Positions 1 to 64,000 of a stretch of 64,000 bases of DNA are shown here, piece after piece (positions within the stretch are counted from its first letter, which is position 1; each line of letters begins with the position of its first letter). Origin of the DNA: an uncultured Gammaproteobacteria bacterium (lineage in GTDB: Bacteria > Patescibacteriota > Microgenomatia > UBA8517 > JACQJR01). Below the pieces are notes generated by a model. It was not told where the DNA came from, did no database searches, and worked only from the letters and a program-made list of their open reading frames with translations. The DNA lies in the NCBI GenBank assembly GCA_964442455.1, contig CAYTZB010000005.1, positions 5,152 to 69,151 on the forward strand, read 5' to 3'. The position numbers were made by a program, and so were the translations under genes.

Positions 1-983
1 GCAGGGGCAATACCAATGTTTGAATAATAAAGCTTCGGTATTCCAAAAAGGAATAAAAAGATGCTCGATAAAAACCAAATAATTAAAAAGGTAATTTGCT
101 TATAACTGTTTTTTTTATTAAGAATTAAATAAAAGAAATAAAGTAGCAAAGTAGAAAGTATTAAAACTTGGGTTGTTTTATTGCCCGTCACAAGATTATC
201 ATTTACATGTAAAATTAATTTATTCCAATATGCAAACAGCGGGAAAGTTTCCGATTGAAATTTTCCAATTGATGTAAATGTTTCAATAAGCGTTGTGACC
301 GTTCTAAAACCAAACTTTATTTCAGCAAGTACGAATGTTGAGACTGAAATGGAAAAAGAAAAAAGTGATACCAAAATTCTTGGAATTGTCATTTGGGGAA
401 TTATCTCTTTCTTAAAAATCGCAACGATGATTACAAAAATAAAGCTTAAATAGATGAGAAAAAATTCAAACTGAATTGATAAGCCAAGAGCAAAAAGAGA
501 GACTGGCAAACCAATCCAATTTTTCTTAAAAACAAAAAATGCCAATCCTGCATAAAACGTCATTACTGTTAATACCGCCGGTGCAGGATTGCCAAAATAG
601 AGTGCATACTGTGTTTGCTCAAAAGAAACAGCGTACAAAAATCCTGCAAGCACTCCTGCTACCGGATTGAAAAGTATTTTTCCTATCCAAAAAATACTAA
701 AAACTCCGAGAGCATTAAGAATAAGTAAGAATGCAGCGGGAATTTCCGGATTGCCTCCGCTCAACCAGTAGAACGGACCAATAAGATACCAATAAAGAGG
801 ACCATGGAAAAGATTTTCTGCGGCCGTTGAGGGACCAATAATTTTGAAATTGAAATTCTTATATATATCTAATGATTCGAACGCATCTCGTGCTTGGTCA
901 AAACCGAAATAAACATTTTCAGGAAAATAGAGAAACCTTATGGCGCAAGCTAGGATAAATGTTAGGAACAAAAATTTTTTCAT
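1..983 (-). CDS. Integral membrane protein, GT-C/ArnT-like glycosyltransferase family (3'-truncated by window edge). Paralog of 20140..21744.
   Basis: ATG at 983-981 (revcomp of 'cat'). Translation MKKFLFLTFILACAIRFLYFPENVYFGFDQARDAFESLDIYKNFNFKIIGPSTAAENLFHGPLYWYLIGPFYWLSGGNPE... is multi-TM with a loop motif that aligns to YYDQGRDALVIWDLW...GPWYYWLIAPFY of ORF 20140..21744. Not in the ORF track because it runs off the edge. Confidence 0.5.
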   Translation of the reverse strand, partial: MKKFLFLTFILACAIRFLYFPENVYFGFDQARDAFESLDIYKNFNFKIIGPSTAAENLFHGPLYWYLIGPFYWLSGGNPEIPAAFLLILNALGVFSIFWIGKILFNPVAGVLAGFLYAVSFEQTQYALYFGNPAPAVLTVMTFYAGLAFFVFKKNWIGLPVSLFALGLSIQFEFFLIYLSFIFVIIVAIFKKEIIPQMTIPRILVSLFSFSISVSTFVLAEIKFGFRTVTTLIETFTSIGKFQSETFPLFAYWNKLILHVNDNLVTGNKTTQVLILSTLLLYFFYLILNKKNSYKQITFLIIWFLSSIFLFLFGIPKLYYSNIGIAP

Positions 984-985
984 TA

Positions 986-2650
986 TTATATTTTTCTAGT
1001 CTTAACAATCCTGTAGGCAACCACTCCATCGGGATAAAAAATTTCACGGATAAGCTCGAGTTTATGTTCTTTAATCTGACCGTAAGAAATTGTTAAACTA
1101 TCACCTATTAAATATTGTTCTATTGATAAGTCCTCCTCCCAAAAAATAGCGCGGGTTTTAATGTTTCCAATAATTTTGGTCCTATTGCGATTCATGTTTG
1201 TGTAATACTCGGAAAGGGGGACTTCGTAATTTTCCTCTTGATATTTCTCTGGCGGGTATTTTAATAAAAACAAAAATTGGCTATAAGGTTCAAAACGTGT
1301 ATTATCAACAACAATCGGCAACTTTGGATCAAGTTCATATTTTACAGTTTTTACAACTTCTTCCCATCCGTAATCCCAATAGAAACCCCGGAAATGTTCA
1401 TTAAGAATAATTGCCGAGCTATAAAGTTTAGCAATAGAATACAGGACAAGAATAACTAAAAGAGATAGCGCTCCAATTTTCAAGAGACGGTTTTTAAGAT
1501 GTTCCCAAAAACCAATCATACCTAAACTAATAATAATCAGCTGTGGAACAACAAGCGGAAGCGCTCGAATTGTTGAATAAGGATCACGAGTGAGTGCTGC
1601 TGGTATTGGAGCAATAAGAAGAAGGACAAGTGTAAAAAAACGAAGCTCGCCCAAATCGCGCCTTTTTACTAAAAGATACAAACCATAAAAGTAAAAAGGA
1701 AACTGCCATATAAAAAATGTTGCAAGTTCAGGGTATGAATCCCGAAAACCAGAGTCTCCCAGAATAAACATATTGCGCGGGGAAAAGTATGAAACATAAA
1801 GTGAGGCAAACTCCCAAGCAGATAGAAACCATGAACTATTAATAATAGGAGAAAAGACACCACTGTAATCTTCTAAAAACCCGGCAGGCATTTGTCGCTC
1901 GTGCGAGAGAATGTTTAGTCCGGATGCTCTGGCCAAAAACCCGGGAGTAAACATTATACTTAGTGTTGGTAAAGATATTAGTATCCCAACTATCAGAGCA
2001 GTTATTGTGAACCGTCGGAAGCCTTCTGCGAAAAGTTTTTTCCTGTACTTTAAAAAAAGTATCAAAATAATTGCTGGCGTTACTATTCTTTGGGAATGAT
2101 AGGAAGGAATGGCAATTGCGAACATTATTGCTGACAGCAAAAACCAAATCGGCCGTTCAAGTCCCCGGTAGAAAAAATAAACGCCGGCAACAAAGAAAAA
2201 TAACGCAACATTGCATTCAAAATTTGTCCTAGCGAAAACTATATGCCATGGTGAAATCGCCAGTAGTAAAGTAGTTAAAAAAGAAATTGAAATAGCCACT
2301 TTTGGCGGAGATATTTTTCTAATAAGCAAAAAAAGTATAGGAAAAGTTAAAATACTGAAAATAAATGACGGAAGACGAACAGTAAACGATGTCAAATCAA
2401 ATACCGGGATAAGAGGAACGATTAAATAAATATAAACAGGGGTTTTAAAGTCTATAAAAGAACGGAATACAAAAGGAAATGGTTTTCCAAACTCATCTTT
2501 CCCAGTTTGAAGTATGGAATAAGCATTGTAACCCTGACCCGCTTCGTCTATGTAAAGACCCGCCGGGGCTTCACCCAGTTTATAAAAACGTACGAATATC
2601 GCAAGTCCCAAGACAATAGCAAATAAAATAAAAAGGATAATTTTTTTCAC
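986..2650 (-). CDS. GT39/ArnT/PMT-like GT-C membrane glycosyltransferase
   Basis: 554 aa, multi-TM. First-loop 'YIDEAGQGYNAYS' matches the DE/DD motif typical of the ArnT/PMT family. Lies in a minus-strand operon with 4-nt overlaps. Confidence 0.65.
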   Translation of the reverse strand: MKKIILFILFAIVLGLAIFVRFYKLGEAPAGLYIDEAGQGYNAYSILQTGKDEFGKPFPFVFRSFIDFKTPVYIYLIVPLIPVFDLTSFTVRLPSFIFSILTFPILFLLIRKISPPKVAISISFLTTLLLAISPWHIVFARTNFECNVALFFFVAGVYFFYRGLERPIWFLLSAIMFAIAIPSYHSQRIVTPAIILILFLKYRKKLFAEGFRRFTITALIVGILISLPTLSIMFTPGFLARASGLNILSHERQMPAGFLEDYSGVFSPIINSSWFLSAWEFASLYVSYFSPRNMFILGDSGFRDSYPELATFFIWQFPFYFYGLYLLVKRRDLGELRFFTLVLLLIAPIPAALTRDPYSTIRALPLVVPQLIIISLGMIGFWEHLKNRLLKIGALSLLVILVLYSIAKLYSSAIILNEHFRGFYWDYGWEEVVKTVKYELDPKLPIVVDNTRFEPYSQFLFLLKYPPEKYQEENYEVPLSEYYTNMNRNRTKIIGNIKTRAIFWEEDLSIEQYLIGDSLTISYGQIKEHKLELIREIFYPDGVVAYRIVKTRKI

Positions 2651-3465
2651 CGTAAGAAAATTCTAATTAATTCAGGGATTGTAAATATTAAAAAAATTGC
2701 AAATGAAATTTGCACCATTTTTTTCTGCTTAAATTTAAAATTGTTAATACCGTGAATGATAATTACCGAAAGAGGCAACCATAAAAGAAAATCGTTTCTG
2801 TCAAAAATTTGGAGTATAGACAAAGATAATAAAGAACCCACGAGAAGAATTACTACAAATTTACAATATTCATGTTTACCCAAGTAATAAAAGCCAAACA
2901 AAAGAAAAATAATACCTAAGAATGGGAATTTATTTAAGTTTTGATTATCTATTAAAATTTCTCTTGGATGAAAGTTAAAGAAATAATTATTGGGGTCAAC
3001 GAGAGTAAAAAAATTATTATTGAATTTATTGATAAAAATACGCGGTTTATTCTGGAAAAATCTCGCTGTTTCAACTGTGGGGTAAAGATACCCTTTACTT
3101 ATAACCTCCTGCTGGGCCTCATAATCGGGTTGGAAAATTGTCTGCCCCCAAAAAGGTTTCCAGTTAACAAATAAGACAAGAAGTGAAAACAAAGCAAAAA
3201 TTAAGTTTCTCTTTTCCCTGTCAAGAAGGTAAATAACAAAAACAACTATTAAGGGAAATACAGCAAGTTTTGGTTCTATAAATGGAATTGCAATAAGCGG
3301 TAAGGGATAGAAATTAACTTTGTATTTTAACAAGAAAAAACTTAATGCTACTAGAAAAGCCGGTATCGCATATCTAGCAAAATCACTGGAGATGTTAGAT
3401 AAAAACAGACTTAATGGCCAAAATACAAGGCATGAACTAATAGTTATAATTTTTAACTTATTCAT
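2647..3465 (-). CDS. Hypothetical polytopic membrane protein
   Basis: 272 aa, hydrophobic throughout. 4-nt overlaps with both neighbours suggest translational coupling within the glycosylation operon. Confidence 0.45.
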   Translation of the reverse strand: MNKLKIITISSCLVFWPLSLFLSNISSDFARYAIPAFLVALSFFLLKYKVNFYPLPLIAIPFIEPKLAVFPLIVVFVIYLLDREKRNLIFALFSLLVLFVNWKPFWGQTIFQPDYEAQQEVISKGYLYPTVETARFFQNKPRIFINKFNNNFFTLVDPNNYFFNFHPREILIDNQNLNKFPFLGIIFLLFGFYYLGKHEYCKFVVILLVGSLLSLSILQIFDRNDFLLWLPLSVIIIHGINNFKFKQKKMVQISFAIFLIFTIPELIRIFLR

Positions 3466-5858
3466 TTATTTCTCCTTAAAAAGATAACCAAAAGTAAGAG
3501 TAATGCGACAGAAACACCTGTTATCTTGATACCATTGTAAAAGGAATCTGGTTCGTAGACAAATCTAATCTCATGCTCGCCTGCAGGAACATTAATTGCG
3601 CGAAAAGTATAATTGGCTTTATAAATTTTAGTTTCTATCCCATCAACAAAAGCCTTCCAGCCGGGATACCAAGTTTCGTCCACAAATAGAAATCCATAAA
3701 CGGGCGTTGAAACATTTAAAATGTTTTCCTGCTCTTTATAAGACAAATATTTCACTTCCGATGCAATCCCTTTTGTCAAATTTGTCAAAGTTGACTGTTT
3801 CGCCAAGACAAGTTCACTCAAGAATATTTTCTTGCCGGCTTCAAACTCCGAATCCAGCATTTTCTGCAATATCTTGTCGCTATCACCTTCAGTTTCCCAA
3901 TCAAATACCATAAATGCCCGAGGCAATGCATCTTTATTCTCTAGTACCACAACACTTTTATCCCGAAATACTTCTTTGTACTTCTCAATATCAACTACAC
4001 CCAAGCTACCACCTTTTACCAACACATATTTTGTATTAATTAAAGGAGATTCCCGATTTGTAATAATTCCGTATCTATCTTGTGGCTTAGCACCTGCATC
4101 ATTGCTATTTATAACTCCTATAAATTTTGCCATTTCAAATGGGTAAACCGCATCGTATCCGCTAATGCTCTCAATTTTGTAAGGAATAAATAAGTTTGCC
4201 GGGACAACATTTGCGCCATCAAACCGAAACGGCTGTTTCTGATTTTTCAGAAATTCTATAATTGGAGTTTCTGGATAAACTATATGGCGAGAAACGAAAG
4301 GTGTAAATTTCCAGCCAAAATAAAAAAGTTCTGTTAATAAAATCAAGAAAAACCCGCAAACTACAAGTTGCTTGGGAATTTTCCACTTTGTTAGAAGCAA
4401 AAACGCTATTAATACTCCCACCAAGGAAGCGAATGGCAAAATCAAATTCCTTATTGCAACTTTCTGCTGCCATTCTTCATGAATACCAAAAAATGCATAG
4501 AACAAAAAGCTAAGTAAAATTATAGTTGGTACAAGGATAGAGATTTTAAGAGAAGTCTTTGTGCGGCCCAAAACATAATCCATCCCAATTGCTGCCATTA
4601 AAGAAATTGAAAGCGTGAATAAAACAAGAGCGCGCAACGAAACCCCCGCTTGTATTCCTAGGGGGTTTGTCTGCCAAAGAAAAAGAGAAATTGGTGTGGG
4701 AAAGGCAAGAAGCAAAGATAAGACAGTAAGTAAAATTAAAAATTTAACTTCCTTTTTATCTCTCCACTGGTACAAAGTCAAAAACGCCAAAATTATACTT
4801 ACAACCCCAACAAAACCAACAACAGAGGTGTAATTTTTAGGACCCCAATAGTTACCGGTTGCATGGTTACCAAAAAAATCAGGAGCTAAAAATGTTATAA
4901 CCTGTTCCCATGATAAGAAAGCCCATTCCAAGGGTATCACTTCTCCTACTCTTTGCGAGAGGGACATAAGTTCGTACCCTGGTAGAGCTTGTATGGCTGA
5001 AATTCCCAAGCCCAAAAGAGTAAATATCAAAAGGAGTAATGTCTTTCTCCAAAACTTTCCTGTGCTCCAAAAAACAATGAACCAAAATAAAAAAATTGCG
5101 ATTAATGAATAGAAAACAATCTGCGGATATCCAGAAAAAATTTGAAGTGCCAATACTATAGATAAACCAAAAGCTGTCCAGATGTTGCCAGATCTACCCC
5201 ATCTATCAACTAATAAGATAGCCAGTGGAATAAACGCTGCAGTTAATGCATGCGCATTCCATTGAGACCAAATTAGGTTAAATCCCGAAAAAGCAAAAAT
5301 AATTCCTCCAAAAACAGATGAAGTTTTTGAAATTCCCCAATTCCGCAGAAGTAAATAAGTAAATATTGCTGCCAGTAAATGCTGCAATATAACCTGAAGA
5401 CTCCACCCGGTTAATGTATCGGTTAGAAAATAGACAAAATTGGTTGGAGAAAATGGTGCTGATTGAAAATTGGCAAGAAGTGGCGTACCGGATAAAATAT
5501 AAGGGTTCCAGAGTGGCCATTCGCCATCTTTCATTAAATCAATAGCCAGCATCCGCATAGGAAAACTAAAGGATATCGCGTCAGATGTTATTGGGTTTTT
5601 AACTGATACTCCTGCTGGATAGCCCCAATTATAATCAAGCCAGGGAAAGTAAGCGCCAACTACGACATCTGCCGGAAGAGGAACTTTTTTTTCTAGCCAT
5701 ACTGGATAGAAAAAAACAAGAGGAATAAGGATAAGAAGGATAATTGGGAAAAAATTACGCAGTAATTTTACTAATCTCATATTCGAAACGGTCTTGAGAA
5801 AACTGTTTAGATATCTGTTGGACGATATGAGAAAGTATTTTTCTCCTCTTTTCGTCAT
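3462..5858 (-). CDS. YfhO-family membrane protein (GT-C-like glycosyltransferase)
   Basis: 798 aa. Motif 'WNPYILSGTPLLANFQSAPFSPTNF' is characteristic of the YfhO family. The listed start overlaps the upstream GT1 gene by 104 nt, so the true start is probably the internal Met (MRLVKLL...) near 5780. Confidence 0.65.
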   Translation of the reverse strand: MTKRGEKYFLISSNRYLNSFLKTVSNMRLVKLLRNFFPIILLILIPLVFFYPVWLEKKVPLPADVVVGAYFPWLDYNWGYPAGVSVKNPITSDAISFSFPMRMLAIDLMKDGEWPLWNPYILSGTPLLANFQSAPFSPTNFVYFLTDTLTGWSLQVILQHLLAAIFTYLLLRNWGISKTSSVFGGIIFAFSGFNLIWSQWNAHALTAAFIPLAILLVDRWGRSGNIWTAFGLSIVLALQIFSGYPQIVFYSLIAIFLFWFIVFWSTGKFWRKTLLLLIFTLLGLGISAIQALPGYELMSLSQRVGEVIPLEWAFLSWEQVITFLAPDFFGNHATGNYWGPKNYTSVVGFVGVVSIILAFLTLYQWRDKKEVKFLILLTVLSLLLAFPTPISLFLWQTNPLGIQAGVSLRALVLFTLSISLMAAIGMDYVLGRTKTSLKISILVPTIILLSFLFYAFFGIHEEWQQKVAIRNLILPFASLVGVLIAFLLLTKWKIPKQLVVCGFFLILLTELFYFGWKFTPFVSRHIVYPETPIIEFLKNQKQPFRFDGANVVPANLFIPYKIESISGYDAVYPFEMAKFIGVINSNDAGAKPQDRYGIITNRESPLINTKYVLVKGGSLGVVDIEKYKEVFRDKSVVVLENKDALPRAFMVFDWETEGDSDKILQKMLDSEFEAGKKIFLSELVLAKQSTLTNLTKGIASEVKYLSYKEQENILNVSTPVYGFLFVDETWYPGWKAFVDGIETKIYKANYTFRAINVPAGEHEIRFVYEPDSFYNGIKITGVSVALLLLLVIFLRRNK

Positions 5859-6834
5859 TAATTAATTGGAGCGTCTTCTCAACAAGAGCTTTTTGGGAAT
5901 TCCATAAGAGATTGTCTATAGGTTCAACAAGTATTTCTCTAAAACCCCCTTTATTAACAACAATAGGAATGCACCCTGCTGCCATACTTTCCACAACTGT
6001 AATCCCGAAATGCTCAACCTTTTCTGGCTCTTTTTCCTCATCAACACCAAATCCTGATGCTGACCAAAAAATTTTTGCTCTTGCGTAAAGCGATTTCAAA
6101 TGATTGAAATCTAGGCTTTCAATAATCTCTATTGGGTAACCTCTGGCTTCAAACCTCAAACTTTTAGCAAATTCTTCTCCTCCAATATCGCTTCCTCCTA
6201 CAAGAATAAGCTTCCATCCTTGCAAACCCCCATCAACCATTGTTTTAAATACCGACACTAACACATCTTGCCGTTTTGCTTGAAGGAGCTGGGAAAATCT
6301 TCCAACAGAAAGAATAACATCAGCTTTAGTTTTATGACCCGCCTTGCCGTCGGGCAGGTTTATATCATCGAACTGACCAACATCAACTGGTGGATATATA
6401 ACAACACTATCTACCCCATATTCTTTATCAATAAATTTCTTTGTAAACTTTGAATTACATACAACTTCATAAATTCTTCTTAACTTCAATCGATTAAAAA
6501 GTGATTTTCCTCTCACATTATGAAATGGAACTTGAAAGTGCAGAATATTTTTCTTGGCATATAAGCGTGGAATACTTCCATCTGATAACCAAAAACACAA
6601 ATCATATTCTCTTCCCTTATGAATGCTAGAGACAACTCTCACGCCAGATAAATCTAGCCCCAATCTATCTTCCAGTTTTTTTAATATTCCAGCATCATCC
6701 CATCCTACATCCACCTCCCACCCACTCTTTTTCAAAACGTGAGCAACTGTCATCACATACCGTTCCCCACCACCAAGAGTATCCAAATATGGATTGTAAA
6801 TTGCAGCCCTCATAGCCTTCTTTGCATTTCCCAC
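5755..6834 (-). CDS. Glycosyltransferase family 1 (GT4-type, GT-B fold)
   Basis: 359 aa. C-terminal 'EHFGITVVESMAAGCIPIV' is the classic GT1 E-x7-E region. Confidence 0.75.
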   Translation of the reverse strand: MGNAKKAMRAAIYNPYLDTLGGGERYVMTVAHVLKKSGWEVDVGWDDAGILKKLEDRLGLDLSGVRVVSSIHKGREYDLCFWLSDGSIPRLYAKKNILHFQVPFHNVRGKSLFNRLKLRRIYEVVCNSKFTKKFIDKEYGVDSVVIYPPVDVGQFDDINLPDGKAGHKTKADVILSVGRFSQLLQAKRQDVLVSVFKTMVDGGLQGWKLILVGGSDIGGEEFAKSLRFEARGYPIEIIESLDFNHLKSLYARAKIFWSASGFGVDEEKEPEKVEHFGITVVESMAAGCIPIVVNKGGFREILVEPIDNLLWNSQKALVEKTLQLINDEKRRKILSHIVQQISKQFSQDRFEYEISKITA

Positions 6835-7748
6835 AACTTAGCATACGTTATAAATCTGCTCCATCCTTGATAAATTGAAAAGACAACACCAGGTACTCCA
6901 TCCAAAAATCCTAGTTTTAAAACTAACCGATCAAAAATTTCGCCAATGACCGGACGGAAAAATCTCCACCATGTCATTTTCGGATGACCACTCTCAAGTA
7001 AAAGCCTTGCTTCAATTTCCGACCAGTTGTTCGTTTTCTTAACCATATCTGATAAATTATCTTCTTTTAAATGAATGAAAGGATTCTTAAGATATCCAAT
7101 TTCCCCGTTGATTTTTGGTTGTTCGTGTAGTTCACCTTCCCATTTAATTAGTGCGTCCTTTCTCATAAGTCGTATAACATAATCCGGCCACCAGCCTCCA
7201 TGGTGCAATTCTTTCCCAAAAACAAAATTTCGTCTTGGAATAGCATAAGCTACTATACTAGAGTCGGCGGGTGACACGGGTGGAAGGCCTGCCTGCGCAG
7301 GCAGGGGTCCCGATCCCACTTCGCTCTTCGAGCTTCGAGGGACAAGCACGCTGGTACTGGCGGGCCTGCCAGCCGAAGCTTTAGCGTAGGCGGGAGGGAG
7401 AACCCGGGGCAGGACCCGCCGACCACCCGGGGTAGGACCCCGAGCAATCATTTCCATAATTTCCTCTCTTAACTCTGGAGAAACTCGCTCGTCAGGGTCT
7501 ATATAAAAAAGCCATTCACCTTTTGCTACCTCTTTTCCTTGATTCCTCCAGGTATCAAAACTCCCCGGTTTTTGTCTTATCACACGAGCTTTATACTTCT
7601 TCCCAATCTCAAGTGTTTTATCGGTTGAGCCGCCATCCAACAGAATAATTTCTCCTATCCCTTCCACCAGATGGCGGACAGATTCTAAACATTCAGGTAA
7701 TTTTTCAGCAGCATTTTTTGTAAGAACGACAATTGATATCTGTATCAT
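6810..7748 (-). CDS. GT2-family glycosyltransferase carrying an in-frame GC-rich palindromic insertion
   Basis: N-terminus 'ISIVVLTKNAAEKLPECLESV...ILLDGGSTDKT' and 'DPDE' are the GT2 DxD region. A roughly 57-aa Pro/Ser/Arg/Gly-rich segment (RGPTPGGRRV...PVSPADSS) interrupts the conserved core. Confidence 0.75.
   Translation of the reverse strand: MIQISIVVLTKNAAEKLPECLESVRHLVEGIGEIILLDGGSTDKTLEIGKKYKARVIRQKPGSFDTWRNQGKEVAKGEWLFYIDPDERVSPELREEIMEMIARGPTPGGRRVLPRVLPPAYAKASAGRPASTSVLVPRSSKSEVGSGPLPAQAGLPPVSPADSSIVAYAIPRRNFVFGKELHHGGWWPDYVIRLMRKDALIKWEGELHEQPKINGEIGYLKNPFIHLKEDNLSDMVKKTNNWSEIEARLLLESGHPKMTWWRFFRPVIGEIFDRLVLKLGFLDGVPGVVFSIYQGWSRFITYAKLWEMQRRL
7263..7433. repeat. GC-rich palindromic insertion element (171 bp, divisible by 3) with 10-bp perfect terminal inverted repeats GTCGGCGGGT...ACCCGCCGAC, inserted in-frame in the GT2 gene
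   Basis: The segment is sharply GC-rich within an AT-rich gene. It contains nested palindromes (CCTGCCTGCGCAGGCAGG; CACGGGTGG/CCACCCGG) and a direct repeat CTTCGAG x2. Its termini match the element at 15888-16002. Confidence 0.55.
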
Positions 7749-8698
7749 GGATTAAAACTTCCTTTCCCAAAGTTACCAAAATAATAATCTAACACTCCTC
7801 GCCGCTGCCATGACCGCCCATTGAAAAGAAGACGCGCCGACTCACGAAGTAGCGCAAATCGAGAACGAAGTGGTGCAAAGCGGCTCCCAAAGAGAAGTCG
7901 GTTGCGAGTGATGTAATAATCATTCAACTCACTCCCAATCGCAGAACTTTGCGCAACTTTGTGCCAGAGATAAGCAGATGGAGCATATAAAGTTTTAAAA
8001 CCTGTCATTTTTGCCCTTTGACAAAAATCAGCGTCTTCCCAATATAAAAAATAAGACGGGTCAAGTAGCCCAATTTTTTTAAACACTTCTTTCTTGACGA
8101 ACATACACGCACCGGTCGCAAAATCAGTCTCTGTGGTACTATCGTATTGGCCTTTATCCACTTCATCCACCCCTCGATGGCTTGCCAAAACATTATCCCA
8201 GTTAATCGCTCCCCCCGCATACCATATAACCTTTCCCAACTCTCCCTTCTTATACCTATCTTTGTGGAACTCAAAACCTTTGTAAAAATAAATTTTAGGG
8301 GAAATTATGCCAGCATGCGGGTTATTCTCTGCTGTTTTAATCAATTGAACTATTAAATTCTTATCTGTAATCGTATCGTTATTAAGAAGTACCACGTAAT
8401 CGGCATAGTCTTTTAATGCCGCTTTTATGCCCATATTATTCCCTTCCGAAAACCCTAGGTTATTTTTGTTTTCAATTAATTGAAATTTCGTGGAAAATTT
8501 TGCAAGTGTACGTAAATTTTCAACCGACCCATCAGTTGAACCATTATCAACAACAATAGTTTTGAGTTCTGAGTTTTGCCGTGCGTCGCCAAAGGCTATG
8601 CCGGCGGCGCGAGTTCTGAGTTTTGCAATGCTATCCAAGCATTGCAACGTATCTTCTTTCCCATTCCAATTAAGAATAACAATTGATACTTTTTTCAT
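7745..8698 (-). CDS. GT2-family glycosyltransferase
   Basis: 317 aa. 'VSIVILNWNGKEDTLQCLDSI...IVVDNGSTDGS' is the GT2 motif. It contains a short GC-rich insert (RTRAAGIAFGDARQNSE). Confidence 0.75.
   Translation of the reverse strand: MKKVSIVILNWNGKEDTLQCLDSIAKLRTRAAGIAFGDARQNSELKTIVVDNGSTDGSVENLRTLAKFSTKFQLIENKNNLGFSEGNNMGIKAALKDYADYVVLLNNDTITDKNLIVQLIKTAENNPHAGIISPKIYFYKGFEFHKDRYKKGELGKVIWYAGGAINWDNVLASHRGVDEVDKGQYDSTTETDFATGACMFVKKEVFKKIGLLDPSYFLYWEDADFCQRAKMTGFKTLYAPSAYLWHKVAQSSAIGSELNDYYITRNRLLFGSRFAPLRSRFALLRESARLLFNGRSWQRRGVLDYYFGNFGKGSFNP
8564..8626. repeat. 31-bp GC-rich insert flanked by a perfect 16-bp direct repeat (GAGTTCTGAGTTTTGC) inside the GT2 CDS
   Basis: 8564-8579 and 8611-8626 are identical. 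Between them lies cgtgcgtcgccaaaggctatgccggcggcgc, with imperfect palindromic ends GCGTCGCC/GGCGGCGC. It sits between the conserved CLDSI and IVVDNGS motifs. Confidence 0.5.
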
Positions 8699-8797
8699 TT
8701 TGAGCCCTGCGAAAAAACAAGCTCCGCTTATTTTGAGCCCTGCGAAAAAACAAGCTCCGCTTATTTTGAGCCCTGCGAAAAAACAAGCTCCGCTTAT
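8699..8797. repeat. Perfect 33-bp tandem repeat x3 (TTTGAGCCCTGCGAAAAAACAAGCTCCGCTTAT), followed by a hairpin CCGCTTA-tcgggt-TAAGCGG
   Basis: Three identical copies at 8699-8731, 8732-8764 and 8765-8797. The array starts immediately 5' of the ATG of GT2 gene 7745..8698 and contains the stop codon of 8794..9687. Confidence 0.9.
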
Positions 8798-9687
8798 CGG
8801 GTTAAGCGGCGCAGGAGTTTATGAAATACAGTGGGTTTTCTCATACGTTTGGCTACTAACCAATGGTCCAGTTCTCCCTCTGCATCGGTAAGTGTATTAG
8901 TAACCTCCGAAGCATCAAGAGTGATAACCTTAAACTTTTCTGCTTCCCATACCTTCAAATACAGGATAAATTCGGAAAATGCCTGAAGGAGCGACAGCGC
9001 TAACCCATGAACACCATCCTTATATCCCTCTCCAGCTAAAAACCTACTCACAAACTCATTAGTTGGTTTCGTGAGTAAATCTCGCCAATTAAATTTGTAC
9101 CCATCTCTAATTTTTGTTTCTGCTTGAATTGAACTATAGCGGTTCATTCTTTCAAGATATTGAGAAATCGATTGGTAGTTATAGTGAACAATCGCAAATC
9201 TTTCCTGCGCCGGTAAATCCCATCCAACTCCATGGGTCTCGGGTACTGAATGGATAATCTCGCTCCATAAAACACTGCCCTTCTTAAAAAATCGAATCTG
9301 GTAATCTGGCCACCAGCGTGAGTGTCTCGTCCATTGTCCAAAAATAATATTTTTACGAGGAAGGCGATAAAAATCGGCATTGGGCTTTGTTGCTAATTTT
9401 TTTAATTGCTTTGCAAGACTGTCCGGAATCTCCTCATCAGCATCAAGAACTAAAATCCAAGGACCCAAAGCTTTATTAATCGCAAAGTTGCGGGCAGGCT
9501 CAACATAACCAGTTGGCTTGTGCGAATATACTTTTGCCCCCGCCTTTTTAGCTATTTCTTGAGTGGAATCCGAAGATTCCATATCCACCACCACAATCTC
9601 AGGAGCTAAATCTTTTACAGAGGCAAGAGCTCGAGGCAAATTCTTTTCCTCGTTCCAAGTATTTATGACAACCGAAATCTTCGCCAC
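8794..9687 (-). CDS. GT2-family glycosyltransferase
   Basis: 297 aa. 'ISVVINTWNEEKNLPRALASV...VVVDMESSDST...LDADEE' is the GT2 motif set. The last codons and stop lie inside the 33-bp repeat array. Confidence 0.75.
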   Translation of the reverse strand: MAKISVVINTWNEEKNLPRALASVKDLAPEIVVVDMESSDSTQEIAKKAGAKVYSHKPTGYVEPARNFAINKALGPWILVLDADEEIPDSLAKQLKKLATKPNADFYRLPRKNIIFGQWTRHSRWWPDYQIRFFKKGSVLWSEIIHSVPETHGVGWDLPAQERFAIVHYNYQSISQYLERMNRYSSIQAETKIRDGYKFNWRDLLTKPTNEFVSRFLAGEGYKDGVHGLALSLLQAFSEFILYLKVWEAEKFKVITLDASEVTNTLTDAEGELDHWLVAKRMRKPTVFHKLLRRLTR

Positions 9688-9706
9688 ACATAAATTGTAC
9701 CAGAAG

Positions 9707-11446
9707 CTAATCCACTTGGTAAATTACCACCTCTTCATTTTCAAAAATATTGGTTAAACCAAGCTGAGATTCCCCCAAACGGAATCGTTGGCCAAAAACC
9801 GGAGTTTGGGACAAAACCAGATAAAGATATCTAATTTTATTATCTTTTAAGAAATTTCTTACTTCGTTCTGATTAAGACTTTCAAGAGGAATTCTTGAAT
9901 CTTCACGTCTATGTCGCCACTCGTACCCTGTAATATCTAGATTTACCTCGTCTTCAAGAAAAACAGGTTTTTCAGAAAACGCAGAAACATATGCAGTTGA
10001 CTCATACAAATAGAGCGGGCGTGGTGGGTTATTAACTGCGGCTTCCGCTTTTAATCTATCAAACGGATAGGTAAGTACTACACCACGAGGTTGCCTCTCT
10101 AAAAATCTTAATGCCTCTAACTCCTCATGCGATATTTTTGCCGGCGGTCGTCCAGGTAAATAATGAAGTGTAAGCGTACTAATTGTGGTTGGGATAGTTA
10201 ACAAGATAAGACCTACTATTGCCAATTTACTTAATTTATTTTCTTCTACTAACTTACCTATAAAAAGTCCTGTATAAATTGCAAAAACAAAAAGAGAATA
10301 GTAAAAGAATTGAATTGTATTCCATGGAGTACCGGACTGTAATATCGCCATCGGCAAAACCGTTCCGAGAATCGCTATTGTCAAAAGGAAAACATCAACT
10401 TCTGAAAAATTTTTCCACAACCTTTGTTTAACAATACCCCATAAGCCGATCAAACGTGTTCCCATATTGCCAACAAAAAATATGACAAACGCTACGAGAT
10501 ACGCAGGAATAAGTTTTATCAATATGCCCCCTGTCTTGTAATTCATCATCGCCTCATAAAATCTCTGCCAGCCGAATCTATCTGATACTGCCATCATCGT
10601 CTCCAAGAACCAAAATGGTTGAAAAACAACTAATTGCCTTGCAGACTTGCCAGTTAGCCAGAGCAATGCAACTCCAAGTAAAAAAGACCCTAAAAGAACT
10701 ACCAAAAAATTACTTTTAAATGCGAATTTTCTAATATGGATTATTTCGAACAGTACCACCAACCCCAATCCTCCCATCACAAGTAGCCACGCATAAATTT
10801 TTATTTGCGCCAGCACGCTAAAAATTAAAATCGTAAATCCTAAATTCCTAAATCTATTTTGAAGACTCAGTAGAAGAATCATTCCTAGAAGAATTAAAAC
10901 AAGTGATGCAGCAAACGGTGGGTTAATGAGAGTTGATATTGCCTGTTGGGCCCAGAAAAGAGATTCCCCTCCAACCACGCCATCACGAAACAATGTAGCA
11001 ATCCACCCAAAATCCCCCGCAAAATAGACAAAAAAAGTAGCCCAGAGCGCCTGTGTTCTTGACTTTCTCCAGGCAAGCACAAACCAGTACGTCAAAACCC
11101 CAACCAAAACTGCAAGTAGTGGGGGGAGAATTTGAAAGTACAGTGTATGGGCTGGGATACTCGTAATCTTATGAATGATAGCCAAAGCGAGATCAAAACC
11201 AATATGATAATTTTTAATCTGCTCTCCTGAAAAAATAGGCATTTCAAGAGAACCACGAGATAAGTGATTAATTAATGCAATATGCCATACCCCGTCATGC
11301 CCATTCGGTCCCCAAAATCCCATACCAAATGGATATATAAGACCGCTTTTTACCATAGTAAGACTCCAGCTAAGGGCGCCTGTTAAAACCAATAAAATTA
11401 TTCCAATGTTTTTCTTCACTTTTTTTAAAACTCTATGAAGCTCCAC
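9707..11446 (-). CDS. Polytopic membrane protein, putative GT-C-type glycosyltransferase/polymerase
   Basis: 579 aa, at least 10 predicted TM segments. Sits between a GT2 and the Wzx flippase. Confidence 0.45.
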   Translation of the reverse strand: MELHRVLKKVKKNIGIILLVLTGALSWSLTMVKSGLIYPFGMGFWGPNGHDGVWHIALINHLSRGSLEMPIFSGEQIKNYHIGFDLALAIIHKITSIPAHTLYFQILPPLLAVLVGVLTYWFVLAWRKSRTQALWATFFVYFAGDFGWIATLFRDGVVGGESLFWAQQAISTLINPPFAASLVLILLGMILLLSLQNRFRNLGFTILIFSVLAQIKIYAWLLVMGGLGLVVLFEIIHIRKFAFKSNFLVVLLGSFLLGVALLWLTGKSARQLVVFQPFWFLETMMAVSDRFGWQRFYEAMMNYKTGGILIKLIPAYLVAFVIFFVGNMGTRLIGLWGIVKQRLWKNFSEVDVFLLTIAILGTVLPMAILQSGTPWNTIQFFYYSLFVFAIYTGLFIGKLVEENKLSKLAIVGLILLTIPTTISTLTLHYLPGRPPAKISHEELEALRFLERQPRGVVLTYPFDRLKAEAAVNNPPRPLYLYESTAYVSAFSEKPVFLEDEVNLDITGYEWRHRREDSRIPLESLNQNEVRNFLKDNKIRYLYLVLSQTPVFGQRFRLGESQLGLTNIFENEEVVIYQVD

Positions 11447-11566
11447 GGCTAAAGCCGTGGTATCTTCTAAGCTTCACAAGCAAGTATGCTTGTGAATTAT
11501 TCGCCCTTTCGGGCTCATGAGTCAATTCATCCATGGGTAAACCCTATGGTTTTCTTGACTTGCTTA
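11447..11566. terminator. Array of stem-loops (7-bp, 9-bp and 4-bp stems) between the flippase gene and the downstream membrane protein gene
   Basis: Stem-loops are CCACGGC-taaa-GCCGTGG, TTCACAAGC-aagtat-GCTTGTGAA and GCCC-tttc-GGGC. No U-tract follows. No tRNA T-loop motif is present. Confidence 0.3.
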
Positions 11567-13066
11567 TTAACTCTTTCTGAAGGTGGCATATACATTTTTT
11601 AAATCTCGCAAAACTTGCTCGCCGACAATAACATAAAGTAGTAGAAGATAAGAAGCTATTCCTGACAAAACTAGAATAATTATTCCGAATAAATTCAGTG
11701 GGGTAATATTACCAACCAGGAATACAAAAATACCCATTCCTAAACTTGCAAGAACGGGTTTGCCTACACTTTCCAGAAAATTAAATCTCACAAATCGTGT
11801 AGCCCACACTATTGCAAAAATAGAGCTTGTTCCAACAATTGCAAATCCCAAAGCAGCTCCGTTAATGTGGTAAAGAGCGGCCAGCGCTGGTACGAGGAGC
11901 CATGTAAGCGTAGTCCACATAATCATAAGTCTAAAGGTAATTGTAATTTTGCCAATTGCCGCTAATACATTTGTAAGAGGAGTTGTTACGGCTGCCCACG
12001 CACTATTTATAGTAATAAGACCAAGTGCGAGCAATGCCGGCTGCCACTTCTCATAGCGAGGAATTACCTCTGTTAGTGGCCCCGCAAGAAGTACTAACCC
12101 GATAAGTGAGGGGAATACGAGAGCGCTTACGAAAAAAATAGAACGCGAAACCGCATGGGACAACTCCTTTTTATCATCCTGAAGACGCGAAAATGCAGGG
12201 AAAGTGACTTTTATCACCTGGTCCATAAAAAAACGTAGCGGGGCCTGTGCCCACTTTTGCGCCCAGCCCAAAAGTCCGACTCCCGCCGGCCCAAGAATCC
12301 CACCCAAAACCATAGTCATACCATCATCTTTTGCAACGGCCAAAAACGTATTTGCTTGATAGGGTAGACCAAAGCGCAGTAGTCTCGCAAGGGATTCCTT
12401 TGCGAACGCGAAACCGGGCATCCAAGGCTGGAGCAAGTAAATTATAATAAGACCTGCAAAACCTCGCACGAGTACTGCAATAGTAAAGCTTGTTATTCCT
12501 GCTCCTTGCCACGCAAAAAAAACCGCAACTCCATAAAACAAAAATGTTTCAATTATTTGAGGAATTATTAATTTTTCAAACTTTAACTGTCGTTCAAGAA
12601 GGACAGAAGGGATAGTTTTAAGAGAAGACAAAACAAGCGTTGCCGCAAGCGCCCATAAAAGATAGACAGATTGCTGACTGAACCCATACAACTTTTGAAA
12701 AAGTGGTGTTGCGGCAACGATAATAATCACCAAAAGTACTGTCAAGCCCTGTTGAATAGTAAATGTGGTCCGCAATTCCTCCTCCTTTGCCGCCTCTTTC
12801 TTTTGAATAAGCGCAGCGGCCAAGCCAATATCAGAAAAATATGCAAAAAAATTAATAACCGCTGATACTAAAAAGAATACCCCGTATTGTGTTGGAGTAA
12901 GGAAAATTGTGAGAAGAAACGTGGCAACAAGCGCAACTGTTTGAAGAGCGGCCGTCCTACCAGTGAGTACCACGACTCCCCTCACCGCCCGCTTCTTTAC
13001 CGTCTCAAGAGAAATTTCCTCTGTTGGACTTAAATGCTCACCAGCTTCAATTCCTACCACACTCAA
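11567..13066 (-). CDS. wzx: Wzx-like MOP-superfamily oligosaccharide flippase
   Basis: 499 aa, about 12 TM. The N-terminus '...RGVVVLTGRTAALQTVALVATFLLTIFLTPTQYGVFFLVSAVINFF...AALIQK' is typical of polysaccharide biosynthesis/Wzx proteins. Confidence 0.7.
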   Translation of the reverse strand: MSVVGIEAGEHLSPTEEISLETVKKRAVRGVVVLTGRTAALQTVALVATFLLTIFLTPTQYGVFFLVSAVINFFAYFSDIGLAAALIQKKEAAKEEELRTTFTIQQGLTVLLVIIIVAATPLFQKLYGFSQQSVYLLWALAATLVLSSLKTIPSVLLERQLKFEKLIIPQIIETFLFYGVAVFFAWQGAGITSFTIAVLVRGFAGLIIIYLLQPWMPGFAFAKESLARLLRFGLPYQANTFLAVAKDDGMTMVLGGILGPAGVGLLGWAQKWAQAPLRFFMDQVIKVTFPAFSRLQDDKKELSHAVSRSIFFVSALVFPSLIGLVLLAGPLTEVIPRYEKWQPALLALGLITINSAWAAVTTPLTNVLAAIGKITITFRLMIMWTTLTWLLVPALAALYHINGAALGFAIVGTSSIFAIVWATRFVRFNFLESVGKPVLASLGMGIFVFLVGNITPLNLFGIIILVLSGIASYLLLLYVIVGEQVLRDLKNVYATFRKS

Positions 13067-13069
13067 ATT

Positions 13070-13200
13070 GTAGCATTATTTCGAGCGTCAGCGAAAAACA
13101 AGCTCTGCTTATTTCGAGCAAAGCGAGAAACAAGGTTCTGTGTAAAGCACAGGTTCTTATTTCGAGCTTACGAGAAACAAGGTTCTACGCGAAGCGTAGG
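13070..13200. repeat. Degenerate array of three copies of the same repeat family seen at 8699-8797 (TATTTCGAGC-N-GCGAAAAACAAGCTCTGCTTAT...)
   Basis: Copy 1 'tatttcgagcgtcagcgaaaaacaagctctgcttat' aligns to 'ttttgagccctgcgaaaaaacaagctccgcttat'. Copies 2-3 are more diverged and carry hairpins CTGTG-taaag-CACAG and CTACGC-gaa-GCGTAG. The array lies immediately 5' of the flippase ATG. Confidence 0.7.
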
Positions 13201-13203
13201 TTA

Positions 13204-14685
13204 TCATTGTAGTTTAGCAACCAACGAATAAACTTTATCTTGAGGAAAATCTTTCGGCACACCGCCAAGGTCTTCATAAAACACTCGCAGTGTTTTGTCT
13301 TTGTACAAAATCTGCAGCGCATCTTCACCATTTAACATAAAATGGGCTTGCTTTGAGCTACCTCCCCAATCACCTGAAATTTTTGGATAATTCGGATCAT
13401 TAGCGAAGTAGAGAGCAGCGCCCTTTGGAAGTTCGGGATACTTTACTCTTATATAATTTACTAATTTTTGTGCCGCTCGGCCACGGTTTGCAGCGGGATA
13501 TGTTTTATCAGCAAGTGCGATAGACGCTACAGAAAGCAGGAATAACGACAAAAGAAATGCACCAGCCAAAACATTAGTCATAGCCCCCCACCTTTGCCTT
13601 AACCAGCTATAAGCACTAAATACTACTAACCCCACCGCCCCCCAAAAAGCTGGAAGTGCCGGGGTTAAATAATATGTTTGCTTATGAAGTGGTAAAAGAA
13701 GAACAGGTGAAAGCGCAATAGGAAACCACAGAAGGAGAAACCAAAACCTCCTATCCCGCAATATTCCACTTCGGACGGCAAACACTGCGCCCATAATAAG
13801 AATAGTCACAGCCAGCCCAGAAAAAAAGAAAATTCCCGAAGCATAATCTCCCCAAAATTTCATAAGATTAGGATTAAGTTTGAACCCCGGTTCCACGAAA
13901 TCAATAAACATCTCAGGAATACCAAGGGCCCACGCAGAGTACCAAGACAGCGAGTTAAGAATTGCTTTGGGGGATAATGTCGGCTGATACTGCTGCTCGC
14001 CTGATGAAAAACCAATAAGAAAAAAGTCTAAAAATAAGAAAACAGACAAAACAACAAAAAACGGTATGGTAATCTTTACACCTTTAAGCGCTTTTTGAAC
14101 AAACAACAATCCCACCAAAAGTAATGGTGTTACAACTGCAAGCTCATGTGAACCAAGCGCTAAAATGAACGCAAAAAATGACAATAAATACCATTTCCCA
14201 CCTTGCTCGAGCCATTTCCAAAATGAAAACAATGTCAGAAGCACAAAACTTGTTGCTCCCAACGACTGCACTCCTCCAGCAAGATAGTACAAACTTCCCA
14301 CATTTGCAGCAGTTATTCCAAAGAAAAACGAGATGAAGAGTGCCAACTCCCTTTTTTGAAACAATTTCTGCATCAACAAGTACACAAGGCCTACATTTAA
14401 AAAATGGATGCCAATTGAAAGAATCCTAAACGGAAGATGGTTTAAACCAAATATAAAATAGAAAATATTAAATAATGCTTCTCTGGTGACTGGCCGATAA
14501 AACGCAATTCCCCTCTCGCTAAATGGGTGAAATCCGAATAGATTAAGAAAACCAGCAAGCGTCCCATCGGTTTGGCTTACTTTAAAATGGAAAAAGTCAT
14601 CATGAGAGAAATAAATAGAAGAGACAGAATGATAAAGTACAAAAATCGTTCCTAAAATGCTAAAGAAAATCCAATACAATCGCAC
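13204..14685 (-). CDS. Polytopic membrane protein, putative GT-C glycosyltransferase
   Basis: 493 aa. A first-loop acidic motif 'FSHDDFFHF' follows TM1. Highly hydrophobic. Located in the glycosylation operon. Confidence 0.5.
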   Translation of the reverse strand: MRLYWIFFSILGTIFVLYHSVSSIYFSHDDFFHFKVSQTDGTLAGFLNLFGFHPFSERGIAFYRPVTREALFNIFYFIFGLNHLPFRILSIGIHFLNVGLVYLLMQKLFQKRELALFISFFFGITAANVGSLYYLAGGVQSLGATSFVLLTLFSFWKWLEQGGKWYLLSFFAFILALGSHELAVVTPLLLVGLLFVQKALKGVKITIPFFVVLSVFLFLDFFLIGFSSGEQQYQPTLSPKAILNSLSWYSAWALGIPEMFIDFVEPGFKLNPNLMKFWGDYASGIFFFSGLAVTILIMGAVFAVRSGILRDRRFWFLLLWFPIALSPVLLLPLHKQTYYLTPALPAFWGAVGLVVFSAYSWLRQRWGAMTNVLAGAFLLSLFLLSVASIALADKTYPAANRGRAAQKLVNYIRVKYPELPKGAALYFANDPNYPKISGDWGGSSKQAHFMLNGEDALQILYKDKTLRVFYEDLGGVPKDFPQDKVYSLVAKLQ

Positions 14686-14688
14686 GGC

Positions 14689-16533
14689 CTACATTCTAGC
14701 ACGCGAAAGCCGTTTCCTCCACCATGGAAGAGTAATAAGTATTCCCCAAGAAACAAGAGAAATTAAATTTCCAGCAGTGCGGGGAAAAGTATTATAGAGT
14801 TTGGCGTAAATTTCGTGCTCGCCTTCTTTAACGGTTATGTGCATTCGGCCTAACTCGTCATCATCTCCGGTAATTTCTGTTTCTTCCCCATCAATAAAAA
14901 CTCGCCAATTTGGAAATTGAAAAATATTTATTCTTGCTTTAGCACTTTCGCTTTCAATGGCAATTTTAAATTTCGCCCAGTTTGTTCCTTCACTAGTATC
15001 TGAAATATCACCCTCACCGCTCGTTATTTCGGCCAATGTAGTTCTTGGTCCTTGAGGCGCAATTCTTGATGTTTTTGGGAGATAATCATAAATCCCAGCC
15101 GTTTGTTGAAGCTCCCACGCAGCATTTGCAAATTTCTCTTCATCAGTTAAAGGACCCATGCGATAAGGCTTGAAGTAGTCTTTGTTAAACAACATCACTG
15201 TAACCAAAAGTATGACAACTAAAACTAATGTCCACCTACGCTTTCCATTAAGAAGCGGAACGAGCGCACCTATAACAAATGAAAAAGAAAGGATTACAAT
15301 TGTTAAAAATCGCCAAGGAAACTGAACAATAGAAAGGAATGGTAAGGCAAGCCAAATGGGGGTTGAACGCACATGGGCCATAAAGGCGGTGGCGAAGCCG
15401 AAAGTTAGCATGTAGCTTATGGCCAGTAGCGAATTGGTAGAAATTTTTCCTTTTCTTGCTAATTTAACCAGTACTAACGAACCTATAACTAATGCCAAAA
15501 TCCAGTGTATATGCCCAATTTGGAATGACATTCCGTCATTCTCCCCCCATACCGATGGTCCATAACCCCAAAATCGAGAAAAAAACAATTGATTAATATC
15601 TGCAAAATGGGCAATGTATTCATAATATCCTTGTGTGAGTGTATCGACGTGTACCAATCTCTGCTCGAGTATCACCGGAATGCTAAAAAATGCTGCCAAC
15701 CCAAATGCCCAAATCCCTGAAATTAAAAGTTGGGGGATTCTACTCCACGCATACCCTCTATACAACCAAAGTAAACACCAAATAGCAAACACAGGCGTGA
15801 AGATAAGCACCATAACATTGTGCGACAATAAAAGCGCCGCCCAAGAGAGCGCTAAAATAACAATCCATCTTAAATTTAATAGTAAAAGCGACGGGTGACG
15901 CGAGCGGAGGGAGTCCCACCGAGCGCCCGCAACCCGCCCAGACTGCTCGACTGTTGGCGGGGAGGACGTCGGGTGGGACGAGCGAGCGGCAGGACCCGTC
16001 GCAATAACCTTTTCAGCAATCAACTTAAAACTTGCCCACAAAATTAGCGGAACCCAGGCCAGCGCCCACGCCTCATTCATTGCTCCCCGCACATACACGT
16101 CAACCGCGTGATATGGCGCCCACACATAAAATACACTCGATAGTACCCCGCCAAGCCTGCCCCAAAATTCGCGCGCTAAAATATACATCGTTACTGCGGA
16201 CAACACGAAACTCAAGAAAAAGGTGAGCTTCACCGTCGTAATAAAAGAAACGCCTGTGAGCCTTATCACCTGCCCTACCAAATAGGGAAGTGGCGGATAG
16301 TAGTTAAAGAGTGGAAACCCATACCCATAACCCATATCCGGTACCCAACGGCAGGGGATTTGTAAATCTCGGAAGCACTTCTCCATCTCAAGTTGGCGCA
16401 TCATCTGTAAGTCATCATGCATGTTGAAGTATCCTGATGTGAGTAACACGCGACCCGCAAGAAATCCTAAAAACACTACCAAGATAATGGGCCAAAAATT
16501 AGAGAGACTCGTAATCCTTCGCAAGAATTTCAT
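14689..16533 (-). CDS. GT-C-like membrane protein (PTPS-related/'HDD-loop' family). Paralog of 60082..61755. Carries an in-frame GC-rich insertion.
   Basis: 614 aa. 'YFNMHDDLQMMRQLEMEKCFRDLQIPCRWVPDMGYGYGFPLFNYYPPLPY' parallels 'FTAHDIWHQVARFYHY...FGYPLFFFSYPLPW' of 60082..61755. The insertion encodes TGPAARSSHPTSSPPTVEQSGRVAGARWDSLRSRHP. Confidence 0.55.
   Translation of the reverse strand: MKFLRRITSLSNFWPIILVVFLGFLAGRVLLTSGYFNMHDDLQMMRQLEMEKCFRDLQIPCRWVPDMGYGYGFPLFNYYPPLPYLVGQVIRLTGVSFITTVKLTFFLSFVLSAVTMYILAREFWGRLGGVLSSVFYVWAPYHAVDVYVRGAMNEAWALAWVPLILWASFKLIAEKVIATGPAARSSHPTSSPPTVEQSGRVAGARWDSLRSRHPSLLLLNLRWIVILALSWAALLLSHNVMVLIFTPVFAIWCLLWLYRGYAWSRIPQLLISGIWAFGLAAFFSIPVILEQRLVHVDTLTQGYYEYIAHFADINQLFFSRFWGYGPSVWGENDGMSFQIGHIHWILALVIGSLVLVKLARKGKISTNSLLAISYMLTFGFATAFMAHVRSTPIWLALPFLSIVQFPWRFLTIVILSFSFVIGALVPLLNGKRRWTLVLVVILLVTVMLFNKDYFKPYRMGPLTDEEKFANAAWELQQTAGIYDYLPKTSRIAPQGPRTTLAEITSGEGDISDTSEGTNWAKFKIAIESESAKARINIFQFPNWRVFIDGEETEITGDDDELGRMHITVKEGEHEIYAKLYNTFPRTAGNLISLVSWGILITLPWWRKRLSRARM
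15888..16002. repeat. GC-rich palindromic insertion element with 9-bp TIR GCGACGGGT...ACCCGTCGC. Same family as 7263-7433.
   Basis: Both elements share a left end '(C)GGGTGAC(R)CG' and a right end 'GCAGGACCCG(Y)CG'. The segment is GC-rich inside an AT-rich CDS and the reading frame is maintained. Confidence 0.5.
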
Positions 16534-18164
16534 GGTTGTTCTTCCTCCTCTGGGAGAATTAACGCGGATGGCGTAAACTCAAATAAATAGAGGTAATCTC
16601 TTTCTCCATACCAAATGTACTCATGGGTATCAGTTCTTGCTCTTTTGGCTTTTGGATAAGATGCTACAACTTTAAGCCCCAGCTTTTCTCCTACCTCAAT
16701 AGCTCTCTGGGCATCCCTCTCAAACCTCTTCAACATTCTAGAGCTATTGAAAACTAGGTACACAGTATCCCCCGCTCTTTTTGCATTTTTCAACGACTCT
16801 GGCATTTCTTTTATTATAATTCCCACACCAATAACCGTAACATTTGGAACATTCTCTAAGTATATTTGAAGACCGTCAGGAAGTGTACCAAAAAATCCTT
16901 CAGTTCCAACCACAATTCGCTCGTCAGGGCGAGACGCTTTTTTCTCTTTGATAAACTCTGCTACTTCCCTAATCCCCGTCCCTGCAGTCCACTCTTCTAA
17001 ATATCCCGACCGTTCGCTTTGGGGCAAGGGTGCAGCTTCAGGATTAGTTAAAAATAAATAATCCGCTCTCACAGCATTTGCTAAAAAGATAAGCAGTCCC
17101 GCTATAAAGATTTTTTGATATATCTTGTTTTTTGGCAAAACCGAAGCAGCCGCAAGAGTAACTAAAAATGGAATAGAAAAAAGGATATAGCGAGCGGTAA
17201 TAACTTTCGCGAATTCTGCTTGGGCAAGGAGCGGTAGGAATGCCCACGCGGCAAGAACGAGAGTATAACGTAGATAAATTTTGCTACCAATCACGACTCC
17301 CGCGATGACCAAAAATACCAAGACGCTCGGGCCTAATATAAACAACCACTCGCGAATTCTATCGATATAGAAAATAAACGGGTCTTTGGGATTCGTCCAC
17401 AGATGGCTCAAAGGAAACACATAATCCTTATTGCGTTCTCCAATCAAGCCAAAATTGGGGCCAAGACGAAGAATATTGTACATCGCATAGCCCACGGCAT
17501 AGGTAACCCCGAACAAGCCAACAAATTTGATAATATTCAAAAAGCTCACTTTTACACTATTGCCCGTTTTCTTAAGAAATGGTGCAAGAAGAGCGGTCAC
17601 CGGCAAAAGGAGTGAGAAAAATAATGCCGGGGATTTGGTCAAAAGCGCACCACCCAACCAGAACCCTGTCAAAATGGCAGTATCAAGCCGCAAGGCTCTC
17701 GCCGTCACAAAACCGAAAAGGAGCGTCCATACACCAAACATTGAAAGCATCGAGTCAACCAGCGCCATCCTGTCAAAAAACACAGCAAACGGTGAGGCAG
17801 TGTACAATAAGCCTGCAACAACTGCACCTCTTGTTGAGCGGAAAAGATACCACGCAAGAAGCACTACTCCTACAAGTGTTCCAAACCCGGTAACCACCGA
17901 AACCATTCTTCCTGCAACAAGCGGGTCCGAGAAAATCTTAAGAAAAGGAATAATTGACCACATAAAAAGAGGTTGTTTCCCGTCAGAGAGCGGAAGGAAA
18001 CGAAGTGTAGGCTCATGTTGCATCACCTGCGCCCACCGAATATAAATCGCCTCGTCAACAAAAACAGGAATTTTCGTCAGATTCGGGACTCTAAGGAGAA
18101 AATAAAGAACAATAATTGCCAAACCGGCGATTATTGTAAATTTGTATTTGGCAAATATCTTCAC
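16530..18164 (-). CDS. GT39/ArnT-like GT-C membrane glycosyltransferase
   Basis: 544 aa. 'IPVFVDEAIYIRWAQ' is the DE motif in the first periplasmic loop. Multi-TM N-terminal domain plus a soluble C-terminal domain. Confidence 0.7.
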   Translation of the reverse strand: MKIFAKYKFTIIAGLAIIVLYFLLRVPNLTKIPVFVDEAIYIRWAQVMQHEPTLRFLPLSDGKQPLFMWSIIPFLKIFSDPLVAGRMVSVVTGFGTLVGVVLLAWYLFRSTRGAVVAGLLYTASPFAVFFDRMALVDSMLSMFGVWTLLFGFVTARALRLDTAILTGFWLGGALLTKSPALFFSLLLPVTALLAPFLKKTGNSVKVSFLNIIKFVGLFGVTYAVGYAMYNILRLGPNFGLIGERNKDYVFPLSHLWTNPKDPFIFYIDRIREWLFILGPSVLVFLVIAGVVIGSKIYLRYTLVLAAWAFLPLLAQAEFAKVITARYILFSIPFLVTLAAASVLPKNKIYQKIFIAGLLIFLANAVRADYLFLTNPEAAPLPQSERSGYLEEWTAGTGIREVAEFIKEKKASRPDERIVVGTEGFFGTLPDGLQIYLENVPNVTVIGVGIIIKEMPESLKNAKRAGDTVYLVFNSSRMLKRFERDAQRAIEVGEKLGLKVVASYPKAKRARTDTHEYIWYGERDYLYLFEFTPSALILPEEEEQP

Positions 18165-18341
18165 TTCTCAATTATAACAATAAAATGTCTACAAACTGAG
18201 TGTCCATTTTTTATTGCTGTCGGAGCAATACACCCAATAATTAATAGACACGGTCAACCACTGTGCGGCGAGTTTAAGATAACATTCGAAAAATAGCTTC
18301 CCACCTTTAAGGTGTACGCAGAAACAAGAAATAAATTTTAC

Positions 18342-18848
18342 TTATGTAGTGCCTAGTCGCTCTTGTTCGCCCACATAATCAAAAACTTTTATTTCACCTT
18401 TCAGGGAAAAGATTATTCGATATTGTAGTTCTGGCCATTTTATTCTGTAGATTAAAAACTGTATCCTGTCTGCAGGCGAAGGAAGAGGGTCTTTGGAATC
18501 ATCCCAATGAGTATGGGCAAATGCTCTCTCTACCTCTAAATTATGAAATCTTTCTAGTATAGTGGTTACATCCCTTGCTAAAACACTTGTGCCTTCACCC
18601 TCAATTAATACGCTATGTTCCCCTACAGTAACTAATCCTAATTCTCGATGTTCCTGCAAACTTCTTACAAATAATGCAACCTCCTGGGTTGTAGGGGAGC
18701 TTATCGAGAGAATAGCGTAATTAATACAGATAGTCTCTCCAAGAGGAATCTGTGATAATAAACTCTCAAAAATATTTTTCTTGTAATCTCTATATGCTTC
18801 TTCTAACCCTGGAACAAAATAATATAGCGGTGCTCTTTCCTCTTTCAT
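18342..18848 (-). CDS. Hypothetical protein (possible JAB/MPN-like metal-binding fold)
   Basis: 168 aa. 'E...HTHWDDSKDPLPSPAD' loosely resembles a JAMM motif (E-x-n-HxH-x9-S-xx-D). Confidence 0.3.
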   Translation of the reverse strand: MKEERAPLYYFVPGLEEAYRDYKKNIFESLLSQIPLGETICINYAILSISSPTTQEVALFVRSLQEHRELGLVTVGEHSVLIEGEGTSVLARDVTTILERFHNLEVERAFAHTHWDDSKDPLPSPADRIQFLIYRIKWPELQYRIIFSLKGEIKVFDYVGEQERLGTT

Positions 18849-18946
18849 AATTAGTTGAAACTATACGTTGGATAATAACAAGCCCGAAGCTAGATATCAA
18901 ATTGTCGAAGAAAATCCTGTTTGAAAGACAAGACTAGAGATACTAC

Positions 18947-19360
18947 TCAGTCAATCTTAGTCAAATCTCCATCTAAAATAATAGGCTTCATTGCCTCAAT
19001 TTCAGTTTTGTAGTATGGAATATCGGGAATTGGATTAAGTAAAAAGATTTTTTGGTTTAGCACATGTGCAAATCCAATCTCTAGAAAAGTATTACCCCCT
19101 ATGTAATTTTTAATTCCGTGCTTATCAAAGTTAGCAACCAGAATTGCATCCGCACCTTGCATGAGTCTCCAAAATTCCCTTATTGCATCTTTATTCTGCT
19201 TTTGATGAATTTTGATCTTTTCTTTCTCGTTGTCATCTTTACCAATGAAAGGATCTGCAAGGTTTGTCATAAACGCGTCGTGCCCCATTGCAATAAGTTG
19301 ATCGCGGATTTCCATCATCCGCTCCGTAAATTGCATGCTACCAACTACACCTACCCTCAT
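18947..19360 (-). CDS. Nucleoside 2-deoxyribosyltransferase-like (PF05014-type) protein
   Basis: 137 aa. 'MRVGVVGS...ILVANFD...GGNTFLEIGFAH' matches the Rossmann-like NDT/YtoQ motif D/GGT-x-FE-x-G-x-A. Confidence 0.45.
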   Translation of the reverse strand: MRVGVVGSMQFTERMMEIRDQLIAMGHDAFMTNLADPFIGKDDNEKEKIKIHQKQNKDAIREFWRLMQGADAILVANFDKHGIKNYIGGNTFLEIGFAHVLNQKIFLLNPIPDIPYYKTEIEAMKPIILDGDLTKID

Positions 19361-19362
19361 AG

Positions 19363-20127
19363 TTAATACTTGCCCTTTAAATCATTCCACCTAATCCTTA
19401 GCATATCGCGAGTTGCATCAAGGGAATCTTTGACTAATTGTACTCGCTCTGTTCCTACATGATGCCATTCAACTGGAACTGAGGCAATTTTAAATCCCTT
19501 CTTACGAGCTATGAAAAGTGTCTCAACATCAAATCCTGCATGAACTGCTGCTCCTACCGTCTTCATTCTCTCCCACCTCTCTTTCATCTTGGGGAAGAGT
19601 GTCTCTCGTGACCGTCGATTAAAAGCTTTAAAACCACATTGCGTGTCTTTAAACGGTAATCCTAAAATAATGTTTCGTAGAATAGCAAATCCCAGTGCTA
19701 CAAGTTTTCTTATTAATGGAGCCCCCGCTCTTCCATGCCGCGAACCAATAACAATGTCATATCCCCGCCGGTCGGCGGGCAGGCCTCCTTCAAAATATGG
19801 GAAAAACTTTTCAACTTCAGAAAGTGGCGTTGCTTGATCCATATCGGTAAAAAGCGCTATCTCACCTTTAGCAGCCAATAAACCTGTCATTACCGCTAAT
19901 GCTTTCCCGCCGTGCTTATTTTCAATAAGCCCCCAATTCTTTTTTCCGTGAATCCACATTTTTACTAATTCCCTTGTATTGTCTGTTGATCCGTCATCAA
20001 CAACCAAAACTTCATACGAATAATCTACATTCTTTAAGTAATTTACAACCTCACTCAAAACCTCGTTTTTAAGATTTTGCTCCTCGTTATATGCCGGAAT
20101 AATAATTGATAAATATATTTTGGCCAT
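19363..20127 (-). CDS. GT2-family glycosyltransferase (DPM1/polyprenol-phosphate glycosyltransferase-like)
   Basis: 254 aa. 'LSIIIPAYNEEQNL...VLVVDDGSTDNT...TDMDQ' is the GT2 motif set. It contains a small GC-rich palindrome at 19764-19789. Confidence 0.75.
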   Translation of the reverse strand: MAKIYLSIIIPAYNEEQNLKNEVLSEVVNYLKNVDYSYEVLVVDDGSTDNTRELVKMWIHGKKNWGLIENKHGGKALAVMTGLLAAKGEIALFTDMDQATPLSEVEKFFPYFEGGLPADRRGYDIVIGSRHGRAGAPLIRKLVALGFAILRNIILGLPFKDTQCGFKAFNRRSRETLFPKMKERWERMKTVGAAVHAGFDVETLFIARKKGFKIASVPVEWHHVGTERVQLVKDSLDATRDMLRIRWNDLKGKY

Positions 20128-20167
20128 TTGGTTACTGGGTTACTGGGTTACTGGGTTACTGGGTAAC
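20128..20167. repeat. 8-bp tandem repeat TGGGTTAC x5 (3 perfect and 2 variant copies)
   Basis: Sequence is ttggttac tgggttac tgggttac tgggttac tgggtaac. It encodes the last 8 codons and the stop of 20140..21744, and lies 1-40 nt upstream of the ATG of GT2 19363..20127. Confidence 0.85.
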
Positions 20168-21744
20168 CTATGTCTCCTCTCTACCGTTATTCCTCCGAAC
20201 TTCACCTCTTTTTCAACTTTACCAATATTTTCCTGCCTCGCCAACCATGCGTCTAGCCTCTCGGGATGAGGTGGATCAACCTCATAGAGGGTATAGAGAA
20301 GTGGCACGTGCTCCTCTTTCGGCACTATCCCATATATTGTTGTTCCCCGCCACAAAAACAAATAATCGTAGGCATATGGGATTACCGGCGGGACATAAGA
20401 GTCAACATTAAAAGGAGTATTACCAGTATCTTCGTAAACCCAGTTAACTGCTTGTTTTTGGTTACCAAAAGCAATAGTATTTTGGCCGTCTACCCCTGAA
20501 GTTATATAACTTTGGATAACTGGAACATTAGTCTGCAAAAAAAGGTATAAAAAAATACCTAAAATAATTTTGCCAAACAAGGTATTGACAATAGTCGTTA
20601 ACAGAACAGAAAACAACAAAATAAAAATTAAATAGTATCCTGTAAAGTAATAGTCATAAATATTACCGTAATTACCCTGGAAGAAAAGCATTCCGGCAAG
20701 TGGGGAGAGGAAAATAATAAGTAATGTAACAAATTTCTGATTTGCAAAAAAAATCTTTCTGTTTATAATCAAAACTCCAAGTGAAATAATTCCAAATATA
20801 AATCCGTAATTTTTATAACTCATAAAAAGCTTTGAATTAAAAACATCAAAGTAAAAAAACAACCTTTGTCTGGCTACTTCCCAAAATGAACCCTTAAAAT
20901 TACCATCTCCAATTAAAAATTTAGCAATTCCAGATCTTAATATTCCATCATGGCGCAGGTCAAAAATTATTTGCGGTAAGAATGGAATAACCAAAGCAAT
21001 AACAAATAAAATCCAAATTTTCAAATCTGGCAAATTTTTCTTTTGCCCGCTTCGCGAGGCGAGCCAGATTGCAAAAACTAAAACAGCAGGAAAATAAAAA
21101 ACTTCAGCTGCTGAACCAAATTGCATTGCAAATCCTAGCATAAGTCCAGTAATAACCCATCCCCACCGTTTGCCTTTTATAATTAAAAATAAAGAAAGTA
21201 CAAGCAACATGCTAATAAGAAGCATTGGTGTTGGATTTGATAGCCAACGTGAGGCATAAACCAACTGAAAAGAAAATGTAGAAATTATAGCAGCAACAAG
21301 CCCTGTTAATCTTCCCGATACCATTACTCCGAGGATATAAATAAGTAAACTTGCAACAACGGTGGTAAAAGACAAGAATACTGATGGCCAAACTGGATTT
21401 CCGTTCCCTAATAAATAAAAAGGGGCAATCAACCAATAGTACCAAGGGCCGCGAAAAATTCCTTCTATTCCAGTTGTCGGCCCGATAAGGAAAAATTTAC
21501 CCTTATGCCACAAATCCCAAATGACAAGCGCATCTCTTCCTTGGTCATAATAAAACCCAAGGAGATTATCAATTCTCCAAACTCTCACCAAAAAAGCACC
21601 TAGAAGAATTATTGACAAAATTAGATATATTCTCGAGTGAGTCAATATCTCAGCTCTCAAACCGCTCAGCCATCGTCTCGTTCTTGTTACACTGTTATCC
21701 TGAAAGGACAAGCTCTGCTTACGTAGGGGTATAAGATTAGCCAT
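20140..21744 (-). CDS. GT-C/ArnT-like membrane glycosyltransferase (paralog of the 1..983 gene)
   Basis: 534 aa. 'YYDQGRDALVIWDLWHKGKFFLIGPTTGIEGIFRGPWYYWLIAPFY' matches the 1..983 product. The N-terminal 35 aa is uncertain: a degenerate copy of the intergenic repeat (aaaggacaagctctgcttacg) overlaps 21700-21725. Confidence 0.55.
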   Translation of the reverse strand: MANLIPLRKQSLSFQDNSVTRTRRWLSGLRAEILTHSRIYLILSIILLGAFLVRVWRIDNLLGFYYDQGRDALVIWDLWHKGKFFLIGPTTGIEGIFRGPWYYWLIAPFYLLGNGNPVWPSVFLSFTTVVASLLIYILGVMVSGRLTGLVAAIISTFSFQLVYASRWLSNPTPMLLISMLLVLSLFLIIKGKRWGWVITGLMLGFAMQFGSAAEVFYFPAVLVFAIWLASRSGQKKNLPDLKIWILFVIALVIPFLPQIIFDLRHDGILRSGIAKFLIGDGNFKGSFWEVARQRLFFYFDVFNSKLFMSYKNYGFIFGIISLGVLIINRKIFFANQKFVTLLIIFLSPLAGMLFFQGNYGNIYDYYFTGYYLIFILLFSVLLTTIVNTLFGKIILGIFLYLFLQTNVPVIQSYITSGVDGQNTIAFGNQKQAVNWVYEDTGNTPFNVDSYVPPVIPYAYDYLFLWRGTTIYGIVPKEEHVPLLYTLYEVDPPHPERLDAWLARQENIGKVEKEVKFGGITVERRHRLPSNPVTQ

Positions 21745-23942
21745 TATGGTTTCCCGCTTGGATTATGTACAAGTCTGTATAATTTTACCCCTGCCACGTC
21801 CCACTCTTTGTCAATCTTAGACCAACCAAAAACCGTAATTTCTGCCTTGGGATTATGTGTCGGGTCACACTTTTCTTGAGGTAACTCACATACAACAAAT
21901 AATTGCTCAGCAACTGTTTCCTCATATTTTAGAGGGTCTATATCTCTTACTGGTTCTTTCCACCACTCAAGGAAATACTGATAAGCATCTTCATAATTTC
22001 GCTCGGCCAAGACAGCCAAATTAAATGTTTGGCCTTTTGCTTCCTGCACAATCTTTGCTGCCACCTCTCCCGTCCTCTGAAGTTGCCTTTGGGGAGGATT
22101 CTTGATTGGTGTCATGGAAAGGTTAAGTAGTATCAAAAACACTAAAGCAGCGAACAGTAAAAAGTTTGTAATTTGTAATTTGTAATTTGTAATTTCTTGG
22201 GCTAACATGCCCAACAAAAAAAATGGTATCACAAACATAAATCCAAAATAGTGGTCGTAGATATTTTGTTTTAAAAGTGCCATACCGCTTAAACCGAACC
22301 CCACCCAAACAAGGAGGAGGAAAGAGGGTGACTGGAAGAATGTTTGGCGCTGTTTGGCTACAATCCAAAATGTACCTATAAGGGTAACCACGGCAATGAA
22401 TCTTCCCCACAATTCGTTCATTGCACCAACCAAACGTGTCATCTCTTGCTGGAACAATGGCCACAGTTCTGGAATTGCATTCCAAGGACGAGCAGAAACA
22501 GTGGCTTGCCGCTCGGTAAAGAAAATACGCATTGCCTCAAAATTGCGCCAACCATGGCGGGCATCGAAGATAACGAGAGGAGACATGAGTAGCGCAAAAA
22601 GCGCTGAGGCGATGAGAGTATAGAGGATGAATTTTCCATTTATTTTCGAATTTCTAATTTTTTGAAATGTCAGAAGCCAGAATAGTCCAATCGTTGGAGC
22701 AAGAAGTAGACCAAGATAATGAGACTGTAACACAAACGCATACGACACACCTAAAACTAAAAGCCACTTCCACTCGTGGTGTTTCCATACACGCCACACT
22801 GAATAAATAGACAAAAGAGCAAAAAAGGGCATGATATTAGGATTCCAAGAGGAGCGAGAATAGGTAATCACAACTGGTGAAACTGCATACAAACTTGCGG
22901 CAACAACCGCCGCTACTTTTCCAAACCACTCCCTGCTAACCCACCAAACAAATCCGGTAGTAGCGACTCCGAGAGCAGCAACTTGCGCTACGGGGCCAAC
23001 TGGGGAAAGACGAAAAAGAAAAAGTGCCGGTGCAATCAGGTAATAATAAAGGGGTCCCAGATACATATTGCCAATAGAGGTACCCGGGCCGACTAAAATA
23101 GGGTCGAAGTCAACGAGGAGACGCCGCACCACAATCGCATCCCTTCCTTCGTCTCCCAGAAAAGTCATATACTCTGATAATCGATAAAATCGAAGAAACG
23201 CACCAACGATTAAAATTGTGAGTAAGGCAAAAAATTCAAGTTTCGGCAAGAATTTCCACCAAATTTTAAAAAGATCGATGTAAGACTGTATTATTACTTT
23301 TATATTAGCTCCCGTAGGTCTGCCAGCAAGACGTGGATAATGGTTAACTCCCACCTCAACAACGTTAAACCCAAATTTTTTAGCCTTTACTGCAAGTTCT
23401 GCATTAATCATTCCTCCCCGTTTCGACTCAAGATGTGGAATCTGCTCGAGCACTCTTTTTTTAACCATCTTAAAGCCGCAATCAACATCCCGAAGTTTCA
23501 GTCCAAAAAGGGTAAATAAGGATAAAGCCCACCCTTTTGCAAAAAGAAGTCTAAAAAATGGGTCTTGCCTTTTAATCCTGTATCCAATAATCAAATCGGC
23601 GGTATCTAATTTTTCTATAAATTTTGAACTTTCTGAAAAATCAAATTGCCCATCAGAATCGGTATACGCAATTACATCGTAGCGGGCGTTATAAAATCCT
23701 GACTTTAAAGCCTCACCATAACCTAAGTTTTCCTTATGATTAATAACTCTAATCCTATCATCCTGTTTACTTAGTTCTCGTGCTATCTCACCTGTTTTAT
23801 CGGTTGAGCCATCATTAATAATAATGACTTCCCACTGTGCCGCAACTTTTTTAAGGACACCGATTGAGCTTTTTACTGTACGTTCTAAATTTGCTTCTTC
23901 GTTATAAGCAGGGAAGAAGACAGAGAGCGCGCTGATTTTCAT
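21744..23942 (-). CDS. Bifunctional fusion: N-terminal GT2 (DPM1-like) plus C-terminal GT-C/ArnT-like membrane domain
   Basis: 732 aa. The N-terminus 'FFPAYNEEANL...IIINDGSTDKT...TDSDGQ' is GT2. From about residue 230 the protein is polytopic, with 'FLGDEGRDAIVVRRL...GPLYYYLIAP' resembling the other GT-C paralogs. Confidence 0.7.
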   Translation of the reverse strand: MKISALSVFFPAYNEEANLERTVKSSIGVLKKVAAQWEVIIINDGSTDKTGEIARELSKQDDRIRVINHKENLGYGEALKSGFYNARYDVIAYTDSDGQFDFSESSKFIEKLDTADLIIGYRIKRQDPFFRLLFAKGWALSLFTLFGLKLRDVDCGFKMVKKRVLEQIPHLESKRGGMINAELAVKAKKFGFNVVEVGVNHYPRLAGRPTGANIKVIIQSYIDLFKIWWKFLPKLEFFALLTILIVGAFLRFYRLSEYMTFLGDEGRDAIVVRRLLVDFDPILVGPGTSIGNMYLGPLYYYLIAPALFLFRLSPVGPVAQVAALGVATTGFVWWVSREWFGKVAAVVAASLYAVSPVVITYSRSSWNPNIMPFFALLSIYSVWRVWKHHEWKWLLVLGVSYAFVLQSHYLGLLLAPTIGLFWLLTFQKIRNSKINGKFILYTLIASALFALLMSPLVIFDARHGWRNFEAMRIFFTERQATVSARPWNAIPELWPLFQQEMTRLVGAMNELWGRFIAVVTLIGTFWIVAKQRQTFFQSPSFLLLVWVGFGLSGMALLKQNIYDHYFGFMFVIPFFLLGMLAQEITNYKLQITNFLLFAALVFLILLNLSMTPIKNPPQRQLQRTGEVAAKIVQEAKGQTFNLAVLAERNYEDAYQYFLEWWKEPVRDIDPLKYEETVAEQLFVVCELPQEKCDPTHNPKAEITVFGWSKIDKEWDVAGVKLYRLVHNPSGKP
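22165..22192. repeat. Heptanucleotide tandem repeat TTTGTAA x4 inside the CDS of 21744..23942
   Basis: Four perfect copies. On the coding strand this reads (AAATTAC)n and encodes ...EITNYKLQITN.... The unit length is not a multiple of 3. Confidence 0.85.
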
Positions 23943-23969
23943 ATCAGTTTATGATACTATGAAAAAGGT

Positions 23970-25127
23970 ATGCGACTCAACGAAAGAGTACTCCATATTC
24001 TTATTATCGCAGCTGCCACCCTCATCCCTCCCATCCTTGTGTGGGCACCCTTTTTCATACGAATGCCTTCCTTTTGGGGAATAAAGCTACCTCAAGAGGG
24101 AATGGCAACGGTAATCGCTAACTTTGACGGCCCTTATTATATTGTGGTGGCAAAAACCCTCTATAACACTAATGCTTTAGGACAATTTGAATTTCCTCTT
24201 CCCAAAGAATATTATGCTGCTCATTTTCCGGCCTTTCCACTCCTCATTCGTGCATTCTCTCCTCTTTTTGGATATCCATGGGCAATGATGGTTGTAACAC
24301 TCCTCTCTTCTTTAGTGGCGCTCGTGCTGTTTTATCTACTCCTCCGACAGGTAGGACCCAAAACTCACGCACTATGGCTAACATTGGTATTTGCAATTTT
24401 CCCTGCTCGGTGGTTAATTGTCCGTTCAATCGGTTCTCCCGAACCCCTTTTCATAGCAGCAGTTCTGGCGACTTTTTATTTCCTCTTACGAGGAAATTAT
24501 TGGGCAACGGGTATCGCGGGTGCTATCGCAATGTTTACTAAATCTCCAGGGATTTTACTCTTTGCCGCACTCGCCGCCGCACTCGCCGCACCACACATTC
24601 ATAATCTTTTTATTCATCCAATGAGTACTTTTAGAAAGCTTTTACCCAAGGGTTTACCGCTTCTCTTTATTCCTGCCGCAGTTTTGCTGGTGTTTGCCTG
24701 GTATGCACGCGCGTATGGCGACTTTTTCGCATATTTTCATTCCGGGGACAATATCCATCTTCTCTTTCCCCCTTTCCAAGTATTCAATACTGCACAAGCC
24801 TGGGTTGGAACATTTTGGCTTGATGAAATAATCTGGATTTACCTTTTCGGATTTTTGGGAGTATTTCAATTAATTAAAAATAAGCTGTATCCATTTGCAT
24901 GGTTTGTGGGAATATTTTTCGCCTCAACCCTATTTGTCTCTCATAGAGATATCGCTCGTTATATCCTCCCAATTGTTCCATTTTTATTTATCGCTTTTTC
25001 TGACGTTCTCACCAGTCGCCCTTTCAGATGGGCACTTGCACTCCTTTTACTCCCCATTTATCTGTCCGCGCTCAATTTTATTATCGGAAATGTCACTCCA
25101 ATTGCCGACTGGAGACCACTGTTGTAA
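23970..25127 (+). CDS. Polytopic membrane protein, putative GT-C-type glycosyltransferase
   Basis: 385 aa, about 10 TM. Divergently transcribed from the GT2-GT-C fusion gene, with only 27 bp between the two start codons. Confidence 0.45.
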   Translation: MRLNERVLHILIIAAATLIPPILVWAPFFIRMPSFWGIKLPQEGMATVIANFDGPYYIVVAKTLYNTNALGQFEFPLPKEYYAAHFPAFPLLIRAFSPLFGYPWAMMVVTLLSSLVALVLFYLLLRQVGPKTHALWLTLVFAIFPARWLIVRSIGSPEPLFIAAVLATFYFLLRGNYWATGIAGAIAMFTKSPGILLFAALAAALAAPHIHNLFIHPMSTFRKLLPKGLPLLFIPAAVLLVFAWYARAYGDFFAYFHSGDNIHLLFPPFQVFNTAQAWVGTFWLDEIIWIYLFGFLGVFQLIKNKLYPFAWFVGIFFASTLFVSHRDIARYILPIVPFLFIAFSDVLTSRPFRWALALLLLPIYLSALNFIIGNVTPIADWRPLL

Positions 25128-25135
25128 AAACTCTA

Positions 25136-25732
25136 TTACACTTTCCTTGCGAGGAAATTAAGGTACGTATGTGTTCGTGGTTTGAATTGTTCAAAGTGAA
25201 TAATTTGAAAACTATACATGTTTAAGCGCCTTCTTAAATCTTCTCTATCGTATAAAACAAAGAGGCGTGGTTCCCCTCCTAAGGTATAACGAATTTCCTC
25301 TCCTTCCCCTTCAATCATCCCCAAACCCAACACTCCATTAGGAACAAGCACTCTCCATATTTCTCGCAACGCCTTATTCATATAAGACCTCTCAATATGA
25401 AGAAGAGACGTATAGGCCCATACTCCGTTAAAGGATTCGCTTGCAAATGGAAGATCCAGTAAGTCAGCTTGGACCGAAGGCAGTCCTTTTTCTGTAGTCC
25501 TTTGTACCATTCCTCTAGCTGCATCAAGACACACAATATCCAACCCCGTATTTCTCAAAATTAACCCATCCCTTCCCGAACCACTTCCAACATCCAATAT
25601 TCTTCCTCTTCCTCGTACACTTTCTCTGAATTTTCTAAATATGGTGTCGGGGAATTCATCCCAGAAACCTTCTGTCTCTTGCTCATATACTCTCGGGAAA
25701 TGATTGTATGTCTCGATAGTTTCTACGTGCAT
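25136..25732 (-). CDS. Class I SAM-dependent methyltransferase
   Basis: 198 aa. 'RILDVGSGSGRDGLIL' is the SAM-binding motif I. Confidence 0.7.
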   Translation of the reverse strand: MHVETIETYNHFPRVYEQETEGFWDEFPDTIFRKFRESVRGRGRILDVGSGSGRDGLILRNTGLDIVCLDAARGMVQRTTEKGLPSVQADLLDLPFASESFNGVWAYTSLLHIERSYMNKALREIWRVLVPNGVLGLGMIEGEGEEIRYTLGGEPRLFVLYDREDLRRRLNMYSFQIIHFEQFKPRTHTYLNFLARKV

Positions 25733-25769
25733 TCAAGTAGGATTATACCACTTTCCCAAGTACGAGGAA

Positions 25770-26978
25770 TTAGAATACATTTCGAAGCTTTGCATATACT
25801 TTTGCAAAACTCCATCGCTTCCAGATAAAGAGGTTATACATCGTGTAATTGTAGGGAATAATTAAGAATGCAACAGCAATAACAAGAAAAATTTGACGAA
25901 CAAATCGGGTATCCCCAAAGAAAATAACGCCTGTACCAATAACCAGAGATTGAATGACAATTGCCCCAAAGGAAGTGAGATTAAATTGAACAAACTTTTT
26001 TATATACCGAATAGGGCCTGATATCTGTACATCCTCGAAGGTCCAAAAATTATCAAGGTTGAAGTTTGAGAAAATAGCCAATTCTGCAGCTGCTGCAGCT
26101 GCCCAAAAAGAAGGTTCGGCAATTACGGCAAAAGAGGTTTCACGAGCTTGGACAAAAAATCCCGCTAACCCTTGAGTCCAGGGGAGCATACGGAAAACCT
26201 CAAGACCCACAGCGTTAATGACAAATCCTATTCCTCCAACAATTGCAAACTTGAGAAATCGAGTCCTCAGCCGCAACACAATAATAAACGTATCCAATGT
26301 TTCTTTTAATTTGAATTTTGATTGTTCTGCCCTCCTTGGCAAAAAGGCAATAGGAACTTCCTTAACTTTTGCACCCAATTTTAAAAGCTCGGAAAGAAGA
26401 TGAATTTTGTACGCATAACTTGCTTTTCCGAATAAACTATCAAGCGCGACCTTTGATAATACCGTTGTTTTCGTTAAACGAAATCCGGTAGTCAAATCGT
26501 GAACTTGGGGTAAGAAAAGAACTGTTCTGGCAAAAAGATTACCGCCAAACGAGAGGAATTTCCTGTAAAATGCCCACTCTTTCGGAACGGACCCGCCTTT
26601 TATATAGCGTGACCCAATGACCACATCAGCTTGCGGGGAAGCAGCGACTAAGCGCGGAACATCCGCAGGATTGTGTTGGAAATCTGCGTCCATTTCAATC
26701 ACTGCATCTGCCTTCATCTCGGCAATTGCGTATTTCATGCCGCGGATATAGGCAAAACCAAGACCTTGTTTTTCTCCAGTCATTAAGTGAAGATTTTTAT
26801 ATTTCTTCGTCGCTTCCTTCACCACTTCTCCTGTGCCGTCAGGAGAGTTATCATCAACTACAAGTAAATGCATTTCGTGGTCGGCAATCTTTGGAAACTC
26901 TTCCTCAAAAAGCACGTCAATCATCCGAGCAATATTCCCCCGTTCATTGTACGTTGGCATGATAATGACAATACGCAT
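25770..26978 (-). CDS. Polyprenol-phosphate mannosyl/glycosyl-transferase (DPM1-like GT2) fused to a C-terminal GtrA-like membrane domain
   Basis: 402 aa. '[16 protein letters not shown]...[12 protein letters not shown]...MDADFQHNP' matches Dpm1/PpmS-type synthases. The C-terminal roughly 130 aa has 4 TM (the GtrA-like fold). Confidence 0.75.
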
Positions 26979-27131
26979 AATTTCACTTTATCAGACAGTA
27001 CTGATAAAATACAAGGGATGTACAATTTGCAAACAAATTTACATCCCGCAGGCCATCTAAAATCGCAGCACGAGGCGTGTATGAATAATACTGAAAAGCC
27101 TAGTGCTAAGATTGGGAGGCCAAGAGGTAGT

Positions 27132-27866
27132 ATGAAAATAGACATTATTACTTTGTTTCCAGATATGTTTCTGGGACCCTTTAATGAATCCATCCTTCGA
27201 CGGGCTCAGGATAAATCATTAGTGGAAATAAACATTCACAACCTTAGAAAGTGGGCAATTGACACACACCGGACTGTGGATGATAAACCATATGGCGGAG
27301 GAGTTGGAATGGTATTGATGGTAGAACCGATTCATCAAGCCCTACAGGCACTACGAACTACCAACTCCCAGCCACATACTATTTTACTTGATCCTGCTGG
27401 TATCCCTTTCAATCAAATAAAAGCACAAGAGTTGTCAAAATTAGACCATCTCATACTTATTGCCGGCCATTATGAAGGGGTGGACGAACGCGTCAAAGAA
27501 CATCTTGTGGATGAAGAATTATCAATTGGTGATTATGTTTTAACCGGTGGAGAGCTGCCTGCAATGGTAGTAGTTGATGCGGTAGTCAGACTCATACCCG
27601 GAGTTCTCGAAAAACCCGAAGCCACCCAATTTGAATCCTTCTCCCCAATCACTAATCACCCCGCCGAAGGCGAGGCTCGCCAAGGGCGGCAATCACTCAT
27701 CACTACCCTTGAATATCCCCAATATACTCGTCCTGAAAACTTTAAAGGATGGAAAGTTCCACAAATACTTTTATCGGGAAACCACAAGGAAATCGAAAAG
27801 TGGAGAAGTGAACACGCCCTTGAAAAAACAAAAAAAAGAAGACCAGATCTTTTAAAGAATTCTTAA
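27132..27866 (+). CDS. trmD: tRNA (guanine37-N1)-methyltransferase TrmD
   Basis: '[13 protein letters not shown]...[13 protein letters not shown]...[27 protein letters not shown]' is canonical TrmD. The ORF-track entry 26868..27866 has an 88-aa N-terminal extension. The ATG at 27132 has an AGAGG ribosome-binding site 6 nt upstream. Confidence 0.85.
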
Positions 27867-27889
27867 CCTGAAAGGCCATAGTGGGTATT

Positions 27890-28414
27890 TCAGCCATGGC
27901 GCTCTTTTCCTTGTACACTATGGATTTCAAATTCAGGCGATAGGGGAAGCTGAAATTGGTTTACTTTTCCTCCTTCACTACCAGCTTTTAGCCACCTATC
28001 AATTACTCCCTCGGGGTTTTGCGAGTGATAGATTGCATAGCGAAATGGAGCAAGCCAATCTCTTCCTTCCAAGAGAGAAGTTACTGTGTCTACAATCACT
28101 GATACGGGTATTTCCCTCCTTCCCCCAGAAAGAAAATCTCCCTTCGCTCTTTCTATCACCTCATTCGTCTCCTCTGCCGCTAGTCGCCCCTCAGTTGCCT
28201 CACGAATTGACTGTCCAAGCTTTTCAGCGTCAAACTTTTCTCTTTTCCCACCCGGATGTACAACAACCCTGCCTTCAATATCTGTCGAGACAGTCTCAAC
28301 CGTATTAAAACGCCCAGAACAGCTCTCACACTTTCTTCTTCTTCGTACCTCCCCACCATTTGCTCTCGAGTCAGTTACCTCATTTTTCTCGCTACCACAA
28401 TAAGGACAATTCAT
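27890..28414 (-). CDS. nrdR: Transcriptional repressor NrdR (Zn-ribbon plus ATP-cone)
   Basis: 174 aa. 'MNCPYCGSEKNEVTDSRANGGEVRRRRKCESCSGRFNTVE' is the NrdR zinc ribbon. An ATP-cone-like region follows. Confidence 0.75.
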   Translation of the reverse strand: MNCPYCGSEKNEVTDSRANGGEVRRRRKCESCSGRFNTVETVSTDIEGRVVVHPGGKREKFDAEKLGQSIREATEGRLAAEETNEVIERAKGDFLSGGRREIPVSVIVDTVTSLLEGRDWLAPFRYAIYHSQNPEGVIDRWLKAGSEGGKVNQFQLPLSPEFEIHSVQGKERHG

Positions 28415-28465
28415 ACTACGTTATATACACCTTCACGGGGAAGAAAACAAGCCTGAAATTAGAAG

Positions 28466-28990
28466 TTATGTATGTCTATCTGCAACCACAAATGCGCCGT
28501 AGCTCTCGGGTTTCGTTTTTGCCGTATACCCGCTCCCACTTACCATTCCTACCACTTCCCTGATCATATCACGGGTTGGACCAATCGGCCCGACGTCAAT
28601 GTGAATTTCAAGATCGTATTTTGAAGGAGGAACAACCTTCCGAATAGCGGGGACGAACTTCTCTGCCAACTCGAGAGAGAGGAGCGTCTCTCGATAAATC
28701 TTATCCCGAAGAACAAGCTTACTCTTCAGTTTAGTTTTGCTCCAGAAATAGCGTCCTCCACGACCCGCCCTGTGTATGACAATTGCTGTCACGAAGTCAA
28801 TCTCGGCTTCGCCGTTTATTCTCTTAGTTTGAGAATCCGTGCCGATAACTAGCCTATAGAAGCTTGTGGGATCCTCGTTAACGAAGTTAGCAATCTCAGA
28901 AATTACTTTCTCTAAGTTTAATTGTCCTAATGTCGGGTTATAAAACAGGCCGCTGTGCTGTCCTCCCGAGCCATTACTGCCATTTTCCAT
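28466..28990 (-). CDS. RNase H-like protein of the DUF458/YkuK family
   Basis: 174 aa. 'IGTDSQ' and the C-terminal 'ADRHT' match the YkuK family signature (B. subtilis YkuK has IGTDSH ... ADRHTK). Confidence 0.5.
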   Translation of the reverse strand: MENGSNGSGGQHSGLFYNPTLGQLNLEKVISEIANFVNEDPTSFYRLVIGTDSQTKRINGEAEIDFVTAIVIHRAGRGGRYFWSKTKLKSKLVLRDKIYRETLLSLELAEKFVPAIRKVVPPSKYDLEIHIDVGPIGPTRDMIREVVGMVSGSGYTAKTKPESYGAFVVADRHT

Positions 28991-29009
28991 ACCTCACTAT
29001 TATACCACT

Positions 29010-29444
29010 TTATATATCCAAAATCACTTGGGCGCGAAGCATACCTGTTTTTGTTTTCCCGACCTCGTATAAACGTTTGGTTGGGGCTTTGACATCGACT
29101 TTGAGTTTGTGTTTTTTAGGGTCTATTCGCTCCCCATACGCAAAGCCCTGTATAACCCAACTTTTCCCTTCCCGTGTCACACCAAGTTTTATGTCTTTAA
29201 ACAATAGTTGTTTTGCATTTTTCAAAAACACTAAATGTTCAAGTAGGCTAAAAAGGAGCTCCGACAAACTTCCCTCGCGCAAATTAAGTACCTCTTTCTC
29301 GCGGTTTCTCAAGGTTTTTGTATCAACCATAGCCTCCTCTAAAGCCCGAGCCGCATTCTCTAAAAGTTGTCTCTGTGTTCTCCCAAATGCCTCAAAGGCA
29401 ATATCGGCAGTTGCAATTTCTGGTAAGAATCTAAAATTTGGCAT
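29010..29444 (-). CDS. Archease (tRNA-ligase/methyltransferase chaperone)
   Basis: 'FRFLPEIATADIAFEAFGRTQRQLLENAARALEEAMVD' is the archease N-terminal motif. The start was moved to the internal Met (MPNFRF), because the upstream Met would overlap rmlD by 56 nt. Confidence 0.65.
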   Translation of the reverse strand: MPNFRFLPEIATADIAFEAFGRTQRQLLENAARALEEAMVDTKTLRNREKEVLNLREGSLSELLFSLLEHLVFLKNAKQLLFKDIKLGVTREGKSWVIQGFAYGERIDPKKHKLKVDVKAPTKRLYEVGKTKTGMLRAQVILDI

Positions 29445-30420
29445 TGTTTGTTCTGAATTGAGGCACAAATTTGCCTGCCCAGTCAAGAAGCATTATAGGA
29501 AGTGACCGAAGATCACGAAGACCAAAGGAGCCAACGTAGCGACCGTTTGGTATATCGAATGCATTATATTGAGGACGAGGGGCCGGTCGAGTTGCGCTAA
29601 ATTCGTCAAATGTTATCTCTTTAATAAGACTGTGGTCGAAAGATAAACCATATTTTTCAACACTATTAACTACCATCTGGGCAAATTCAAATGGGGTAAC
29701 TACAGTAGGTGATGCAACGTGCCAAATTCCGTAATCTTCTGAGTCCGCAATACGCAATATCGCATGAGCATAATCTTCTGCGTACCCCGGTGTTATCAAT
29801 TGATCAGTAACAACGGCAAATGTCTCGCCTCTTGAGAGTCTCTGTACCACTAAACGAGGAAAATCAAGCTTCATATCTTGCTCGTGGGTAAATGGCAATT
29901 GAATACGAACAATGTGGACTTTTCCTCCTGGAGCCGTAACCCTTTGTTCAGCCTCTGCTTTTGTTTGACAATAAAACCCATCTACGGGAGCAGCGGGCTC
30001 ATCTTCTTTATGAGGACAGTTTTCTTTTAAGCCTGCCAAAACATAGTCTGTCGAGATATGAACGAGTGGTATATCAAGGGCCAGACAGGAAAGAGCAAGC
30101 CTTTGCGGTCCAGAGACATTCGTTTGCCATACCTTTCCCTCTTTATTTCCCCTCTCTTTTTCACACTCATCCACGTTTGTTTTCGCAGCAAAATTAACGA
30201 CAACTGAAGGTCTATACCGCTGGAGAAAAGAAAGCATGCGTGACACTCGCATTTCTGCAATATCGAACTCTTGGTGTGAGGGAACAATGACTTCTATGTC
30301 TTCCCTCCTGGCAGCGTTCGCGAACGATCTCCCGGTAAGTCCTGAAGCTCCTAAAACAAAGAGTGTCGGTCTTGGTTCTCCTTCTTTGCGACTATCAAAC
30401 TCTCTTCCTATGTGTACCAT
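29431..30420 (-). CDS. rfbD: dTDP-4-dehydrorhamnose reductase RmlD
   Basis: 'LFVLGASGLTGRS' is the Rossmann motif, and the remaining sequence has the RmlD profile. The internal Met at 30420 is preferred, with AGAGGG 9 nt upstream. The ORF-track start at 30468 adds 16 aa. Confidence 0.75.
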   Translation of the reverse strand: MVHIGREFDSRKEGEPRPTLFVLGASGLTGRSFANAARREDIEVIVPSHQEFDIAEMRVSRMLSFLQRYRPSVVVNFAAKTNVDECEKERGNKEGKVWQTNVSGPQRLALSCLALDIPLVHISTDYVLAGLKENCPHKEDEPAAPVDGFYCQTKAEAEQRVTAPGGKVHIVRIQLPFTHEQDMKLDFPRLVVQRLSRGETFAVVTDQLITPGYAEDYAHAILRIADSEDYGIWHVASPTVVTPFEFAQMVVNSVEKYGLSFDHSLIKEITFDEFSATRPAPRPQYNAFDIPNGRYVGSFGLRDLRSLPIMLLDWAGKFVPQFRTNNAKF

Positions 30421-31144
30421 TTTTCTTTGCCCTCTGGGCTTTGGAGGCCCAGTAGGCGCTTGCCTCAAAAAGTGTTTGGAATGTTCCTGCGTCTCGCCAA
30501 AAACCGGGAAGTTCTACCCAGTGAAGTTTATTCCCTTGAATATAGAAGTTATTGACATCGGTAATTTCAAGCTGACCTCTCTTTGATGGTTTGATTTTTG
30601 AAATCTTAGTAAAAACAGTTGCATCATAAATATAAAGCCCTGTTACCGCATATGAGCTTTTAGGTACTTTTGGTTTTTCTTCAATTCTCGTGATTTGCCG
30701 CTTAGTAAATACGGGCACACCAAAACGTTGCGGATCAGGAACTTTCTTCAAGAAAATTAAAGCACCGTCAATAAAATTTTTTACCGGTTTGGTAATATCA
30801 GCATCTGTCGTATTATCTCCTAAGATAACAACAAGCGGCTCGTTACCGGCAAAGTCACGGGCGAGAGAGAGGGCATGAGCAATTCCACCGAGCGCATCAT
30901 CTTGGTAGGCATATTCAAGATGGTTAACCCCTAACTCTTTTCCATTTTGTAATACACGAATGAAATCGCCCGCATGAGGGCCACCGGTCACCACCATAAT
31001 CTCTTTTATCCCCGCATTAACCAATGTTTTAATTGGATAAAAAATCATTGGCTGGTTGTACACGGGCAGGAGATGTTTATTGGTCGCAAAGGTGAGAGGA
31101 TATAATCTCGTACCGAGTCCACCCGCTAAAACGACACCTTTCAT
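30395..31144 (-). CDS. rfbA: Glucose-1-phosphate thymidylyltransferase RmlA
   Basis: 249 aa. 'MKGVVLAGGLGTRLYPLTFATNKHLLPVYNQPMIFYPIKTL' is canonical RmlA. Overlaps rmlD by 26 nt. Confidence 0.85.
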   Translation of the reverse strand: MKGVVLAGGLGTRLYPLTFATNKHLLPVYNQPMIFYPIKTLVNAGIKEIMVVTGGPHAGDFIRVLQNGKELGVNHLEYAYQDDALGGIAHALSLARDFAGNEPLVVILGDNTTDADITKPVKNFIDGALIFLKKVPDPQRFGVPVFTKRQITRIEEKPKVPKSSYAVTGLYIYDATVFTKISKIKPSKRGQLEITDVNNFYIQGNKLHWVELPGFWRDAGTFQTLFEASAYWASKAQRAKKNGTHRKRV

Positions 31145-31147
31145 ATT

Positions 31148-31393
31148 TTACAAAAGCAGGCTTATTATAATAATACTCCCCAACAGCGCAATACCCACAT
31201 ATTCTACCACAACTTCAAAATATAAGTCATCGTGAAGGAAGTGGTGTACAATTCCCCAAGTAACGTACGAAACAGCCAGAGCAATAATCAATGCGATTTG
31301 AAAATTTTTATCCCAGGAAAAAACACTGAAGCCAACAAGCGCTATAGCAAAAAGCCCAAAAAGAACAAGATAGTGTGAAAAACGACGAGCCAT
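31148..31393 (-). CDS. Small membrane protein (2-3 TM), hypothetical
   Basis: 81 aa, hydrophobic. Starts 3 nt from the heptamer repeat. Confidence 0.4.
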   Translation of the reverse strand: MARRFSHYLVLFGLFAIALVGFSVFSWDKNFQIALIIALAVSYVTWGIVHHFLHDDLYFEVVVEYVGIALLGSIIIISLLL

Positions 31394-31395
31394 TT

Positions 31396-31423
31396 AAATT
31401 GAAAATTGAAAATTGAAAATTGA
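31396..31423. repeat. Heptanucleotide tandem repeat AAATTGA x4 in the 5'UTR/RBS region of 31148..31393
   Basis: Four perfect copies, immediately adjacent to the start codon and downstream of the stop of the CAP-domain gene. Confidence 0.85.
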
Positions 31424-31431
31424 AAATTTAA

Positions 31432-32427
31432 TCACAATATACTTCCTCTTTGAGTAATAAATAACATCATTCCTATACTTACCAAAAACCCGAAGTGTGC
31501 TAGATGCCTGGCTCCAATGCGTACCACTCGTGTCTCCAAAAGCGCCACTGCGTCAAAAACAAGAACAAGAAGGAGCATTCCCACTATAGTCATCCCCACA
31601 TTACGTTGGAGAGAGAATGGCGAAATAAGGGTGATGCCCGCTGCTGCTGCCAGCGGTCCCCCTGAAGCTGGAGTAGGAAGAGCAGCAACGATAGCAGCAG
31701 GGGTTGGCTGTGCCTGGGAAGAGGGTGTAACCGTTGGCGAGATAGATGCCTGCACGGTCGAAGGGACTGCCGTTGGCGCCACAGAGGGTGTCGGTTGAGG
31801 TGTTGATACAACTGGAGTGGGTTCTGTGGAGTTTTGAGCTACCTGTATGGGTGCACTACTTCCAAGCCTTGTGCCTAAAAGCTGGACAACAATGGTAGTA
31901 GGCTTTCCGCTCAGCTCGCCTTGCACCACCGCAATACCAATATCCTGATATTTTCCTGAAAGCATGTTATCTCTGTGTGTCGGGGACGCTATCCACGCAT
32001 TGACCACCTGCTCGGGCGAATCAAAGTCCCGCGCCAAGTTCTCTCCCGCATACCGATACTCGTAACCCGAACTAAGAAAAAATGTCCATGGCGTGGTCCC
32101 GTCAGGCGCCACGTGTGCCCAGTATCCTTTTGCAAGCATATCTTGCCCTTTTGCTGCCGCGGCAGATGAGAGCGTCGGGTCGAGCCGAAGAGAAGAGAAA
32201 CCTGATTGTGCCCGTTTTTGATTGGTGAGCTCGACTAACGCTTGCACAGGAAGTGAAGTAGCGGTTAATCCTAGAACTCTCGCAACATGGGTAGGCACAC
32301 GCACGACATATAACATAAGAAGGACACCCGCTATAACAAAAAGAGAAGAAGAATGTAAAATCTTAGCCTTAAAATTATTCGCGTGAGAGGGAAGCAAAAA
32401 ATGGGCAAGGATGGCAGCAGCGCTCAT
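31432..32427 (-). CDS. CAP/SCP/PR-1-like domain protein with an N-terminal TM anchor, a Pro/Thr/Ser-rich linker and C-terminal TM segments
   Basis: 331 aa. 'LVELTNQKRAQSGFSSLRLDPTLSSAAAAKGQDMLAKGYWAHV...GENLARDFDSPEQVVNAWIASPTHRDNMLSGKYQDIGIAV' is a CAP domain (YkwD-like). The GC-rich part of the gene (31590-31800) encodes the PTPS linker. Confidence 0.6.
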   Translation of the reverse strand: MSAAAILAHFLLPSHANNFKAKILHSSSLFVIAGVLLMLYVVRVPTHVARVLGLTATSLPVQALVELTNQKRAQSGFSSLRLDPTLSSAAAAKGQDMLAKGYWAHVAPDGTTPWTFFLSSGYEYRYAGENLARDFDSPEQVVNAWIASPTHRDNMLSGKYQDIGIAVVQGELSGKPTTIVVQLLGTRLGSSAPIQVAQNSTEPTPVVSTPQPTPSVAPTAVPSTVQASISPTVTPSSQAQPTPAAIVAALPTPASGGPLAAAAGITLISPFSLQRNVGMTIVGMLLLVLVFDAVALLETRVVRIGARHLAHFGFLVSIGMMLFITQRGSIL

Positions 32428-32458
32428 AACGTGCTTTCATTGTAACAGAGGGAAAAGT

Positions 32459-32533
32459 GAAAACTCAAGATACATACTGTATACTCATCTTACTTGAGTT
32501 TTCAACTTTTAAGCCTGCCTGCCGGCAGGCAGG
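32459..32533. promoter_or_regulatory. Divergent intergenic region holding a long imperfect inverted repeat (GAAAACTCAAG...CTTGAGTTTTC, 32459-32503) and a perfect 20-bp GC palindrome CCTGCCTGCCGGCAGGCAGG (32514-32533)
   Basis: The 11-bp arms are read directly from the sequence. The GC palindrome is nearly identical to CCTGCCTGCGCAGGCAGG inside the 7263-7433 element. Confidence 0.5.
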
Positions 32534-32566
32534 GTATTCGTATATACCTGTTTTACATCATTTTTA

Positions 32567-34816
32567 ATGCAAATTAAGGTTAAACAGGTATATAATAACG
32601 CCATGAAGCAAAATACCCTCTTTGAGATTAAAACACCCCGCGCAGGGAAAGAAACACCCGAGCAAGCTGCGACGGTATTTTCCGCACTCGCTTCCCAGCG
32701 GCCAACGCTCCTTTCACGGCTCACTGGAAGGCTAAAACCGTTCTTTTTTGAAATCGCAGGGTTTGACCAATCCATCCACTTTTACGCCAGCGTTCCCCAA
32801 GAAGTCGGCTCGTATTTTACTTCGCAACTTACCGCACAATATCCCCAAGCGCAAATTATCCCCGCTACCGACTACCTTACCTCTTTCCCACAAAATGAGA
32901 ACGAGGTAGCTCAACTGGCTCTTGCCAATTATTCTTATTATCCGCTGAAGGCCTGGCGAGATGTAGGCGAGGATACCGACCCGCTCTCCCCGGTGTTGGG
33001 TGTACTGGCAAACCTTAACGCACAACAACGTGCGTTGGTACAGCTAGTAGTGGTACCTGCGTCTGCCTCATGGCAGGAGAGAGGACGGGCATTCTTAACC
33101 ACTGGAATACAAACTCCTGAAGGAGGAACACGAACTCACCCCAAAGCCGCACTTGTTGAGCGCAAATTAGGAGCGAGCCAAGCGTTTGTAGTAGGAATAC
33201 GACTGCTTGTGCACGGAGAAACAAAAGCCGATGCCCAGGCTCTTCTGGGAAACCTGACTGGCTCGTTTGGTGCTTTTTCCCTAGGTGAGGGAAATGCGTT
33301 GGTGGTAAGTAATCCCTTCTTCTTTCGCAAGAAGCAGCTTGAGGGGTCAATAATAGCTCGTCTACCCAAACCCCTTCCTCAGGGAAATATCCTGACCGTT
33401 GACGAGCTTGCAACACTTTGGCATCTTCCGACAGAACCGCTGTCTAGAATTCCCACTATATCCTGGGGAGGAAAGCTCATGAGCGAGCCACCGGAAAATT
33501 TGCCCATTGGAACCTCCCAAGAGAAAGATGAAATTAACTTTTTTGCAAGAGCGGATTTTAAGGGAAAACCAACAGTATTTGGAGTGAAACGAGTGGATAG
33601 ACGCCGCCATATGTATCTGATTGGAAAAACAGGCACCGGTAAGTCGACCCTCATTGCCAATATGGCAATAAACGATATGCGAAATCGAGAGGGAGTAGCG
33701 GTAATTGACCCCCATGGGGATTTATCCGATATTTTGCTTGATTACGTACCTTCATTCCGCATTAACGACATTGTTTATTTAGACGCTGCGGACCGTAACT
33801 ACCCGTTTCACCTAAACTTGTTTGAGGGAGCAGAAAGTGGGCAACATGACTTAATTGCCTCGGGTATTGTGGCAATTTTCTACAAACTCTACCATTATTC
33901 GTGGGGACCTCGACTTGAGTATGTATTCAGAAATGCTATCTTAACGCTGCTTGAACAACCCGGCTCAACGCTTGTTGATATACCACGCCTCTTAACCGAC
34001 CGCGGTTTTCGGGAGAAGATTGTCTCACAAAGTAAAGACCGGATACTTGTCAACTTTTGGAAAAAAGAGTTTGAGGGAATGGGTGAAAGACTGCAAGCCG
34101 AGACAATCTCCCCAATTCTCAATAAAGTTGGACAATTTGTCTCTTCTCCGCTCATTCGCAATATTATAGGGCATCCGCGCTCAACAATTAACTTAGGAAA
34201 AATTATGAATGAAGGGAAAATTTTAGTCCTCAATTTGTCACAGGGAAAATTGGGAGAAGACAACTCATCACTTTTGGGAGCAATGGTCGTTACCAAACTT
34301 CAGCTTGCTGCCATGGAGCGAGTGAATGTTCCGGAGAGCGAGCGGCGGGACTTTTTCTTGTATGTTGATGAGTTTCAAAATTTTGCCACCACCTCATTTA
34401 TCAAGATTCTCTCTGAAGCACGAAAATATCGGCTGTCTTTAGTCCTTGCCAATCAATATATTGCACAAGTCCCTGAAGATGTCCAAAAGGCAATCTTAGG
34501 CAATGTTGGTAGCTTGGTCTCGTTCGTGGTGAGTGCGCAGGACGCGCACGTTTTGGCGCAAGAATTCGGCGACGTGTATAAAGAAGAGGACTTAGTCGCG
34601 CTTGATAATTGGCAAGTCGTTGTAAAAATGGCAATTGAGGGGAAAACTTCCCGTCCCTTCGTAGCCACCACTCTGCCACTGCCTCGTTCACGCAACAAAA
34701 ACCGTGCAAAAATCATTAACGTATCGCGGGAACGCTATGCAAAACCGCTCACTGCTCACACCTCACAAGCTCATGCGGCTGAGGAAGTAGTTCTCTACAA
34801 AGCACAGAATCGCTAA
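32567..34816 (+). CDS. VirD4/TraD/TrwB-like P-loop ATPase (FtsK-HerA superfamily, T4SS DNA-binding-domain type) with no N-terminal TM anchor
   Basis: 749 aa. The Walker A is 'YLIGKTGTGKSTLIANMA' and the Walker B is 'FFLYVDEFQNF', followed by a C-terminal 'LVLANQYIAQVP'. The roughly 330-aa N-terminal region is soluble and novel. The true start is possibly MKQNTLFEI at 32603. Confidence 0.6.
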   Translation: MQIKVKQVYNNAMKQNTLFEIKTPRAGKETPEQAATVFSALASQRPTLLSRLTGRLKPFFFEIAGFDQSIHFYASVPQEVGSYFTSQLTAQYPQAQIIPATDYLTSFPQNENEVAQLALANYSYYPLKAWRDVGEDTDPLSPVLGVLANLNAQQRALVQLVVVPASASWQERGRAFLTTGIQTPEGGTRTHPKAALVERKLGASQAFVVGIRLLVHGETKADAQALLGNLTGSFGAFSLGEGNALVVSNPFFFRKKQLEGSIIARLPKPLPQGNILTVDELATLWHLPTEPLSRIPTISWGGKLMSEPPENLPIGTSQEKDEINFFARADFKGKPTVFGVKRVDRRRHMYLIGKTGTGKSTLIANMAINDMRNREGVAVIDPHGDLSDILLDYVPSFRINDIVYLDAADRNYPFHLNLFEGAESGQHDLIASGIVAIFYKLYHYSWGPRLEYVFRNAILTLLEQPGSTLVDIPRLLTDRGFREKIVSQSKDRILVNFWKKEFEGMGERLQAETISPILNKVGQFVSSPLIRNIIGHPRSTINLGKIMNEGKILVLNLSQGKLGEDNSSLLGAMVVTKLQLAAMERVNVPESERRDFFLYVDEFQNFATTSFIKILSEARKYRLSLVLANQYIAQVPEDVQKAILGNVGSLVSFVVSAQDAHVLAQEFGDVYKEEDLVALDNWQVVVKMAIEGKTSRPFVATTLPLPRSRNKNRAKIINVSRERYAKPLTAHTSQAHAAEEVVLYKAQNR

Positions 34817-37800
34817 TTATTCGCGGGGACGACGGGGCCAAAAAACCAAAGCACCAATAACTACTATAAGAATTACACCGAGGGCGAGTAAACGATTACC
34901 AGAAAGCCGTTCAAGTAATCCGCCCTGTTCTTCCCCAACAGGAGTTGGTGCCGCCGAAGGTGTCGGAGTTGCTTCTCCTCCCAAAATCTCACCCTCGCTT
35001 GGTTCTTCTTTCGGTAAAATCTTTACCTCTCCAACACCACCAGCAACTGCCCCAGTAGTCGTTGCGGCCGACGCCAGCACTGCTCCGGCGGTAACCTGTG
35101 CCTCTTGATCAGCAACTATGCCTGAGCCATTTCCTGCATGGTCAACTGCCCGCAGAGCGTAAAAGTATGTCTTTCCACTCTCAAGGCCAAAATTATCCCA
35201 TGACATTTGCTGGTCAGGTGCTCCTCCTACCTCTCCCACTTTAGTTCCCCCATCAGCTGTAAACTCCGGTTTATCCGAGCGGTAAATAAACACTCTGCTG
35301 AAATCAGAATCGCCCGGGTTTTTCCAGAAAAGACGGTAGCTTGAGTCAGAAGGTCTTTCCTTCCTGTACTCTTGAACTCCTGATGGTCCTGAGTGGTCAA
35401 AATTTGTATTGGTCTCGTCAGCAGAAGTATCCGCTCCGCCAGTCACCTCAACTCGAAAGATATATTTCCCTTGACCGTCATAGAAATCAGCGCCTGTTAC
35501 CAAAACTTTATTGGTTGCGCCAGTTGTTGAGGAGTTAACCAAACTTCTAAATGTTCCACCATCCTTCTTGACGAAGAAGTTGGCTGTTACAGAATCGCCC
35601 TCTATGTCAAGCGCAGTATAGGAGATGTAGAAAGTATCTGTATTGGTGTAGGAAGGCAAGTCGAGTATATCAACGGTCACTGCCGCTTTGGCTGGCGAAA
35701 CCTGTGCAACAAATATGAAGAGCAACAGTACAACTACGCTACCCAAAAACTTTTTCCAAAGACCACTCTTTTTTGCTCTTCCTTTTCTTCTTGGTGCAAG
35801 TGCCAGGCCGAGGCGTCTCAAACCAAATCCTGCTCCCAAGAGGAAGCCAACATATACAAGCCAGACAGTATTAGCACCGGCTGCCGGAAGTTCTGTTACT
35901 GCAGCAAGCACTTGTGGCTGGTGAATATCGTATGAGATGAAGACACCCTTTCCTATCGGGACCGATGAACGGACAATATTACTTTGGAATGTGTCACTTC
36001 CCGTACCCTGGGCAAAGGCAAGGTTTGTGTGGGTACCGGCATGAATATCACTTGCAATAACCGCCTTATAGGTAACAGTCAAGGATGCAGTGCCAGCAAT
36101 ATCTCCAAGATTATTCCAGGTTAAGATGTTGCCTGAGACTGAGTCGGGGTCAGCAGGCGTTCCTGTCAAAGGAATAAATGTAAATCCGCTAGGCAAGACA
36201 TCAACTAATCTGACATCATGCAGTGTTCCACCACCGGTATTGGTAATGACCAATGTATATGTGACCACATCCGAACCAGAAGCACTGGAGGTATGGTCAT
36301 TTGTCTTGGTAAGCGAAATGCCAGGAAGTAATTTTTGGTTGGTAAAGGTACAAGTGACACCATCTGTGGTCAAGTTCACAACAATCTCATTGGTAGTACC
36401 GCTTGTCTCGTCCGAACAACTCCAGGAAACTAAGCCAAATTCTTCTTGTAGGTCTTCTGAAATTGTATAGCTTTCGGTTGGTAGGGTGCGGGTTTGGCCT
36501 GTCGCAATATTCTGCTCAACACCTGCTATATCCCATGTCCAGTTAGTTGCGCCAATTATGTCTTCTTCATCATTCAAATCGCCGTCTCCATTTGCATCCA
36601 CGTTCTTGAGAACAGTCAAATCTCCTGTATCCCGCGCATTACAGAGAGTAATCTCGGCACTCTGGTCTTCTTCTACTGTTATGCTTGCTGGGAGTTCTGC
36701 ATTTTCTGGATCCTCACAAGTTCCTTCTCCCTCAAACCAACCAACGAAGTGGTAACCAAGAACATTATTTTCTGAAACATCGTATGTTCCTGTATCAAGG
36801 GGACCAGCACTTTCTCCCATTTCTCTTTCCGGTGTTTCCTCATCAATTCCCCAACGGAAGCCCAGTTCATTTGCTACATCATTATCGCCCTCAAAGCTAC
36901 CGTCACCGTTGGTATCTACTTGTTTATTGACTACGATTTCTCCAATATCACGGGTGTTTGTAATCGTGCAGGTTACATCCTCACCCTCATCAAGGATAAC
37001 TGTCCCACCAAGCACTTCTGGGCATTTCTCGTCTCCGGTAATTGATGTAAAGCTGTAACCTTCTAGCCCGTCCTCGTCAATTGCGATTGGAGTATTCGCA
37101 TCAACCTCGGTTGCAAAACCAGATAATACTCCTATGTCATCAACCAGGAGACCGAAATCGTCTGGGTCTGCATTCCCGCCAATAACTTCTTTAATAAGAG
37201 TAATTGTTGGAATAATATCATCGTTGGTTATGGTACAAGAGATATTTTCTCCTTCATCCAAGGTAACTGTTCCACCAAGAGTATTTGGACACTTAGCATC
37301 CCCTGTAATAGATACAAAGTTGTAGCCGTCAAGAACAGTCTCATTGATTGTGTGAGGTTGATTGGCAGAAACTTGGGTTGTGGAACCCGATAAGACAACG
37401 TTCCCATCTATTGTTGGGTCAAAATCGTTAGGCTGCGCATTACCACCGTTATTATTTACAACAACCTTAGTAAGTGTAATGGTTGGACCAACATCGTTGT
37501 TTGTGATAGTACACGTAATACTTTCTCCTTCATCAAGAGTTACAGTTCCGCCAAGAATTTCTGGGCATTTTGCATCTCCTGAAATCGAAACGAAGGAATA
37601 ACCTGTTAGTCCAACTTCGTTAATTACTATTGGGGTATTAGCGGAAACCGTGGTTGTAGCTCCGGACAAGACCGCTGAACCACCAACTGAAATTCCAAAA
37701 TCGTCTGAACCTGCATTACCTCCATTATCATTGATTACTTCCTTAATTAAGGTTATGGATGGAGCTATATCATCGTTGGTTATAGTACAAGTGACGCTTT

Positions 37801-40800
37801 CTCCTTCATCCAAAGTTACTGTTCCTCCCAACTGAGTGGGACATCCTTCCCCTGCTATAGAAACGAATTCGTAACCGGTTAAACCAGCTTCGTTGATTGC
37901 AACTGAAGTGTTGGCGTCAACTTCTATTGTTTGACCAGAGGTTACAGGAACGCCTCCTATTGTAAGTCCAAAATTGTTTACGCCGGCATTTCCACCATTA
38001 TCGTTGATTACGTTCTTGATAAGAGTAACTGTTGGACCAACATCATTGTTTGTGATAGTACAAGTTTTGGTCTGCCCAAAAGCAATCGTGCCTGAACAAT
38101 CCTGGGATAAGCTCTTGGTATAGCCTGAAACTGAATCCTCATCAACGCTGTAAGACCCGGCGTCCAGCGTGACTGTAGTTCCATTTTCATCACCTTGGAA
38201 CGAAGAGTCGCTTACATTGGTTCCGGTAACATTTATATTAAAGTCACTCGCAACGTTATCTCCGCCGTTGTTATTAATTACGTGTTTAATAACAATTAAT
38301 TGTGCGGATACCTGTTTGTTTGTTACGTAAACATTGAAAGTTCCACCGCTTGAGACTGTTACAACCCCTCCATCGCTTATTGAAACTAGCTGATAACCAG
38401 TTGGTGCTGTAGCTTCCGTTATAGTGTATGTACCGGGTCCCAAATCAGGGTAAGTTGCATCTGTTCCTTCTGCAATAGCCTTTGGAGTGCCTCCGTTAAG
38501 CAACGAAGTAAACTCTGTTGAATTTGAAACATCTGTAGTCCCATCTGTGCCAAGAACGTTTTTATGAACAATAATTTGAGCGTTTTGGAAGTTTACGAAA
38601 GTGAAAACGTAGTTGCTGCCGCTTGTTGCTTGACCAAAACTGTGGGTTGTATCGCCAAGATTTGTCCAGCCTCCCGGGGTCTCTTCTGAAACTCCGTATG
38701 TGTGCCCCGGGCCCAAGTTTGTCCATGTATAACAACCATCTTCTTCGGTTGTTTGAGTATCGCTTACTTGACTATCAACCAAAAGTTTAACGGTCCAACC
38801 AGATTTATTTGTCTGGTCACCCGTAGTTCCTATATCTCCATCAGCGTCTATTACCTTACAAGCTTTAACGCTTACATTCTTAAAGTTTATAAAGTTTTGC
38901 TCTGTAACACTCCCACCTGGAGTAAGGGTGACGTTCTTGAAAACTGCAGTTAACGCCGTCCAACCAGCTTGTAGAACTTCTTTTACTTGATAATAGCCAG
39001 GAATAATACTCGAGAAACTATATGAACCGTCTGAAGCTGTATTTATGGTTTGAGATAAGACACAGCCGGTAAAGTCTGAAGCACAACTCCAAAGCTCAAT
39101 CGCCCAGCCAATTAATCCTGTCTGGTCGCCGCTAGTCAATAGACTTCCATCTGTGTCCTCAAATTTAAATCCTGAAATAGAGCCTACATTTTGATAATTG
39201 ACAAACGTGATGATTAGATTTTGATTACTGGCAAGAGTTTGAGTTGTCCCATTACTGGCGTTTGTATCATTATCCGGGTTTATATTATTTAGGGTATAAC
39301 CTGCCGTCACTATTTCTGAAAATGTGTACGTGCCGGGGGCAAGGGTATAAACGGCATTAAGACCCTCGTGGAAATCTTTATTATCTCCGCCACCTCTTTG
39401 AACTACGAAATTTGTGCTATCCAAGACATCATTCCCATTTGGATCGCGGACGTCTTTAACAATGGTTACAATAGCGTTCTTTTGCTTGTTTGTACAAGTA
39501 ACAGTTATAGTTCCGTTGCTGGAAACGGTAACTTGAGCTCCGTCTCCGGGAGTTTGGTTTGCGTCCGGAGTACAAGAAACATAAGTGTAATTTGAGTCTT
39601 CTACTTCTGTAATCGAGTAGCTACCCGGATTAACAGGATAGCTAGCAGTCAGGGTTTCTGAGAAGCTTTGATTATTTGCCCCATTTAGTTGTGCTGTAAA
39701 GGCATGATTATCAGAAACATCCGAGCCATCCGGAGCACGAACATCTTTAACAACGTTAATGGTTGCTTTCTTTTGCTTGTTGACAACATTAACGGTTTGC
39801 TGCTCGCCAGGCCCAACAACAACCTGTGTACCACCAGCACCCGTGTCTTCGTCTGGTGTGATGCTTACCAAATCATAATCCGGATCAGGACTTTCAGTTA
39901 TTGCGTATGTTCCTGGGACAACCGTGAATACGCCGTTGTCACCCTCCCCAATTTGGTCTGACTGACTGCCAACATTGACTGTGAATTGATGTGTATCTGA
40001 AACCTCTCCGCCATCTGGATTAAGAACATCTTTAATTACTGTTATGGTCGCATTTTGCTGGCGGTTGACAACGAATACATCTGTAGTTTGTCCCGGAGTA
40101 ACCGTCACTTGGGCACCGCTTGTCCCCCCATCATTATCCGGAGTAATACTGAATAAGGCATAACCTGTTGGCGGGGTATCCTCTGTAATTGTGTGTGTAC
40201 CTGCGGTAATGTCAGTGTAAGTAAAAGTTTCCCCGTCGGTGAGGAATTGAGGATTGGCACTGTCTAGTCTGACCGTAAAGTTTTGAGAAGTATCGGTTAT
40301 CGCTTCACCATTTGGACCCTGAACATCTTTATGAACAATAATTGTTCCAGTGTTTAGGGCGTTATGAAAGGTACAAGTGGCGTTAGTTGGCGGTTTACCT
40401 GCGGCTACTGTGGCAGTAGCTGTCGAACCATTAAAGGTGCAACTTGTGCCAGTACCACTTGCAAACGTATAGCCTGCGGGGCCACTTTCGGTAACGGTGT
40501 AATTCCCATCAGGAGAAACATTGTTAATGGTCACAGAGTTTTGACCTGGAGGTATGGGGTAGACTGATTGCCCATTAATTGCCGGTGTAATGGTAAACGA
40601 CCACTGATCAGAAGTTGCGCTACCACTATCCACAATCTTGCTCAATGTAATCGAAGGTAACTGCAGTAATTGGTTGACTGGGATCGGAATATTTTCTTGA
40701 CCACCCTGGGCTGTTCTTATACTCATCGAAGAACCATTAAACTGACTTGCATCCAAACCCAGTCTGCCGCAGAAAAGCATGTAAACAGTATTATGGGAGG

Positions 40801-41974
40801 GAACATTCGACAAGATTACATTGTAATGACGCAAAGAATCGGAACTGCTAATTGGAGTTGTACCATCATTATTACCACCGAATGGACCCGAGACTGTTGC
40901 TGGCACCGTTCCACCACTACTTTTTACGAAGCTCGTGGATGATGTAAAGTCGCTACCAGGGTAGGAAAAATCATTTAAGTTATCAGCCGAGGATCGGGGA
41001 TTACCGCTTAACCCAGTCGTGATTTGTTCTAGATGGTCGATACCGATAACACTATTTTGGAAATCATACACAGGACTGACGATAATATCCCCATCAGTAT
41101 TGTCATTGTTTTTGACTTCAATCTCAGTCGGTATACATGCCCCTTCTGGATAGGCACCAACATTACCGTTTTTAAGTTCCCCTGTTCCGGTTGGCTGGCC
41201 ACTAACAAGACTATAGACGCCAGATAAGACAAAACCGAACATACTGATTGCCACTTTGTTGTCTGGAATAGTAGAATCCGTAAACGTGGTTGTTGCCAAA
41301 ACTGACGCACCCAGCAGTACTTCAACCAGATAGCTTCCCTGTTGTCCTTCGCCGCGGAGAGGGTATAGATAAATAAAGGAACCATTTTGGTCGGTTGTTA
41401 CCGTATCGGATGAACCTATATTACCTTCCGCATCTCGAACCTGCCCATCTGGCCAGGTTACACGAACAGTTAAGTTAGAATTTGTTGGGAAATTGGAACC
41501 GGTTATTGTAACTGTATCCGAAGGAGAATAATCCGCTTTGTCGGTTGAAAGAGAATAGTTAAGTTGTGCGCTTGGCTCGCTTTCTTGTTGTCCTAGATCA
41601 AGTTGAGGGGGCCCGGTAGTGGTTTGCGGACTTACATCGTTTGCTTGGACTAAGACCTCCCCTGAAAGAACGGGTGGTTCGGAATTGTCTGGTGTGGGAG
41701 TTGGTAACAAAACCTCAGGTGTTGCGGTAACTTGCGGTGTAGGCGTTAAGGAAGGATCTGGCGAAACCGTAGGGTCTGTCGTTTCACTCGTTATTGACGG
41801 TGAATCTGTTGGGGCTTCTGTCGGAGCAATTGTTGCTTCGGGGGTTGGTGTTGCACTTTCCGCAAAAACTACTCCCGGCGCCAAAAGAACCGGCGCCCAA
41901 GAATTAAGCAGTAGGGAGACCGTTGCTACTATAGACAAAAACTTAGATAGTCTTCGGCCAAGTTCTTTTCTCAC
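34817..41974 (-). CDS. Giant (2385 aa) secreted multi-domain surface protein. It has an N-terminal signal/TM, a Ser/Thr/Pro-rich stalk, tandem Cna-B/SpaA-type and DUF11-like beta-sandwich repeats (about 95 aa each), an internal LPAAG sorting-signal-like module, an FN3-like domain and a C-terminal TM anchor.
   Basis: Cna-B-like 'SDGSYSFSSIIPGYYQVKEVLQAGW' is present. There are four near-identical repeats 'VINDNGGNAG..DFG..VGG..VLSG.TT.V.AN....INE.GL.GY.F.SI.GD.KCP..LGGTV.LDEGE..TCTITN'. The FN3-like segment is 'YRLFWKNPGDSDFSRVFIYRSDKP...GKTYFYALRAVDHAGNGS'. The C-terminus is 'LLALGVILIVVIGALVFWPRRPRE'. Confidence 0.8.
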   Translation of the reverse strand: MRKELGRRLSKFLSIVATVSLLLNSWAPVLLAPGVVFAESATPTPEATIAPTEAPTDSPSITSETTDPTVSPDPSLTPTPQVTATPEVLLPTPTPDNSEPPVLSGEVLVQANDVSPQTTTGPPQLDLGQQESEPSAQLNYSLSTDKADYSPSDTVTITGSNFPTNSNLTVRVTWPDGQVRDAEGNIGSSDTVTTDQNGSFIYLYPLRGEGQQGSYLVEVLLGASVLATTTFTDSTIPDNKVAISMFGFVLSGVYSLVSGQPTGTGELKNGNVGAYPEGACIPTEIEVKNNDNTDGDIIVSPVYDFQNSVIGIDHLEQITTGLSGNPRSSADNLNDFSYPGSDFTSSTSFVKSSGGTVPATVSGPFGGNNDGTTPISSSDSLRHYNVILSNVPSHNTVYMLFCGRLGLDASQFNGSSMSIRTAQGGQENIPIPVNQLLQLPSITLSKIVDSGSATSDQWSFTITPAINGQSVYPIPPGQNSVTINNVSPDGNYTVTESGPAGYTFASGTGTSCTFNGSTATATVAAGKPPTNATCTFHNALNTGTIIVHKDVQGPNGEAITDTSQNFTVRLDSANPQFLTDGETFTYTDITAGTHTITEDTPPTGYALFSITPDNDGGTSGAQVTVTPGQTTDVFVVNRQQNATITVIKDVLNPDGGEVSDTHQFTVNVGSQSDQIGEGDNGVFTVVPGTYAITESPDPDYDLVSITPDEDTGAGGTQVVVGPGEQQTVNVVNKQKKATINVVKDVRAPDGSDVSDNHAFTAQLNGANNQSFSETLTASYPVNPGSYSITEVEDSNYTYVSCTPDANQTPGDGAQVTVSSNGTITVTCTNKQKNAIVTIVKDVRDPNGNDVLDSTNFVVQRGGGDNKDFHEGLNAVYTLAPGTYTFSEIVTAGYTLNNINPDNDTNASNGTTQTLASNQNLIITFVNYQNVGSISGFKFEDTDGSLLTSGDQTGLIGWAIELWSCASDFTGCVLSQTINTASDGSYSFSSIIPGYYQVKEVLQAGWTALTAVFKNVTLTPGGSVTEQNFINFKNVSVKACKVIDADGDIGTTGDQTNKSGWTVKLLVDSQVSDTQTTEEDGCYTWTNLGPGHTYGVSEETPGGWTNLGDTTHSFGQATSGSNYVFTFVNFQNAQIIVHKNVLGTDGTTDVSNSTEFTSLLNGGTPKAIAEGTDATYPDLGPGTYTITEATAPTGYQLVSISDGGVVTVSSGGTFNVYVTNKQVSAQLIVIKHVINNNGGDNVASDFNINVTGTNVSDSSFQGDENGTTVTLDAGSYSVDEDSVSGYTKSLSQDCSGTIAFGQTKTCTITNNDVGPTVTLIKNVINDNGGNAGVNNFGLTIGGVPVTSGQTIEVDANTSVAINEAGLTGYEFVSIAGEGCPTQLGGTVTLDEGESVTCTITNDDIAPSITLIKEVINDNGGNAGSDDFGISVGGSAVLSGATTTVSANTPIVINEVGLTGYSFVSISGDAKCPEILGGTVTLDEGESITCTITNNDVGPTITLTKVVVNNNGGNAQPNDFDPTIDGNVVLSGSTTQVSANQPHTINETVLDGYNFVSITGDAKCPNTLGGTVTLDEGENISCTITNDDIIPTITLIKEVIGGNADPDDFGLLVDDIGVLSGFATEVDANTPIAIDEDGLEGYSFTSITGDEKCPEVLGGTVILDEGEDVTCTITNTRDIGEIVVNKQVDTNGDGSFEGDNDVANELGFRWGIDEETPEREMGESAGPLDTGTYDVSENNVLGYHFVGWFEGEGTCEDPENAELPASITVEEDQSAEITLCNARDTGDLTVLKNVDANGDGDLNDEEDIIGATNWTWDIAGVEQNIATGQTRTLPTESYTISEDLQEEFGLVSWSCSDETSGTTNEIVVNLTTDGVTCTFTNQKLLPGISLTKTNDHTSSASGSDVVTYTLVITNTGGGTLHDVRLVDVLPSGFTFIPLTGTPADPDSVSGNILTWNNLGDIAGTASLTVTYKAVIASDIHAGTHTNLAFAQGTGSDTFQSNIVRSSVPIGKGVFISYDIHQPQVLAAVTELPAAGANTVWLVYVGFLLGAGFGLRRLGLALAPRRKGRAKKSGLWKKFLGSVVVLLLFIFVAQVSPAKAAVTVDILDLPSYTNTDTFYISYTALDIEGDSVTANFFVKKDGGTFRSLVNSSTTGATNKVLVTGADFYDGQGKYIFRVEVTGGADTSADETNTNFDHSGPSGVQEYRKERPSDSSYRLFWKNPGDSDFSRVFIYRSDKPEFTADGGTKVGEVGGAPDQQMSWDNFGLESGKTYFYALRAVDHAGNGSGIVADQEAQVTAGAVLASAATTTGAVAGGVGEVKILPKEEPSEGEILGGEATPTPSAAPTPVGEEQGGLLERLSGNRLLALGVILIVVIGALVFWPRRPRE
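35750..35900 (-). other. Internal sortase-signal-like module within the giant ORF: LPAAG, then a hydrophobic segment, then a basic patch RRLGLALAPRRKGRAKK. It is immediately followed by a signal-peptide-like segment KKFLGSVVVLLLFIFVAQVSPAKA-AV.
   Basis: Translated directly from the sequence. No stop codon or frame change occurs between the two parts. A sortase gene lies directly upstream at 42031-42681. Confidence 0.55.
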
Positions 41975-42030
41975 TTATAGATGGATACTATAAGCTTATC
42001 TTAATCAAATGTCAAGTTTTTTAATCCGAT

Positions 42031-42681
42031 TTAATCAATTGCTACTTTTTTTGAAATAACAATTAACCTCTTAAGTGTCGTTCCCGGAGGATAACAAGTT
42101 TGTAGAGTGAGCATTTCCTCTTTATTTTTGGTATTGCGAAGATATTTAATGTCCGCCGAAGGAACAACTTTTTTCTCAACAACCTCATATTTGAATCTTT
42201 CTCCTTTATAAAAAATATCAATCTCGTCTCCCTTCTCAAGTTTTCCGATAAGATAAAACACGGCGTTGTAGCGACCAACATTTAGGAAACTATCGGTTGA
42301 GTGAGCAAAAAGATAAACGTTTCCCTCCTCACCCGGCAAGGCAGTACCCTTTGCATGAGCTACGCCGCTCTTTAACACGGAAAGATATTCTGACTTGTTA
42401 AAGGGATTAACATTGGCAAAAACCGGTGCGTTGGCGGCAAGTTTGGGAATTACTATTCCAAAATCTGTGCTCGCGGGGGTAATTTGGCGGTCGGAGGAAA
42501 AGGGTTCAACTGAGTATTTTATCTGAAATAGTTCATTAATCTTATACCCAATTTCTTCTTTTATTGCCGGCCCAAAGGTAAAAATAAGCATTAAAACTGC
42601 ACCGACTATAAAGAGATTACCCAAAAACATAAGAGCTCGAGCCAGGAAAATAATTTTTCTGTTTTCAGCTTTAGTAGCCAT
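42031..42681 (-). CDS. Sortase (transpeptidase) with an N-terminal TM anchor
   Basis: His is in 'GNVYLFAHS', the catalytic Cys in 'LTLQTCYP' (TLxTC motif), and Arg in 'RLIVIS'. The ORF-track start (42933) overlaps galE by 263 nt. The internal ATG at 42681 (MATKAEN..., TM 'IIFLARALMFLGNLFIVGAVLMLIF') is preferred. Confidence 0.7.
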   Translation of the reverse strand: MATKAENRKIIFLARALMFLGNLFIVGAVLMLIFTFGPAIKEEIGYKINELFQIKYSVEPFSSDRQITPASTDFGIVIPKLAANAPVFANVNPFNKSEYLSVLKSGVAHAKGTALPGEEGNVYLFAHSTDSFLNVGRYNAVFYLIGKLEKGDEIDIFYKGERFKYEVVEKKVVPSADIKYLRNTKNKEEMLTLQTCYPPGTTLKRLIVISKKVAID

Positions 42682-43651
42682 TAGGATTTTGTTTATGCCA
42701 AAGATGGGCAGTTTTGACAATGGTTTCAAGATCAGAGTGTTTTGGTTTCCAACCAAGCTCTTTTTGAAGTTTTGAAGAGTCGGCAACAAGTTCTGCCGGA
42801 TCCCCTTCTCGGCGTGGGCCCACTTTAACGGGAAACTCACCCGCAACTTTTTTGACCATCTCAATAACTTCACGATTTGAATATCCTTGGCCGGTACCGG
42901 CATTATACGCCGCACACATTTGACCACTTTCAAGAGCCTTAAGTGCCAGGATATGTGCTTCTACTAAATCCAAAACATGAATATAGTCGCGGATGCACGT
43001 TCCGTCTTTTGTTTCGTAGTCGTCCCCAAAAAGAGTAAACTCGCTTTTCGACAACGCTGCGCGTATCGCAAGGGGGATGATATGGCTTTCGTTTTTATGA
43101 GCTTCACCCAGTGAACCATCTAACGCCGCACCTGCTGCATTAAAGTAACGAATACTAATTGAGTTTATCTTGTGGATTTGGTGGTACCAATGGAGTAACC
43201 GCTCAATCATCACTTTCGTCTCTCCATATGCGTTTGTAGGGGATTGCGGGTGCTCTTCTGGAATTGGGATTTTGGTTGGATTACCATATACTGCAGCACT
43301 TGAGGAAAACACAAACTTGCGTATACCTGACAGCGCGCATGTTTCAATTAAATGAAAACTACCCTCGACATTATTCTTAAAGTACTTTCCGGGATTCTGC
43401 ATTGATTCACCGGCTTGAATGAACGCGGCAAAGTGCATAACCGCCTCTATTTCATTTATTTGAATTGTCTTTTCAATTAATTGTCCTCCAGTTACTAAAT
43501 CTCCTTCTACTACCTTTACTTCTTTTGGGATTGCCTCTTTGTGGCCTTCTGAAAAATTATCAAACACCACAACAGAATGCCCTGCATCTTTCAAGGCACG
43601 AACCGTAAAACTCCCAATATATCCTGCTCCGCCGGTAACTAGAATGTTCAT
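42671..43651 (-). CDS. galE: UDP-glucose 4-epimerase GalE
   Basis: 326 aa. 'MNILVTGGAGYIGS', the YxxxK motif and the remaining sequence have the GalE profile. Confidence 0.85.
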   Translation of the reverse strand: MNILVTGGAGYIGSFTVRALKDAGHSVVVFDNFSEGHKEAIPKEVKVVEGDLVTGGQLIEKTIQINEIEAVMHFAAFIQAGESMQNPGKYFKNNVEGSFHLIETCALSGIRKFVFSSSAAVYGNPTKIPIPEEHPQSPTNAYGETKVMIERLLHWYHQIHKINSISIRYFNAAGAALDGSLGEAHKNESHIIPLAIRAALSKSEFTLFGDDYETKDGTCIRDYIHVLDLVEAHILALKALESGQMCAAYNAGTGQGYSNREVIEMVKKVAGEFPVKVGPRREGDPAELVADSSKLQKELGWKPKHSDLETIVKTAHLWHKQNPNGY

Positions 43652-43974
43652 ATATACACTGGTTCTACTGGCTTCTTCTCAACTTTTCTCCCATTAACAG
43701 GAATACCGAGCGTCCAACCCAGGGCATTGGCAACTGCTACCCCCACTCGCAGTCCGGTAAACGAGCCCGGGCCAGGATTTATCCTAATCGCACCAATATC
43801 GGCAACACTCAATTTCTGTTTTTTGAGTGCTTTTTCAATAAGGGGAAGGAGCGCCTGTGACTTCAAAAATTCGTTCTTCTGCTCAAAACTCACTTTTTTG
43901 CCATCAATCTCAAGCACCAAGCGCGTCCTCTCGCTTTCCGAGGTATCAATATATAATAATAGTGCTTTTCGCAT
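43648..43974 (-). CDS. tsaB: Short TsaB/YeaZ-like protein (tRNA t6A biosynthesis; N-terminal ASKHA half only)
   Basis: 108 aa. 'LLLYIDTSESERTRLVL...ALLPLIEKALKK..LSVADIGAIRINPGPGSFTGLRVGVAVANAL' matches the TsaB N-terminal domain. Confidence 0.55.
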   Translation of the reverse strand: MRKALLLYIDTSESERTRLVLEIDGKKVSFEQKNEFLKSQALLPLIEKALKKQKLSVADIGAIRINPGPGSFTGLRVGVAVANALGWTLGIPVNGRKVEKKPVEPVYI

Positions 43975-44049
43975 AGATGACTAGTTAACTGGTCAACTCC
44001 GTTAATTGTATCTTATTCGAGGCTAGGGGTAAAGATTAGGAATTGAAAA

Positions 44050-45075
44050 TTAGATACCTTGGTTATTGATGAAGTCGCAAACACCCATCATCAAAAGTAA
44101 TTGATTTCTTGTTGGATTTGTCAAAGTTACCCCAGTAGCTTTTCCTTCTATAGCAGTAATTACATCCCCTAAACTGACTGTTGGCCCGCTCAAACCCAAA
44201 TAACTGGCTGCCCCTGAGGGTAAACTAGATACATTATATATGTGAGCCAGTGATTTTCTTCCAGAAGCCACATTTAGACGCAGAGCTAGATATTGAGCTT
44301 TAAACTTTAGTGCACTACACGAACGTTGACTACCTTTACAACCGGTGGAGTTTTTAATTAGATTAACCAAACCTGTTGTATTAATACCGTAAGTAGTAGT
44401 TATGCCCAATTGAGGAAACCAATCATTGATTAACCAACCTGAATCGGTATTGATAGTTGATATCCACCCATTAATATCTCCTTGAGAATAAGTATTATGT
44501 CTATTCCAATTTCTCCAAAAACCAATTGTTCCTTCAAATTCCACTACAGAGCCAAAAGTTAAGTCAAAAATTACTGATTTGGCTTGAAACTCATTGCCAG
44601 CTCCTGGTGGAAAAGTTACCTTGAAATTATAAACTTTGTGTTCACTGGGGCCAATTAGACTAAGTGTCACTCCATCTATACTTATCGAATCATTGAAAAA
44701 ATCAGCCAAAGTCTTTGCCCCTGTTGGACTACCACTGCCATAAACAGGTGTTGACCCATCCTTAATAACAATATCCAAAACCGTTTCTAGTTTTGGATCA
44801 TCCCCCACACCTCCAGTTCTAATACCTTTGACTGCCACCAAAATAGCATCACTGCCACTGTTGGTTACATCAATGTCTCTGTCCTCCATATCCCCTGGAG
44901 TCATGTTCGTTACCACAAAAATCGGATCGCCTATAGGAACATGGAAATCAACAATTAAACTCCCAAATGCTTTCACTGTTGAGCTCTTAAGCGGGAATTT
45001 ATAAGCCGTCGCAAATACTACCAAAAATGCAGCGAGCGAAACTACTGTCAATATTCTCATTACATATTTTTTCAT
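44050..45075 (-). CDS. Secreted/cell-surface protein, hypothetical (N-terminal signal anchor; possibly SipW-processed)
   Basis: 341 aa. N-terminus is 'MKKYVMRILTVVSLAAFLVVFATAYKF'. Gly/Thr-rich. Sits directly downstream of the SipW-like peptidase. Confidence 0.35.
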   Translation of the reverse strand: MKKYVMRILTVVSLAAFLVVFATAYKFPLKSSTVKAFGSLIVDFHVPIGDPIFVVTNMTPGDMEDRDIDVTNSGSDAILVAVKGIRTGGVGDDPKLETVLDIVIKDGSTPVYGSGSPTGAKTLADFFNDSISIDGVTLSLIGPSEHKVYNFKVTFPPGAGNEFQAKSVIFDLTFGSVVEFEGTIGFWRNWNRHNTYSQGDINGWISTINTDSGWLINDWFPQLGITTTYGINTTGLVNLIKNSTGCKGSQRSCSALKFKAQYLALRLNVASGRKSLAHIYNVSSLPSGAASYLGLSGPTVSLGDVITAIEGKATGVTLTNPTRNQLLLMMGVCDFINNQGI

Positions 45076-45076
45076 A

Positions 45077-46267
45077 TTAAATTCCTGGTGTCGGTGGATC
45101 TCGATTTACAAAATCAGCGTTCGTATTAGTGTCAATTCCATCTGGATCCCTTTCATGGGAAATTCCCGCTGACGTAGCCGCTGGAATCGATGGGTTTAGG
45201 CCATTAGTATTGGAGCCCCAGCTAATATGATCAACAATTAGCCCTGATGAAGGACAAACTCCACTTCTTAACGCTAGCTCATCATTATTGGCTAAGCCAT
45301 TACCAATTGATGATGGGGCAACAATGAAAACAACGCTGCCATCAGTTGGAACTGCCGTCCAAACCGCCCTAAACTCAGCTTCTGTGTGAGTAGAAACAAT
45401 CGCAAATCCATTTGAAGGTATAGAGGCATTGGGCATGTTGTCACAACTGGTGTTATCGGAAATAGACCAGTTGGCTAGACTCACAGCGGTACTTGTTGGG
45501 TTGTAAAGCTCGGCCCATTCTGAATCAGCTTCGCTACCAATTCGATGGGCTTGAGCAATTCGATAGTAGACTTCATTTATGACAATGTCATTAATACTCG
45601 GAAATTGTCCGGCAGTAAAAATATTATTCGTACTTGATCCGGAATTTGAGAAAAAGGCATGGGAGTTTTGGATAAATGAACCACTTATAATAAGGGGAAT
45701 AAGAATAACAAGACTATTTAAACTCACAGAAGGTGAAAATGAGCCTTGAGATTTCCCGCGTTGCCTTCTAATTTCTTTAAAGATATTTACAACTTCCAAA
45801 ACAATTACAAGTAATGCCGGGAAAATAACAAGAAGTGGAAAACCAATATTCGACTTAGTAAAAGCAAAAAGCCTTCCTATATACGGCAAGAGAAATATTG
45901 CTTTTCCGACAACCTTCTCTTCCGCTACTACTCCATTATCCGGCGCATTATTCGCATCTCCTTTTGTTTGATAAAACAATTTCCCCTCTTTTGTTTCAAC
46001 AGCAACAATTCTGTGTGTTGTAAGAATTTTGGGATCCTTCTCGCCTTTAAAGGCAACAATATCACCTTCTTTGTATAGTAGTAACCCTTCACCTTTGGAA
46101 TTGACGACCACAAGATCACCGACTTTAATCGTCGGTTCCATACTTCCTGAGCGAACAATCAATGCTTTATTATCAAACCAAGGAATGGCCACGAACGCCA
46201 ATCCTACTGCTACTATTACAAGCAGCACTGATACAACATAACTAATACTTTTTAAGAGCGTATTCAC
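45077..46267 (-). CDS. Archaeal/ER-type signal peptidase I (SipW-like) fused to a C-terminal lamin-tail domain (LTD)
   Basis: An N-terminal TM then 'IVRSGSMEPTIKVGDLVVV' carry the SPase I catalytic Ser box and 'GD'. The C-terminal 'INEVYYRIAQAHRIGSEADSEWAELYNPTSTAVSLANWSISDN' is an LTD signature (NEV.Y...EW.ELYN...L.GW.L.D). Confidence 0.65.
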   Translation of the reverse strand: MNTLLKSISYVVSVLLVIVAVGLAFVAIPWFDNKALIVRSGSMEPTIKVGDLVVVNSKGEGLLLYKEGDIVAFKGEKDPKILTTHRIVAVETKEGKLFYQTKGDANNAPDNGVVAEEKVVGKAIFLLPYIGRLFAFTKSNIGFPLLVIFPALLVIVLEVVNIFKEIRRQRGKSQGSFSPSVSLNSLVILIPLIISGSFIQNSHAFFSNSGSSTNNIFTAGQFPSINDIVINEVYYRIAQAHRIGSEADSEWAELYNPTSTAVSLANWSISDNTSCDNMPNASIPSNGFAIVSTHTEAEFRAVWTAVPTDGSVVFIVAPSSIGNGLANNDELALRSGVCPSSGLIVDHISWGSNTNGLNPSIPAATSAGISHERDPDGIDTNTNADFVNRDPPTPGI

Positions 46268-46364
46268 ATAACCCTTTCTTTCGACAATCGAACCTCCAAT
46301 CTATAACTTCAATCTAACCGCGCATCCCGAAGCCCTCCGGACCCTCCGGAGGGCTGTACGTGAA

Positions 46365-46967
46365 CTACTGTGACAGATTTTGATGACCTACAAACGTAAA
46401 CGTTTCTGTAATTGACTTTCCTTGGTAGGTATCATCTGCATCCTCATCAAACTCGAAGGTCAGACATAGGTATCTAGTTTCACCCGACACTATTGCCGAA
46501 AAAGGCAAATCAAGATCCGTTGTGTTCAGAGCAGCTAAAGTTGTAAAGCTACCAGTAATATCATCTGGATCATCGGCGCAGGTTGAAACGGAATCAATTT
46601 TAGCGGACGTGATATTCAATTGAGTAGCTAGATCTGGAGAACTTGAAACGGTCTCTGTTGCTCCTAAGTTAACTTCTGCAATATCGATCGAACCATCGTT
46701 GTGCATAGATACAAACCCAGAAGTAGTATCACCAGGTGCCATATCAGCATCTCCGAACGAGGCATCAATTGTGGCAGCAGGCGTTATGTCGTCGTCATCG
46801 TCTAGCAGAAGAACAAGATCACCACTAGCAAATACGTTGTCAGTACTTGTTGCTGTGCTTGAGAAAAACGCAAATGTTGAGCCGACAATTAATGCTCCTG
46901 CGGCGGCAATTGACGCAAGACTTAATGCAATTCGTGAATTAATTGCAAAAGGCATAATTTTTATCAC
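46365..46967 (-). CDS. TasA/camelysin-family-like secreted protein with a SipW-cognate-class signal peptide
   Basis: 'RIALSLASIAAAGALIVGSTFAFFSSTATSTDNVFASGDLVL' matches the SipW-dependent signal peptide pattern (...ALIGGGTFAFFSDTE.S.N.F.AG.L.L). The remainder is Asp/Thr-rich. Confidence 0.6.
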   Translation of the reverse strand: MIKIMPFAINSRIALSLASIAAAGALIVGSTFAFFSSTATSTDNVFASGDLVLLLDDDDDITPAATIDASFGDADMAPGDTTSGFVSMHNDGSIDIAEVNLGATETVSSSPDLATQLNITSAKIDSVSTCADDPDDITGSFTTLAALNTTDLDLPFSAIVSGETRYLCLTFEFDEDADDTYQGKSITETFTFVGHQNLSQ

Positions 46968-46995
46968 CTCCTTTCTGCCCTCAAAAGGGCTCTTA

Positions 46996-47030
46996 TATAA
47001 AATAAACTCCGCGGTTTATAGCGGAGTTAA
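46996..47030 (-). terminator. Rho-independent terminator downstream of the metzincin gene
   Basis: On the minus strand, AACTCCGC-tataaacc-GCGGAGTT (8-bp stem) is followed by TTATTTTATAT. Confidence 0.5.
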
Positions 47031-47256
47031 CATGGAAACTATAAGTTTGTTGTATGCAAAACAGGATTGGCAGAGTAATATCTTCATAAAAATGGGCAGA
47101 ATAGATAAGGAGGGCAGGAGGTTTTTTAAGATTTTATGGTCTTTTTTAGGCTATAGGGTACGGATTATATTGTCAAGATGAACAAAAGTAATCAAAGAGG
47201 TTTAAAATGGGTCAATCATTCCTGAGAAATATTACGTAGTAAGAGGTAAATATTTT

Positions 47257-48009
47257 CTAGTTACTACAACCTGGCCCGGGAGATGTATTTCCAGTGGAGT
47301 AAAGTACATCCATACCTAATTTATCCCCTAATCCTAAAGTTCGCTTCTGGGTTTCTCCAAGACCAGCAAATCTATAGGAAGTTAGACAACCATCTTTAGG
47401 GGCATTCGTATGATCAAGTCCCGCAACATGAAGCCATTCATGGGTAAGAGCATTTTGAACATCATAAGTTGTTGGACTGTCCCCAACTGACCATGGCTCA
47501 GATGTGTCAATTGTTATAACAAAACCGCCTATTTCCTTTGTCGCAACATTACGACAAACACGAGCGGAAGCAAGAGCGCCACCCTCTCCATCAATTGCTG
47601 TCCATTGAACAGTATTTGGATCCCCAGTACAGAGGTTTTCTTGAGCGGTAGAATCGTCCCGACTAAATTCACGAGTGATTATAAACCCATCAACTATATC
47701 TTCTGCATCAACAATCGCAGTATTACCCCCACTTACCGCTTCTGTTCCTGTAATCTTATACTCAACCATACCACCAGCAAACCATTTAATCCCCCCTTGC
47801 GTTAAATGAAAACTATTAGATTCTGTAGTCGGATGAGGACCAGGACCAGCATGAGTATCAGCTCCATAATCCACAAATACCTCTTCAACCCACTGCAGAC
47901 TGGGGGCGGTGACTCTTTTAGACGGAGCAGCAGAAGCAGGAAAGACAGCGAGAATTAAAAGGGTAAAAGCTACTATAGCAGTTGTTATTTTGCTAACACT
48001 AAAACTCAT
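47257..48009 (-). CDS. Secreted zinc metalloprotease, metzincin type (matrixin/snapalysin-like)
   Basis: 250 aa with a signal peptide. 'HEWLHVAGLDH' is the HExxHxxGxxH zinc-binding motif. Confidence 0.7.
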   Translation of the reverse strand: MSFSVSKITTAIVAFTLLILAVFPASAAPSKRVTAPSLQWVEEVFVDYGADTHAGPGPHPTTESNSFHLTQGGIKWFAGGMVEYKITGTEAVSGGNTAIVDAEDIVDGFIITREFSRDDSTAQENLCTGDPNTVQWTAIDGEGGALASARVCRNVATKEIGGFVITIDTSEPWSVGDSPTTYDVQNALTHEWLHVAGLDHTNAPKDGCLTSYRFAGLGETQKRTLGLGDKLGMDVLYSTGNTSPGPGCSN

Positions 48010-49160
48010 GGAGCGGTGGGGAGACCAAAACCGGCGTCGGGGTCATCGCCTACTCTTCCAATATCTGCATAGTTGTTGAGCGCTCTATTTTGAAGATAAG
48101 TCCTGGTTGCTGCAGCCGTCCCTTGCCATACTTTGGCAGAAAGACCGGCAACATGAGGGGTTGCCATTGAAGTACCAGAGATAGTGTAATAACACCCATT
48201 TTTCCAAGTTGACTCAACCGAAACTCCTGGTGCCGCAAATTCTATATCGCGCGCTTCTACCACATATGGGGTAGTGTTGTAGTTGTTACCGCGTGAGGAC
48301 CAGTTGGCAATTGCATCGCTTGAATTTATTGCACCAACCGCTACCACATTCGCAAGCGCGGCGGGATAAAGAATTGTGTTATCCGCTGGCCCACTATTTC
48401 CCGCTGCTGCCACAATGAGCACTCCTTTGCCAACTGCATAATTAAAAGCATTTACCTCATCTTGTGTTATTGAAGATCCCCCAAGACTTAGGTTAATAAT
48501 ATTCGCTCCGTTGTCAGCTGCATAGCGAACACCCCTGGCAATATCATCACTCCAGCATAAACCTCCGTTTGAGCATACCTTAATAGCCATAATCTTGGCA
48601 GCGGGCGCAACTCCCAAAATTTTCCCATTGGCTGCAATCGTGCCTGCCACATGGGTACCGTGCCCGTTCCCATCACTACATCGAGCGAGAATTGTTGAGT
48701 ATTGTGCATCGCGGCAATCAACAATGTTGTTTTTCAAATCCGGATGGTCTTTCTTAACACCGGTATCAATAACCGCTACTTTAATTCCACTTCCCGAGCC
48801 TGCCTGACCACCGTTCACCTTCGAGATGCCCCATGGTGTCTGGGTAGATGGTGAACAAGTTGCTTGAGTTTCACGATGGGAAGCGACAGAGGGAACTTCA
48901 AGAAGTTGCCACTGACTCGCCATTCCGCGGAATTCTAAATTGGGGTTTGTTTGTAATCGCTCTATAGTTGAAATGGGTGCTTCTATAGAGAAGACACCAT
49001 CACCAAAGTCATGATGAATATAACGGGAGATTGAAGTTAAAGCTGTGGGAGACGTAACTTTAAAGTACGCCCGACCAATTTCTTGAGCTTGAACGCTGGA
49101 GAGGATTGTTCCTGCAAAGAATGCAACTACAACCGCAAAGATAATGAGGAGTTTTTTCAT
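48006..49160 (-). CDS. Subtilisin-like serine protease (S8 family), secreted
   Basis: 384 aa with a signal peptide. The catalytic triad motifs are 'VAVIDTGV', 'HGTHVAGTIAA' and 'GTSMATPHVAG'. Confidence 0.85.
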   Translation of the reverse strand: MKKLLIIFAVVVAFFAGTILSSVQAQEIGRAYFKVTSPTALTSISRYIHHDFGDGVFSIEAPISTIERLQTNPNLEFRGMASQWQLLEVPSVASHRETQATCSPSTQTPWGISKVNGGQAGSGSGIKVAVIDTGVKKDHPDLKNNIVDCRDAQYSTILARCSDGNGHGTHVAGTIAANGKILGVAPAAKIMAIKVCSNGGLCWSDDIARGVRYAADNGANIINLSLGGSSITQDEVNAFNYAVGKGVLIVAAAGNSGPADNTILYPAALANVVAVGAINSSDAIANWSSRGNNYNTTPYVVEARDIEFAAPGVSVESTWKNGCYYTISGTSMATPHVAGLSAKVWQGTAAATRTYLQNRALNNYADIGRVGDDPDAGFGLPTAP

Positions 49161-49175
49161 TACGGTATCTCTACT

Positions 49176-49631
49176 TTACACCAGCATAGATTCTGTGTCA
49201 AGCATTATTTTGCGGCTATTTTCATCAAATTGCTCAAAATTAATCCAAATAGTACTTTTTGGAAGAAATCTTCTTATCTTTTCCGCCCATTCAATTGCAA
49301 TAATATTCTCCTGTTTCCCCCAAATCTCACCAAATCCCAAACCTTTAATTTCATGCTCAATATTTTTTTCTAATCGGTAAAGGTCCACATGATAGAAGTG
49401 GGTGATTGGGTTATTGGGTGGCTGGGTAACTAGGTAATGGCGCATAATTATGAACGTTGGTGAGATAACCCTTTTTTTAATTCCCAAACCTTCTGCCAAT
49501 CCTTGGACAAATGTCGTCTTCCCGCTTCCTAACTCTCCCACCAGCGCCAAAATCTCACCGCCTGAAAGTTTCCGTGCAAATCTTTTCGCAACTCTCTCCG
49601 TTTCCTCTGATGAATTTGTAACAATTTCCAT
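49176..49631 (-). CDS. tsaE: tRNA t6A37 biosynthesis ATPase TsaE (YjeE)
   Basis: 151 aa. 'GEILALVGELGSGKTTFVQGL', 'SPTFIIMRHY' and 'HVDLYRL' are TsaE motifs. Confidence 0.8.
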   Translation of the reverse strand: MEIVTNSSEETERVAKRFARKLSGGEILALVGELGSGKTTFVQGLAEGLGIKKRVISPTFIIMRHYLVTQPPNNPITHFYHVDLYRLEKNIEHEIKGLGFGEIWGKQENIIAIEWAEKIRRFLPKSTIWINFEQFDENSRKIMLDTESMLV

Positions 49632-49637
49632 AGTTCT

Positions 49638-49663
49638 GTTTTAATGTTTCGAAACATTAAAAC
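49638..49663. promoter_or_regulatory. Perfect 26-bp palindrome GTTTTAATGTTTC|GAAACATTAAAAC, 7 nt upstream of the tsaE start (copy 1 of 3)
   Basis: Read directly. The core TGTTTCGAAACA is shared with the copies at 50564-50589 and 51087-51110. Confidence 0.6.
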
Positions 49664-49686
49664 AATCATCAGCCCAATGTTTCTTC

Positions 49687-50583
49687 TCACTCTTTATCGG
49701 TATCAGTTAAATTTATAGTTTTTCTCTCTCTCATAAACACAATTGTCGTCCCAACAAGAAAACTTAGTCCTGTAATAATAAAGATTACAGGCAAAACAGG
49801 CAATTCTTTGAACCAACCGCCTATTTTTGTTTCCTCTCCTAGTGTCGGTGAAGGAGAAGAAGTTTGTCCCTCTTGCAAACCAAGTACAATTGGCTCTGAT
49901 GTTGGAGAAGGAGAATTTTTTGGGCTGGCCGTTGGCTTTGGCGTAGGAGTCTTTGTAGGAGTTGGAGTTTTGGTTGGGGTGGGAGTAGGTGTCTTTGTGG
50001 GCGTCGGTGCAAGAGTCTGCGAGGGGGTTGGGGTTGGAGAAGGAGTGGGAGAAGGTGTGGGTGTTTGAGGTATAGAGTTAGTCGATCCTTTAGTTGCAGT
50101 TTGTAAGATTGAGAATATCCCTGTACGATCAGGACTCCTCCCTATCGATATACCGTCACCAGGATTCGAAGTATACTGGTACTGATCAACAATCGCCCCA
50201 GAAGAATCAAAAAGCACCACATGATCCCATTCTCCGGCGCTGTTGGCACTGTTGTTTAAAAAGGAATCCATCTCTATAAAGGGGTATGTCGTGCTCGTAG
50301 TAACAAGATCAGCCAAGACTTTCTTGGTGCTACTCCCAGTATCGGTTGTAAAATCCGTATCGTCATCAAGCCAATAGGACTTTAAGAATTCAGCACTACT
50401 TGATGCATTATAAAACTCAACCCACTCAGGATTCCCATCAACCAAAAACTCATTTATCACCACCTGTGCAAAAGAATTCGTTGGGAAAACCAACCAAAGA
50501 ATAAAAAATAAACCTAAGGAGAAAACTGCTTTCGTTAAACCAAAGATAACTATATTCAATTTTGTTTTAATGTTTCGAAACAT
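49687..50583 (-). CDS. Lamin-tail-domain (LTD) cell-surface protein with a Pro/Thr-rich linker and a C-terminal TM anchor
   Basis: After the signal peptide, '[22 protein letters not shown]...YWLDDD' is an LTD. Then comes '(PTPS/PTKT)n', about 70 aa of low complexity, then '[24 protein letters not shown]'. Confidence 0.6.
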
Positions 50584-50589
50584 CGAAGC
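50564..50589. promoter_or_regulatory. Palindromic operator copy 2 (GTTTTAATGTTTCGAAACATCGAAGC), overlapping the ATG of the LTD gene
   Basis: The left half-site and the 12-bp core are perfect. The right arm diverges (CATCGAAGC vs CATTAAAAC). Confidence 0.55.
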
Positions 50590-50592
50590 AAT

Positions 50593-51060
50593 TTAGAGCT
50601 GTTTAGCTCTCTTCCTTTTGCGAATCTCCTCCTTAAGAGAAACCCATGCGTGGCTCTTTCTCCCAGGAAGCGAGAAAAGTGCTGCCATAGCTTCACCCAC
50701 ATCCAACCAAAACCGCTCCATCCGTTCATCTTGCAAAATGGTGTTCACTACCCGCTTATATCCAGAACCAGTGTTATATTGCAGTGAAATTTTGCCAATT
50801 GTTGATGTACTCACCCTAAGGAGTTTAGAAATCTCTCTCCAATCATACCCTTTAACCAAAAGAAGTGCGATTGCCAAGCGCTTAGAAAGCATTATCTGTT
50901 CAGTTGGAGATAAAAGATCTCGCAAGAAAACTGTAATCTCGCTTTTTATTCTTAAATGGGCAATTGTGCTTAAAAATATCTCAAAGATATGGGTGTAGAC
51001 TTCTTGGGAAATAGGGTACTTTGAAACTTGCGCCATAGATATATATCCATTATTGCACAT
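50593..51060 (-). CDS. TrpR-like YerC/YecD-family DNA-binding protein
   Basis: 155 aa. 'DLLSPTEQIMLSKRLAIALLLVKGYDWREISKLLRVSTSTIGKIS' matches the YerC/YecD (Trp-repressor-like) HTH region. Confidence 0.55.
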   Translation of the reverse strand: MCNNGYISMAQVSKYPISQEVYTHIFEIFLSTIAHLRIKSEITVFLRDLLSPTEQIMLSKRLAIALLLVKGYDWREISKLLRVSTSTIGKISLQYNTGSGYKRVVNTILQDERMERFWLDVGEAMAALFSLPGRKSHAWVSLKEEIRKRKRAKQL

Positions 51061-51086
51061 CTTAGTAATATGACTAGAGAGTGCAT

Positions 51087-51110
51087 GTTTTAATGTTTCG
51101 AAACATCGAA
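51087..51110. promoter_or_regulatory. Palindromic operator copy 3 (GTTTTAATGTTTCGAAACATCGAA), about 27 nt upstream of the YerC-like gene start
   Basis: Same motif as the other two copies. Its position is consistent with autoregulation. Confidence 0.55.
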
Positions 51111-51204
51111 ACCTAAGAAGTCGATGTAAATGTAATTCAATTTAATCGGTCAATGGTGGATTTATAAAAATGGATTAAGGATAACTTCCGAACCGAGTAA
51201 GCCC

Positions 51205-52326
51205 CTATTGAACGTGCCAGTACCAAGAGATTGTCTTCTCTCCGTGGTCAATGGCAACGAAGTTCATTGGTGAGCTACCACACGCGACTGTTCCTTTATA
51301 AAGTGTCCCGTCAACGGGCGCTCGTATGGCAACATTATCCGAGGTCATATCAAGCCCTGTATGCGGTCGGCCGCCATAAAAGCCCGTTCTTGCCCAGTAG
51401 GTCATGCCAAATCCCTGGGTAATACGTGGATTATCAATCGGCCACGCAAGGCTACCGGTAAACGGAAATGGACCGTCAGGCGCATTATCCCATTGGACAT
51501 CCCGAGAAGAAAGATATCCTGCCGGATCAACACTAGTCCCATCCTTTTGAATCTCAAAGTGAAGATGAGGTCCCGTTGAACAACCGGGAGAACCAGAGTT
51601 GCCAATGAGGGCAATCGTCGTTCCCTTATTTACCGGTTGACCATTTTTAAGGAGGGCTGCTGCATTGCGCATTGCGGCGGCAATGGCTGCTTGCTCGGCT
51701 CGCGCTTTACTCAACAGCTCCTGGAATCTCCTTTCATCATTTTTTGTGACTTCAAGGAGTTTCTGCTTTCCTGCACGCTGGCTAGCCAAGAATGCCCGCT
51801 GCTGTTCTAATTGTTTCTCAAGTTTTTCGAGCTCGGCCTTATCTTCCTCAAAACTTATTTGTGACGTTTGAAGGCGCACCAGCAAATTCTGGTCACGTTG
51901 CTGCACCAGCCGTAAATAATGGAGCCGAGAGAAAAGACTGGGGAGATCTTGGGAAGTCAGAAGAAAGACAAGCGGATCTCCTAATCTGACTAATTGATAT
52001 GAGGCTACCACTCGCTGCTCAAATGCGTTTGATAGCTCAACAATAGATATTTCAAGAGCATTAATTTTGGCGGAGAGTGAGGTAATATCTGCTTCCGTTT
52101 GGTCTATGCGTAACTCCGTTAATTGTATCTGGGTATTGAAATTCGCAATTTGATTGGCGAGGGTATTTTTTTGTTGAGAAAGCTCTATTAGTTTTTGCTC
52201 AAGTTGCTTAATCTCCTCAATCTTGCGCTGATAATCTTCCTCGAGACTTGCCCCTAAGGGAGCCACACTCACCAGAAGCACGATACCTGCAACAAAAAGT
52301 GCTGTAATCTTCGCAAACCAACTCAT
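51205..52326 (-). CDS. envC: M23-family murein DD-endopeptidase with an N-terminal coiled coil (EnvC-like)
   Basis: 373 aa. The N-terminal signal/TM is followed by a roughly 200-aa coiled coil. The C-terminal 'GPHLHFEI...HTGLD...IDHG' is the LytM/M23 motif set. Lies downstream of ftsE-ftsX. Confidence 0.75.
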   Translation of the reverse strand: MSWFAKITALFVAGIVLLVSVAPLGASLEEDYQRKIEEIKQLEQKLIELSQQKNTLANQIANFNTQIQLTELRIDQTEADITSLSAKINALEISIVELSNAFEQRVVASYQLVRLGDPLVFLLTSQDLPSLFSRLHYLRLVQQRDQNLLVRLQTSQISFEEDKAELEKLEKQLEQQRAFLASQRAGKQKLLEVTKNDERRFQELLSKARAEQAAIAAAMRNAAALLKNGQPVNKGTTIALIGNSGSPGCSTGPHLHFEIQKDGTSVDPAGYLSSRDVQWDNAPDGPFPFTGSLAWPIDNPRITQGFGMTYWARTGFYGGRPHTGLDMTSDNVAIRAPVDGTLYKGTVACGSSPMNFVAIDHGEKTISWYWHVQ

Positions 52327-52341
52327 ACAAGAATGCCCGCT

Positions 52342-53259
52342 TCATCTCATTTTAAGGTAGCGAGCAATGGCAAACCACGCTCCTACAATACCAATCAAAA
52401 GTGCAGCAGTCAATTCTATGCCGGCGAGTATTCCCAGTTGTGCAAGAAGAGTAGGTATCTCCCGCAAGATAGAAAGAATTTCACCAAAGTATTTTGCAAG
52501 ATTGGGCATTAAATATAAAAATAGGAGAGTAGCGGTAATAAATCCTGCAAGCGCTCCGGTGAGCGCATATATTATCCCCTCAAACAGAAACGGGGCGCGG
52601 ATAAATCCCGGCGTTGCCCCAATGAGCGTTAATACCTGTATTTCTTCCCGGCGGCTAGCAACACGCGTACCAATAACCACAAGCAATGTCAAAAGAGCAG
52701 TGACAGACAAAAACGAAAGAAGCGCCACGCCCCCTATTCTCACATATCGGGTAATCCTCTGCAGGTTCCCAATAACGGTAGCGAGTGACGTCTCTCCCCC
52801 CAAACTCGCCGTAAACTCAACACGGTCAACAATGGGTACTTGTTTGACCTCCGCAATCACCTCTTGTGTGTATGAAAGATTAGTTACGGAAAACTCAAGA
52901 GAGGCAGGCAACACATCAGGACTCACGAGTTCTGTAACCAAGGGATTGTCAGCGGTTTCTCTATAAATTTGCAACGCCTCCTCGTGAGAGACATAGCGAA
53001 TATCGCTGCGAACCCGAGCATCATTGGCGAGTTTTTGGGAAAGTGCGGAAACTGCTTCCGGAGTTGCATCATTTTTCAAGAAGGCAATAATTTGCGGCCG
53101 CGTTTCAAAGTAATGGAGTGTCGAAGTTGCGATGTATGCGGTAAATGCAAAAATAGTCGCAACAAAAAAAGTGAGCGTCATAACAAGGACTGCCGCAAGC
53201 GCTTGGTAGGGCGAACGACGTATATGAACAAGGGCAGTACGGAGATGTTGGGCAAACAT
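52342..53259 (-). CDS. ftsX: Cell division permease-like protein FtsX
   Basis: 305 aa, with TM1, a large periplasmic domain and 3 C-terminal TM. Paired with ftsE. Confidence 0.8.
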   Translation of the reverse strand: MFAQHLRTALVHIRRSPYQALAAVLVMTLTFFVATIFAFTAYIATSTLHYFETRPQIIAFLKNDATPEAVSALSQKLANDARVRSDIRYVSHEEALQIYRETADNPLVTELVSPDVLPASLEFSVTNLSYTQEVIAEVKQVPIVDRVEFTASLGGETSLATVIGNLQRITRYVRIGGVALLSFLSVTALLTLLVVIGTRVASRREEIQVLTLIGATPGFIRAPFLFEGIIYALTGALAGFITATLLFLYLMPNLAKYFGEILSILREIPTLLAQLGILAGIELTAALLIGIVGAWFAIARYLKMR

Positions 53260-53939
53260 TAACTTTCTTTATATTTTCCGTGTTCTTGGTCACGAACAAT
53301 TCTTCCACCACGCAACTCAATCACATGATGTTTCATTCTGTCCACAATATCATGATTATGGGTTGCCATAAGAACGGTTGTTCCATCCTTGTTAATGTCA
53401 CTCATCAGCTCCACAATTTCCCATGCGGTATCGGGGTCAAGGTTTCCTGTCGGCTCATCAGCCAAAAGCAATTTGGGATTGTGAGCAAGTGCGCGTGCAA
53501 ACACTGCTCGTTGCAGTTCTCCTCCTGCCAATTGTGAGGGAAATGCATCAACTCTCTCTCTCAGTCCTACACGAGAGAGTACTTCATGAGCCCTAGAGAG
53601 TTGCTTCTCTTCCGGTTCATCAAATACGGCCAGCGCTAGTGCGACATTCTCGCCAACGGTTCTGTCGTGGAGCAGTTTAAAATCTTGAAATACCACCCCT
53701 ATTCTTCTTCTGTAAAAGGGAATATCCTGGCTTTTTAATTGAGCGATGTTTTTCCCTCCAAAAAGCACGTCACCCGCATCAGGCATGAATTCGCGAAGAA
53801 TAATGCGCAACAACGTTGTTTTGCCCGCCCCTGAAGGTCCAGTAATAAAGGCAAACTCTCCCGGCTCAATAGCGAAGGAAATACCTTCAAGCGCTACGAT
53901 GGAACCAAATTTCTTAGAAACATCCTTAAAAGTAATCAT
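53259..53939 (-). CDS. ftsE: Cell division ABC ATPase FtsE
   Basis: 'GPSGAGKTTLLRII' is the Walker A, 'LAGGELQRAVFARAL' the ABC signature, and 'LLLADEPTGNLD' the Walker B. The start was moved to MITFKDV (53939). The ORF-track start at 54011 adds 24 unlikely residues. Confidence 0.85.
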   Translation of the reverse strand: MITFKDVSKKFGSIVALEGISFAIEPGEFAFITGPSGAGKTTLLRIILREFMPDAGDVLFGGKNIAQLKSQDIPFYRRRIGVVFQDFKLLHDRTVGENVALALAVFDEPEEKQLSRAHEVLSRVGLRERVDAFPSQLAGGELQRAVFARALAHNPKLLLADEPTGNLDPDTAWEIVELMSDINKDGTTVLMATHNHDIVDRMKHHVIELRGGRIVRDQEHGKYKES

Positions 53940-54427
53940 TACTCTATTATCTTTATCCTTCCCACATCCATCAACCATCCTGCTTTTTGACCCTTGAACG
54001 TTTCTCCCCACACTTCTACCTTTTTATCTACAAACTCATTGAGGTTGATAACAGAAGAGGTAAGGTAGGCATTCTGCGAAGGTCCTCCCTCTCTTTCCAA
54101 ATGATGCGTTCCTTCACCATCTATCCCGCCTTTTTTCAAAACGCCAGTTGCTGAGTCTCTGAATGTTTTAGTATCTTCCAACCCAATCCCTTCTCCGGTA
54201 ACTTTAGCACCGGGAGCTACTTCAAATTTTCCACTGATACCCGCTGGACCTTTCTGAGAGAGGAAATATCCCGTGAATATTCCCGCCCCAATAACTACCA
54301 ATACCGCAAGGAGCATTGGGCGCGGAAGGCCACGCACGAAAGAAAACTTCGCAAATAGCGTCGCTTTTTGTGGCACTGCTCTGGGTGCTGCTTGCTGCTG
54401 CTGTTGGGTTTGTTGTGTCGGGTCCAT
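53939..54427 (-). CDS. Hypothetical membrane-anchored protein (Gln-rich N-terminus, single TM)
   Basis: 162 aa. 'MDPTQQTQQQQQAAPRAV' is followed by the TM segment 'MLLAVLVVIGAGIFTGYFL'. The stop overlaps the ftsE ATG (ATGA). Confidence 0.4.
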   Translation of the reverse strand: MDPTQQTQQQQQAAPRAVPQKATLFAKFSFVRGLPRPMLLAVLVVIGAGIFTGYFLSQKGPAGISGKFEVAPGAKVTGEGIGLEDTKTFRDSATGVLKKGGIDGEGTHHLEREGGPSQNAYLTSSVINLNEFVDKKVEVWGETFKGQKAGWLMDVGRIKIIE

Positions 54428-54455
54428 ATTATACTCTCTATTTTTACCTCTTCTT

Positions 54456-55490
54456 CTACACGCTAGTCAAGCTGCTGATTACAAATTCGTCAAGTTTTCC
54501 ATCAAGCACACCTTCCGCATCAGACAGTTCTACCCCTGTTCTTAAATCTTTTACCATTTTATAGGGGTGAAGTACATATGAGCGACGTTGCGCCCCCCAA
54601 GACGCAGGTTTGTATTCGCCCCTCAATGCTTTTTTCTCTTTTTCTTTTCTTTCCTGTTCCCTAACCCACAACTTTGCCGCAAGCAAGCGCAGAGCAATTT
54701 TTCTATTTTGCTCTTGGAAACGCTCTGTTTGGGCGGTAACGACTATTCCTGTGGGCTTGTGCGTTAACCGCACGGCAGTTGACACCTTCTGGACATTTTG
54801 CCCACCGTGTCCTGAAGCACGGAAAAATTGCCACTCAAGCTCGTCTTCTTTAATACCTATTTGCTCTGTTTCGGGTAGTTGAGGAAGTACCTCAACCAAC
54901 GCAAATGAAGTTTGGCGAAGCCGCGCCGCATTAAAAGGAGACTGGCGCACGAGACGGTGTGCTCCCGCTTCATGTTTTAAATAGCCATACGCATATGGTC
55001 CGTCAACGAAAAGTGTTGCTGATTTAACCCCTGCTTCCTCTCCAGGCACAATATCAACCATCTCAACCTTCCAACCACGGCGTTCAGCAAAGCGCATGTA
55101 CATACGCTCGAGCATTTGCGCCCAATCCATTGCCTCGACTCCCCCTTGCCCCGCGTGAATTGAAATAATCGCCGGTTCTTTATCATACGGACCCGACAAA
55201 AATGCTAAAACTTCTAGCTTCTTTAGTTCTTTGTCTACTTCACTTAACTCGAAATTCTCCGCTATCTGCTTTTCTACCTTTTCCACCTCACCTACTTGCT
55301 CTTGAAGTAGAGAAAGCTCACTCATTAACTTTCCGGCTCTACCCGAATCCTGCCAAAAAGAGGGGTTTTGCGACTCACGACTCAACTCCCCTATCCGCTT
55401 TTTCTTTCCGGGAACATCAAGCGCAGACTTTAATTTCTCTACTCGTTCTTGTAATTCAACTTTCGTTGCCATACCCACCAATTGTACCAA
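54456..55490 (-). CDS. prfB: Peptide chain release factor 2 (single uninterrupted frame)
   Basis: 344 aa. The 'SPF' tripeptide ('RQSPFNAARLRQTSFALV') is RF2-specific, and 'SGHGGQNVQK' is the GGQ motif. Confidence 0.85.
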   Translation of the reverse strand: MVQLVGMATKVELQERVEKLKSALDVPGKKKRIGELSRESQNPSFWQDSGRAGKLMSELSLLQEQVGEVEKVEKQIAENFELSEVDKELKKLEVLAFLSGPYDKEPAIISIHAGQGGVEAMDWAQMLERMYMRFAERRGWKVEMVDIVPGEEAGVKSATLFVDGPYAYGYLKHEAGAHRLVRQSPFNAARLRQTSFALVEVLPQLPETEQIGIKEDELEWQFFRASGHGGQNVQKVSTAVRLTHKPTGIVVTAQTERFQEQNRKIALRLLAAKLWVREQERKEKEKKALRGEYKPASWGAQRRSYVLHPYKMVKDLRTGVELSDAEGVLDGKLDEFVISSLTSV

Positions 55491-55526
55491 ACGACTGCAA
55501 CTAAAGGTGAATATAATTGAGATACT

Positions 55527-55991
55527 CTAGGGAGTACAAATTAACTGGCGGGCTTTTTGCCGCTCAAGAGAGGACAAACTCTGGAATTCTAAAACTACAT
55601 CTGCCGCGCCCGTTGCTTCTTCTGCGGCACTCAAGGTTTTTGGTTCCCCTGCTAGGGACTGCGCAAGTTCTGTGAGATTTTTCTGAAGAAATACACGGAC
55701 GCCTTGCGGGGTCCGCTCATTTTTTATTGCTTCAACCACTAAGGTTCTTCCTCCTACCAATAAAAACGCCTCAACTGCAAGCGCGAGCACAATACCAAGC
55801 ACTATCCCAAACCATGCCCCTCTTATACTCCAAGAAAGCATGTGATGGCGGGTAAAGGCAAAAAGAAGGAGAAAAAGAAAAATCCCTACACCAATGAAGA
55901 ACGCTTTCTGCGTTCCGGGAGAGACGTACGCTCCAAGCATAGAGAAAAACTCACCCCCTCGTAAATACACCTCTCCTATAACATTTTCCAT
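55527..55991 (-). CDS. Hypothetical membrane protein (3-4 TM)
   Basis: Start trimmed to MENVIGEVYL (55991). The ORF-track start at 56102 overlaps the upstream gene. Confidence 0.4.
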   Translation of the reverse strand: MENVIGEVYLRGGEFFSMLGAYVSPGTQKAFFIGVGIFLFLLLFAFTRHHMLSWSIRGAWFGIVLGIVLALAVEAFLLVGGRTLVVEAIKNERTPQGVRVFLQKNLTELAQSLAGEPKTLSAAEEATGAADVVLEFQSLSSLERQKARQLICTP

Positions 55992-56599
55992 TAGTACACT
56001 TCCTCCTCTTCCTCGTAAATCGCCCCGTTTGTTTGCGAAGAAGGAGCGGTTGGGGGAGCTACCGCAAAAGAAGACACAACCATGTTCTGTACCTCTTCCC
56101 AAAACCCGCCGTCTTGTGGCCCTTCAATACGATAGAGAACTCCTAAGTCCACAGCTAAAGTTGTAATTATATTCTGGGCACCACGACTATAGGCATATTG
56201 CTTGGCCGCAACCTCGCCAAGAGAAGCCGCTCCGGTAACCCGTGCAAGTTTTGGACTGTCGGGGTCGCTCTCGAACCACTCATCAAGTGTTGACGCGCTC
56301 GTATCTTGAACGGTCACGGTGACTTTTCCCTCTTTTTGAGACGCGCTGAGTTCAAGCAGTGAATAGTAGGAGTCATCTGGGATTGTTTTTTCAGTTACGG
56401 TAACGTTATCTGGGTACGCAAACGAGAACCCAGAGCCATCCTCGTATGTTGACTGCCCGCTTATCGCAACTTCCGTCGTTCCCTCACCTAGGTTATTTAT
56501 GAGAGCTATTCCTCCCCTATTTTGCGTCCTAAAAAGAAACACTGCACTTGCAACAAGGAAAAGGATACCTACCACCCCCGCAATAAATTTCTTTGACAT
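55991..56599 (-). CDS. Hypothetical secreted/membrane-anchored protein
   Basis: 202 aa. The N-terminal signal anchor is 'FIAGVVGILFLVASAVFLF'. The tail is acidic (EEEEEVY). Confidence 0.4.
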   Translation of the reverse strand: MSKKFIAGVVGILFLVASAVFLFRTQNRGGIALINNLGEGTTEVAISGQSTYEDGSGFSFAYPDNVTVTEKTIPDDSYYSLLELSASQKEGKVTVTVQDTSASTLDEWFESDPDSPKLARVTGAASLGEVAAKQYAYSRGAQNIITTLAVDLGVLYRIEGPQDGGFWEEVQNMVVSSFAVAPPTAPSSQTNGAIYEEEEEVY

Positions 56600-56719
56600 G
56601 TTACCTATTTTAACTATATCATAAACTACAGAGGACTAAGAGCCCTCGGTATTCTCGCCCTTTGGGCTCAACAAGTTTGTTTCTTGTCCCGCTTAGCGGG
56701 ACTGCGAAATGAAAAAGAG

Positions 56720-57160
56720 ATGAAACGGCTACTTCTCGCAACAACTTTAATACTAATAGTAGGAGTAATTGTGGTTTCAACTGCGAGTGCAAAACGACTG
56801 CTTCCGCGTGCACAAAAGCCGAGCGTTCCTTCAGGAGCCAGTACAGCAGTCAAAACTGTGGGAGTTAAACCAATTGTGGGGTTTAGAAGCGACCGCCGTG
56901 CCATTATTGTCACTTTTCAAAACTTAGAAATTGCCGCCCGTGTGGAATACTCGCTTACCTACACCTCACGGGGGATAAAACAGGGTGCTGGAGGAGTAAT
57001 CACCCCTACTACTTCCGAGGAAACCAGAGAGCTTTTGTTTGGCACATGCTCCCATGGAGTATGCCGCTACGATACAGGTATCACCAACGCACGGTTTACT
57101 GTTACTACTGTCCTCAAAAACGGCCGCAAAGTTGTTAAACCATTCAGACTTCGGGTGTAA
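56720..57160 (+). CDS. Hypothetical secreted protein
   Basis: The internal Met MKRLLLATTLILIVGVIVVSTASA looks like a signal peptide. The ORF-track start at 56684 adds 12 aa. Confidence 0.4.
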   Translation: MKRLLLATTLILIVGVIVVSTASAKRLLPRAQKPSVPSGASTAVKTVGVKPIVGFRSDRRAIIVTFQNLEIAARVEYSLTYTSRGIKQGAGGVITPTTSEETRELLFGTCSHGVCRYDTGITNARFTVTTVLKNGRKVVKPFRLRV

Positions 57161-57170
57161 ACTGCTTTTC

Positions 57171-57198
57171 TTGACTCCATAAACTGAAGGTATATACT
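57171..57198 (+). promoter_or_regulatory. Sigma-70-like promoter (TTGACT, 16-nt spacer, TATACT) preceding a roughly 180-nt structured leader and the small-peptide cassette
   Basis: Hexamers read directly. The leader contains the hairpin TTGGAAACGT-cga-ACGTTCCAA. Confidence 0.4.
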
Positions 57199-57377
57199 AT
57201 TGTACAAAACGAAAAAGATTCAACAAGCGAATCTTTCATTCGTTTCACAACTGAATAAAAGGTCTTGTCGAGAGCAAGATAAAAAGCATTTTGTCTTTCG
57301 ATAAAGACGGTAGTGTTGGAAACGTCGAACGTTCCAAAGCACCTTGACATCAAAGTGTGTGTTCAAAAGGAGAAACC

Positions 57378-57467
57378 ATGCGATCTCGCGGCGATGGTCT
57401 CGGATTAGTGATAACGATACTGTTACTCATCGTCTTCGTAGTGGCCATACTATTGCTCCCTGGATGA
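57378..57467 (+). CDS. Small hydrophobic peptide P1 (29 aa, 1 TM)
   Basis: MRSRGDGLGLVITILLLIVFVVAILLLPG. An AAAAGGAGA ribosome-binding site lies 5 nt upstream. Confidence 0.45.
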   Translation: MRSRGDGLGLVITILLLIVFVVAILLLPG

Positions 57468-57481
57468 AAAGGAGGAAAGAG

Positions 57482-57664
57482 ATGAAAATTCGAGTACGTG
57501 TCGTGGAGATAATCCGGATTTTCTTCTTCTTGGCAATAGGAGTACTGGTAGTACTGGCAGCAAGAGGCGTGATAAGTTTTGAATTGCTGGCAAAAGCCCT
57601 CGTAGTGCTGATTGTCTTTGTAGTCGCAGGAATTTTTGTGACCGTTCGGATTGGCTCCCGGTGA
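57482..57664 (+). CDS. Small hydrophobic peptide P2 (60 aa, 2 TM)
   Basis: MKIRVRVVEIIRIFFFLAIGVLVVLAARGVISFELLAKALVVLIVFVVAGIFVTVRIGSR. An AAAGGAGGAAAGAG ribosome-binding site lies directly upstream. Confidence 0.5.
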   Translation: MKIRVRVVEIIRIFFFLAIGVLVVLAARGVISFELLAKALVVLIVFVVAGIFVTVRIGSR

Positions 57665-57698
57665 CTAAAACCAGCAATTCTCAATAAGGAGGAAAAAG

Positions 57699-57794
57699 AT
57701 GAGTCCCAGAATGATAAATGCTCTGACAGTACTCGTTGGACTGACTATCGCGTTCCTTGGAGGATTCTTCCTCATAGCAGGAGGCATAAGATGA
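57699..57794 (+). CDS. Small hydrophobic peptide P3 (31 aa, 1 TM)
   Basis: MSPRMINALTVLVGLTIAFLGGFFLIAGGIR. An AAGGAGGAAAAAG ribosome-binding site lies upstream. Confidence 0.45.
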   Translation: MSPRMINALTVLVGLTIAFLGGFFLIAGGIR

Positions 57795-57844
57795 TTCGCC
57801 ATGACGAATAACCAATCCAGCTACAGTTCCTCAAGGAGGAAACA

Positions 57845-58243
57845 ATGAGCGCGCGATCGTTTTGGTTTCTGATAGCAACCAGTGTGAGTATGTGGAGTAC
57901 ACTACTTCTTTTGATTGCCATAGATGGCCAGGGAAGTATGACATCCTATAGAGTGTCAGGACTCGTTCTTCTAACAGTATGGTGGATCGTGGAGCTTGTC
58001 ACAGCGTTGGATGGGCTTTGGTTTCCGACAAGGGACATGATACTTGGGGTGGTGATAGTTCTCGTGAGCATACTTGCGAATGTTGCAATAACCGCTGCAA
58101 TCCGAGCATGCTGTGCAAGCATCACCCACGAGGTAACACTCATCGTATCAACCGTGATAACTAACATGCTGGTCCTAGCAACCTTTGTTAACCAATGGTT
58201 GCCAAAACAACCAAATGGAGAGGTAACAACTCCCAGACGGTGA
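57845..58243 (+). CDS. Small membrane protein P4 (132 aa, 4 TM)
   Basis: An AAGGAGGAAACA ribosome-binding site lies upstream. Four hydrophobic helices. Confidence 0.5.
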   Translation: MSARSFWFLIATSVSMWSTLLLLIAIDGQGSMTSYRVSGLVLLTVWWIVELVTALDGLWFPTRDMILGVVIVLVSILANVAITAAIRACCASITHEVTLIVSTVITNMLVLATFVNQWLPKQPNGEVTTPRR

Positions 58244-58272
58244 GTAAACCCGGGTTCCTAAAGGAGGTTTCT

Positions 58273-58392
58273 ATGGAATGGATGAGCGGTGATGAATGGT
58301 TCACGGGCTGGGTGGTCTTCGCAGCCATCTTTTTGGTGATCGCTGTCGTAGGATTGGCAGGGAGATTACTTGGAAGATGGATAAAACGATAA
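58273..58392 (+). CDS. Small hydrophobic peptide P5 (39 aa, 1 TM, Trp-rich N-terminus)
   Basis: MEWMSGDEWFTGWVVFAAIFLVIAVVGLAGRLLGRWIKR. An AAAGGAGG ribosome-binding site lies 6 nt upstream. The ORF-track start at 58195 is less likely. Confidence 0.45.
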   Translation: MEWMSGDEWFTGWVVFAAIFLVIAVVGLAGRLLGRWIKR

Positions 58393-58423
58393 TACCAACA
58401 CTACAACTGAATAAATACAACTA

Positions 58424-58488
58424 GAGCGGCATGTACCGTTGTCAATCAGGTAACTGATTTGCATGATGGTATAGCCGCTCTTTTTTTT
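58424..58488. terminator. Bidirectional rho-independent terminator between the peptide cassette (+) and the VIT gene (-)
   Basis: GAGCGGC...(inner hairpin AATCAG/CTGATT)...GCCGCTC followed by TTTTTTTT. Confidence 0.55.
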
Positions 58489-58515
58489 GGTTAGTACCTT
58501 GTGTAACTTCGCTAT

Positions 58516-59289
58516 CTATACCAACTTTTGCACAAATGCCCCCACAAAATACGCAATGGACGCGGCTGCCGAACCAACCAACAACATCTCCAACCCTCCC
58601 CGAAACCAACTCACCGTCGTAATAAAAGTTCTTGCTGCTCCCACCACAAAAAGCATAGCCGCACCCACAAGAATTGAAAACAAAAAGGGAGACGGGCCGG
58701 GTGACACAAGATAAGGAAGAAGCGGAAAAAATCCAGCAATCACAAACGCGGCGAAGGTCGCCACTCCATGTTTCTTGGGCTCGTCGCTCGAATCTTCCAT
58801 AATACCGAGCTCGTCTTTCATCATCGTATCAAGCCACACCTCTCGGTTTGACGTCACAACTTTTACTGCGTTCTCAAGCTCTTTTCCCCGAAATCCTTTG
58901 CGTGTAAAAATCTCTCGTATCTCTTCAATCTCAAGCTCTCTTAGATGGTCAATTTCCCAACTCTCTTTCTCGCGCTGAGAGCGCGCAAAATCCTGCTCTG
59001 ACTTTCCCCCCAGAAAATTGCTTGCGCCCATCGATATACCATCTGCCAAAATATTTGCCAAACCCAAAATAACGACCACACTCGCGGGCAACGCAGCTCC
59101 CGCTGCACCCGCAACAACGGCAAACGTTGTAATAATCCCATCATTTGCACCGTATACTAAATCACCAATGTAACGCCCGGCTGTATGTTGATGGAGCAGT
59201 GCTTCTTGTCGCTGATATTCGGGATGCGTATGAAGATATCTCTCTTTACGCGCTATTACCTCTTCTTCCTTTTTACCCATACAAACCAT
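58516..59289 (-). CDS. VIT1/CCC1-family Fe/Mn transporter
   Basis: 257 aa. 'YGANDGIITTFAVVAGAAGA' is the VIT-family signature. The C-terminal half has TM segments. Confidence 0.75.
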   Translation of the reverse strand: MVCMGKKEEEVIARKERYLHTHPEYQRQEALLHQHTAGRYIGDLVYGANDGIITTFAVVAGAAGAALPASVVVILGLANILADGISMGASNFLGGKSEQDFARSQREKESWEIDHLRELEIEEIREIFTRKGFRGKELENAVKVVTSNREVWLDTMMKDELGIMEDSSDEPKKHGVATFAAFVIAGFFPLLPYLVSPGPSPFLFSILVGAAMLFVVGAARTFITTVSWFRGGLEMLLVGSAAASIAYFVGAFVQKLV

Positions 59290-59325
59290 TGTAGCGCAAC
59301 ACTAATCACTAGTCACCACTATTTA

Positions 59326-60015
59326 TTATAAAGGTGTTGCAGTAGGCGAGGCAGTTGGAGATGAAGTAGGAGATGCTTTGGGACTTGAGGTTGGGCTTGC
59401 TTTCGGAGTGGACTTGGGACTAGGAGACGGGGAAGGTTTCGGTGTCTGCCCCTTTCGGAGTCCCGTAATTATCTCTACATCTGCCCCTGAAGGCGCCCGT
59501 GTGGTTTGTTTAACACTCGTGTATGTATCTTCAAGCAGCGCTATAAGTTCATTTTTTATATCGTCAGTTACTGAACTCCCGATTGTAATTTCTGTTGCTT
59601 GATAGTCTTCTTTCCCGGCATTTCCAGCGTCCACATCGGTATATCCCACCGCTTTCAACTTGTCGCGAAGCAGTGCTGCCTCCCCTGTAACGCCCGTCCC
59701 GTTCAAAACCTTAATTTTTATTTCTTCTCTGTTAATGGGGGCTGGGGTAAGAATTGGTTCTTGTGTTGGAGAAAATAAAGGAGTAGGAGAAGGAGCGAGC
59801 TCATCTTTCCCGCCTCTTATGAAAAAGAAGGCACCACCCACTAGCGCAACAAGCACCACTACAACGAAGAGGGGGACAACAATATTACTTTTCTTCTTCG
59901 AATCCCGAGGGCCCAGGAAATCTTGTGTTCGGACAGGGGAGTCAATTACAGCAGTTTTCTCCTGCTCCTCTGTTTCCATCACGCGGAGTATACCCTTGTG
60001 AAAATTACTTGTCAA
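59326..60015 (-). CDS. LytR_C-domain (LytR cell-envelope-associated C-terminal domain) membrane-anchored protein with a Pro/Ser-rich tail
   Basis: A TM segment 'IVVPLFVVVVLVALVGGAFFFI' is followed by 'IKIKVLNGTGVTGEAALLRDKLKAVGYTDVDAGNA...YQATEITIG', which matches LytR_C. The tail is (SPxxSPTS)n. Confidence 0.5.
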   Translation of the reverse strand: MTSNFHKGILRVMETEEQEKTAVIDSPVRTQDFLGPRDSKKKSNIVVPLFVVVVLVALVGGAFFFIRGGKDELAPSPTPLFSPTQEPILTPAPINREEIKIKVLNGTGVTGEAALLRDKLKAVGYTDVDAGNAGKEDYQATEITIGSSVTDDIKNELIALLEDTYTSVKQTTRAPSGADVEIITGLRKGQTPKPSPSPSPKSTPKASPTSSPKASPTSSPTASPTATPL

Positions 60016-60081
60016 GTAGTAGTGTTTAATCGATTAAAATCCAAGGGATAATCACTCTCGTGACATTGTACAATACAAACA

Positions 60082-61755
60082 ATGAGTAAGCATCTCCTCC
60101 TCTTAATTACCATTTCCGTATTTTCAACTGTCGGGATGAAGGCTCTAACCAGTCCAGGGCTTTTTACTGCACATGATATTTGGCATCAAGTAGCACGATT
60201 TTATCATTATCACCAAGCGTTCATTGACAAGCAATTCCCTCCCTATTGGATAGACACTTTAGCTGCGGGGTTTGGATACCCATTGTTTTTCTTTTCGTAC
60301 CCTTTACCTTGGATTATTGGTATTCCATTTCTAGAGCTTGGATTTGATATCCCAACAACAATAAAAGTTCTTTTCTTTCTCTCATATCTTTTATCGGGAG
60401 TTTTTATGTACTTGTTCGCATCCGAACTTTTTAAAAACAAACCCGCCGCTCTTTTATCCTCAATTCTTTACCTTTGGGTACCATATCACTTTTCAACAAT
60501 TCTAGTAAGCGCTGCTATGGGGACGGCATTTGTGTTTACATTTTTTCCTTTACTCCTCCTGGGAATATATAAAATCGGCAACGATAAATCACCAAAGTTA
60601 GGAATTATTTTTACATCTTTTGGTCTTTCAGGAATAATACTCTCTCACATATTGACAACTATCTCATTGCTCCCTTTTATCACCGTATTTACTCTATGGA
60701 TTTTGTTAAACAAAGTTAAAGGCAAAGTTAGGAATGATTTTATCAAAAACGTTACTTTTTCTTTCTTTCTTGGAATTGGTTTATCAACCTTCTATCTCCT
60801 ACCCGCAGTTTTTTATAGTAAATTAACTCAAGTCTCAACAGGAGCATTCAGCGCACTCTATCAAAAAAATTTTGTAAATATTGACCAACTTATATATTCT
60901 CGCTGGGGATACGGGATAAGCGACAATGCAAAAGACGGAGTAATATCCTATCAAATTGGTATAGCTCAATGGTTAGCTTTCCTTGGCACACTAGCAATAT
61001 TTTTAATCAGCAGATCCCGCCTTGCAAGACATTTAATTGAAAGGGTCTCTAAAGAAACAAAAATATTGAGTATTGTGCTCGTGGGTTTATTCGCATTTTC
61101 CACTTTCATGATGATTGATGTCTCGCGTCTAATTTGGGATTTTGGAGCAAAGTTTATAACTCTTGATTACCCAACAATGTTCTTGCTTTCCGCAGCTTTT
61201 TCCGGATCCCTACTAGGTGGCTTACTATTAAAACTAATCAAAGAAAACCTCCGTCCGGCTCTTTTTATTGGAATAGCAGCTGTCGCGCTCTACACAAACA
61301 GAAATCATCTAAACGTCAATATGTATACAAACTACCCGGTATCTCTTTATGTCGCATCAGAAACAACCACAAATTCTTACCATGAATATTTACCAAAAGA
61401 GGCGGATATAAAACTATTTAACGAACCTCACCCATCATTTATAATTCCCGACCTCACTATTTCGGAACTTACTAGAAACACTCGTGGAATTTCTTTTACT
61501 ACTACTCCAAAAGAAGATCTAACGCTTACTCTTAATCATTTTTCTTTCCCGGGAATTTCTCTATACATTGATGGAGAGAAAAGATTATTCACATTAAATA
61601 CACGAGGAAAAATCACATTTCCAATATCTCAAGGAGTACATCAAGTTAAAGTGTCTTTTGAGGAAACGCCTTTGATAAAGATCGCAAAATTCATTACTAT
61701 TGGTTCTCTTATTTTTGTTGTATGGTTAATTAGCAAAATGTTATTGTATCACTAA
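60082..61755 (+). CDS. GT-C-like membrane protein (PTPS-related/'HD-loop' family). Paralog of 14689..16533.
   Basis: 557 aa. 'FTAHDIWHQVARFYHYHQAF...FGYPLFFFSYPLPW' matches the paralog. About 12 TM plus a C-terminal soluble domain. Confidence 0.55.
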   Translation: MSKHLLLLITISVFSTVGMKALTSPGLFTAHDIWHQVARFYHYHQAFIDKQFPPYWIDTLAAGFGYPLFFFSYPLPWIIGIPFLELGFDIPTTIKVLFFLSYLLSGVFMYLFASELFKNKPAALLSSILYLWVPYHFSTILVSAAMGTAFVFTFFPLLLLGIYKIGNDKSPKLGIIFTSFGLSGIILSHILTTISLLPFITVFTLWILLNKVKGKVRNDFIKNVTFSFFLGIGLSTFYLLPAVFYSKLTQVSTGAFSALYQKNFVNIDQLIYSRWGYGISDNAKDGVISYQIGIAQWLAFLGTLAIFLISRSRLARHLIERVSKETKILSIVLVGLFAFSTFMMIDVSRLIWDFGAKFITLDYPTMFLLSAAFSGSLLGGLLLKLIKENLRPALFIGIAAVALYTNRNHLNVNMYTNYPVSLYVASETTTNSYHEYLPKEADIKLFNEPHPSFIIPDLTISELTRNTRGISFTTTPKEDLTLTLNHFSFPGISLYIDGEKRLFTLNTRGKITFPISQGVHQVKVSFEETPLIKIAKFITIGSLIFVVWLISKMLLYH

Positions 61756-61766
61756 CAAAAAAATTA

Positions 61767-63518
61767 ATGCGCAGATTTCTATACCTAATACAGCATAATT
61801 ATTTGCTTCTTTTAATTCTTATATTTACTTTTTTAAGTAGGCTTCTTCTGCTCGATAAATTTCCAATAGGGATAACTCACGATGAATTAAATTATGTTAT
61901 TGCTGCCAAATCTTTATATTGGACAAAAAACTTCGCACCGGGTACAGCACCTGCTGTTTTTTCGACTGATATGACGAATTTCAGCGTAACAATTGCTGAA
62001 GTTCCTGCCTCAATTCTTGCTTTCTTTATTGGTCCTTTAGATACTTCTCTTTTTACGAGCAGAATTATTGGAGCAATTTTAAATTCTTCTATAGTTCTTG
62101 CCATGTATTTTCTCGTCAAACGTTTAATAAATAGTAAACTTATCGCTTTATTGACTTCTTTAGTTTTAGCCATAAATCCCTGGAGTTTTTTAATGGGAAG
62201 AACTATTTTTGAAACTAATTTTTTTGTCGCTTTTTTTCTTTGGGGATCTGTAATATTACTCGGTCAAAAAGGCTTCAAAGTTTTGCGTGCCTTACCTTTT
62301 TTTATTCTTGGATTTTTTAGTTATACAGGAGGACAAATTGCTTTTTATCTTTTTATTAACATCATATTGCTTTATCGTTACTTCACTCTTCCCAGACAAC
62401 AGATAACCCCTTACGCAATTTTTTTTGTGACAATGACAATAATTCTAGCAGGCTATGTTTATGTTGTGCTTAATAACCAATCTTATTCTTCAAGGGGAGG
62501 AGAAATATACACACCACAAGCAGTTGCCCAAGAAGTTGATAAAGAGAGACAAGTTGCAGTCCAAAATAGCGTTAACCCCATTTTTATTAATAAGATAACT
62601 TTATATTTAAGTGGTTTCCTGGATAAATATCTAAATGCCTATTCTGTTAATAATTTGTTTTTAAGAGGTGAGCTGCGCGCTGCTTTTTCTTACCAGAAAC
62701 ATGGCACTTTTTATTTCCTCGATTTTCTTTTTATAGTTATTGGAGTCTCTTTTTTGTTTAGTAAATACAGGAAAGTTTGGGTCCTTGTGTTATCAATTAT
62801 TGCGGCAGGGGCAGTAACATCAGGAATAAGCTTTATTGAGTATTCATACAGTCAAAGATCTGGATTAATATTTCCTTTTATAACTATCCTTATAGGCGCA
62901 GGGTTGGGTTATATCCTTACAATTTTTAAAAAAAATAAATTTAGGTTTTTTATAGGAGGTGCAATTTTTATCACCTACGGTTTTCTCTTTTTAAATCTTT
63001 TACATTTGTATTTCTATCGTTTCCCTGTTTATGCTTCAGATGGTTGGTTTTTCCAGGATAGGATTTTAAGCCGCTATATTGCACTGACAAACCAGGAACA
63101 TCAAAACACAAAAGTTGTAGTTTCTACCTTTGAACCAAAAATAATTTTCCAGGAATATCTATTTTTTAACAACATTTATAATGGAGAGGAAATTTCCGTC
63201 ATAAATCAAGAGATGAAAAGCGGAGATTATTCTTTTAATAATGTTGTTTTTACAGATAAATGTTTTGATGATAACTTTGACAAGAATACAGTTTGGATTG
63301 GCGATGGATTGCTCGGGTGTGAGAGATTCTCTATTAAAGAAGATAATTTACGCATCACCCGCTTCAGAGATGTTTACGAAATTTATTTAATAAAAGAAGA
63401 TAAAATTTGCCAAGGTCAACAGTTAAATTCTTATGTCTCGCCATTCTCTTTCCAGGATTTTAACATTGAAAAACAGTCAAAAAGTGAATTTTGTCAAAAC
63501 TGGATTACTAAGTTGTAA
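61767..63518 (+). CDS. GT39/PMT/ArnT-like GT-C membrane glycosyltransferase
   Basis: 583 aa. '[19 protein letters not shown]' is the acidic first-loop motif. Polytopic. Confidence 0.6.
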
Positions 63519-63541
63519 ACAACGCTCAAAAATTAAAAAAT

Positions 63542-64000
63542 ATGTCGAAACGAAAACCAAAAATTGTTGCCGTAATGCCTGCTTACAATGCGGCAAGAAC
63601 ACTTGAAAAAACCTATAAAGACATTCCAAGAGGTATAGTTGATAAAGTAATCTTGGTTGATGATGGCTCAAGAGACGACACAGTAAAAGTTGCAAAAAAA
63701 TTAGGTCTCCAGGTAGTAGTCCACCCTCAAAACAGGGGTTACGGAGGAAATCAAAAAACTTGCTACACTATTGCTTTATCTGAGGGAGCAGACATCGTTG
63801 TAATGATACATCCCGACTACCAGTACGACAGTACATTAACCGGAGAACTCGTCCGTCCAATAATTCAAAATCGTTTCGATTTAATGCTCGGTTCAAGAGT
63901 TAGAACACGACAAGAGGCCCTAAAAGGAGGAATGCCCCTTTATAAATACACTGGCAATAGAATACTTACCTTAGTGGAAAATTTTGTCCTTGGACAAAAT
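63542..64000 (+). CDS. GT2-family glycosyltransferase (DPM1-like), 3'-truncated by the window edge
   Basis: [21 protein letters not shown]...[12 protein letters not shown]...HPDYQYD is the GT2 motif set. Runs off the end of the window. Confidence 0.7.

Follow-up and report, generated by a model that had tools for sequence, protein, structure and literature searches.

Palindromic repeats inserted within protein-coding genes have been described so far essentially for Rickettsia and, to our knowledge, no transposase is associated with these Rickettsia palindromic elements (RPE). The REP/BIME sequences mobilised by RAYT and the elements derived from IS200/IS605 (HUH Y1) are GC-rich imperfect hairpins, non-autonomous, that generate no target-site duplication and are oriented with respect to one DNA strand. 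In IS608 and ISDra2 the active strand is located on the lagging-strand template. REPs are 20-40 nt long and extragenic, and IS200/IS605-type elements insert beside a defined tetra- or pentanucleotide. The GC clusters of yeast mitochondria are GC-rich palindromic repeats that invade very AT-rich small genomes.

RPE were described by Ogata et al. (2000, Science 290:347; 2002, Genome Res 12:808) according to PMC10969869 and PMC1458961, which give 44 copies in R. conorii and 526 in R. bellii; the title of the 2002 article, as listed in reference 64 of PMC10969869, includes the words "a unique but recurrent feature". Every RPE codes for a conserved peptide, and the insertions are tolerated because they are located where protein conformation and function stay compatible (PMC10969869). 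Repetitive hairpin-forming elements have been reported in sponge mitochondria (PMC2800124). One complete Microgenomates genome has been reported without mobile-element-related genes (PMC7143001), and no prior description of a repeat like the one analysed here was found in the literature for CPR bacteria. The window, which is the whole 64-kb stretch of DNA analysed, carries two repeats (el1 and el2) that probably belong to a family of small GC-rich imperfect-hairpin repeats, non-autonomous and mobile now or recently in Microgenomates/Patescibacteria (CPR).

The first repeat is located in a gene encoding a 312-aa family-2 glycosyltransferase (GT2; 6810..7748, minus strand), recognised by the Pfam scan through its PF00535 match (E 1.3e-17), whose homologues (n=1508) are mostly 248-260 aa long. 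The initial annotation was right about this host, its ORF that is interrupted in frame and reads through, and the segment of about 70% GC inside an AT-rich gene (70.2% in 7263-7433 vs 38.1% in the remainder). The extent of 171 bp and 57 codons (7263-7433) had to be corrected, the GC-rich block being 7263-7445 (183 nt, 61 codons, 70% GC), with both ends codon-aligned and the ORF open across it. The perfect 10-bp inverted repeats exist, with a left arm GTCGGCGGGT at 7263..7272 and a right arm ACCCGCCGAC at 7414..7423; as the right arm ends at 7423 and not at 7433, they do not bound the 171-bp segment. Taken alone, this inverted repeat is marginally unusual, one of at least equal length appearing in 47/2000 shuffles of the 200-nt region, and its significance comes from the family evidence. 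Among the nested palindromes claimed earlier, the 18-bp CCTGCCTGCGCAGGCAGG (7288..7305, halves CCTGCCTGC/GCAGGCAGG) is perfect and breaks the 3' arm of el1, whereas CACGGGTGG/CCACCCGG is imperfect (83% over 12 nt).

Judged from its sequence, the block is a composite of a remnant, a full diverged copy and the nested 18-bp palindrome. The el1 core, a full-length diverged repeat copy (7263..7423, minus strand), reads 5'-GTCGGCGGGTCCTGCC...GTGTCACCCGCCGAC-3' on the minus strand. Adjoining it is the 22-nt remnant of a second copy (7424..7445, minus strand; GCTCGGGGTCCT-ACCCC-GGGTG on the sense strand), a direct near-repeat of the el1 end in which terminus-like sequences are fused into a mini-hairpin. 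The host junction of the remnant, ATGATT followed by GCTCGGGGTCCT, is that of the full copy in the orthologue P0012/L047, its terminus GCTCGGGGTCCTG recurs in the copies at L010, L011 and L013, and the 5' 30 nt of el1 are nearly identical to the insert of the orthologue P0004/L048. With a covariance model derived from the el2 subfamily, el1 was detected at 7262-7423 (minus strand) with 23.8 bits (E 0.0085) under default filters and with 15.5 bits (E 0.2) with the filters off. This is a weak match, and el1 is assigned to the family through its termini and through the intermediate forms seen in GT2 orthologues at this site. El1 folds as a long hairpin of -100 kcal/mol (z = -5.0 on the sense strand vs -1.5 on the other strand).

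The second family member, proposed in the initial annotation at 15888-16002, is real and has its termini in common with el1. El2 (15888..16002, minus strand, 75% GC, 88.4 bits with the covariance model) is a canonical member that reads 5'-GCGACGGGTCCTGCC...GTCACCCGTCGC-3' on the minus strand; the termini of both repeats are identical (CG[GA]CGGGTGAC... and ...GGCAGGACCCG). Its terminal inverted repeat is 9 bp long (GCGACGGGT/ACCCGTCGC) and its hairpin gave z values of -4.1 and -3.7 on the two strands. It lies in frame inside a gene for a 614-aa membrane protein (PTPS_related/GT-C-like, PF10131; 14689..16533, minus strand). This protein is matched in two stretches, approximately 1-176 and 221-611, by nearly all of the 150 representatives listed, and the el2 insert of about 41 aa is missing from 7/7 aligned homologues. 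No further copies were found in the 64-kb window by relaxed BLAST or by the covariance model with filters off.

Elsewhere, in contigs of Microgenomates/Patescibacteria, about 20 relatives (counted without redundancy) were detected by DNA scans and the covariance model. Of the 34 matches to a pattern with 20 specified bases in the genome_contigs scan, 25 were due to chance in high-GC genomes and 9 lay at genuine CPR-type loci (5 by record title, 4 from mislabelled MAGs), and the exact-pattern scan of metagenome_contigs yielded 8 loci. Two element patterns run over viral contigs retrieved nothing apart from one chance match, in a contig of 65% GC. When the translated element was used as a profile against a 5.8-billion-protein database, 69 candidates came up but none was significant, probably owing to the shortness and low complexity of the query. 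Nine host gene families were recognised (GT2, PTPS-like membrane protein, PMT-like protein, ArgRS, LeuRS, Fpg, RNase HII, ComEC and a MerR/HTH protein), together with 3-4 intergenic copies (exact-pattern scan and covariance model R1). Intact copies measure about 85-130 nt with about 70-75% GC, have terminal inverted repeats of 9-12 bp, and in canonical orientation read 5'-(GCGAC/GCTCG)GGGTCCTG(C/T)C ... GGGAC.CCCTCCGC....G(C/T)CACCC(G/C)(TCGC)-3'. The copy number is low, with 2 per 64 kb in the window and 3 on those parts of a 609-kb contig that were sampled. Samples in which the loci were detected include Hainich, NC_groundwater and SRR22388xxx groundwater metagenomes. Copies in differing genes are 97-98% identical, whereas the host orthologues are about 75% identical: in the JACQJR01 genome the Fpg copy and that in the PMT-like gene share 97% identity, and the MHBW01 ArgRS copy shows 1 difference in the core of about 100 nt from the GT2 copy of another MAG, the GT2 genes of the two lineages being only 75% identical. 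The presence of near-identical copies in unrelated housekeeping genes of related genomes argues for a selfish mobile repeat.

In the GT2 orthologues, the linker that holds the insert has 23-28 aa in most of the 107 sequences vs 82 aa here, and P0002, the closest orthologue (83% identity apart from the insert), has an empty site, with a net length gap of 59 aa (312 vs 253). The orthologue comparison therefore bore out the earlier proposal of an insertion. At this site, copies range in size from 183 nt (window) through about 90-105 nt (L001, L003, L037, L047, L049) to 55 nt (L050) and 30 nt (L055), and from one sister lineage to the next the site is variously filled, empty or internally deleted. 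Some orthologues carry an insert at the same position; these inserts are of differing repeat subtypes, patchy over the tree and read in different frames, which speaks for turnover at a site that is permissive or hot, and against an ancestral linker. Insertion points shift by 1-4 codons between lineages, and el2-type copies occupy the site in the distant orthologues L001, L028, L037 and P0029. GT2 sites free of the element bear heptanucleotide tandem repeats whose unit varies by lineage. An origin of these arrays as stacked duplication footprints of excision was rejected, since the filled sites lack a 7-nt duplication.

The family alignment revealed that 94.7% of the hairpin cells pair, with changes on both sides in 29 cells vs 9.6 in shuffles (0/500 shuffles reach 29) and 0-5 in slid controls. 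The hairpin thus shows compensatory substitutions, and the whole length of the element pairs. The unpaired motifs GACGTCCTC and CTCCCTCCGC are invariant.

In every coding copy found by DNA search, the host ORF is open. The chance that one random insertion keeps the ORF open was estimated as about 0.28 (1/3 for the frame x 0.85 for no stop), and over 9 independent host genes the same estimate gives about 1e-5. At the 5' end, six copies give the reading ..GP.. whereas el1 and L003a give ..RVLP..; for the 3' half the reading is either RDSLRSRHP or GGTPSAPATR. Mixed frames occur within one copy, and the predicted loop peptides include GPAARSSHPTSS and RDSLRSRHP. The varied readings mark the repeat as a DNA-level unit and not a protein module. 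The element is carried in sense by 8/9 host genes, copy L010 being read antisense. Stop codons as the cause of this 8:1 bias explain too little, with stop-free frames in 51/60 sense and 35/60 antisense readings. From the preservation of the ORF, the coding copies are likely to be translated with the host gene and not spliced. In the AlphaFold (AF2) model of GT2, residues 114-159 have a pLDDT <50, with the core >90, and they sit between helix 91-103 and strand 165-176, so the insert is predicted to be a disordered loop.

The RPE-like reading proposed in the initial annotation, a selfish palindromic element, was supported by the orthologue comparison and by the search for copies, although as an analogy and not as family membership. 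Both are short palindromic repeats (about 100-150 bp) without an ORF of their own, present in many unrelated housekeeping genes and in non-coding DNA of small, AT-rich genomes, and the CPR repeat also lies in frame in unrelated genes (nine families) at fold-compatible positions. Unlike RPE, it does not encode one conserved peptide in a fixed frame and orientation, as at least two sense frames and one antisense reading are used; its sequence appears unrelated, its host belongs to a different phylum and it is strongly GC-rich on an AT-rich background. It also differs in its low copy number (few per genome sampled), its strict strand bias, its nested mini-palindromes and the reuse of the same codon-level site by subtypes. 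The CPR repeat is treated here as an RPE analogue and not as an RPE family member, with a Microgenomates-type host and a GC content of 70-75% unlike the AT-rich Rickettsia repeats. The yeast and sponge mitochondrial repeats resemble it as GC-rich palindromic or hairpin sequences that spread in very AT-rich small genomes; they form families and show nested insertions, and some of them leave the coding sequence in which they lie intact; they differ in being organellar, mostly shorter (30-60 nt) and without sequence relationship.

Regarding mobility, GC skew was positive on the canonical strand of the element in 19/19 loci tested, including L010, L011 and L015, where most ORFs are opposite, and in the contigs with two copies both were on the same strand (5/5); in most loci, the strand of the element cannot be separated from the orientation of the genes. 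In some Microgenomates a G/C disparity extends along the entire chromosome (PMC7143001), and GC skew may not be a leading-strand marker in these organisms. No target-site duplication was found at about 15 inspected junctions, nor in the comparison of filled and empty GT2 sites, and these junctions displayed no clear target motif; the left flank ends in TT in about 6/17 copies (el1/L047, el2, L010, L011a, L015a). The location of all copies on the G-rich strand suggests a hairpin or single-strand-DNA mechanism, and a single-stranded route is inferred because target-site duplications are absent and the orientation is strict. The repeat shares with the IS200/IS605 and REP-RAYT systems the hairpin, the absence of target-site duplication and the strand-specific orientation, with the reservation that it is uncertain what GC skew means in Microgenomates, and differs from them in that no defined tetra- or pentanucleotide target is evident. 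About 36 window ORFs scanned with Pfam are ordinary chromosomal genes, with no transposase or other mobilising enzyme among them, and neither the window nor the fetched loci yielded a RAYT or TnpA gene. A 154-aa ORF between the two copies at L011 was considered as a Y1 transposase and rejected, since it has only an integrase SAM-like N-terminal domain.

A classical MITE, that is, a deletion derivative of a DDE-transposase IS recognised by its TIRs and moved by cut-and-paste with target-site duplication, is an unlikely explanation. The element has the terminal inverted repeats expected (9-12 bp; in el1 a perfect one of 10 bp, in el2 one of 9 bp), is small and multi-copy and lacks its own ORF, and the prokaryotic MITEs (Correia/NEMIS, ERIC, BOX, RUP, Nezha; PMC10969869) are likewise small, non-coding repeats with TIRs and occasional in-frame ORF fusions. 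Nevertheless, the inspected junctions bear no direct repeats, no parent IS with matching termini was found among the window ORFs or in the fetched loci, and the strict strand bias is unexpected under double-strand cut-and-paste; in addition, the entire length is one hairpin with covarying stems, not the ends alone, and most copies are coding and all of these keep the ORF, unlike prokaryotic MITEs. Quite improbable is a spread mainly by homologous recombination or gene conversion between orthologues after DNA uptake, and among resident copies. The differing subtypes held by one GT2 loop in many lineages, the el2-type copies in distant GT2 orthologues and the competence machinery of CPR bacteria, with ComEC itself a host gene, would fit such a spread, which is opposed by the GT2 insertion points and frames that differ between lineages. 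Copies in nine unrelated genes and several intergenic sites require at least some non-homologous insertion. Part of the similarity between copies could still be due to gene conversion or horizontal transfer and not to transposition.

We regard as very improbable an RNA-level element, either an mRNA hairpin with a role as a translational pause at a domain boundary, in stability or as a binding site for protein or RNA, or a small intervening sequence that is excised. Covarying helices, the invariant unpaired motifs, the sense orientation in 8/9 host genes and the better folding of el1 on the sense strand are on its side; excision, however, would need neither the frame kept nor the stops absent in every coding copy, and intergenic copies, one antisense copy and free decay by internal deletion also speak against it, as does the lack of strand asymmetry among stem mismatches (G-U vs A-C, 5 vs 7, own count). 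Rfam gave no match under gathering and E-value thresholds (best E-values 0.4-8), and a known structured RNA, a self-splicing intron or an intein is not supported either by the insert itself, of 61 aa, disordered and low-complexity, with the frame always preserved. A low-complexity GT2 linker, ancestral or lineage-specific, that evolved in place and acquired inverted repeats by chance in GC-rich sequence would explain the Pro/Ser/Arg-rich inserts at the same place in several orthologues and an inverted repeat that alone is modestly unlikely, but it is scarcely credible: the same DNA occurs in different frames in unrelated genes and also between genes, the closest orthologue lacks the insert, occupied and empty sites are interspersed on the tree, and the insert has 70% GC vs 38% in the host gene. 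Copies in ArgRS, LeuRS, Fpg, RNase HII, ComEC and intergenic DNA refute this linker reading.

For the mobile hairpin repeat, mobility by transposition is the inferred mode of spread. Movement would proceed via a single-stranded DNA hairpin intermediate on a transiently single-stranded strand, with catalysis in trans by a putative enzyme following an IS200/IS605- or REP/RAYT-like logic. Copies would land in coding and non-coding DNA alike, the surviving genic ones being those in tolerant loops, with a multiple of three bases and no stop codon, which would be transcribed and translated as a disordered Pro/Ser/Arg/Gly-rich loop of the host protein. Inserted copies can take up further nested palindromes, and they decay as sequence lying between the hairpin arms is deleted, so that remnants of the termini stay behind. 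The stronger proposal, that this family is the first strand-specific CPR mobile element moving as a single-stranded DNA hairpin, settles in coding loops and repeatedly re-enters one GT2 codon-level site by homing-like or target-guided insertion, is speculative and rather doubtful. If true, GT2-site re-entry and the heptanucleotide arrays would point to an unrecognised site-directed insertion or slippage process operating in genomes reputed to lack mobile elements.

An independent CPR family would show that gene parasitism of this kind arises repeatedly in small AT-rich genomes, here reaching essential genes (ArgRS, LeuRS, RNase HII). It would supply CPR proteins with new surface loops and may account for the unusual GC-rich, low-complexity stretches that interfere with gene calling, homology searches and structure prediction in CPR MAGs. 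Together, the strict strand bias and the repeated use of the GT2 site offer a concrete handle on the mobilisation mechanism, and the presence, absence and decay states are possible strain markers in groundwater metagenomes.

The small palindrome nested in el1 also has a stand-alone counterpart in the window, CCTGCCTGC-CG-GCAGGCAGG at 32514..32533, which is intergenic between divergent genes (0.02 expected by chance). Palindromes of this 18-bp type were found nested at another position in the L015 copy (6474-6607) and alone at L018 (4265-4284).

The GC-rich segment of the GT2 gene is a real feature, representing a new sequence family of a known kind of element. The window has a GC content of 41.8% and nearly all its genes on the minus strand, including the ORF at 6810..7748, which encodes a 312-aa family-2 glycosyltransferase (GT2, PF00535). 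The GC content was 70.2% at 7263-7433 and 38.1% across the remainder of this gene, in agreement with the value of about 70% proposed in the initial annotation, which had also described the segment as a palindromic element of 171 bp bounded by perfect 10-bp inverted repeats. The nested palindrome (perfect, 18 bp, 7288-7305) and the perfect 10-bp inverted repeat (GTCGGCGGGT, 7263-7272; ACCCGCCGAC, 7414-7423) are present, but the repeat does not bound 7263-7433, its right arm stopping at 7423. By itself, this repeat is only mildly unusual for such a GC-rich stretch (matched in 47 of 2000 shuffles). The boundaries had also to be corrected, as the GC-rich block reaches 7445 because 7424-7445 is a near-duplicate of the neighbouring element end (ACCCGGGGCAGGACCC/ACCCGGGGTAGGACCC). 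The full block, 7263-7445, measures 183 nt (61 codons), with both ends coinciding with codon boundaries. The host junction of the 22-nt remnant at 7424-7445 (ATGATT/GCTCGGGGTCCT) is identical to that of the full copy in the GT2 orthologue P0012 (locus L047), and the 5' 30 nt of the first copy (el1, 7263-7423) are almost identical to the insert in the orthologue P0004 (L048).

Comparison with orthologues identified the segment as an insertion, as had been anticipated. The 1508 GT2 homologues are mostly 248-260 aa long, and among the 107 orthologues with both flanking motifs locatable, the linker between these motifs has 23-28 aa in the great majority versus 82 aa in the window's GT2. The closest orthologue, P0002, has no insert and is 83% identical outside it. 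In an AlphaFold2 model made from the orthologue alignment, the GT2 core showed pLDDT values above 90 and residues 114-159, between helix 91-103 and strand 165-176, values below 50, and thus the insert is predicted to be a disordered loop joining two core secondary-structure elements. In a neighbour-joining tree built from the GT2 proteins after masking of the insert, sister taxa alternate between filled and empty (P0001, the window's GT2, with P0002; P0004 with P0003; P0012 with P0017; filled first), and the filled lineages differ in element subtype, reading frame and junction, the latter by 1-4 codons. A decay series was found at this site, from 183 nt (window composite) through about 90-105 nt (full copies) and 55 nt (L050) to 30 nt (L055).

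At the identical spot, in the linker directly preceding the codons for 'A(Y/F)AIPR' (window ~7255-7262/7446-7460), the element-free orthologues L052 (P0003), L053 (P0009), L054 (P0021) and L002 (P0002) have a tandem array of heptanucleotides. These arrays have 3.5-5 copies of lineage-specific units (AAATTCT, AATCAT[CA], ATCACYG, ACGCCAT), which give a 7-aa protein periodicity (IINHKSSIINH, ILNSKFQILNS, ITDHRLPITDH) that is also seen in several more GT2 orthologues. This site may be especially prone to slippage or phase variation.

The second family member that had been proposed at 15888-16002 (el2) is genuine: it has 75% GC, both termini in common with el1 and the same orientation. The gene interrupted by it encodes a 614-aa PTPS_related membrane protein, to which almost all of the 150 representatives listed from the database match in two stretches (~1-176 and ~221-611); the ~41-aa el2 segment is missing in all seven aligned homologues. 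The sequence CGGGTCCTGCC reads ..RVLP.. in el1 versus ..GPA.. in el2, and this difference in frame argues against a conserved protein module. The DNA of GT2 orthologues, together with exact-pattern scans of genome_contigs and metagenome_contigs, provided 12 non-redundant el2-type copies, from which a covariance model (R1) was built. R1 matched el1 with 23.8 bits (E 0.0085) under default filters and 15.5 bits (E 0.2) without filters, detected the inserts in L003, L047, L049 and L050, four more GT2 orthologues, and found new copies in L041, L011 and L015, so that further copies do exist elsewhere, in unrelated genes and in intergenic DNA.

Host genes were checked with Pfam. In addition to GT2 (nine lineages) and the PTPS-like membrane protein of the window, they encode a PMT-like membrane protein, ArgRS, LeuRS, Fpg, RNase HII, ComEC and a MerR+HTH_17 protein, in which the copy, read antisense, occupies the linker joining the two DNA-binding domains. 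L011 has two copies between genes and L015 has one, upstream of an ABC ATPase; L015b may be a further intergenic copy, for a total of three or four. All coding copies recovered by the DNA searches leave the host ORF open, and the frames of the copies are stop-free in 51/60 sense and 35/60 antisense cases. By our own estimate, a random insertion would preserve an ORF with a chance of ~0.28, or ~1e-5 for nine independent host genes, which indicates that copies are filtered by selection for translatability. Such a filter would be unexpected were the element removed from RNA.

Mobility is supported by the alternation of filled and empty GT2 sites and the decay series described above, and by the similarity between copies at different sites. 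The copies in the Fpg and PMT-like genes, both in the Microgenomates contig JACQJR01, are 97% identical. A single position in a ~100-nt core distinguishes the ArgRS copy of Blackburnbacteria MHBW01 from a GT2 copy in another MAG, and the two have an extra 5' remnant in common, whereas the GT2 genes of these two lineages share only 75% DNA identity. Several MAGs titled 'uncultured Gammaproteobacteria bacterium' (L010, L011, L028, L034; CAZLZK01, CAYYLO01, CAYIKF01) carry CPR-type genes and the element, one example being a GT2 orthologue 75% DNA-identical to that of Candidatus Blackburnbacteria; probably this label is wrong, or the bins are mixed.

Both window copies form long imperfect hairpins (sense z = -5.0 for el1; z = -4.1 and -3.7 for el2). 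Across the 12 aligned copies, 94.7% of cells pair, and compensatory changes were found at 9 of 30 pairs, including GGGGG/CCCCC, AAAGG/CCTTT and GGGAG/CTCCC in helix 2 and A-U to G-C in helix 3. Double-change cells numbered 29, versus 9.6 in shuffles (0/500 reaching 29) and 0-5 in slid controls. No Rfam family matched the element. G-U and A-C mismatches (5 versus 7, own count) showed no strand asymmetry, so this pattern does not require a constraint on the sense RNA and is equally compatible with a hairpin at the DNA level.

The 18-bp palindrome of el1 splits an otherwise recognisable 3' arm (GGGAC.CC^CTTCC...CACCCG) and recurs at four other places: alone at 32514-32533 of the window (0.02 expected by chance) and at L018 4265-4284, inside copy L015b but at another position (L015 6535-6551), and in another palindromic family, whose core it forms (GTCATYCC.GCGCAGGC.GG..) and which is inserted in frame twice in the L013 ArgRS. 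The sharing of this palindrome with another in-frame family indicates that several hairpin families colonise these genomes. The mini-palindrome has the form CCTGCCTGC(0-2 nt)GCAGGCAGG, is found alone in intergenic DNA and inside two different larger-element copies, and is apparently an independently mobile module. The two extra ArgRS inserts span about residues 51-96 and 650-681 of the translated ORF, with ends GTCATCCCCGCGCAGGCGG.GAAC ... GGGAATGAC/GAAATGAC and peptides 'VIPAQAEN..SHFRGNDK' and 'SSPRRRGTRN..'; a related unit adjoins an intergenic element copy in L011.

The element is in sense orientation in 8 of 9 host genes (two-sided binomial p ~0.04), and copies are co-oriented in all five two-copy contigs. 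GC skew was positive on the canonical strand of the element in 19/19 loci, including L010, L011 and L015, where most coding sequence lies on the opposite strand and even opposite-strand genes have C>G on their own coding strand, although strand and gene orientation are separable at only these three loci and some Microgenomates display a whole-chromosome G/C disparity (PMC7143001). Uniform orientation and skew point to a link with replication or the chromosome strand rather than with transcription. No target-site duplication was seen at the ~15 junctions inspected, and no transposase was detected with Pfam among ~36 window ORFs. A hairpin, lack of target-site duplication and strand linkage also characterise the logic of IS200/IS605 and REP/RAYT, and by analogy it might tentatively be proposed, as a rather doubtful possibility, that the element moves in a similar way. 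In L011 (1432-2241), two co-oriented copies flank a 154-aa ORF, which was rejected as the mobilising enzyme, having phage-integrase SAM-like N-terminal domains only (PF02899), without a catalytic domain.

With this corrected anatomy, the family copies, in-frame insertion and hairpin support the original reading as a selfish element like the Rickettsia palindromic elements (RPE), which are the nearest analogue. RPEs are ~150 bp long, with each family encoding a conserved peptide; 44 are present in R. conorii, nearly half in frame within ORFs (PMC10969869), and 526 copies in R. bellii (PMC1458961). The CPR element has this lifestyle in common with RPEs, but it is unrelated in sequence, resides in a different phylum, is GC-rich within an AT-rich genome, is read in several frames, has a low copy number, and shows strict strand bias and reuse of one site. 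It resembles a MITE in size and terminal inverted repeats, but not in target-site duplication. Yeast mitochondrial GC clusters are GC-rich in an AT-rich genome. The CPR element is like these clusters and the hairpin elements of AT-rich mitochondria (PMC2800124) in this respect. Such elements were not found described for CPR, Patescibacteria or Microgenomates in the full-text literature covered, which leaves out most subscription journals. A phenomenon regarded as Rickettsia-specific is thus extended to CPR bacteria, with testable clues on its mechanism.

Other repeats were found in the window. The GT2 gene 7745..8698 has a 33-nt GC-rich insert (~8564-8623, minus strand; GCGCCGCCGGCATAGCCTTTGGCGACGCACGGC, peptide RAAGIAFGDARQ) with a 13-nt direct repeat, AAACTCAGAACTC, on either side. 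This insert, which resembles an independent small insertion/duplication event with target duplication, is lacking in the orthologues of L003 and L048, and in that of L050 another short insert (LNPPAGRAG) occupies the position. The spacer of two GT2 genes is taken up by 3.1 perfect tandem copies of a 33-bp unit (8697-8797), the last of which gives the ATG of 7745..8698, and a 47-bp x2 repeat (81% matching) is intergenic at 13108-13202. Three perfect short-period arrays, GGTTACTG x4.4 (20130-20164, junction of two glycosyltransferase genes), TTTGTAA x4.4 (22165-22195, within 21744..23942, a GT2+PMT_2 fusion gene) and AAATTGA x4.7 (31396-31428, directly downstream of a CAP-domain gene), are possible contingency repeats in a glycosylation cluster. 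A VirD4/TraG-like coupling-protein gene (32567-34816) adjoins a giant 2385-aa ORF (34817-41974), and Pfam revealed many secreted proteases (S8, M10, M73), LTD-domain proteins and one sortase around this region.

Follow-up and report, generated by a model that had tools for sequence, protein, structure and literature searches.

A probable 33-bp GC-rich mini-element lies in frame within a heptanucleotide array of a glycosyltransferase gene and recurs across Patescibacteria

A GT2 glycosyltransferase gene in the 64-kb stretch of DNA analysed here (64,000 nucleotides in all, referred to below as the window) carries what is, with good confidence, a discrete mini-element of 33 bp, GC-rich and imperfectly palindromic, that entered in frame and without target duplication into a pre-existing array of five heptamers. 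The reading that fits best is that of a REP/RPE-like selfish mini-element, translated through by its host and preferring heptamer arrays. The insert adds exactly 11 codons, the array is present where the insert is absent, the flanks hold no duplication, the same DNA is found base for base in other genomes, its orientation follows a strand rule and its residues fall in a loop of the protein. The wider pattern, in which a near-invariant element and nested arrays and modules recur in essential CPR genes, is more interesting than the single locus.

The locus comprises the following features.

7745 to 8698, minus strand: host GT2 gene, an intact open reading frame of 317 aa (Pfam PF00535, E = 6e-20)
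8564 to 8626, plus strand: span marked by the earlier note, with two 16-bp copies 47 bp apart, equal to the 14-nt array period plus the 33-bp insert
8558 to 8578, no strand assigned: three heptamers, AGTTTTG AGTTCTG AGTTTTG on the plus strand, the gene-distal units, encoding QNSELKT
8579 to 8611, plus strand: GC-rich core CCGTGCGTCGCCAAAGGCTATGCCGGCGGCGCG, 33 bp, codons 30-40 on the gene strand (RAAGIAFGDAR)
8612 to 8625, no strand assigned: two heptamers, AGTTCTG AGTTTTG on the plus strand, the gene-proximal units, encoding (A)KLRT

The earlier note had described a perfect 16-bp direct repeat, and GAGTTCTGAGTTTTGC does occur exactly twice in the 64-kb window, on the plus strand at 8564-8579 and 8611-8626, with the starts 47 bp apart; shuffled sequence gives a mean of 0.06 matches to it, even with two mismatches permitted. 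The pair lies, as had been stated, between the CLDSI and IVVDNGSTD motifs of the minus-strand reading frame 7745..8698, and its copies are indeed read in different frames (AKLRT and QNSEL), because successive copies of a 7-nt unit fall in each of the three frames in turn. The 31-bp insert proposed to lie between them is GC-rich (76% G+C between the 16-bp copies, against 39% for the gene outside the insert) and absent from orthologs, but the true unit is the 33 bp from 8579 to 8611, which the 16-bp repeat overlaps by 1 nt at either end. The repeat is thus the 14-nt periodicity of the array plus one matching base per side, and 47 is the sum of 14 and 33. Since the insert measures exactly 33 bp, the net gain is 11 codons in frame, and neither the frameshift nor the compensating indel that had been suspected is needed. 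Of the proposed mini-insertion with target-site duplication, the insertion stands, being missing from 118 of 120 homologs and matched by the same DNA elsewhere, and the duplication falls, as five heptamers pre-exist at the site.

The limits of the insert are fixed by comparison with homologous proteins. The window GT2 protein is identical to the public protein P0001, and a homolog search traced its closest relatives to Microgenomates/Patescibacteria. Across the 120 best homologs aligned, the spacing from CL(D/K)S to (V/I)VDN is the same in almost all, and 118 lack the 11 extra residues RAAGIAFGDAR, which the window protein carries within the peptide ...AKLRTRAAGIAFGDARQNSELK...; comparison of the interval from CLDSI to VVDNGS, which the earlier note had suggested, finds these homologs shorter by exactly 11 residues. 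The only other homolog with 11 extra residues in the same columns is P0047 (L001), whose extra peptide GRASPKAMPAAR is the opposite-strand translation of the window insert. The nearest ortholog has 72-78% protein identity.

On the sense strand, the site reads G, CAAAACT, CAGAACT, the 33 nt, and then CAAAACT, CAGAACT and CAAAACT, such that removal of the 33 bp leaves (CAAAACT CAGAACT)x2.5, a run of five tandem heptamers spanning 35 nt, and the core separates the second unit from the third, at a junction that reads G|A on the plus strand. In L002, the closest ortholog, which shares 72% protein identity and has no insert, the corresponding codons hold (CAATTTC)x5, an array repeated about 45 nt downstream, while L087 and L088, which also lack an insert at the site, have five units of the AAGCTAC/AAATTAC type. 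In L001, the order is AAATTGG, AAATTGG, the 33 nt, AAATTTG, AAATTGG and AAATTGT. Five 7-nt units stand at this site in the window and, with or without an insert, in every ortholog whose DNA was read, L001, L002, L086, L087 and L088 among them, and a residue match at lag 7 in at least 3 of 4 positions was found in 30 of 104 homologs, compared with 0 of 1200 control segments. Since orthologs without the insert hold both the array and the lag-7 periodicity, the array is a feature of the whole family; the empty orthologous sites already hold five heptamers, and no target duplication is present. An array whose length is fixed while its unit sequence differs by lineage looks like the product of concerted evolution under a length constraint.

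The array is intragenic and its unit is not a multiple of 3, as in contingency loci, and slippage could accordingly switch the glycosyltransferase gene on or off. It also resembles cyanobacterial STRRs in its tandem 7-nt units, which are sometimes intragenic, and one account has pointed out that heptameric repeats are over-represented in bacteria (PMC4692102). The array keeps five units in all orthologs with DNA read while the unit sequence changes: no variation in unit number was seen among these orthologs, and L002 and L003, which come from different samples, have the same array.

The core folds as an imperfect hairpin, stronger on the plus strand. As RNA, the plus strand reaches -18.5 kcal/mol (z = -2.2) and the complement -14.0 kcal/mol (z = -0.8), and the DNA fold reaches -11.3 kcal/mol (z = -1.2), a stability that exceeds that of shuffled sequence modestly. 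The placement of its ends is uncertain by 1 nt (G...G). Of the six reading frames of the core, five are free of stop codons and one contains TAG. An Rfam scan of positions 6500-10000 at a permissive threshold found no RNA family at the core, and the 31-bp sequence between the repeats has no further copy in the 64-kb window even when 3 mismatches are allowed.

The same 33-mer is present in other genomes. At positions 5091-5123 of L001, from a Patescibacteria MAG, it is identical at 33/33 positions, at the same codon of the GT2 gene and in the opposite orientation, whereas the two GT2 genes share 65% DNA identity outside the insert; from that figure, the probability of 33/33 identity by descent is calculated at about 7e-7. 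Dissemination was scanned by exact match to the central 21-mer of the core, the flanks of which vary little, and the 21-mer was found on 19 contigs among GTDB species representatives and on 61 metagenome contigs. About 65 non-redundant contexts carry the full core, a set that leaves out duplicates and the chance coding matches L005, L008, L033 and L080. Common variation is confined to the ending, ...GGCGCG or ...GGCACG, and a search of all fetched loci and the window with an nhmmer profile of the core brought up no diverged relatives except the tandem of L007. Copies number one or two per contig, with one in the 64-kb window, and no matches were found among IMG/VR viral contigs, GenBank phages or PLSDB plasmids.

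Most of the host contigs are titled CPR (Gottesman-, Levy-, Davies-, Wolfe- and Sungiibacteria, Saccharibacteria), and some carry the titles Gammaproteobacteria or Pirellulales, cited here as given. L007 is a genuine Chitinophagaceae (Bacteroidota) locus, its homologs including a Flavitalea protein. There, upstream of a signal peptide, a tandem array of 33-nt units begins with the core; the array has 3 units against 4 in a relative that is 97% identical, and is missing from more distant relatives. Judged by these matches, the core appears to be spread across the Patescibacteria (CPR), with at least one copy in a Bacteroidota genome.

The flanks of these copies point to a target preference with polarity. 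The base preceding the core is G in all 65 copies, while the base following it is A in 42 and C in 17, the commonest context being CGG|core|AGG; at most copies, no flanking duplication was found. Nine copies, at seven independent loci (the window, L001, the uL4 gene in L057/L063, L064, L065/L049, L068 and the DnaG gene in L082), are embedded in arrays, every one of them at a G|A unit boundary and oriented so that the core and the G-rich, C-poor sequence of the array share a strand. For the other copies, the flank strand is G-rich in 28 cases and C-rich in 18. The array polarity also explains why the core is oppositely oriented in the window and in L001, given that AGTTTTG runs antisense to the GT2 gene in the former and AAATTGG runs sense in the latter. 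Arrays cover about 0.2% of the window yet receive a large share of the independent copies, which makes them hot spots beyond what permissive loops would provide. The uL4 gene carries two identical cores separated by 14 nt, and the heptamer pairs flanking them differ at 3 of 14 positions, which makes repeated insertion more likely than an old tandem duplication. The core also recurs 25-35 nt downstream of tRNA genes, oriented like the tRNA in 11 of 13 cases, and is found inside long terminator-like hairpins as well.

Within genes, Pfam assignments place internal copies in uL4 (two copies), the DnaG primase, DnaX, a 2-oxoacid:ferredoxin oxidoreductase, an M24 peptidase and PMT_2 glycosyltransferases, and a GT4 glycosyltransferase has a further one at its C-terminal end. 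The genic copies use all five open frames and never the frame with TAG. The GT2 site itself has received other GC-rich hairpin inserts, of 21 nt in L084, 21 nt in L085 and 24 nt in L086, with no flanking duplication at those of L084 and L085. These constraints on length and frame argue against splicing or ribosomal bypass, and the core would be read straight through in the mRNA, adding RAAGIAFGDAR to the protein.

In the AlphaFold2 model of the window GT2 (mean pLDDT 94, pTM 0.92), for which a galactofuranosyltransferase is the nearest solved structure (E = 1e-9), insert residues 30-40 are placed between a helix (14-25) and a strand (43-51), and pLDDT falls below 50 over residues 31-37. The 11 residues are thus predicted to form a tolerated, disordered surface loop of the GT-A fold, between helix 1 and strand 2. 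The insert, lying in such a loop, is most likely neutral, selfish DNA.

A different GC hairpin, likewise nested in a heptamer array, is found in the TrmD gene of the window.

27646 to 27703, plus strand: TrmD array with GC module, made up of CAATCACTAATCAC, CCCGCCGAAGGCGAGGCTCGCCAAGGGCGG (30 nt, 27660-27689) and CAATCACTCATCAC, inside TrmD 27132..27866

Among 120 aligned TrmD homologs, many are array-free (ESFS-ENLLEYPQ), some have the array only and a subset has varied GC modules in the middle of the array, the arrays amounting to gains of about 8-12 aa relative to the array-free orthologs. One homolog with the array only, P0185, reads SPITDHRSPITT, equal in length to the window array minus the module. 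A module of 30 nt keeps the frame, which 30 + 14 = 44 nt would not. TrmD apparently provides a second, independent case of the same no-duplication logic.

Against this background, several other explanations can be weighed. The GT2 site resembles a transposon-like insertion that duplicated a 14-16-bp target and had its frame restored by a compensating indel: the 14 nt immediately left of the core are identical to the 14 nt immediately right of it, and similar 7-nt matches occur at L068 and L057. Casposases leave duplications of 14-15 bp and off-target CRISPR integration produces a layout of repeat, 33 bp and repeat, so that an insert of about 33 bp between direct repeats of about 14-16 bp has the look of a casposon or of off-target integration by CRISPR Cas1. 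We nevertheless consider a duplication very unlikely, since insert-free orthologs already have the five heptamers, a gain of 33 + 14 = 47 nt would break the frame in GT2 just as 44 nt would in TrmD, and most copies of the core, as well as the inserts of L084 and L085, lack a flanking duplication; moreover, the same insert occurs in many genomes, which sets it apart from casposon and Cas1 products. The pre-existing array also bears on the proposal that one process writes both AT-rich heptamer arrays and GC modules in cassettes some 30-35 nt long, with the array arising as part of the event. Such a common origin is conceivable because the TrmD arrays are themselves gains, with GC modules at their centres. 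Perfect arrays in the window measure 31-35 nt whether the unit is 7 or 8 nt, and units of 33 nt recur in the core, in a tandem at 8697-8797 of the window and in the L007 tandem of 3 or 4 units. It is, however, improbable: many orthologs free of a GC module have the GT2 array at the very same codons, the core lies in arrays of quite different units and in many array-free contexts, and replication slippage is a simpler source of arrays.

The remaining alternatives fare worse. The shared codon position in the window and L001 could suggest that the core is ancestral at the GT2 site, lost in most lineages and inverted in one, a history rendered scarcely credible by a core identical at 33/33 positions in genes that are otherwise 65% identical, by more than 100 closer homologs without it, by the presence of the same 33-mer in unrelated genes and intergenic DNA, and by an orientation that follows array polarity. 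A chimeric join or technical sequence would be an obvious suspicion for a GC-rich block within AT-rich DNA from a metagenome assembly; an artefact of assembly or binning is hardly tenable, though, when the reading frame is intact, the insert is an exact multiple of 3 located in a loop, the core recurs in frame in independent assemblies from many projects dating from 2016 to 2025, and natural variants ending in CGCG or CACG exist. Programmed translational bypass, with take-off at the first repeat copy and landing at the second as in T4 gene 60 or mitochondrial byp elements, we regard as vanishingly unlikely. The 16-nt matches around a 47-nt GC hairpin gap are superficially like those of gene 60, where the gap is 50 nt, but with straight reading the frame is preserved and the protein aligns with orthologs to either side of the insert, a hop of 47 nt would put translation out of frame, and the genic inserts are always multiples of 3 and avoid the stop frame, neither of which is expected of skipped sequence.

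As for how the preferred mini-element would move, a tentative model, drawn by analogy, is copy-and-paste of a single-stranded hairpin by an enzyme acting in trans, as in REP/RAYT or IS200/IS605 systems. The trans-supplied enzyme would mobilise the core as a single-stranded hairpin, which would insert 3' of a G, without duplication, where DNA is transiently single-stranded; slipped tandem arrays and the highly transcribed flanks of tRNA genes could supply such DNA. The precise 33-bp unit, the obligatory 5' G, the strand bias in arrays and the lack of a linked gene are features that liken the core to hairpins mobilised by HUH enzymes. All-against-all clustering of open reading frames at about 80 loci yielded no recurrent neighbour that could be a linked transposase or other enzyme. 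What counts against a REP/RPE-like mini-element is the small number of copies per contig and the near lack of diverged copies, unlike classical REP and MITE families. A bolder proposal, which we rate as unlikely, is that Patescibacteria have a strand-specific insertion system that pastes GC cassettes of about 30-33 nt beside a G at heptamer boundaries, even in essential genes (uL4, DnaG, DnaX, TrmD), from a cassette library common to the radiation and beyond, and that the same machinery may write or maintain the AT-rich arrays of about 33 nt.

In the literature searched, no description of such elements in CPR was found, and the nearest framework is that of Di Nocera et al. (2013; PMC3733652). 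REPs, including the GTAG and CGTC super-families, are GC-rich imperfect palindromes of 20-40 bp, defined by an unpaired terminal GTAG or CGTC tag, a stem of 8-9 bp starting with A-T, a loop of 4-5 nt and a CCA-like tail, and they are occasionally intragenic, notably in replication and repair genes (PMC3733652). The core, at 33 bp and able to form a stem-loop, lies within that size range; it commonly follows a gene closely, in the orientation of transcription, joins other modules into larger hairpins, and has intragenic cases with DnaG and DnaX among its hosts. CGTC REPs, moreover, also have no known dedicated transposase. The differences are equally marked: the core has a G-C rich stem with an AAA bulge, an inner GGC/GCC stem and no CCA tail, occurs once or twice per contig as opposed to hundreds of times per genome, is near-invariant across very distant hosts whereas REPs are species-specific, and strongly prefers heptamer arrays; no RAYT gene was seen near its copies at the roughly 80 loci. 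Membership of the CGTC super-family was considered and rejected, as the CGTC of the core (8585-8588) is internal and within the predicted stem instead of being an unpaired tag.

With the Rickettsia palindromic elements (RPEs), two of which (RPE-4 and RPE-6) are themselves classed as CGTC REPs (PMC3733652), the core appears to share the behaviour of a selfish palindrome that sits in frame in coding genes, including essential ones, is translated and is tolerated in surface regions. It differs in its hosts, which are Patescibacteria and one Chitinophagaceae genome, and in being much shorter than RPE-1. We know of no array targeting or strand rule reported for RPEs. The GC clusters and byp elements of yeast mitochondria are short mobile GC-rich hairpins in an AT-rich genome that can land in coding regions, and the core resembles them as a short GC-rich hairpin module spreading in AT-rich DNA and reaching coding regions. 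Ribosomes, however, skip byp elements, which do not have to maintain the reading frame, whereas the present elements are multiples of 3 and free of stops, which indicates that they are translated; the hosts are also unrelated.

Selfish palindromic DNA within genes is known mainly from the RPEs of Rickettsia and from scattered intragenic REPs, and here it is found in CPR. What is unusual is a 33-mer that stays almost unchanged across hosts whose genes are 65% identical, a strand-specific preference for heptanucleotide tandem arrays, and the nesting of a GC module in an AT-rich array in a gene linker, recurring in essential genes. Such inserts inflate and distort alignments of CPR proteins and yield spurious "low-complexity" peptides, and annotation, phylogenomics and structure prediction could be led astray by them. 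Should the element be active, recent DNA exchange among uncultured ultra-small bacteria could be traced with it as a natural marker, and it would give a handle for finding the mobilising enzyme.

The window holds further GC-rich stretches, the most extensive lying in the neighbouring GT2 gene.

7260 to 7449, minus strand: GC-rich mosaic of about 60 codons, in frame in the GT2 gene 6810..7748, of the same insert class as the core but with modules that differ from it

At this site, the L002 ortholog has a different insert of about 30 aa and L001 has none. An 86-nt GC-rich stretch at 12225-12310 was examined as another module and set aside, as it is 100% identical to the orthologous gene of L002 and may be native. 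The GC insert of gene 14689..16533, on the other hand, shares 92% identity with an insert that L002 carries in another gene, and matches of this kind across different genes indicate that GC-rich modules move between genes in these genomes.

The intergenic spacer between the two family-2 glycosyltransferase (GT2) genes (window 8697-8797) is filled by a perfect 33-nt tandem repeat of 3.1 copies with unit ATTTTGAGCCCTGCGAAAAAACAAGCTCCGCTT, a unit of the same length as the GC-rich hairpin mini-element (the core) within GT2 gene 7745..8698 (-). No copy of this tandem was present among the fetched loci, and in L002, the closest GT2 ortholog, the two corresponding genes are separated by 1 nt.

Inserted in the neighbouring GT2 gene, 6810..7748 (-), is a GC-rich mosaic (window 7260-7449) about 60 aa long that includes the perfect palindrome CCTGCCTGCGCAGGCAGG; in the L002 ortholog of this gene the position is occupied by a different insert, about 30 aa long, and L001, the ortholog with an identical core, has none. 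Gene 14689..16533 (-) also contains a GC-rich insert, at window 15886-16005, encoding a peptide with ...AGARWDSLRSRHPS, which is 92% identical across 49 + 39 nt to an insert at L002 6256-6354 located in a non-corresponding gene, GT2 5957..6808. Non-homologous genes have GC modules in common.

Among the fetched loci, a frequent place for the core is 25-35 nt downstream of a tRNA gene (Lys, Arg, Asp, Gln or Val), and in 11 of 13 cases it is oriented like the tRNA (tRNA-adjacent loci L009, L027, L034, L038, L046, L060, L075, L012, L025, L017, L051, and L072). Some of these copies are embedded in a conserved trailer, ACTTTAGAAAAGCGCAAGCCAG|core|AGGAAGCCGCC, found behind different tRNAs. L034 and L060 match L046 through the left flank and the core as far as ...GCCGGCGG and are unrelated beyond it, an alignment that places a recombination breakpoint within the core.

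In the gene for ribosomal protein uL4 (L057 347-414, L063 878-945), two identical 33-nt cores, 14 nt apart, occupy a single heptamer array and are read in two distinct frames, giving the peptides PCVAKGYAGGA and RASPKAMPAAR; the corresponding site of the L082 uL4 gene carries other AT-rich and GC-rich modules. In the Chitinophagaceae contig (L007 3493-3593), a diverged tandem array of 33-nt units lies upstream of a signal peptide, with the core as its first unit; compared with the public protein homologs P0241-P0243, the 97%-identical relative has one additional 33-nt unit, and the 78-88%-identical relatives lack the array region.

L002 contains two identical (CAATTTC)x5 arrays (5075-5110 and 5158-5195) on either side of the segment coding for VVDNGSTDGS. 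Recombination between them would produce an 81-nt in-frame deletion, and arrays built of 7-nt units could serve as phase-variation switches; a comparison of L002 with L003 showed no difference in copy number. Perfect arrays of 31-35 nt with period 7 or 8 also occur in the window:

22162-22198, (TTTGTAA)x4.4, within gene 21744..23942
31393-31432, (AAATTGA)x4.7, directly after a stop codon
20126-20168, (GGTTACTG)x4.4, at the C-terminus of a gene

The window scan for such perfect arrays returned only these two periods, and shuffled sequence gave no arrays.

Elsewhere, an intergenic 47-nt tandem repeat of two copies (window 13108-13202) contains the small perfect hairpins CTGTG-TAAAG-CACAG and CTACGC-GAA-GCGTAG. 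The whole stretch (1-64000) has a negative GC skew along its full length and nearly all of its genes on the minus strand; its G+C content is about 35% at the ends and increases to about 47% mid-window.

What the first reader, a model, noticed from the sequence alone, without database searches (positions are those of the whole stretch)
8699..8797. Perfect 33-bp x3 tandem repeat bridging the stop of one GT2 gene and the start of the next
Three identical 33-mers (TTTGAGCCCTGCGAAAAAACAAGCTCCGCTTAT) fill the whole intergenic space. The stop codon of 8794..9687 lies inside the third copy. The ATG of 7745..8698 abuts the first copy. A terminal hairpin CCGCTTA-tcgggt-TAAGCGG follows. Perfect identity implies very recent expansion or concerted evolution. 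Copy-number change would alter the 5'UTR length of the downstream GT2 gene. The same repeat family recurs, diverged, at 13070-13200, and as a solo degenerate copy at about 21700-21725. In every case it sits immediately 5' of a glycosylation gene start. This pattern suggests either a cis-regulatory module (binding site or attenuator) or a REP-like dispersed repeat.
Basis: seen in the sequence. Interest (0 to 1): 0.6.

Follow-up and report, generated by a model that had tools for sequence, protein, structure and literature searches.

The report
Small hairpin repeat spread through CPR bacteria
The perfect 33-base triple repeat between two sugar-transferase genes is a recent insertion, amplified on the spot, of a small two-hairpin repeat element that I found scattered between many kinds of genes across the ultra-small Patescibacteria (CPR) bacteria; it is not a switch specific to glycosylation genes.

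Summary
Window 8697-8797 holds 3.06 perfect copies of a 33-nt unit. All genes here are on the minus strand. Read on that strand, the unit is ATAAGCGGAGCTTGTTTTTTCGCAGGGCTCAAA. The upstream GT2 stop codon is the unit's TAA, and the downstream GT2 ATG follows the last unit directly.

The regulatory interpretation is only partly right. The unit belongs to a dispersed family with consensus ATAAGCRGAGCTTGTTTYTCGC-(0-5 nt)-GCTCRAAAT. I found 139 non-redundant arrays, nearly all in Patescibacteria MAGs and groundwater or sediment metagenomes, plus a few viral contigs. Arrays hold 1-4 head-to-tail copies. They sit next to EF-G, EF-Tu, ribosomal proteins, enolase, GyrB, ClpP, tRNAs and others; only 3 of 49 downstream proteins are GT2.

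Covariation supports two small hairpins per unit.

Three relatives (89%, 89% and 76% nt identity) have an empty junction (CCCGATAAAATG or an ATGA overlap), and two of them have no units anywhere in the syntenic cluster. Both window arrays are therefore lineage-specific insertions at a TAA. Copy number differs between assemblies with identical flanks elsewhere.

Best reading: a REP/MITE-like element, co-transcribed, with hairpin-level effects on the mRNA. At some loci, such as the rpsB leader, it is conserved, so an adopted function cannot be excluded. I found no published description.

The parts
8699..8797 (-). Three identical 33-nt units (8797-8765, 8764-8732, 8731-8699), read on the minus strand as ATAAGCGGAGCTTGTTTTTTCGCAGGGCTCAAA. 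The array fills the GT2|GT2 junction.
   Evidence: covariance-model hits.
8794..8796 (-). Stop codon TAA of the upstream GT2 (ORF 8794-9687). It is also the TAA at the start of the first unit.
   Evidence: The same TAA is the stop at the empty junction of relatives.
8696..8698 (-). ATG of the downstream GT2 (ORF 7745-8698). Its AT completes the ...CTCAAAAT end of the last unit. No -10 box precedes it and no canonical Shine-Dalgarno; only AGGG in the hairpin-2 loop, 8-11 nt upstream.
8790..8809 (-). 7-bp hairpin CCGCTTA-ACCCGA-TAAGCGG, formed between the 3' coding end of the upstream GT2 and the first unit, followed by AGCTTGTTTTTT (terminator-like by a simple scan).
   Evidence: Relatives have CCGCTTG and no unit, so they lack this hairpin.
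13080..13204 (-). Second, heterogeneous array of three units: 13204-13161 and 13160-13113 carry an extra inner hairpin in the hairpin-1 loop; 13112-13080 is canonical. It lies between the stop (TGA 13206-13204) of ORF 13204-14685 and the flippase promoter.
   Evidence: The empty junction in the relative L161 is CCAATAATGTTACAAT.
13058..13075 (-). Extended -10 promoter TGCTACAAT (13075-13067) and probable leaderless GTG start (13060-13058) of the Wzx-type flippase, directly downstream of the second array. Conserved in relatives that lack the array.
   Evidence: sequence reading; the promoter is inferred.
21697..21727 (-). Solo partial unit (hairpin 1 plus a CCTTTCAGG mini-hairpin), just after the TAATG junction at 21744 and inside the annotated 5' end of PMT_2 ORF 20140-21744.
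   Evidence: E = 0.06. A similar variant, TAAGCAGAGCTTGGCCTTTCAGG, occurs in L052.

Best explanation
The array is a lineage-specific insertion of a small, non-coding, two-hairpin interspersed repeat, amplified locally to three copies.

The unit is 26-33 nt. Hairpin 1 (H1) is AUAAGC-RGA-GCUUGU. Hairpin 2 (H2) is UUUYUCRC-loop-GYUCRAAA. The family is spread through Patescibacteria (CPR) genomes and some of their putative phages.

The element lands at A/T-rich gene boundaries, directly 3' of an ATAA or TAA. Its own ends recreate a stop (TAA...) and an A-rich lead-in to a start (...AAAAT|G). This lets it sit between tightly packed genes without destroying them. Its 3' end again reads ...ATAA, so further copies can be added head to tail, by re-insertion or by slippage and unequal recombination. 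That would give arrays of variable copy number.

In this window it split two GT2 genes that are translationally coupled in relatives (1-nt gap or ATGA overlap). The result is a 95-nt structured spacer that is co-transcribed with the operon.

Its likely effect is REP-like and acts on the RNA. The hairpins would uncouple translation of the two cistrons and could cause partial termination or protect mRNA ends. Translation of the downstream GT2 would then depend on the exposed AGGG in the last H2 loop and the A-rich CUCAAAAUG context.

Shown: family membership, structure covariation, empty orthologous sites, and copy-number polymorphism at other loci. Inferred: the mobility mechanism and every effect on expression.
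For: Family and distribution:
- The 19-mer AAATAAGCRGAGCTTGTTT hits 31 loci in species-representative genomes. Most are titled Saccharibacteria, Portnoybacteria, Paceibacterota, Collierbacteria, Blackburnbacteria, Microgenomates or Patescibacteria, and several hold tandem copies.
- There are 139 non-redundant arrays. Among all 177 arrays found before de-duplication, 148 have one copy, 18 have two, 7 have three and 4 have four; periods are 24-33 nt.

Structure:
- H1+H2 exceeds all 500 shuffles and all slid controls.
- Compensatory pairs: 23-36 CG 53 / UA 37; 26-33 GC 78 / AU 16; 27-32 CG 84 / UA 7.
- The thermodynamically preferred alternative helix shows no covariation.

Insertion:
- Relatives L163 and L161 (89% nt identity in the upstream GT2) have CCCGATAAAATG at the junction. 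L162 (76%) has an ATGA overlap.
- The flippase junction is also empty in L161 and L163.
- The covariance model finds no unit in 42 kb of syntenic cluster from L161 and L162, although the L161 genome carries units on other contigs (L004, L015, L027, L029).
- In the window, model hits fall only at the two arrays and the solo copy.

Copy-number change: L029 has 2 units and L076 has 1, with 547/547 identical flanks. L100 has 2 and L106 has 1, with 460/467.

No gene specificity: Pfam hits on 49 downstream proteins are scattered over 73 families.

Both orientations occur: 36 arrays are flanked by sense genes on both sides and 11 by antisense genes on both sides.

The family is present in viral contigs.

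An independent Logan contig with the identical upstream GT2 breaks inside the first unit.
Against: - No transposase or other mobilising enzyme was identified. There are no terminal inverted repeats. The apparent target duplication is ambiguous: 2 nt at one site and 4 nt at the other, both in A/T runs.
- Head-to-tail arrays are not typical of MITEs or of REP clusters.
- At some loci the unit is retained and conserved while its flanks diverge. It is 33/33 identical at the 5' end of the rpsB leader in genomes whose S2 proteins are 71% identical. It sits at the same junction before a DsbD-like gene in four distinct metagenome or MAG contigs, where the H2 arms differ but still pair.
- The unit starts at the predicted transcription start in 11 of 122 arrays, against about 0.6 expected per position. 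About three quarters of neighbouring genes are in the sense orientation.
- Together these points suggest function rather than pure selfishness.
- Near-identity of the 19-21-nt core across CPR classes needs a conserved partner that I could not name.
- The folding strand is ambiguous. The invariant U.G in H1 fits only the sense strand, while mismatches in H2 fit the antisense strand better.
Confidence: 0.55

Rival explanations
1. A dedicated cis-acting RNA module of CPR bacteria. The conserved H1/H2 hairpins would be bound by a conserved factor (ribosome, RNase or a global RNA-binding regulator). They would set mRNA 5' ends, stabilise transcripts, or support Shine-Dalgarno-independent initiation in genomes dominated by leaderless genes. 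Arrays would tune the dose.
For: - There is a sense-orientation bias of about 3:1.
- The unit starts 7-8 nt after a -10 hexamer in 11 of 122 arrays.
- It abuts the ATG, with no room for a separate SD, at fusA, rplW, rplJ, GT2 and other genes.
- Downstream genes include EF-Tu, EF-G, L14, enolase, GyrB and ClpP by Pfam, and L10, L23, L24 and S2 as read from their N-terminal sequences.
- The unit is conserved 33/33 at the rpsB leader across 71%-identical S2 proteins.
- Covariation supports the structure.
- The window genome is mostly leaderless with few SDs.
- The H2 loop is often purine-rich (AGGAG, GAGGA, AGGGG, AGGG) 7-8 nt before the ATG.
Against: - The unit is absent from the orthologous junctions of three relatives, whose genes are presumably expressed without it.
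- Copy number varies freely.
- At least 11 arrays are antisense to both neighbours.
- It occurs next to tRNA genes, so translation cannot be its only role.
- No partner has been identified.
Confidence: 0.25
2. An array of weak intrinsic terminators or attenuators. Each unit is an A-tract, a short stem and a U-tract. Three in a row would set the ratio of upstream to downstream GT2 transcripts.
For: - The simple scan calls terminator-like sites at 8809-8790, 13199-13185, 13152-13138 and 13124-13102, all followed by (A)RCTTGTTTY.
- H1 is flanked by AAAA on one side and GUUUUU on the other.
- In antisense contexts the unit reads as a hairpin followed by ATTTTTT, just after a gene end.
- In L016 and in window array 2, units lie between a stop codon and the next promoter.
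Against: - The H1 stem has only 2 G-C pairs.
- Single-unit folds are no more stable than shuffles for the window unit (z = +0.26).
- Units sit at the very 5' end of rpsB, fusA and nrd transcripts and directly before ATGs of highly expressed genes. A terminator there would be harmful.
- Terminators do not need a conserved loop and stem sequence across classes.
Confidence: 0.12
3. An assembly artefact, or a guide- or antitoxin-type small-RNA array (TIGR, CRISPR-like, or ToxI-like).
For: - Perfect short tandem repeats are hard to assemble, and the Logan contig breaks inside the repeat.
- TIGR arrays occur in CPR and have about 36-nt units (PMC12045711).
Against: - The gene-to-unit junction is seen in a second assembly, and the same architecture recurs in many independent assemblies.
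- The units have no variable spacers. No Tas/Nop, Cas or ToxN-like gene is adjacent; the neighbours are GT2 genes.
- There is no Rfam match.
Confidence: 0.04

Closest known systems
REP / BIME elements (repetitive extragenic palindromes of proteobacteria, mobilised by RAYT Y1 transposases)
   Same: - About 30-40-nt imperfect palindromes confined to intergenic DNA.
- Often placed just after stop codons inside operons, and co-transcribed.
- Clustered, with presence/absence and copy number varying between strains.
- Hairpin maintained by compensatory change.
- Known to affect mRNA stability, termination and translation of the upstream gene (my own knowledge of the REP literature).
   Different: - No GTAG-type 5' tetranucleotide.
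- Arrays are strictly head to tail rather than alternating in orientation.
- Each unit has two hairpins.
- The same 19-21-nt core is shared across several CPR classes, whereas REPs are species-specific.
- No RAYT was found.
- The unit's ends supply a stop codon and abut the start codon.
MITEs such as the Neisseria Correia element, pneumococcal RUP/BOX and Rickettsia palindromic elements
   Same: Small non-autonomous insertions at A/T-rich sites next to genes. They are co-transcribed, can change expression of neighbours, and are polymorphic between strains.
   Different: Much shorter (26-33 nt against about 100-150). There are no terminal inverted repeats and no clear TA duplication. Tandem head-to-tail arrays are unusual for MITEs.
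IS200/IS605-type single-strand transposition logic
   Same: The insertion lies 3' of a short specific sequence (here ATAA/TAA) that pairs with bases at the foot of a subterminal hairpin. There are no inverted repeats and no regular duplication. The element is orientation-biased.
   Different: This is an analogy only. No TnpA, TnpB or RAYT was detected in the held loci, and the element is far smaller than any IS end pair.
ToxI (type III antitoxin) and TIGR arrays
   Same: Perfect or near-perfect head-to-tail arrays of about 33-36-nt hairpin-forming units lying directly upstream of a gene. TIGR arrays are reported in CPR.
   Different: The neighbouring genes are ordinary glycosyltransferases or housekeeping genes, not ToxN or Tas. 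The units carry no variable spacers. The family is dispersed as single copies at many loci.
Polysaccharide-operon leader elements (JUMPstart/ops, EAR RNA)
   Different: There is no ops sequence in the window and no Rfam match. The family is not specific to polysaccharide loci and is absent from the orthologous clusters.

Membership tests
REP/BIME (RAYT-associated) | Short (20-40 nt) imperfect palindrome, extragenic, in many copies | tested here: met
   The unit is 26-33 nt with two covariation-supported hairpins. All hits are intergenic or at gene ends. Held loci of 8-14 kb carry up to four separate arrays. A genome-wide count was not possible.
REP/BIME (RAYT-associated) | Conserved 5' GTAG-like tetranucleotide next to the hairpin | tested here: not met
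   The bases before and at the hairpin foot are (A)TAA in 100% of 109 aligned units. No GTAG is present.
REP/BIME (RAYT-associated) | A RAYT (Y1/HUH) transposase gene in the genome, typically flanked by REPs | not testable with these tools
   Only 2-21-kb pieces around matches are held. tblastn with an IS608 TnpA sequence recalled from memory found nothing, which is not informative.
REP/BIME (RAYT-associated) | Clusters with alternating orientation (BIME/REPIN doublets) | tested here: not met
   All 44 adjacent unit pairs are head to tail, with periods of 24-33 nt and four of 64-80 nt.
MITE | Terminal inverted repeats and a fixed-length target-site duplication | tested here: not met
   The unit ends TAAGC... 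and ...CTCRAAAT are not inverted repeats. Comparing filled and empty sites gives 2 nt (AA) at 8.7 kb and 4 nt (ATAA) at 13.1 kb, both within A/T runs.
Intrinsic (Rho-independent) terminator | G+C-rich stem directly followed by a U-tract | tested here: inconclusive
   A simple scan calls four sites in the two arrays. The conserved H1 stem has only 2 G-C pairs, and the single-unit fold is no better than shuffles.
TIGR array (Tas-associated) | Alternating edge and loop repeats separating two variable ~9-nt spacers per unit, with an adjacent Nop-domain Tas gene | tested here: not met
   The units are identical, with no variable spacers. The neighbours are GT2 genes. The definition is taken from PMC12045711.
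Type III toxin-antitoxin (ToxI-like) | A tandem RNA repeat array immediately upstream of an endoribonuclease toxin gene | tested here: not met
   The downstream gene is a GT2 with 4912 homologues at E <= 1e-30 (the best hits are GT2-annotated Microgenomates/Woesebacteria proteins), syntenic in relatives that lack the array.
JUMPstart/ops | The ops element GGCGGTAG in the leader of a polysaccharide operon | tested here: not met
   There are 0 matches in the window.
Any Rfam family | A match at the gathering score | tested here: not met
   There are no matches in the 64-kb window at gathering thresholds. Only chance-level hits (E > 1) appear in 8600-8900.

The most novel reading that the evidence does not exclude
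The unit is a phylum-wide, mobile 'plug-in' RNA module of Patescibacteria that the cell actually uses. It would be a conserved two-hairpin leader that defines or protects mRNA 5' ends, or is cleaved to regenerate leaderless AUG-starting mRNAs. It would permit initiation without a canonical Shine-Dalgarno in genomes that are mostly leaderless. It would be recognised by a conserved, still unknown factor. That would make it a new class of translation or mRNA-processing element whose copy number can tune expression.
Probability: 0.15. Interest if true: 0.85.

Novelty: new variant of a known kind. Interest (0 to 1): 0.6.

Why it matters
CPR/Patescibacteria genomes are about 1 Mb, tightly packed, and thought to be poor in repeats and regulators.

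This is a 33-nt structured element with an almost invariant core across several CPR classes. It appears and disappears at gene junctions between close relatives. It varies in copy number. It also sits at the 5' ends of rpsB, fusA, tuf and ribosomal-protein genes. Such an element is useful in three ways:
- as a marker of genome dynamics;
- as a possible handle on how these organisms organise transcription and translation, which seems to rely on leaderless starts, coupling and few Shine-Dalgarno sites;
- as a practical annotation feature, because it explains contig breaks and spurious ORF extensions.

For this window specifically, the repeat should not be read as a glycosylation-specific or phase-variation switch without read-level and expression data.

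Tried and rejected
- Sigma-70 or sigma-54 promoter inside the unit. No -10/-35-like hexamers occur at a suitable distance from the abutting ATG (sequence reading; one search lists none in the arrays).
- CsrA-type GGA-loop sites. The loop is AGA in most units and GGA in a minority.
- Coding potential. The periods of 24, 27, 30, 31, 32 and 33 nt are not all multiples of three, and the unit starts with a stop codon.
- Alternative helix GAGCTTG/CAAGCTC. It is preferred by the minimum-free-energy fold but shows no covariation: 133/500 and 77/500 shuffles reach the observed values.
- Extended H1 pairing using the R of the preceding unit. There is no association between that base and Y, whereas Y pairs with the downstream R.
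- TIGR arrays, ToxI, CRISPR, attC, ops and Rfam families. See the membership tests.
- Literature search for the sequence itself. Only an unrelated PRRSV hit was found. Searches on CPR together with repeats, RNA motifs or leaderless genes returned nothing relevant. A 2026 preprint on intergenic features does not mention this element.
- Exact look-up of the downstream GT2 protein failed twice, so the source contig could not be re-fetched.
- tblastn for a Y1 transposase in the held loci found nothing. The query was recalled from memory, so this is weak evidence.
- Complementarity of variant units (ACCTTGTT) to the 16S 1492R region was noticed but not tested. I treat it as coincidence.
- Several single 19-mer hits in non-CPR genomes (Undibacterium, Chitinophagaceae, Clostridia and Lachnospiraceae coding regions) are probably chance matches. 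My own estimate from the pattern and collection size is about 9 or more expected by chance.
- A 'Bacillota' MAG (FK_Sedi_B_Bin.101) carries 64-68-nt tandem variants with the same H1. Its taxonomy was not checked.

Full report
**1. Observation**

Tandem Repeats Finder reports 8697-8797, period 33, 3.1 copies, 100% identity, score 202. The 33-mer occurs three times without mismatch, and none is expected in shuffled sequence.

All genes in this part of the window are on the minus strand. Read in the direction of transcription, the unit is ATAAGCGGAGCTTGTTTTTTCGCAGGGCTCAAA.
- The upstream ORF 8794-9687 and the downstream ORF 7745-8698 are both GT2 glycosyltransferases.
- The upstream stop TAA (8796-8794) is the TAA at the start of the first unit.
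- The downstream ATG (8698-8696) follows the last unit with no gap.
- The hairpin CCGCTTA-N6-TAAGCGG (8809-8790) is real. It forms between the last codons of the upstream gene and the first unit.

A second, heterogeneous array of three units lies at 13204-13080. The units are 44, 48 and 33 nt, and the first two carry an extra inner hairpin. A partial solo copy lies at 21697-21727.

**2. It belongs to a large dispersed family**

- A scan of one genome per species for AAATAAGCRGAGCTTGTTT returned 31 loci. Most are from MAGs titled Saccharibacteria, Portnoybacteria, Paceibacterota, Collierbacteria, Blackburnbacteria, Microgenomates or 'Patescibacteria group'.
- Some are from TPA MAGs labelled 'uncultured Gammaproteobacteria'. 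One of these (CAYIKF01) is a close relative of the window organism, so that label is probably wrong.
The record names mark some as Hainich groundwater assemblies; I did not look up the source of the others.
- Three viral contigs carry long-form units.
- After removing redundancy there are 139 arrays. Across all 177 arrays found, 148 have one copy, 18 have two, 7 have three and 4 have four. All are head to tail, with periods of 24, 27 and 30-33 nt.
- The consensus is ATAAGCAGAGCTTGTTTYTCGC-(0-5 nt)-GCTCRAAAT.
- The best protein relatives of the window GT2 are from Microgenomates and Woesebacteria.

**3. Structure**

On an alignment of 109 distinct units, a two-hairpin model fits well. H1 is AUAAGC-RGA-GCUUGU. 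H2 is UUUYUCRC-loop-GYUCRAAA.
- 95% of cells are paired.
- Three H2 pairs and two H1 pairs show changes on both sides: 23-36 CG 53 / UA 37; 26-33 GC 78 / AU 16; 27-32 CG 84 / UA 7.
- The model exceeds all 500 shuffles on the covariation score, on the percentage of cells paired and on the number of cells changed on both sides, and it exceeds every slid control.
- The Y...R association holds within a unit (53 + 37 canonical pairs against 18 C/A) but not with the preceding unit.
- H1 variants found next to the seeds also compensate: AAGG/CCTT, AAAC/GTTT and AAGA/TCTT.
- Insertions are tolerated in the H1 loop (window units at 13.1-13.2 kb, L103, L138) and in the H2 loop (L075, L102).
- The helix preferred by energy minimisation (GAGCUUG/CAAGCUC) shows no covariation.
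- The folding strand is unclear. The invariant U.G in H1 fits only the sense strand, while H2 mismatches fit the antisense strand better.
- There is no Rfam match.

**4. Context across the family**

- In 27 of 139 arrays the unit's TAA is the stop codon of a sense ORF of at least 80 codons.
- In about 10 arrays the terminal ...AAAT supplies the AT of the next ATG. In about 25 of 60 non-redundant downstream genes the start lies within 7 nt.
- In 11 of 122 arrays a good -10 hexamer ends 7-8 nt before TAAGC, against about 0.6 expected per position. In these cases the unit begins at the predicted transcription start.
- Several of these look like leaderless genes into which units were inserted between the start site and the ATG. 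In L044 fusA, removing the units would leave TAAAAT-N7-ATG.
- Downstream genes are very diverse: EF-G, EF-Tu, L10, L14, L23, L24, S2, NusG, enolase, GyrB, ClpP, MraZ, LysRS, TsaD, ParB, ABC transporters, DsbD-like proteins and tRNAs. Only 3 of 49 are GT2.
- Orientation is biased but not absolute. 36 arrays have sense genes on both sides, 11 have antisense genes on both sides, 8 are divergent and 3 are convergent.
- The window genome itself is mostly leaderless. A -10 box lies 6-10 nt before many starts, Shine-Dalgarno sites are few, and operon-internal genes overlap by 4 nt.

**5. Both window arrays are recent insertions**

Syntenic clusters were recovered from three relatives:
- L161 (CAYIKF010000001), 89% nt identity in the upstream GT2;
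- L163 (Logan SRR22388223), 89%;
- L162 (JACQJR010000001), 76%.

At the GT2|GT2 junction, L161 and L163 read CCCGATAAAATGAAAAAA, a 1-nt gap. L162 has an ATGA overlap.

At the junction before the flippase, L161 reads CCAATAATGTTACAAT: the stop, then directly the extended -10 and the leaderless GTG. L163 has an unrelated small gene there and no units.

The covariance model built from the family finds nothing significant in 42 kb of these clusters. The L161 genome nevertheless carries units on four other stretches (L004, L015, L027, L029). In the window, the model hits only the two arrays and the solo copy.

Comparing filled and empty sites places the insertion directly 3' of ATAA, at the stop codon. 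The duplication is ambiguous: 2 nt at one site and 4 nt at the other.

The unit's own 3' end again reads ...ATAA. This offers a simple route to head-to-tail arrays and is an inference. Heterogeneous arrays (13.1 kb, L029, L006) could arise from successive insertions. Perfect arrays (8.7 kb, L144, L016) could arise from local duplication.

**6. Copy-number change**

- L029 has two units and L076 has one, with 547/547 identical flanking bases.
- L100 has two and L106 has one, with 460/467 identical.
- Assembly collapse cannot be excluded, but the units involved differ in their linkers.
- For the window array itself, only one piece of independent evidence exists. A Logan contig with the identical upstream GT2 carries the first unit and then breaks.

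**7. Evidence that the element is not merely junk**

- At the 5' end of the rpsB leader the unit is 33/33 identical in two genomes whose S2 proteins are 71% identical. The promoter and the rest of the leader have diverged.
- Before a DsbD-like gene it occupies the same junction in four distinct metagenome or MAG contigs (L005, L030, L049, L086), where the H2 arms differ but still pair.
- The H2 loop of units that abut an ATG is often purine-rich (AGGAG, GAGGA, AGGGG; AGGG in the window), 7-8 nt from the start. It may serve as an exposed Shine-Dalgarno site. This is an inference.

**8. Interpretation**

The best-supported statement, at roughly 0.9 for this part, has three elements:
- The 33-nt x3 array is a lineage-specific insertion.
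- It is a local amplification of a dispersed, structured, REP/MITE-like element of Patescibacteria.
- It is not a module specific to glycosylation genes.

What it does is inferred. It is co-transcribed, because there is no promoter between the upstream GT2 and the downstream ATG. It replaces tight stop-start coupling with a 95-nt spacer of hairpins. It should therefore change the relative expression of the two GT2 genes, as REP elements do in enterobacteria.

I give 0.55 to the combined statement 'mobile or expanding REP-like element with generic hairpin effects'. I give 0.25 to a dedicated cis-acting RNA function, 0.12 to a terminator or attenuator array, and about 0.04 to an artefact or a guide/antitoxin array.

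**9. Comparison with known systems and novelty**

- It works most like REP/BIME elements, but it fails several of their defining features. It has no GTAG and no alternating orientation, and no RAYT was identified.
- It is not a MITE in the strict sense, because it has no terminal inverted repeats.
- It is not a TIGR, CRISPR or ToxI array, an attC site, an ops/JUMPstart element or any Rfam family.
- I found no description of the sequence in the searchable literature.
- I therefore rate it a new variant of a known kind. Four features are unusual: near-identity of the core across CPR classes, two covarying hairpins in 33 nt, ends that supply a stop codon and abut the start codon, and placement at predicted transcription starts of highly expressed genes.

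Noticed in passing
window 20130-20164: A perfect 8-nt tandem repeat (GGTTACTG x4.4; ACCCAGTA on the coding strand). It fills the junction between the stop of PMT_2 ORF 20140-21744 and the ATG of GT2 ORF 19363-20127. It is a second junction-filling perfect repeat in the same cluster and a better candidate for slippage-type variation than the 33-mer.
   Followed up: partly
window 31396-31428: A perfect 7-nt tandem repeat (AAATTGA x4.7) between the stop of ORF 31432-32427 and a downstream ATG. The same heptamer (TTGAAAA/GAAAATT runs) flanks the 33-nt units in many other CPR loci (L041, L064, L075, L077, L096, L102, L110, L134, L152). It may be a second repeat family that travels with the first.
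   Followed up: no
window 49634-49666, 50560-50592, 51083-51115: A 24-bp near-perfect palindrome, TTTTAATGTTTCGAAACATTAAAA, occurs three times in successive intergenic regions of a minus-strand gene row. In one case it overlaps the annotated ATG. It looks like an operator for a dimeric regulator and is unrelated to the finding.
   Followed up: no
window, all gene starts (for example 25732, 28990, 18164, 54427, 60082): Most genes have a TATAAT-like box 6-10 nt before the start codon and no Shine-Dalgarno site. Operon-internal genes overlap by 4 nt. The organism appears to rely largely on leaderless mRNAs and translational coupling.
   Followed up: partly
window 34817-41974: A 2385-aa ORF with internal repeats of about 270-290 nt (families D1-D4). 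It is probably a large repetitive surface protein.
   Followed up: no
L055 5700-6060; also L054, L101, L145, L155: In one class of loci the unit lies between two or three tandem copies of a promoter-like block (TATAATTTnAAGAGATTA...), each preceded by a small hairpin. This suggests duplication of whole promoter-plus-unit segments.
   Followed up: no
L013, L017, L021, L031 (MAG titled Bacillota bacterium FK_Sedi_B_Bin.101) and L010: Tandem units of 64-68 nt begin with the same H1 (ATAAGCAGAGCTTGTTTTGCGG...). A perfect outer helix, UUUUGCG...CGCAAAA, encloses extra hairpins. Either the family extends outside CPR or the MAG label is wrong.
   Followed up: no
L161 / GCA_964363945.1 (CAYIKF01): This MAG is titled 'uncultured Gammaproteobacteria', yet it shares a syntenic glycosylation cluster at 89% nt identity with the window. 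Its best protein relatives are Microgenomates and Woesebacteria. The taxonomic label is probably wrong.
   Followed up: partly
L162 547-5838: In the 76% relative, the region upstream of the flippase carries a PD-(D/E)XK nuclease, an N6/N4 methyltransferase and a SIR2-like gene. This is a defence-island-like insertion at the same boundary where the window has the second repeat array.
   Followed up: no
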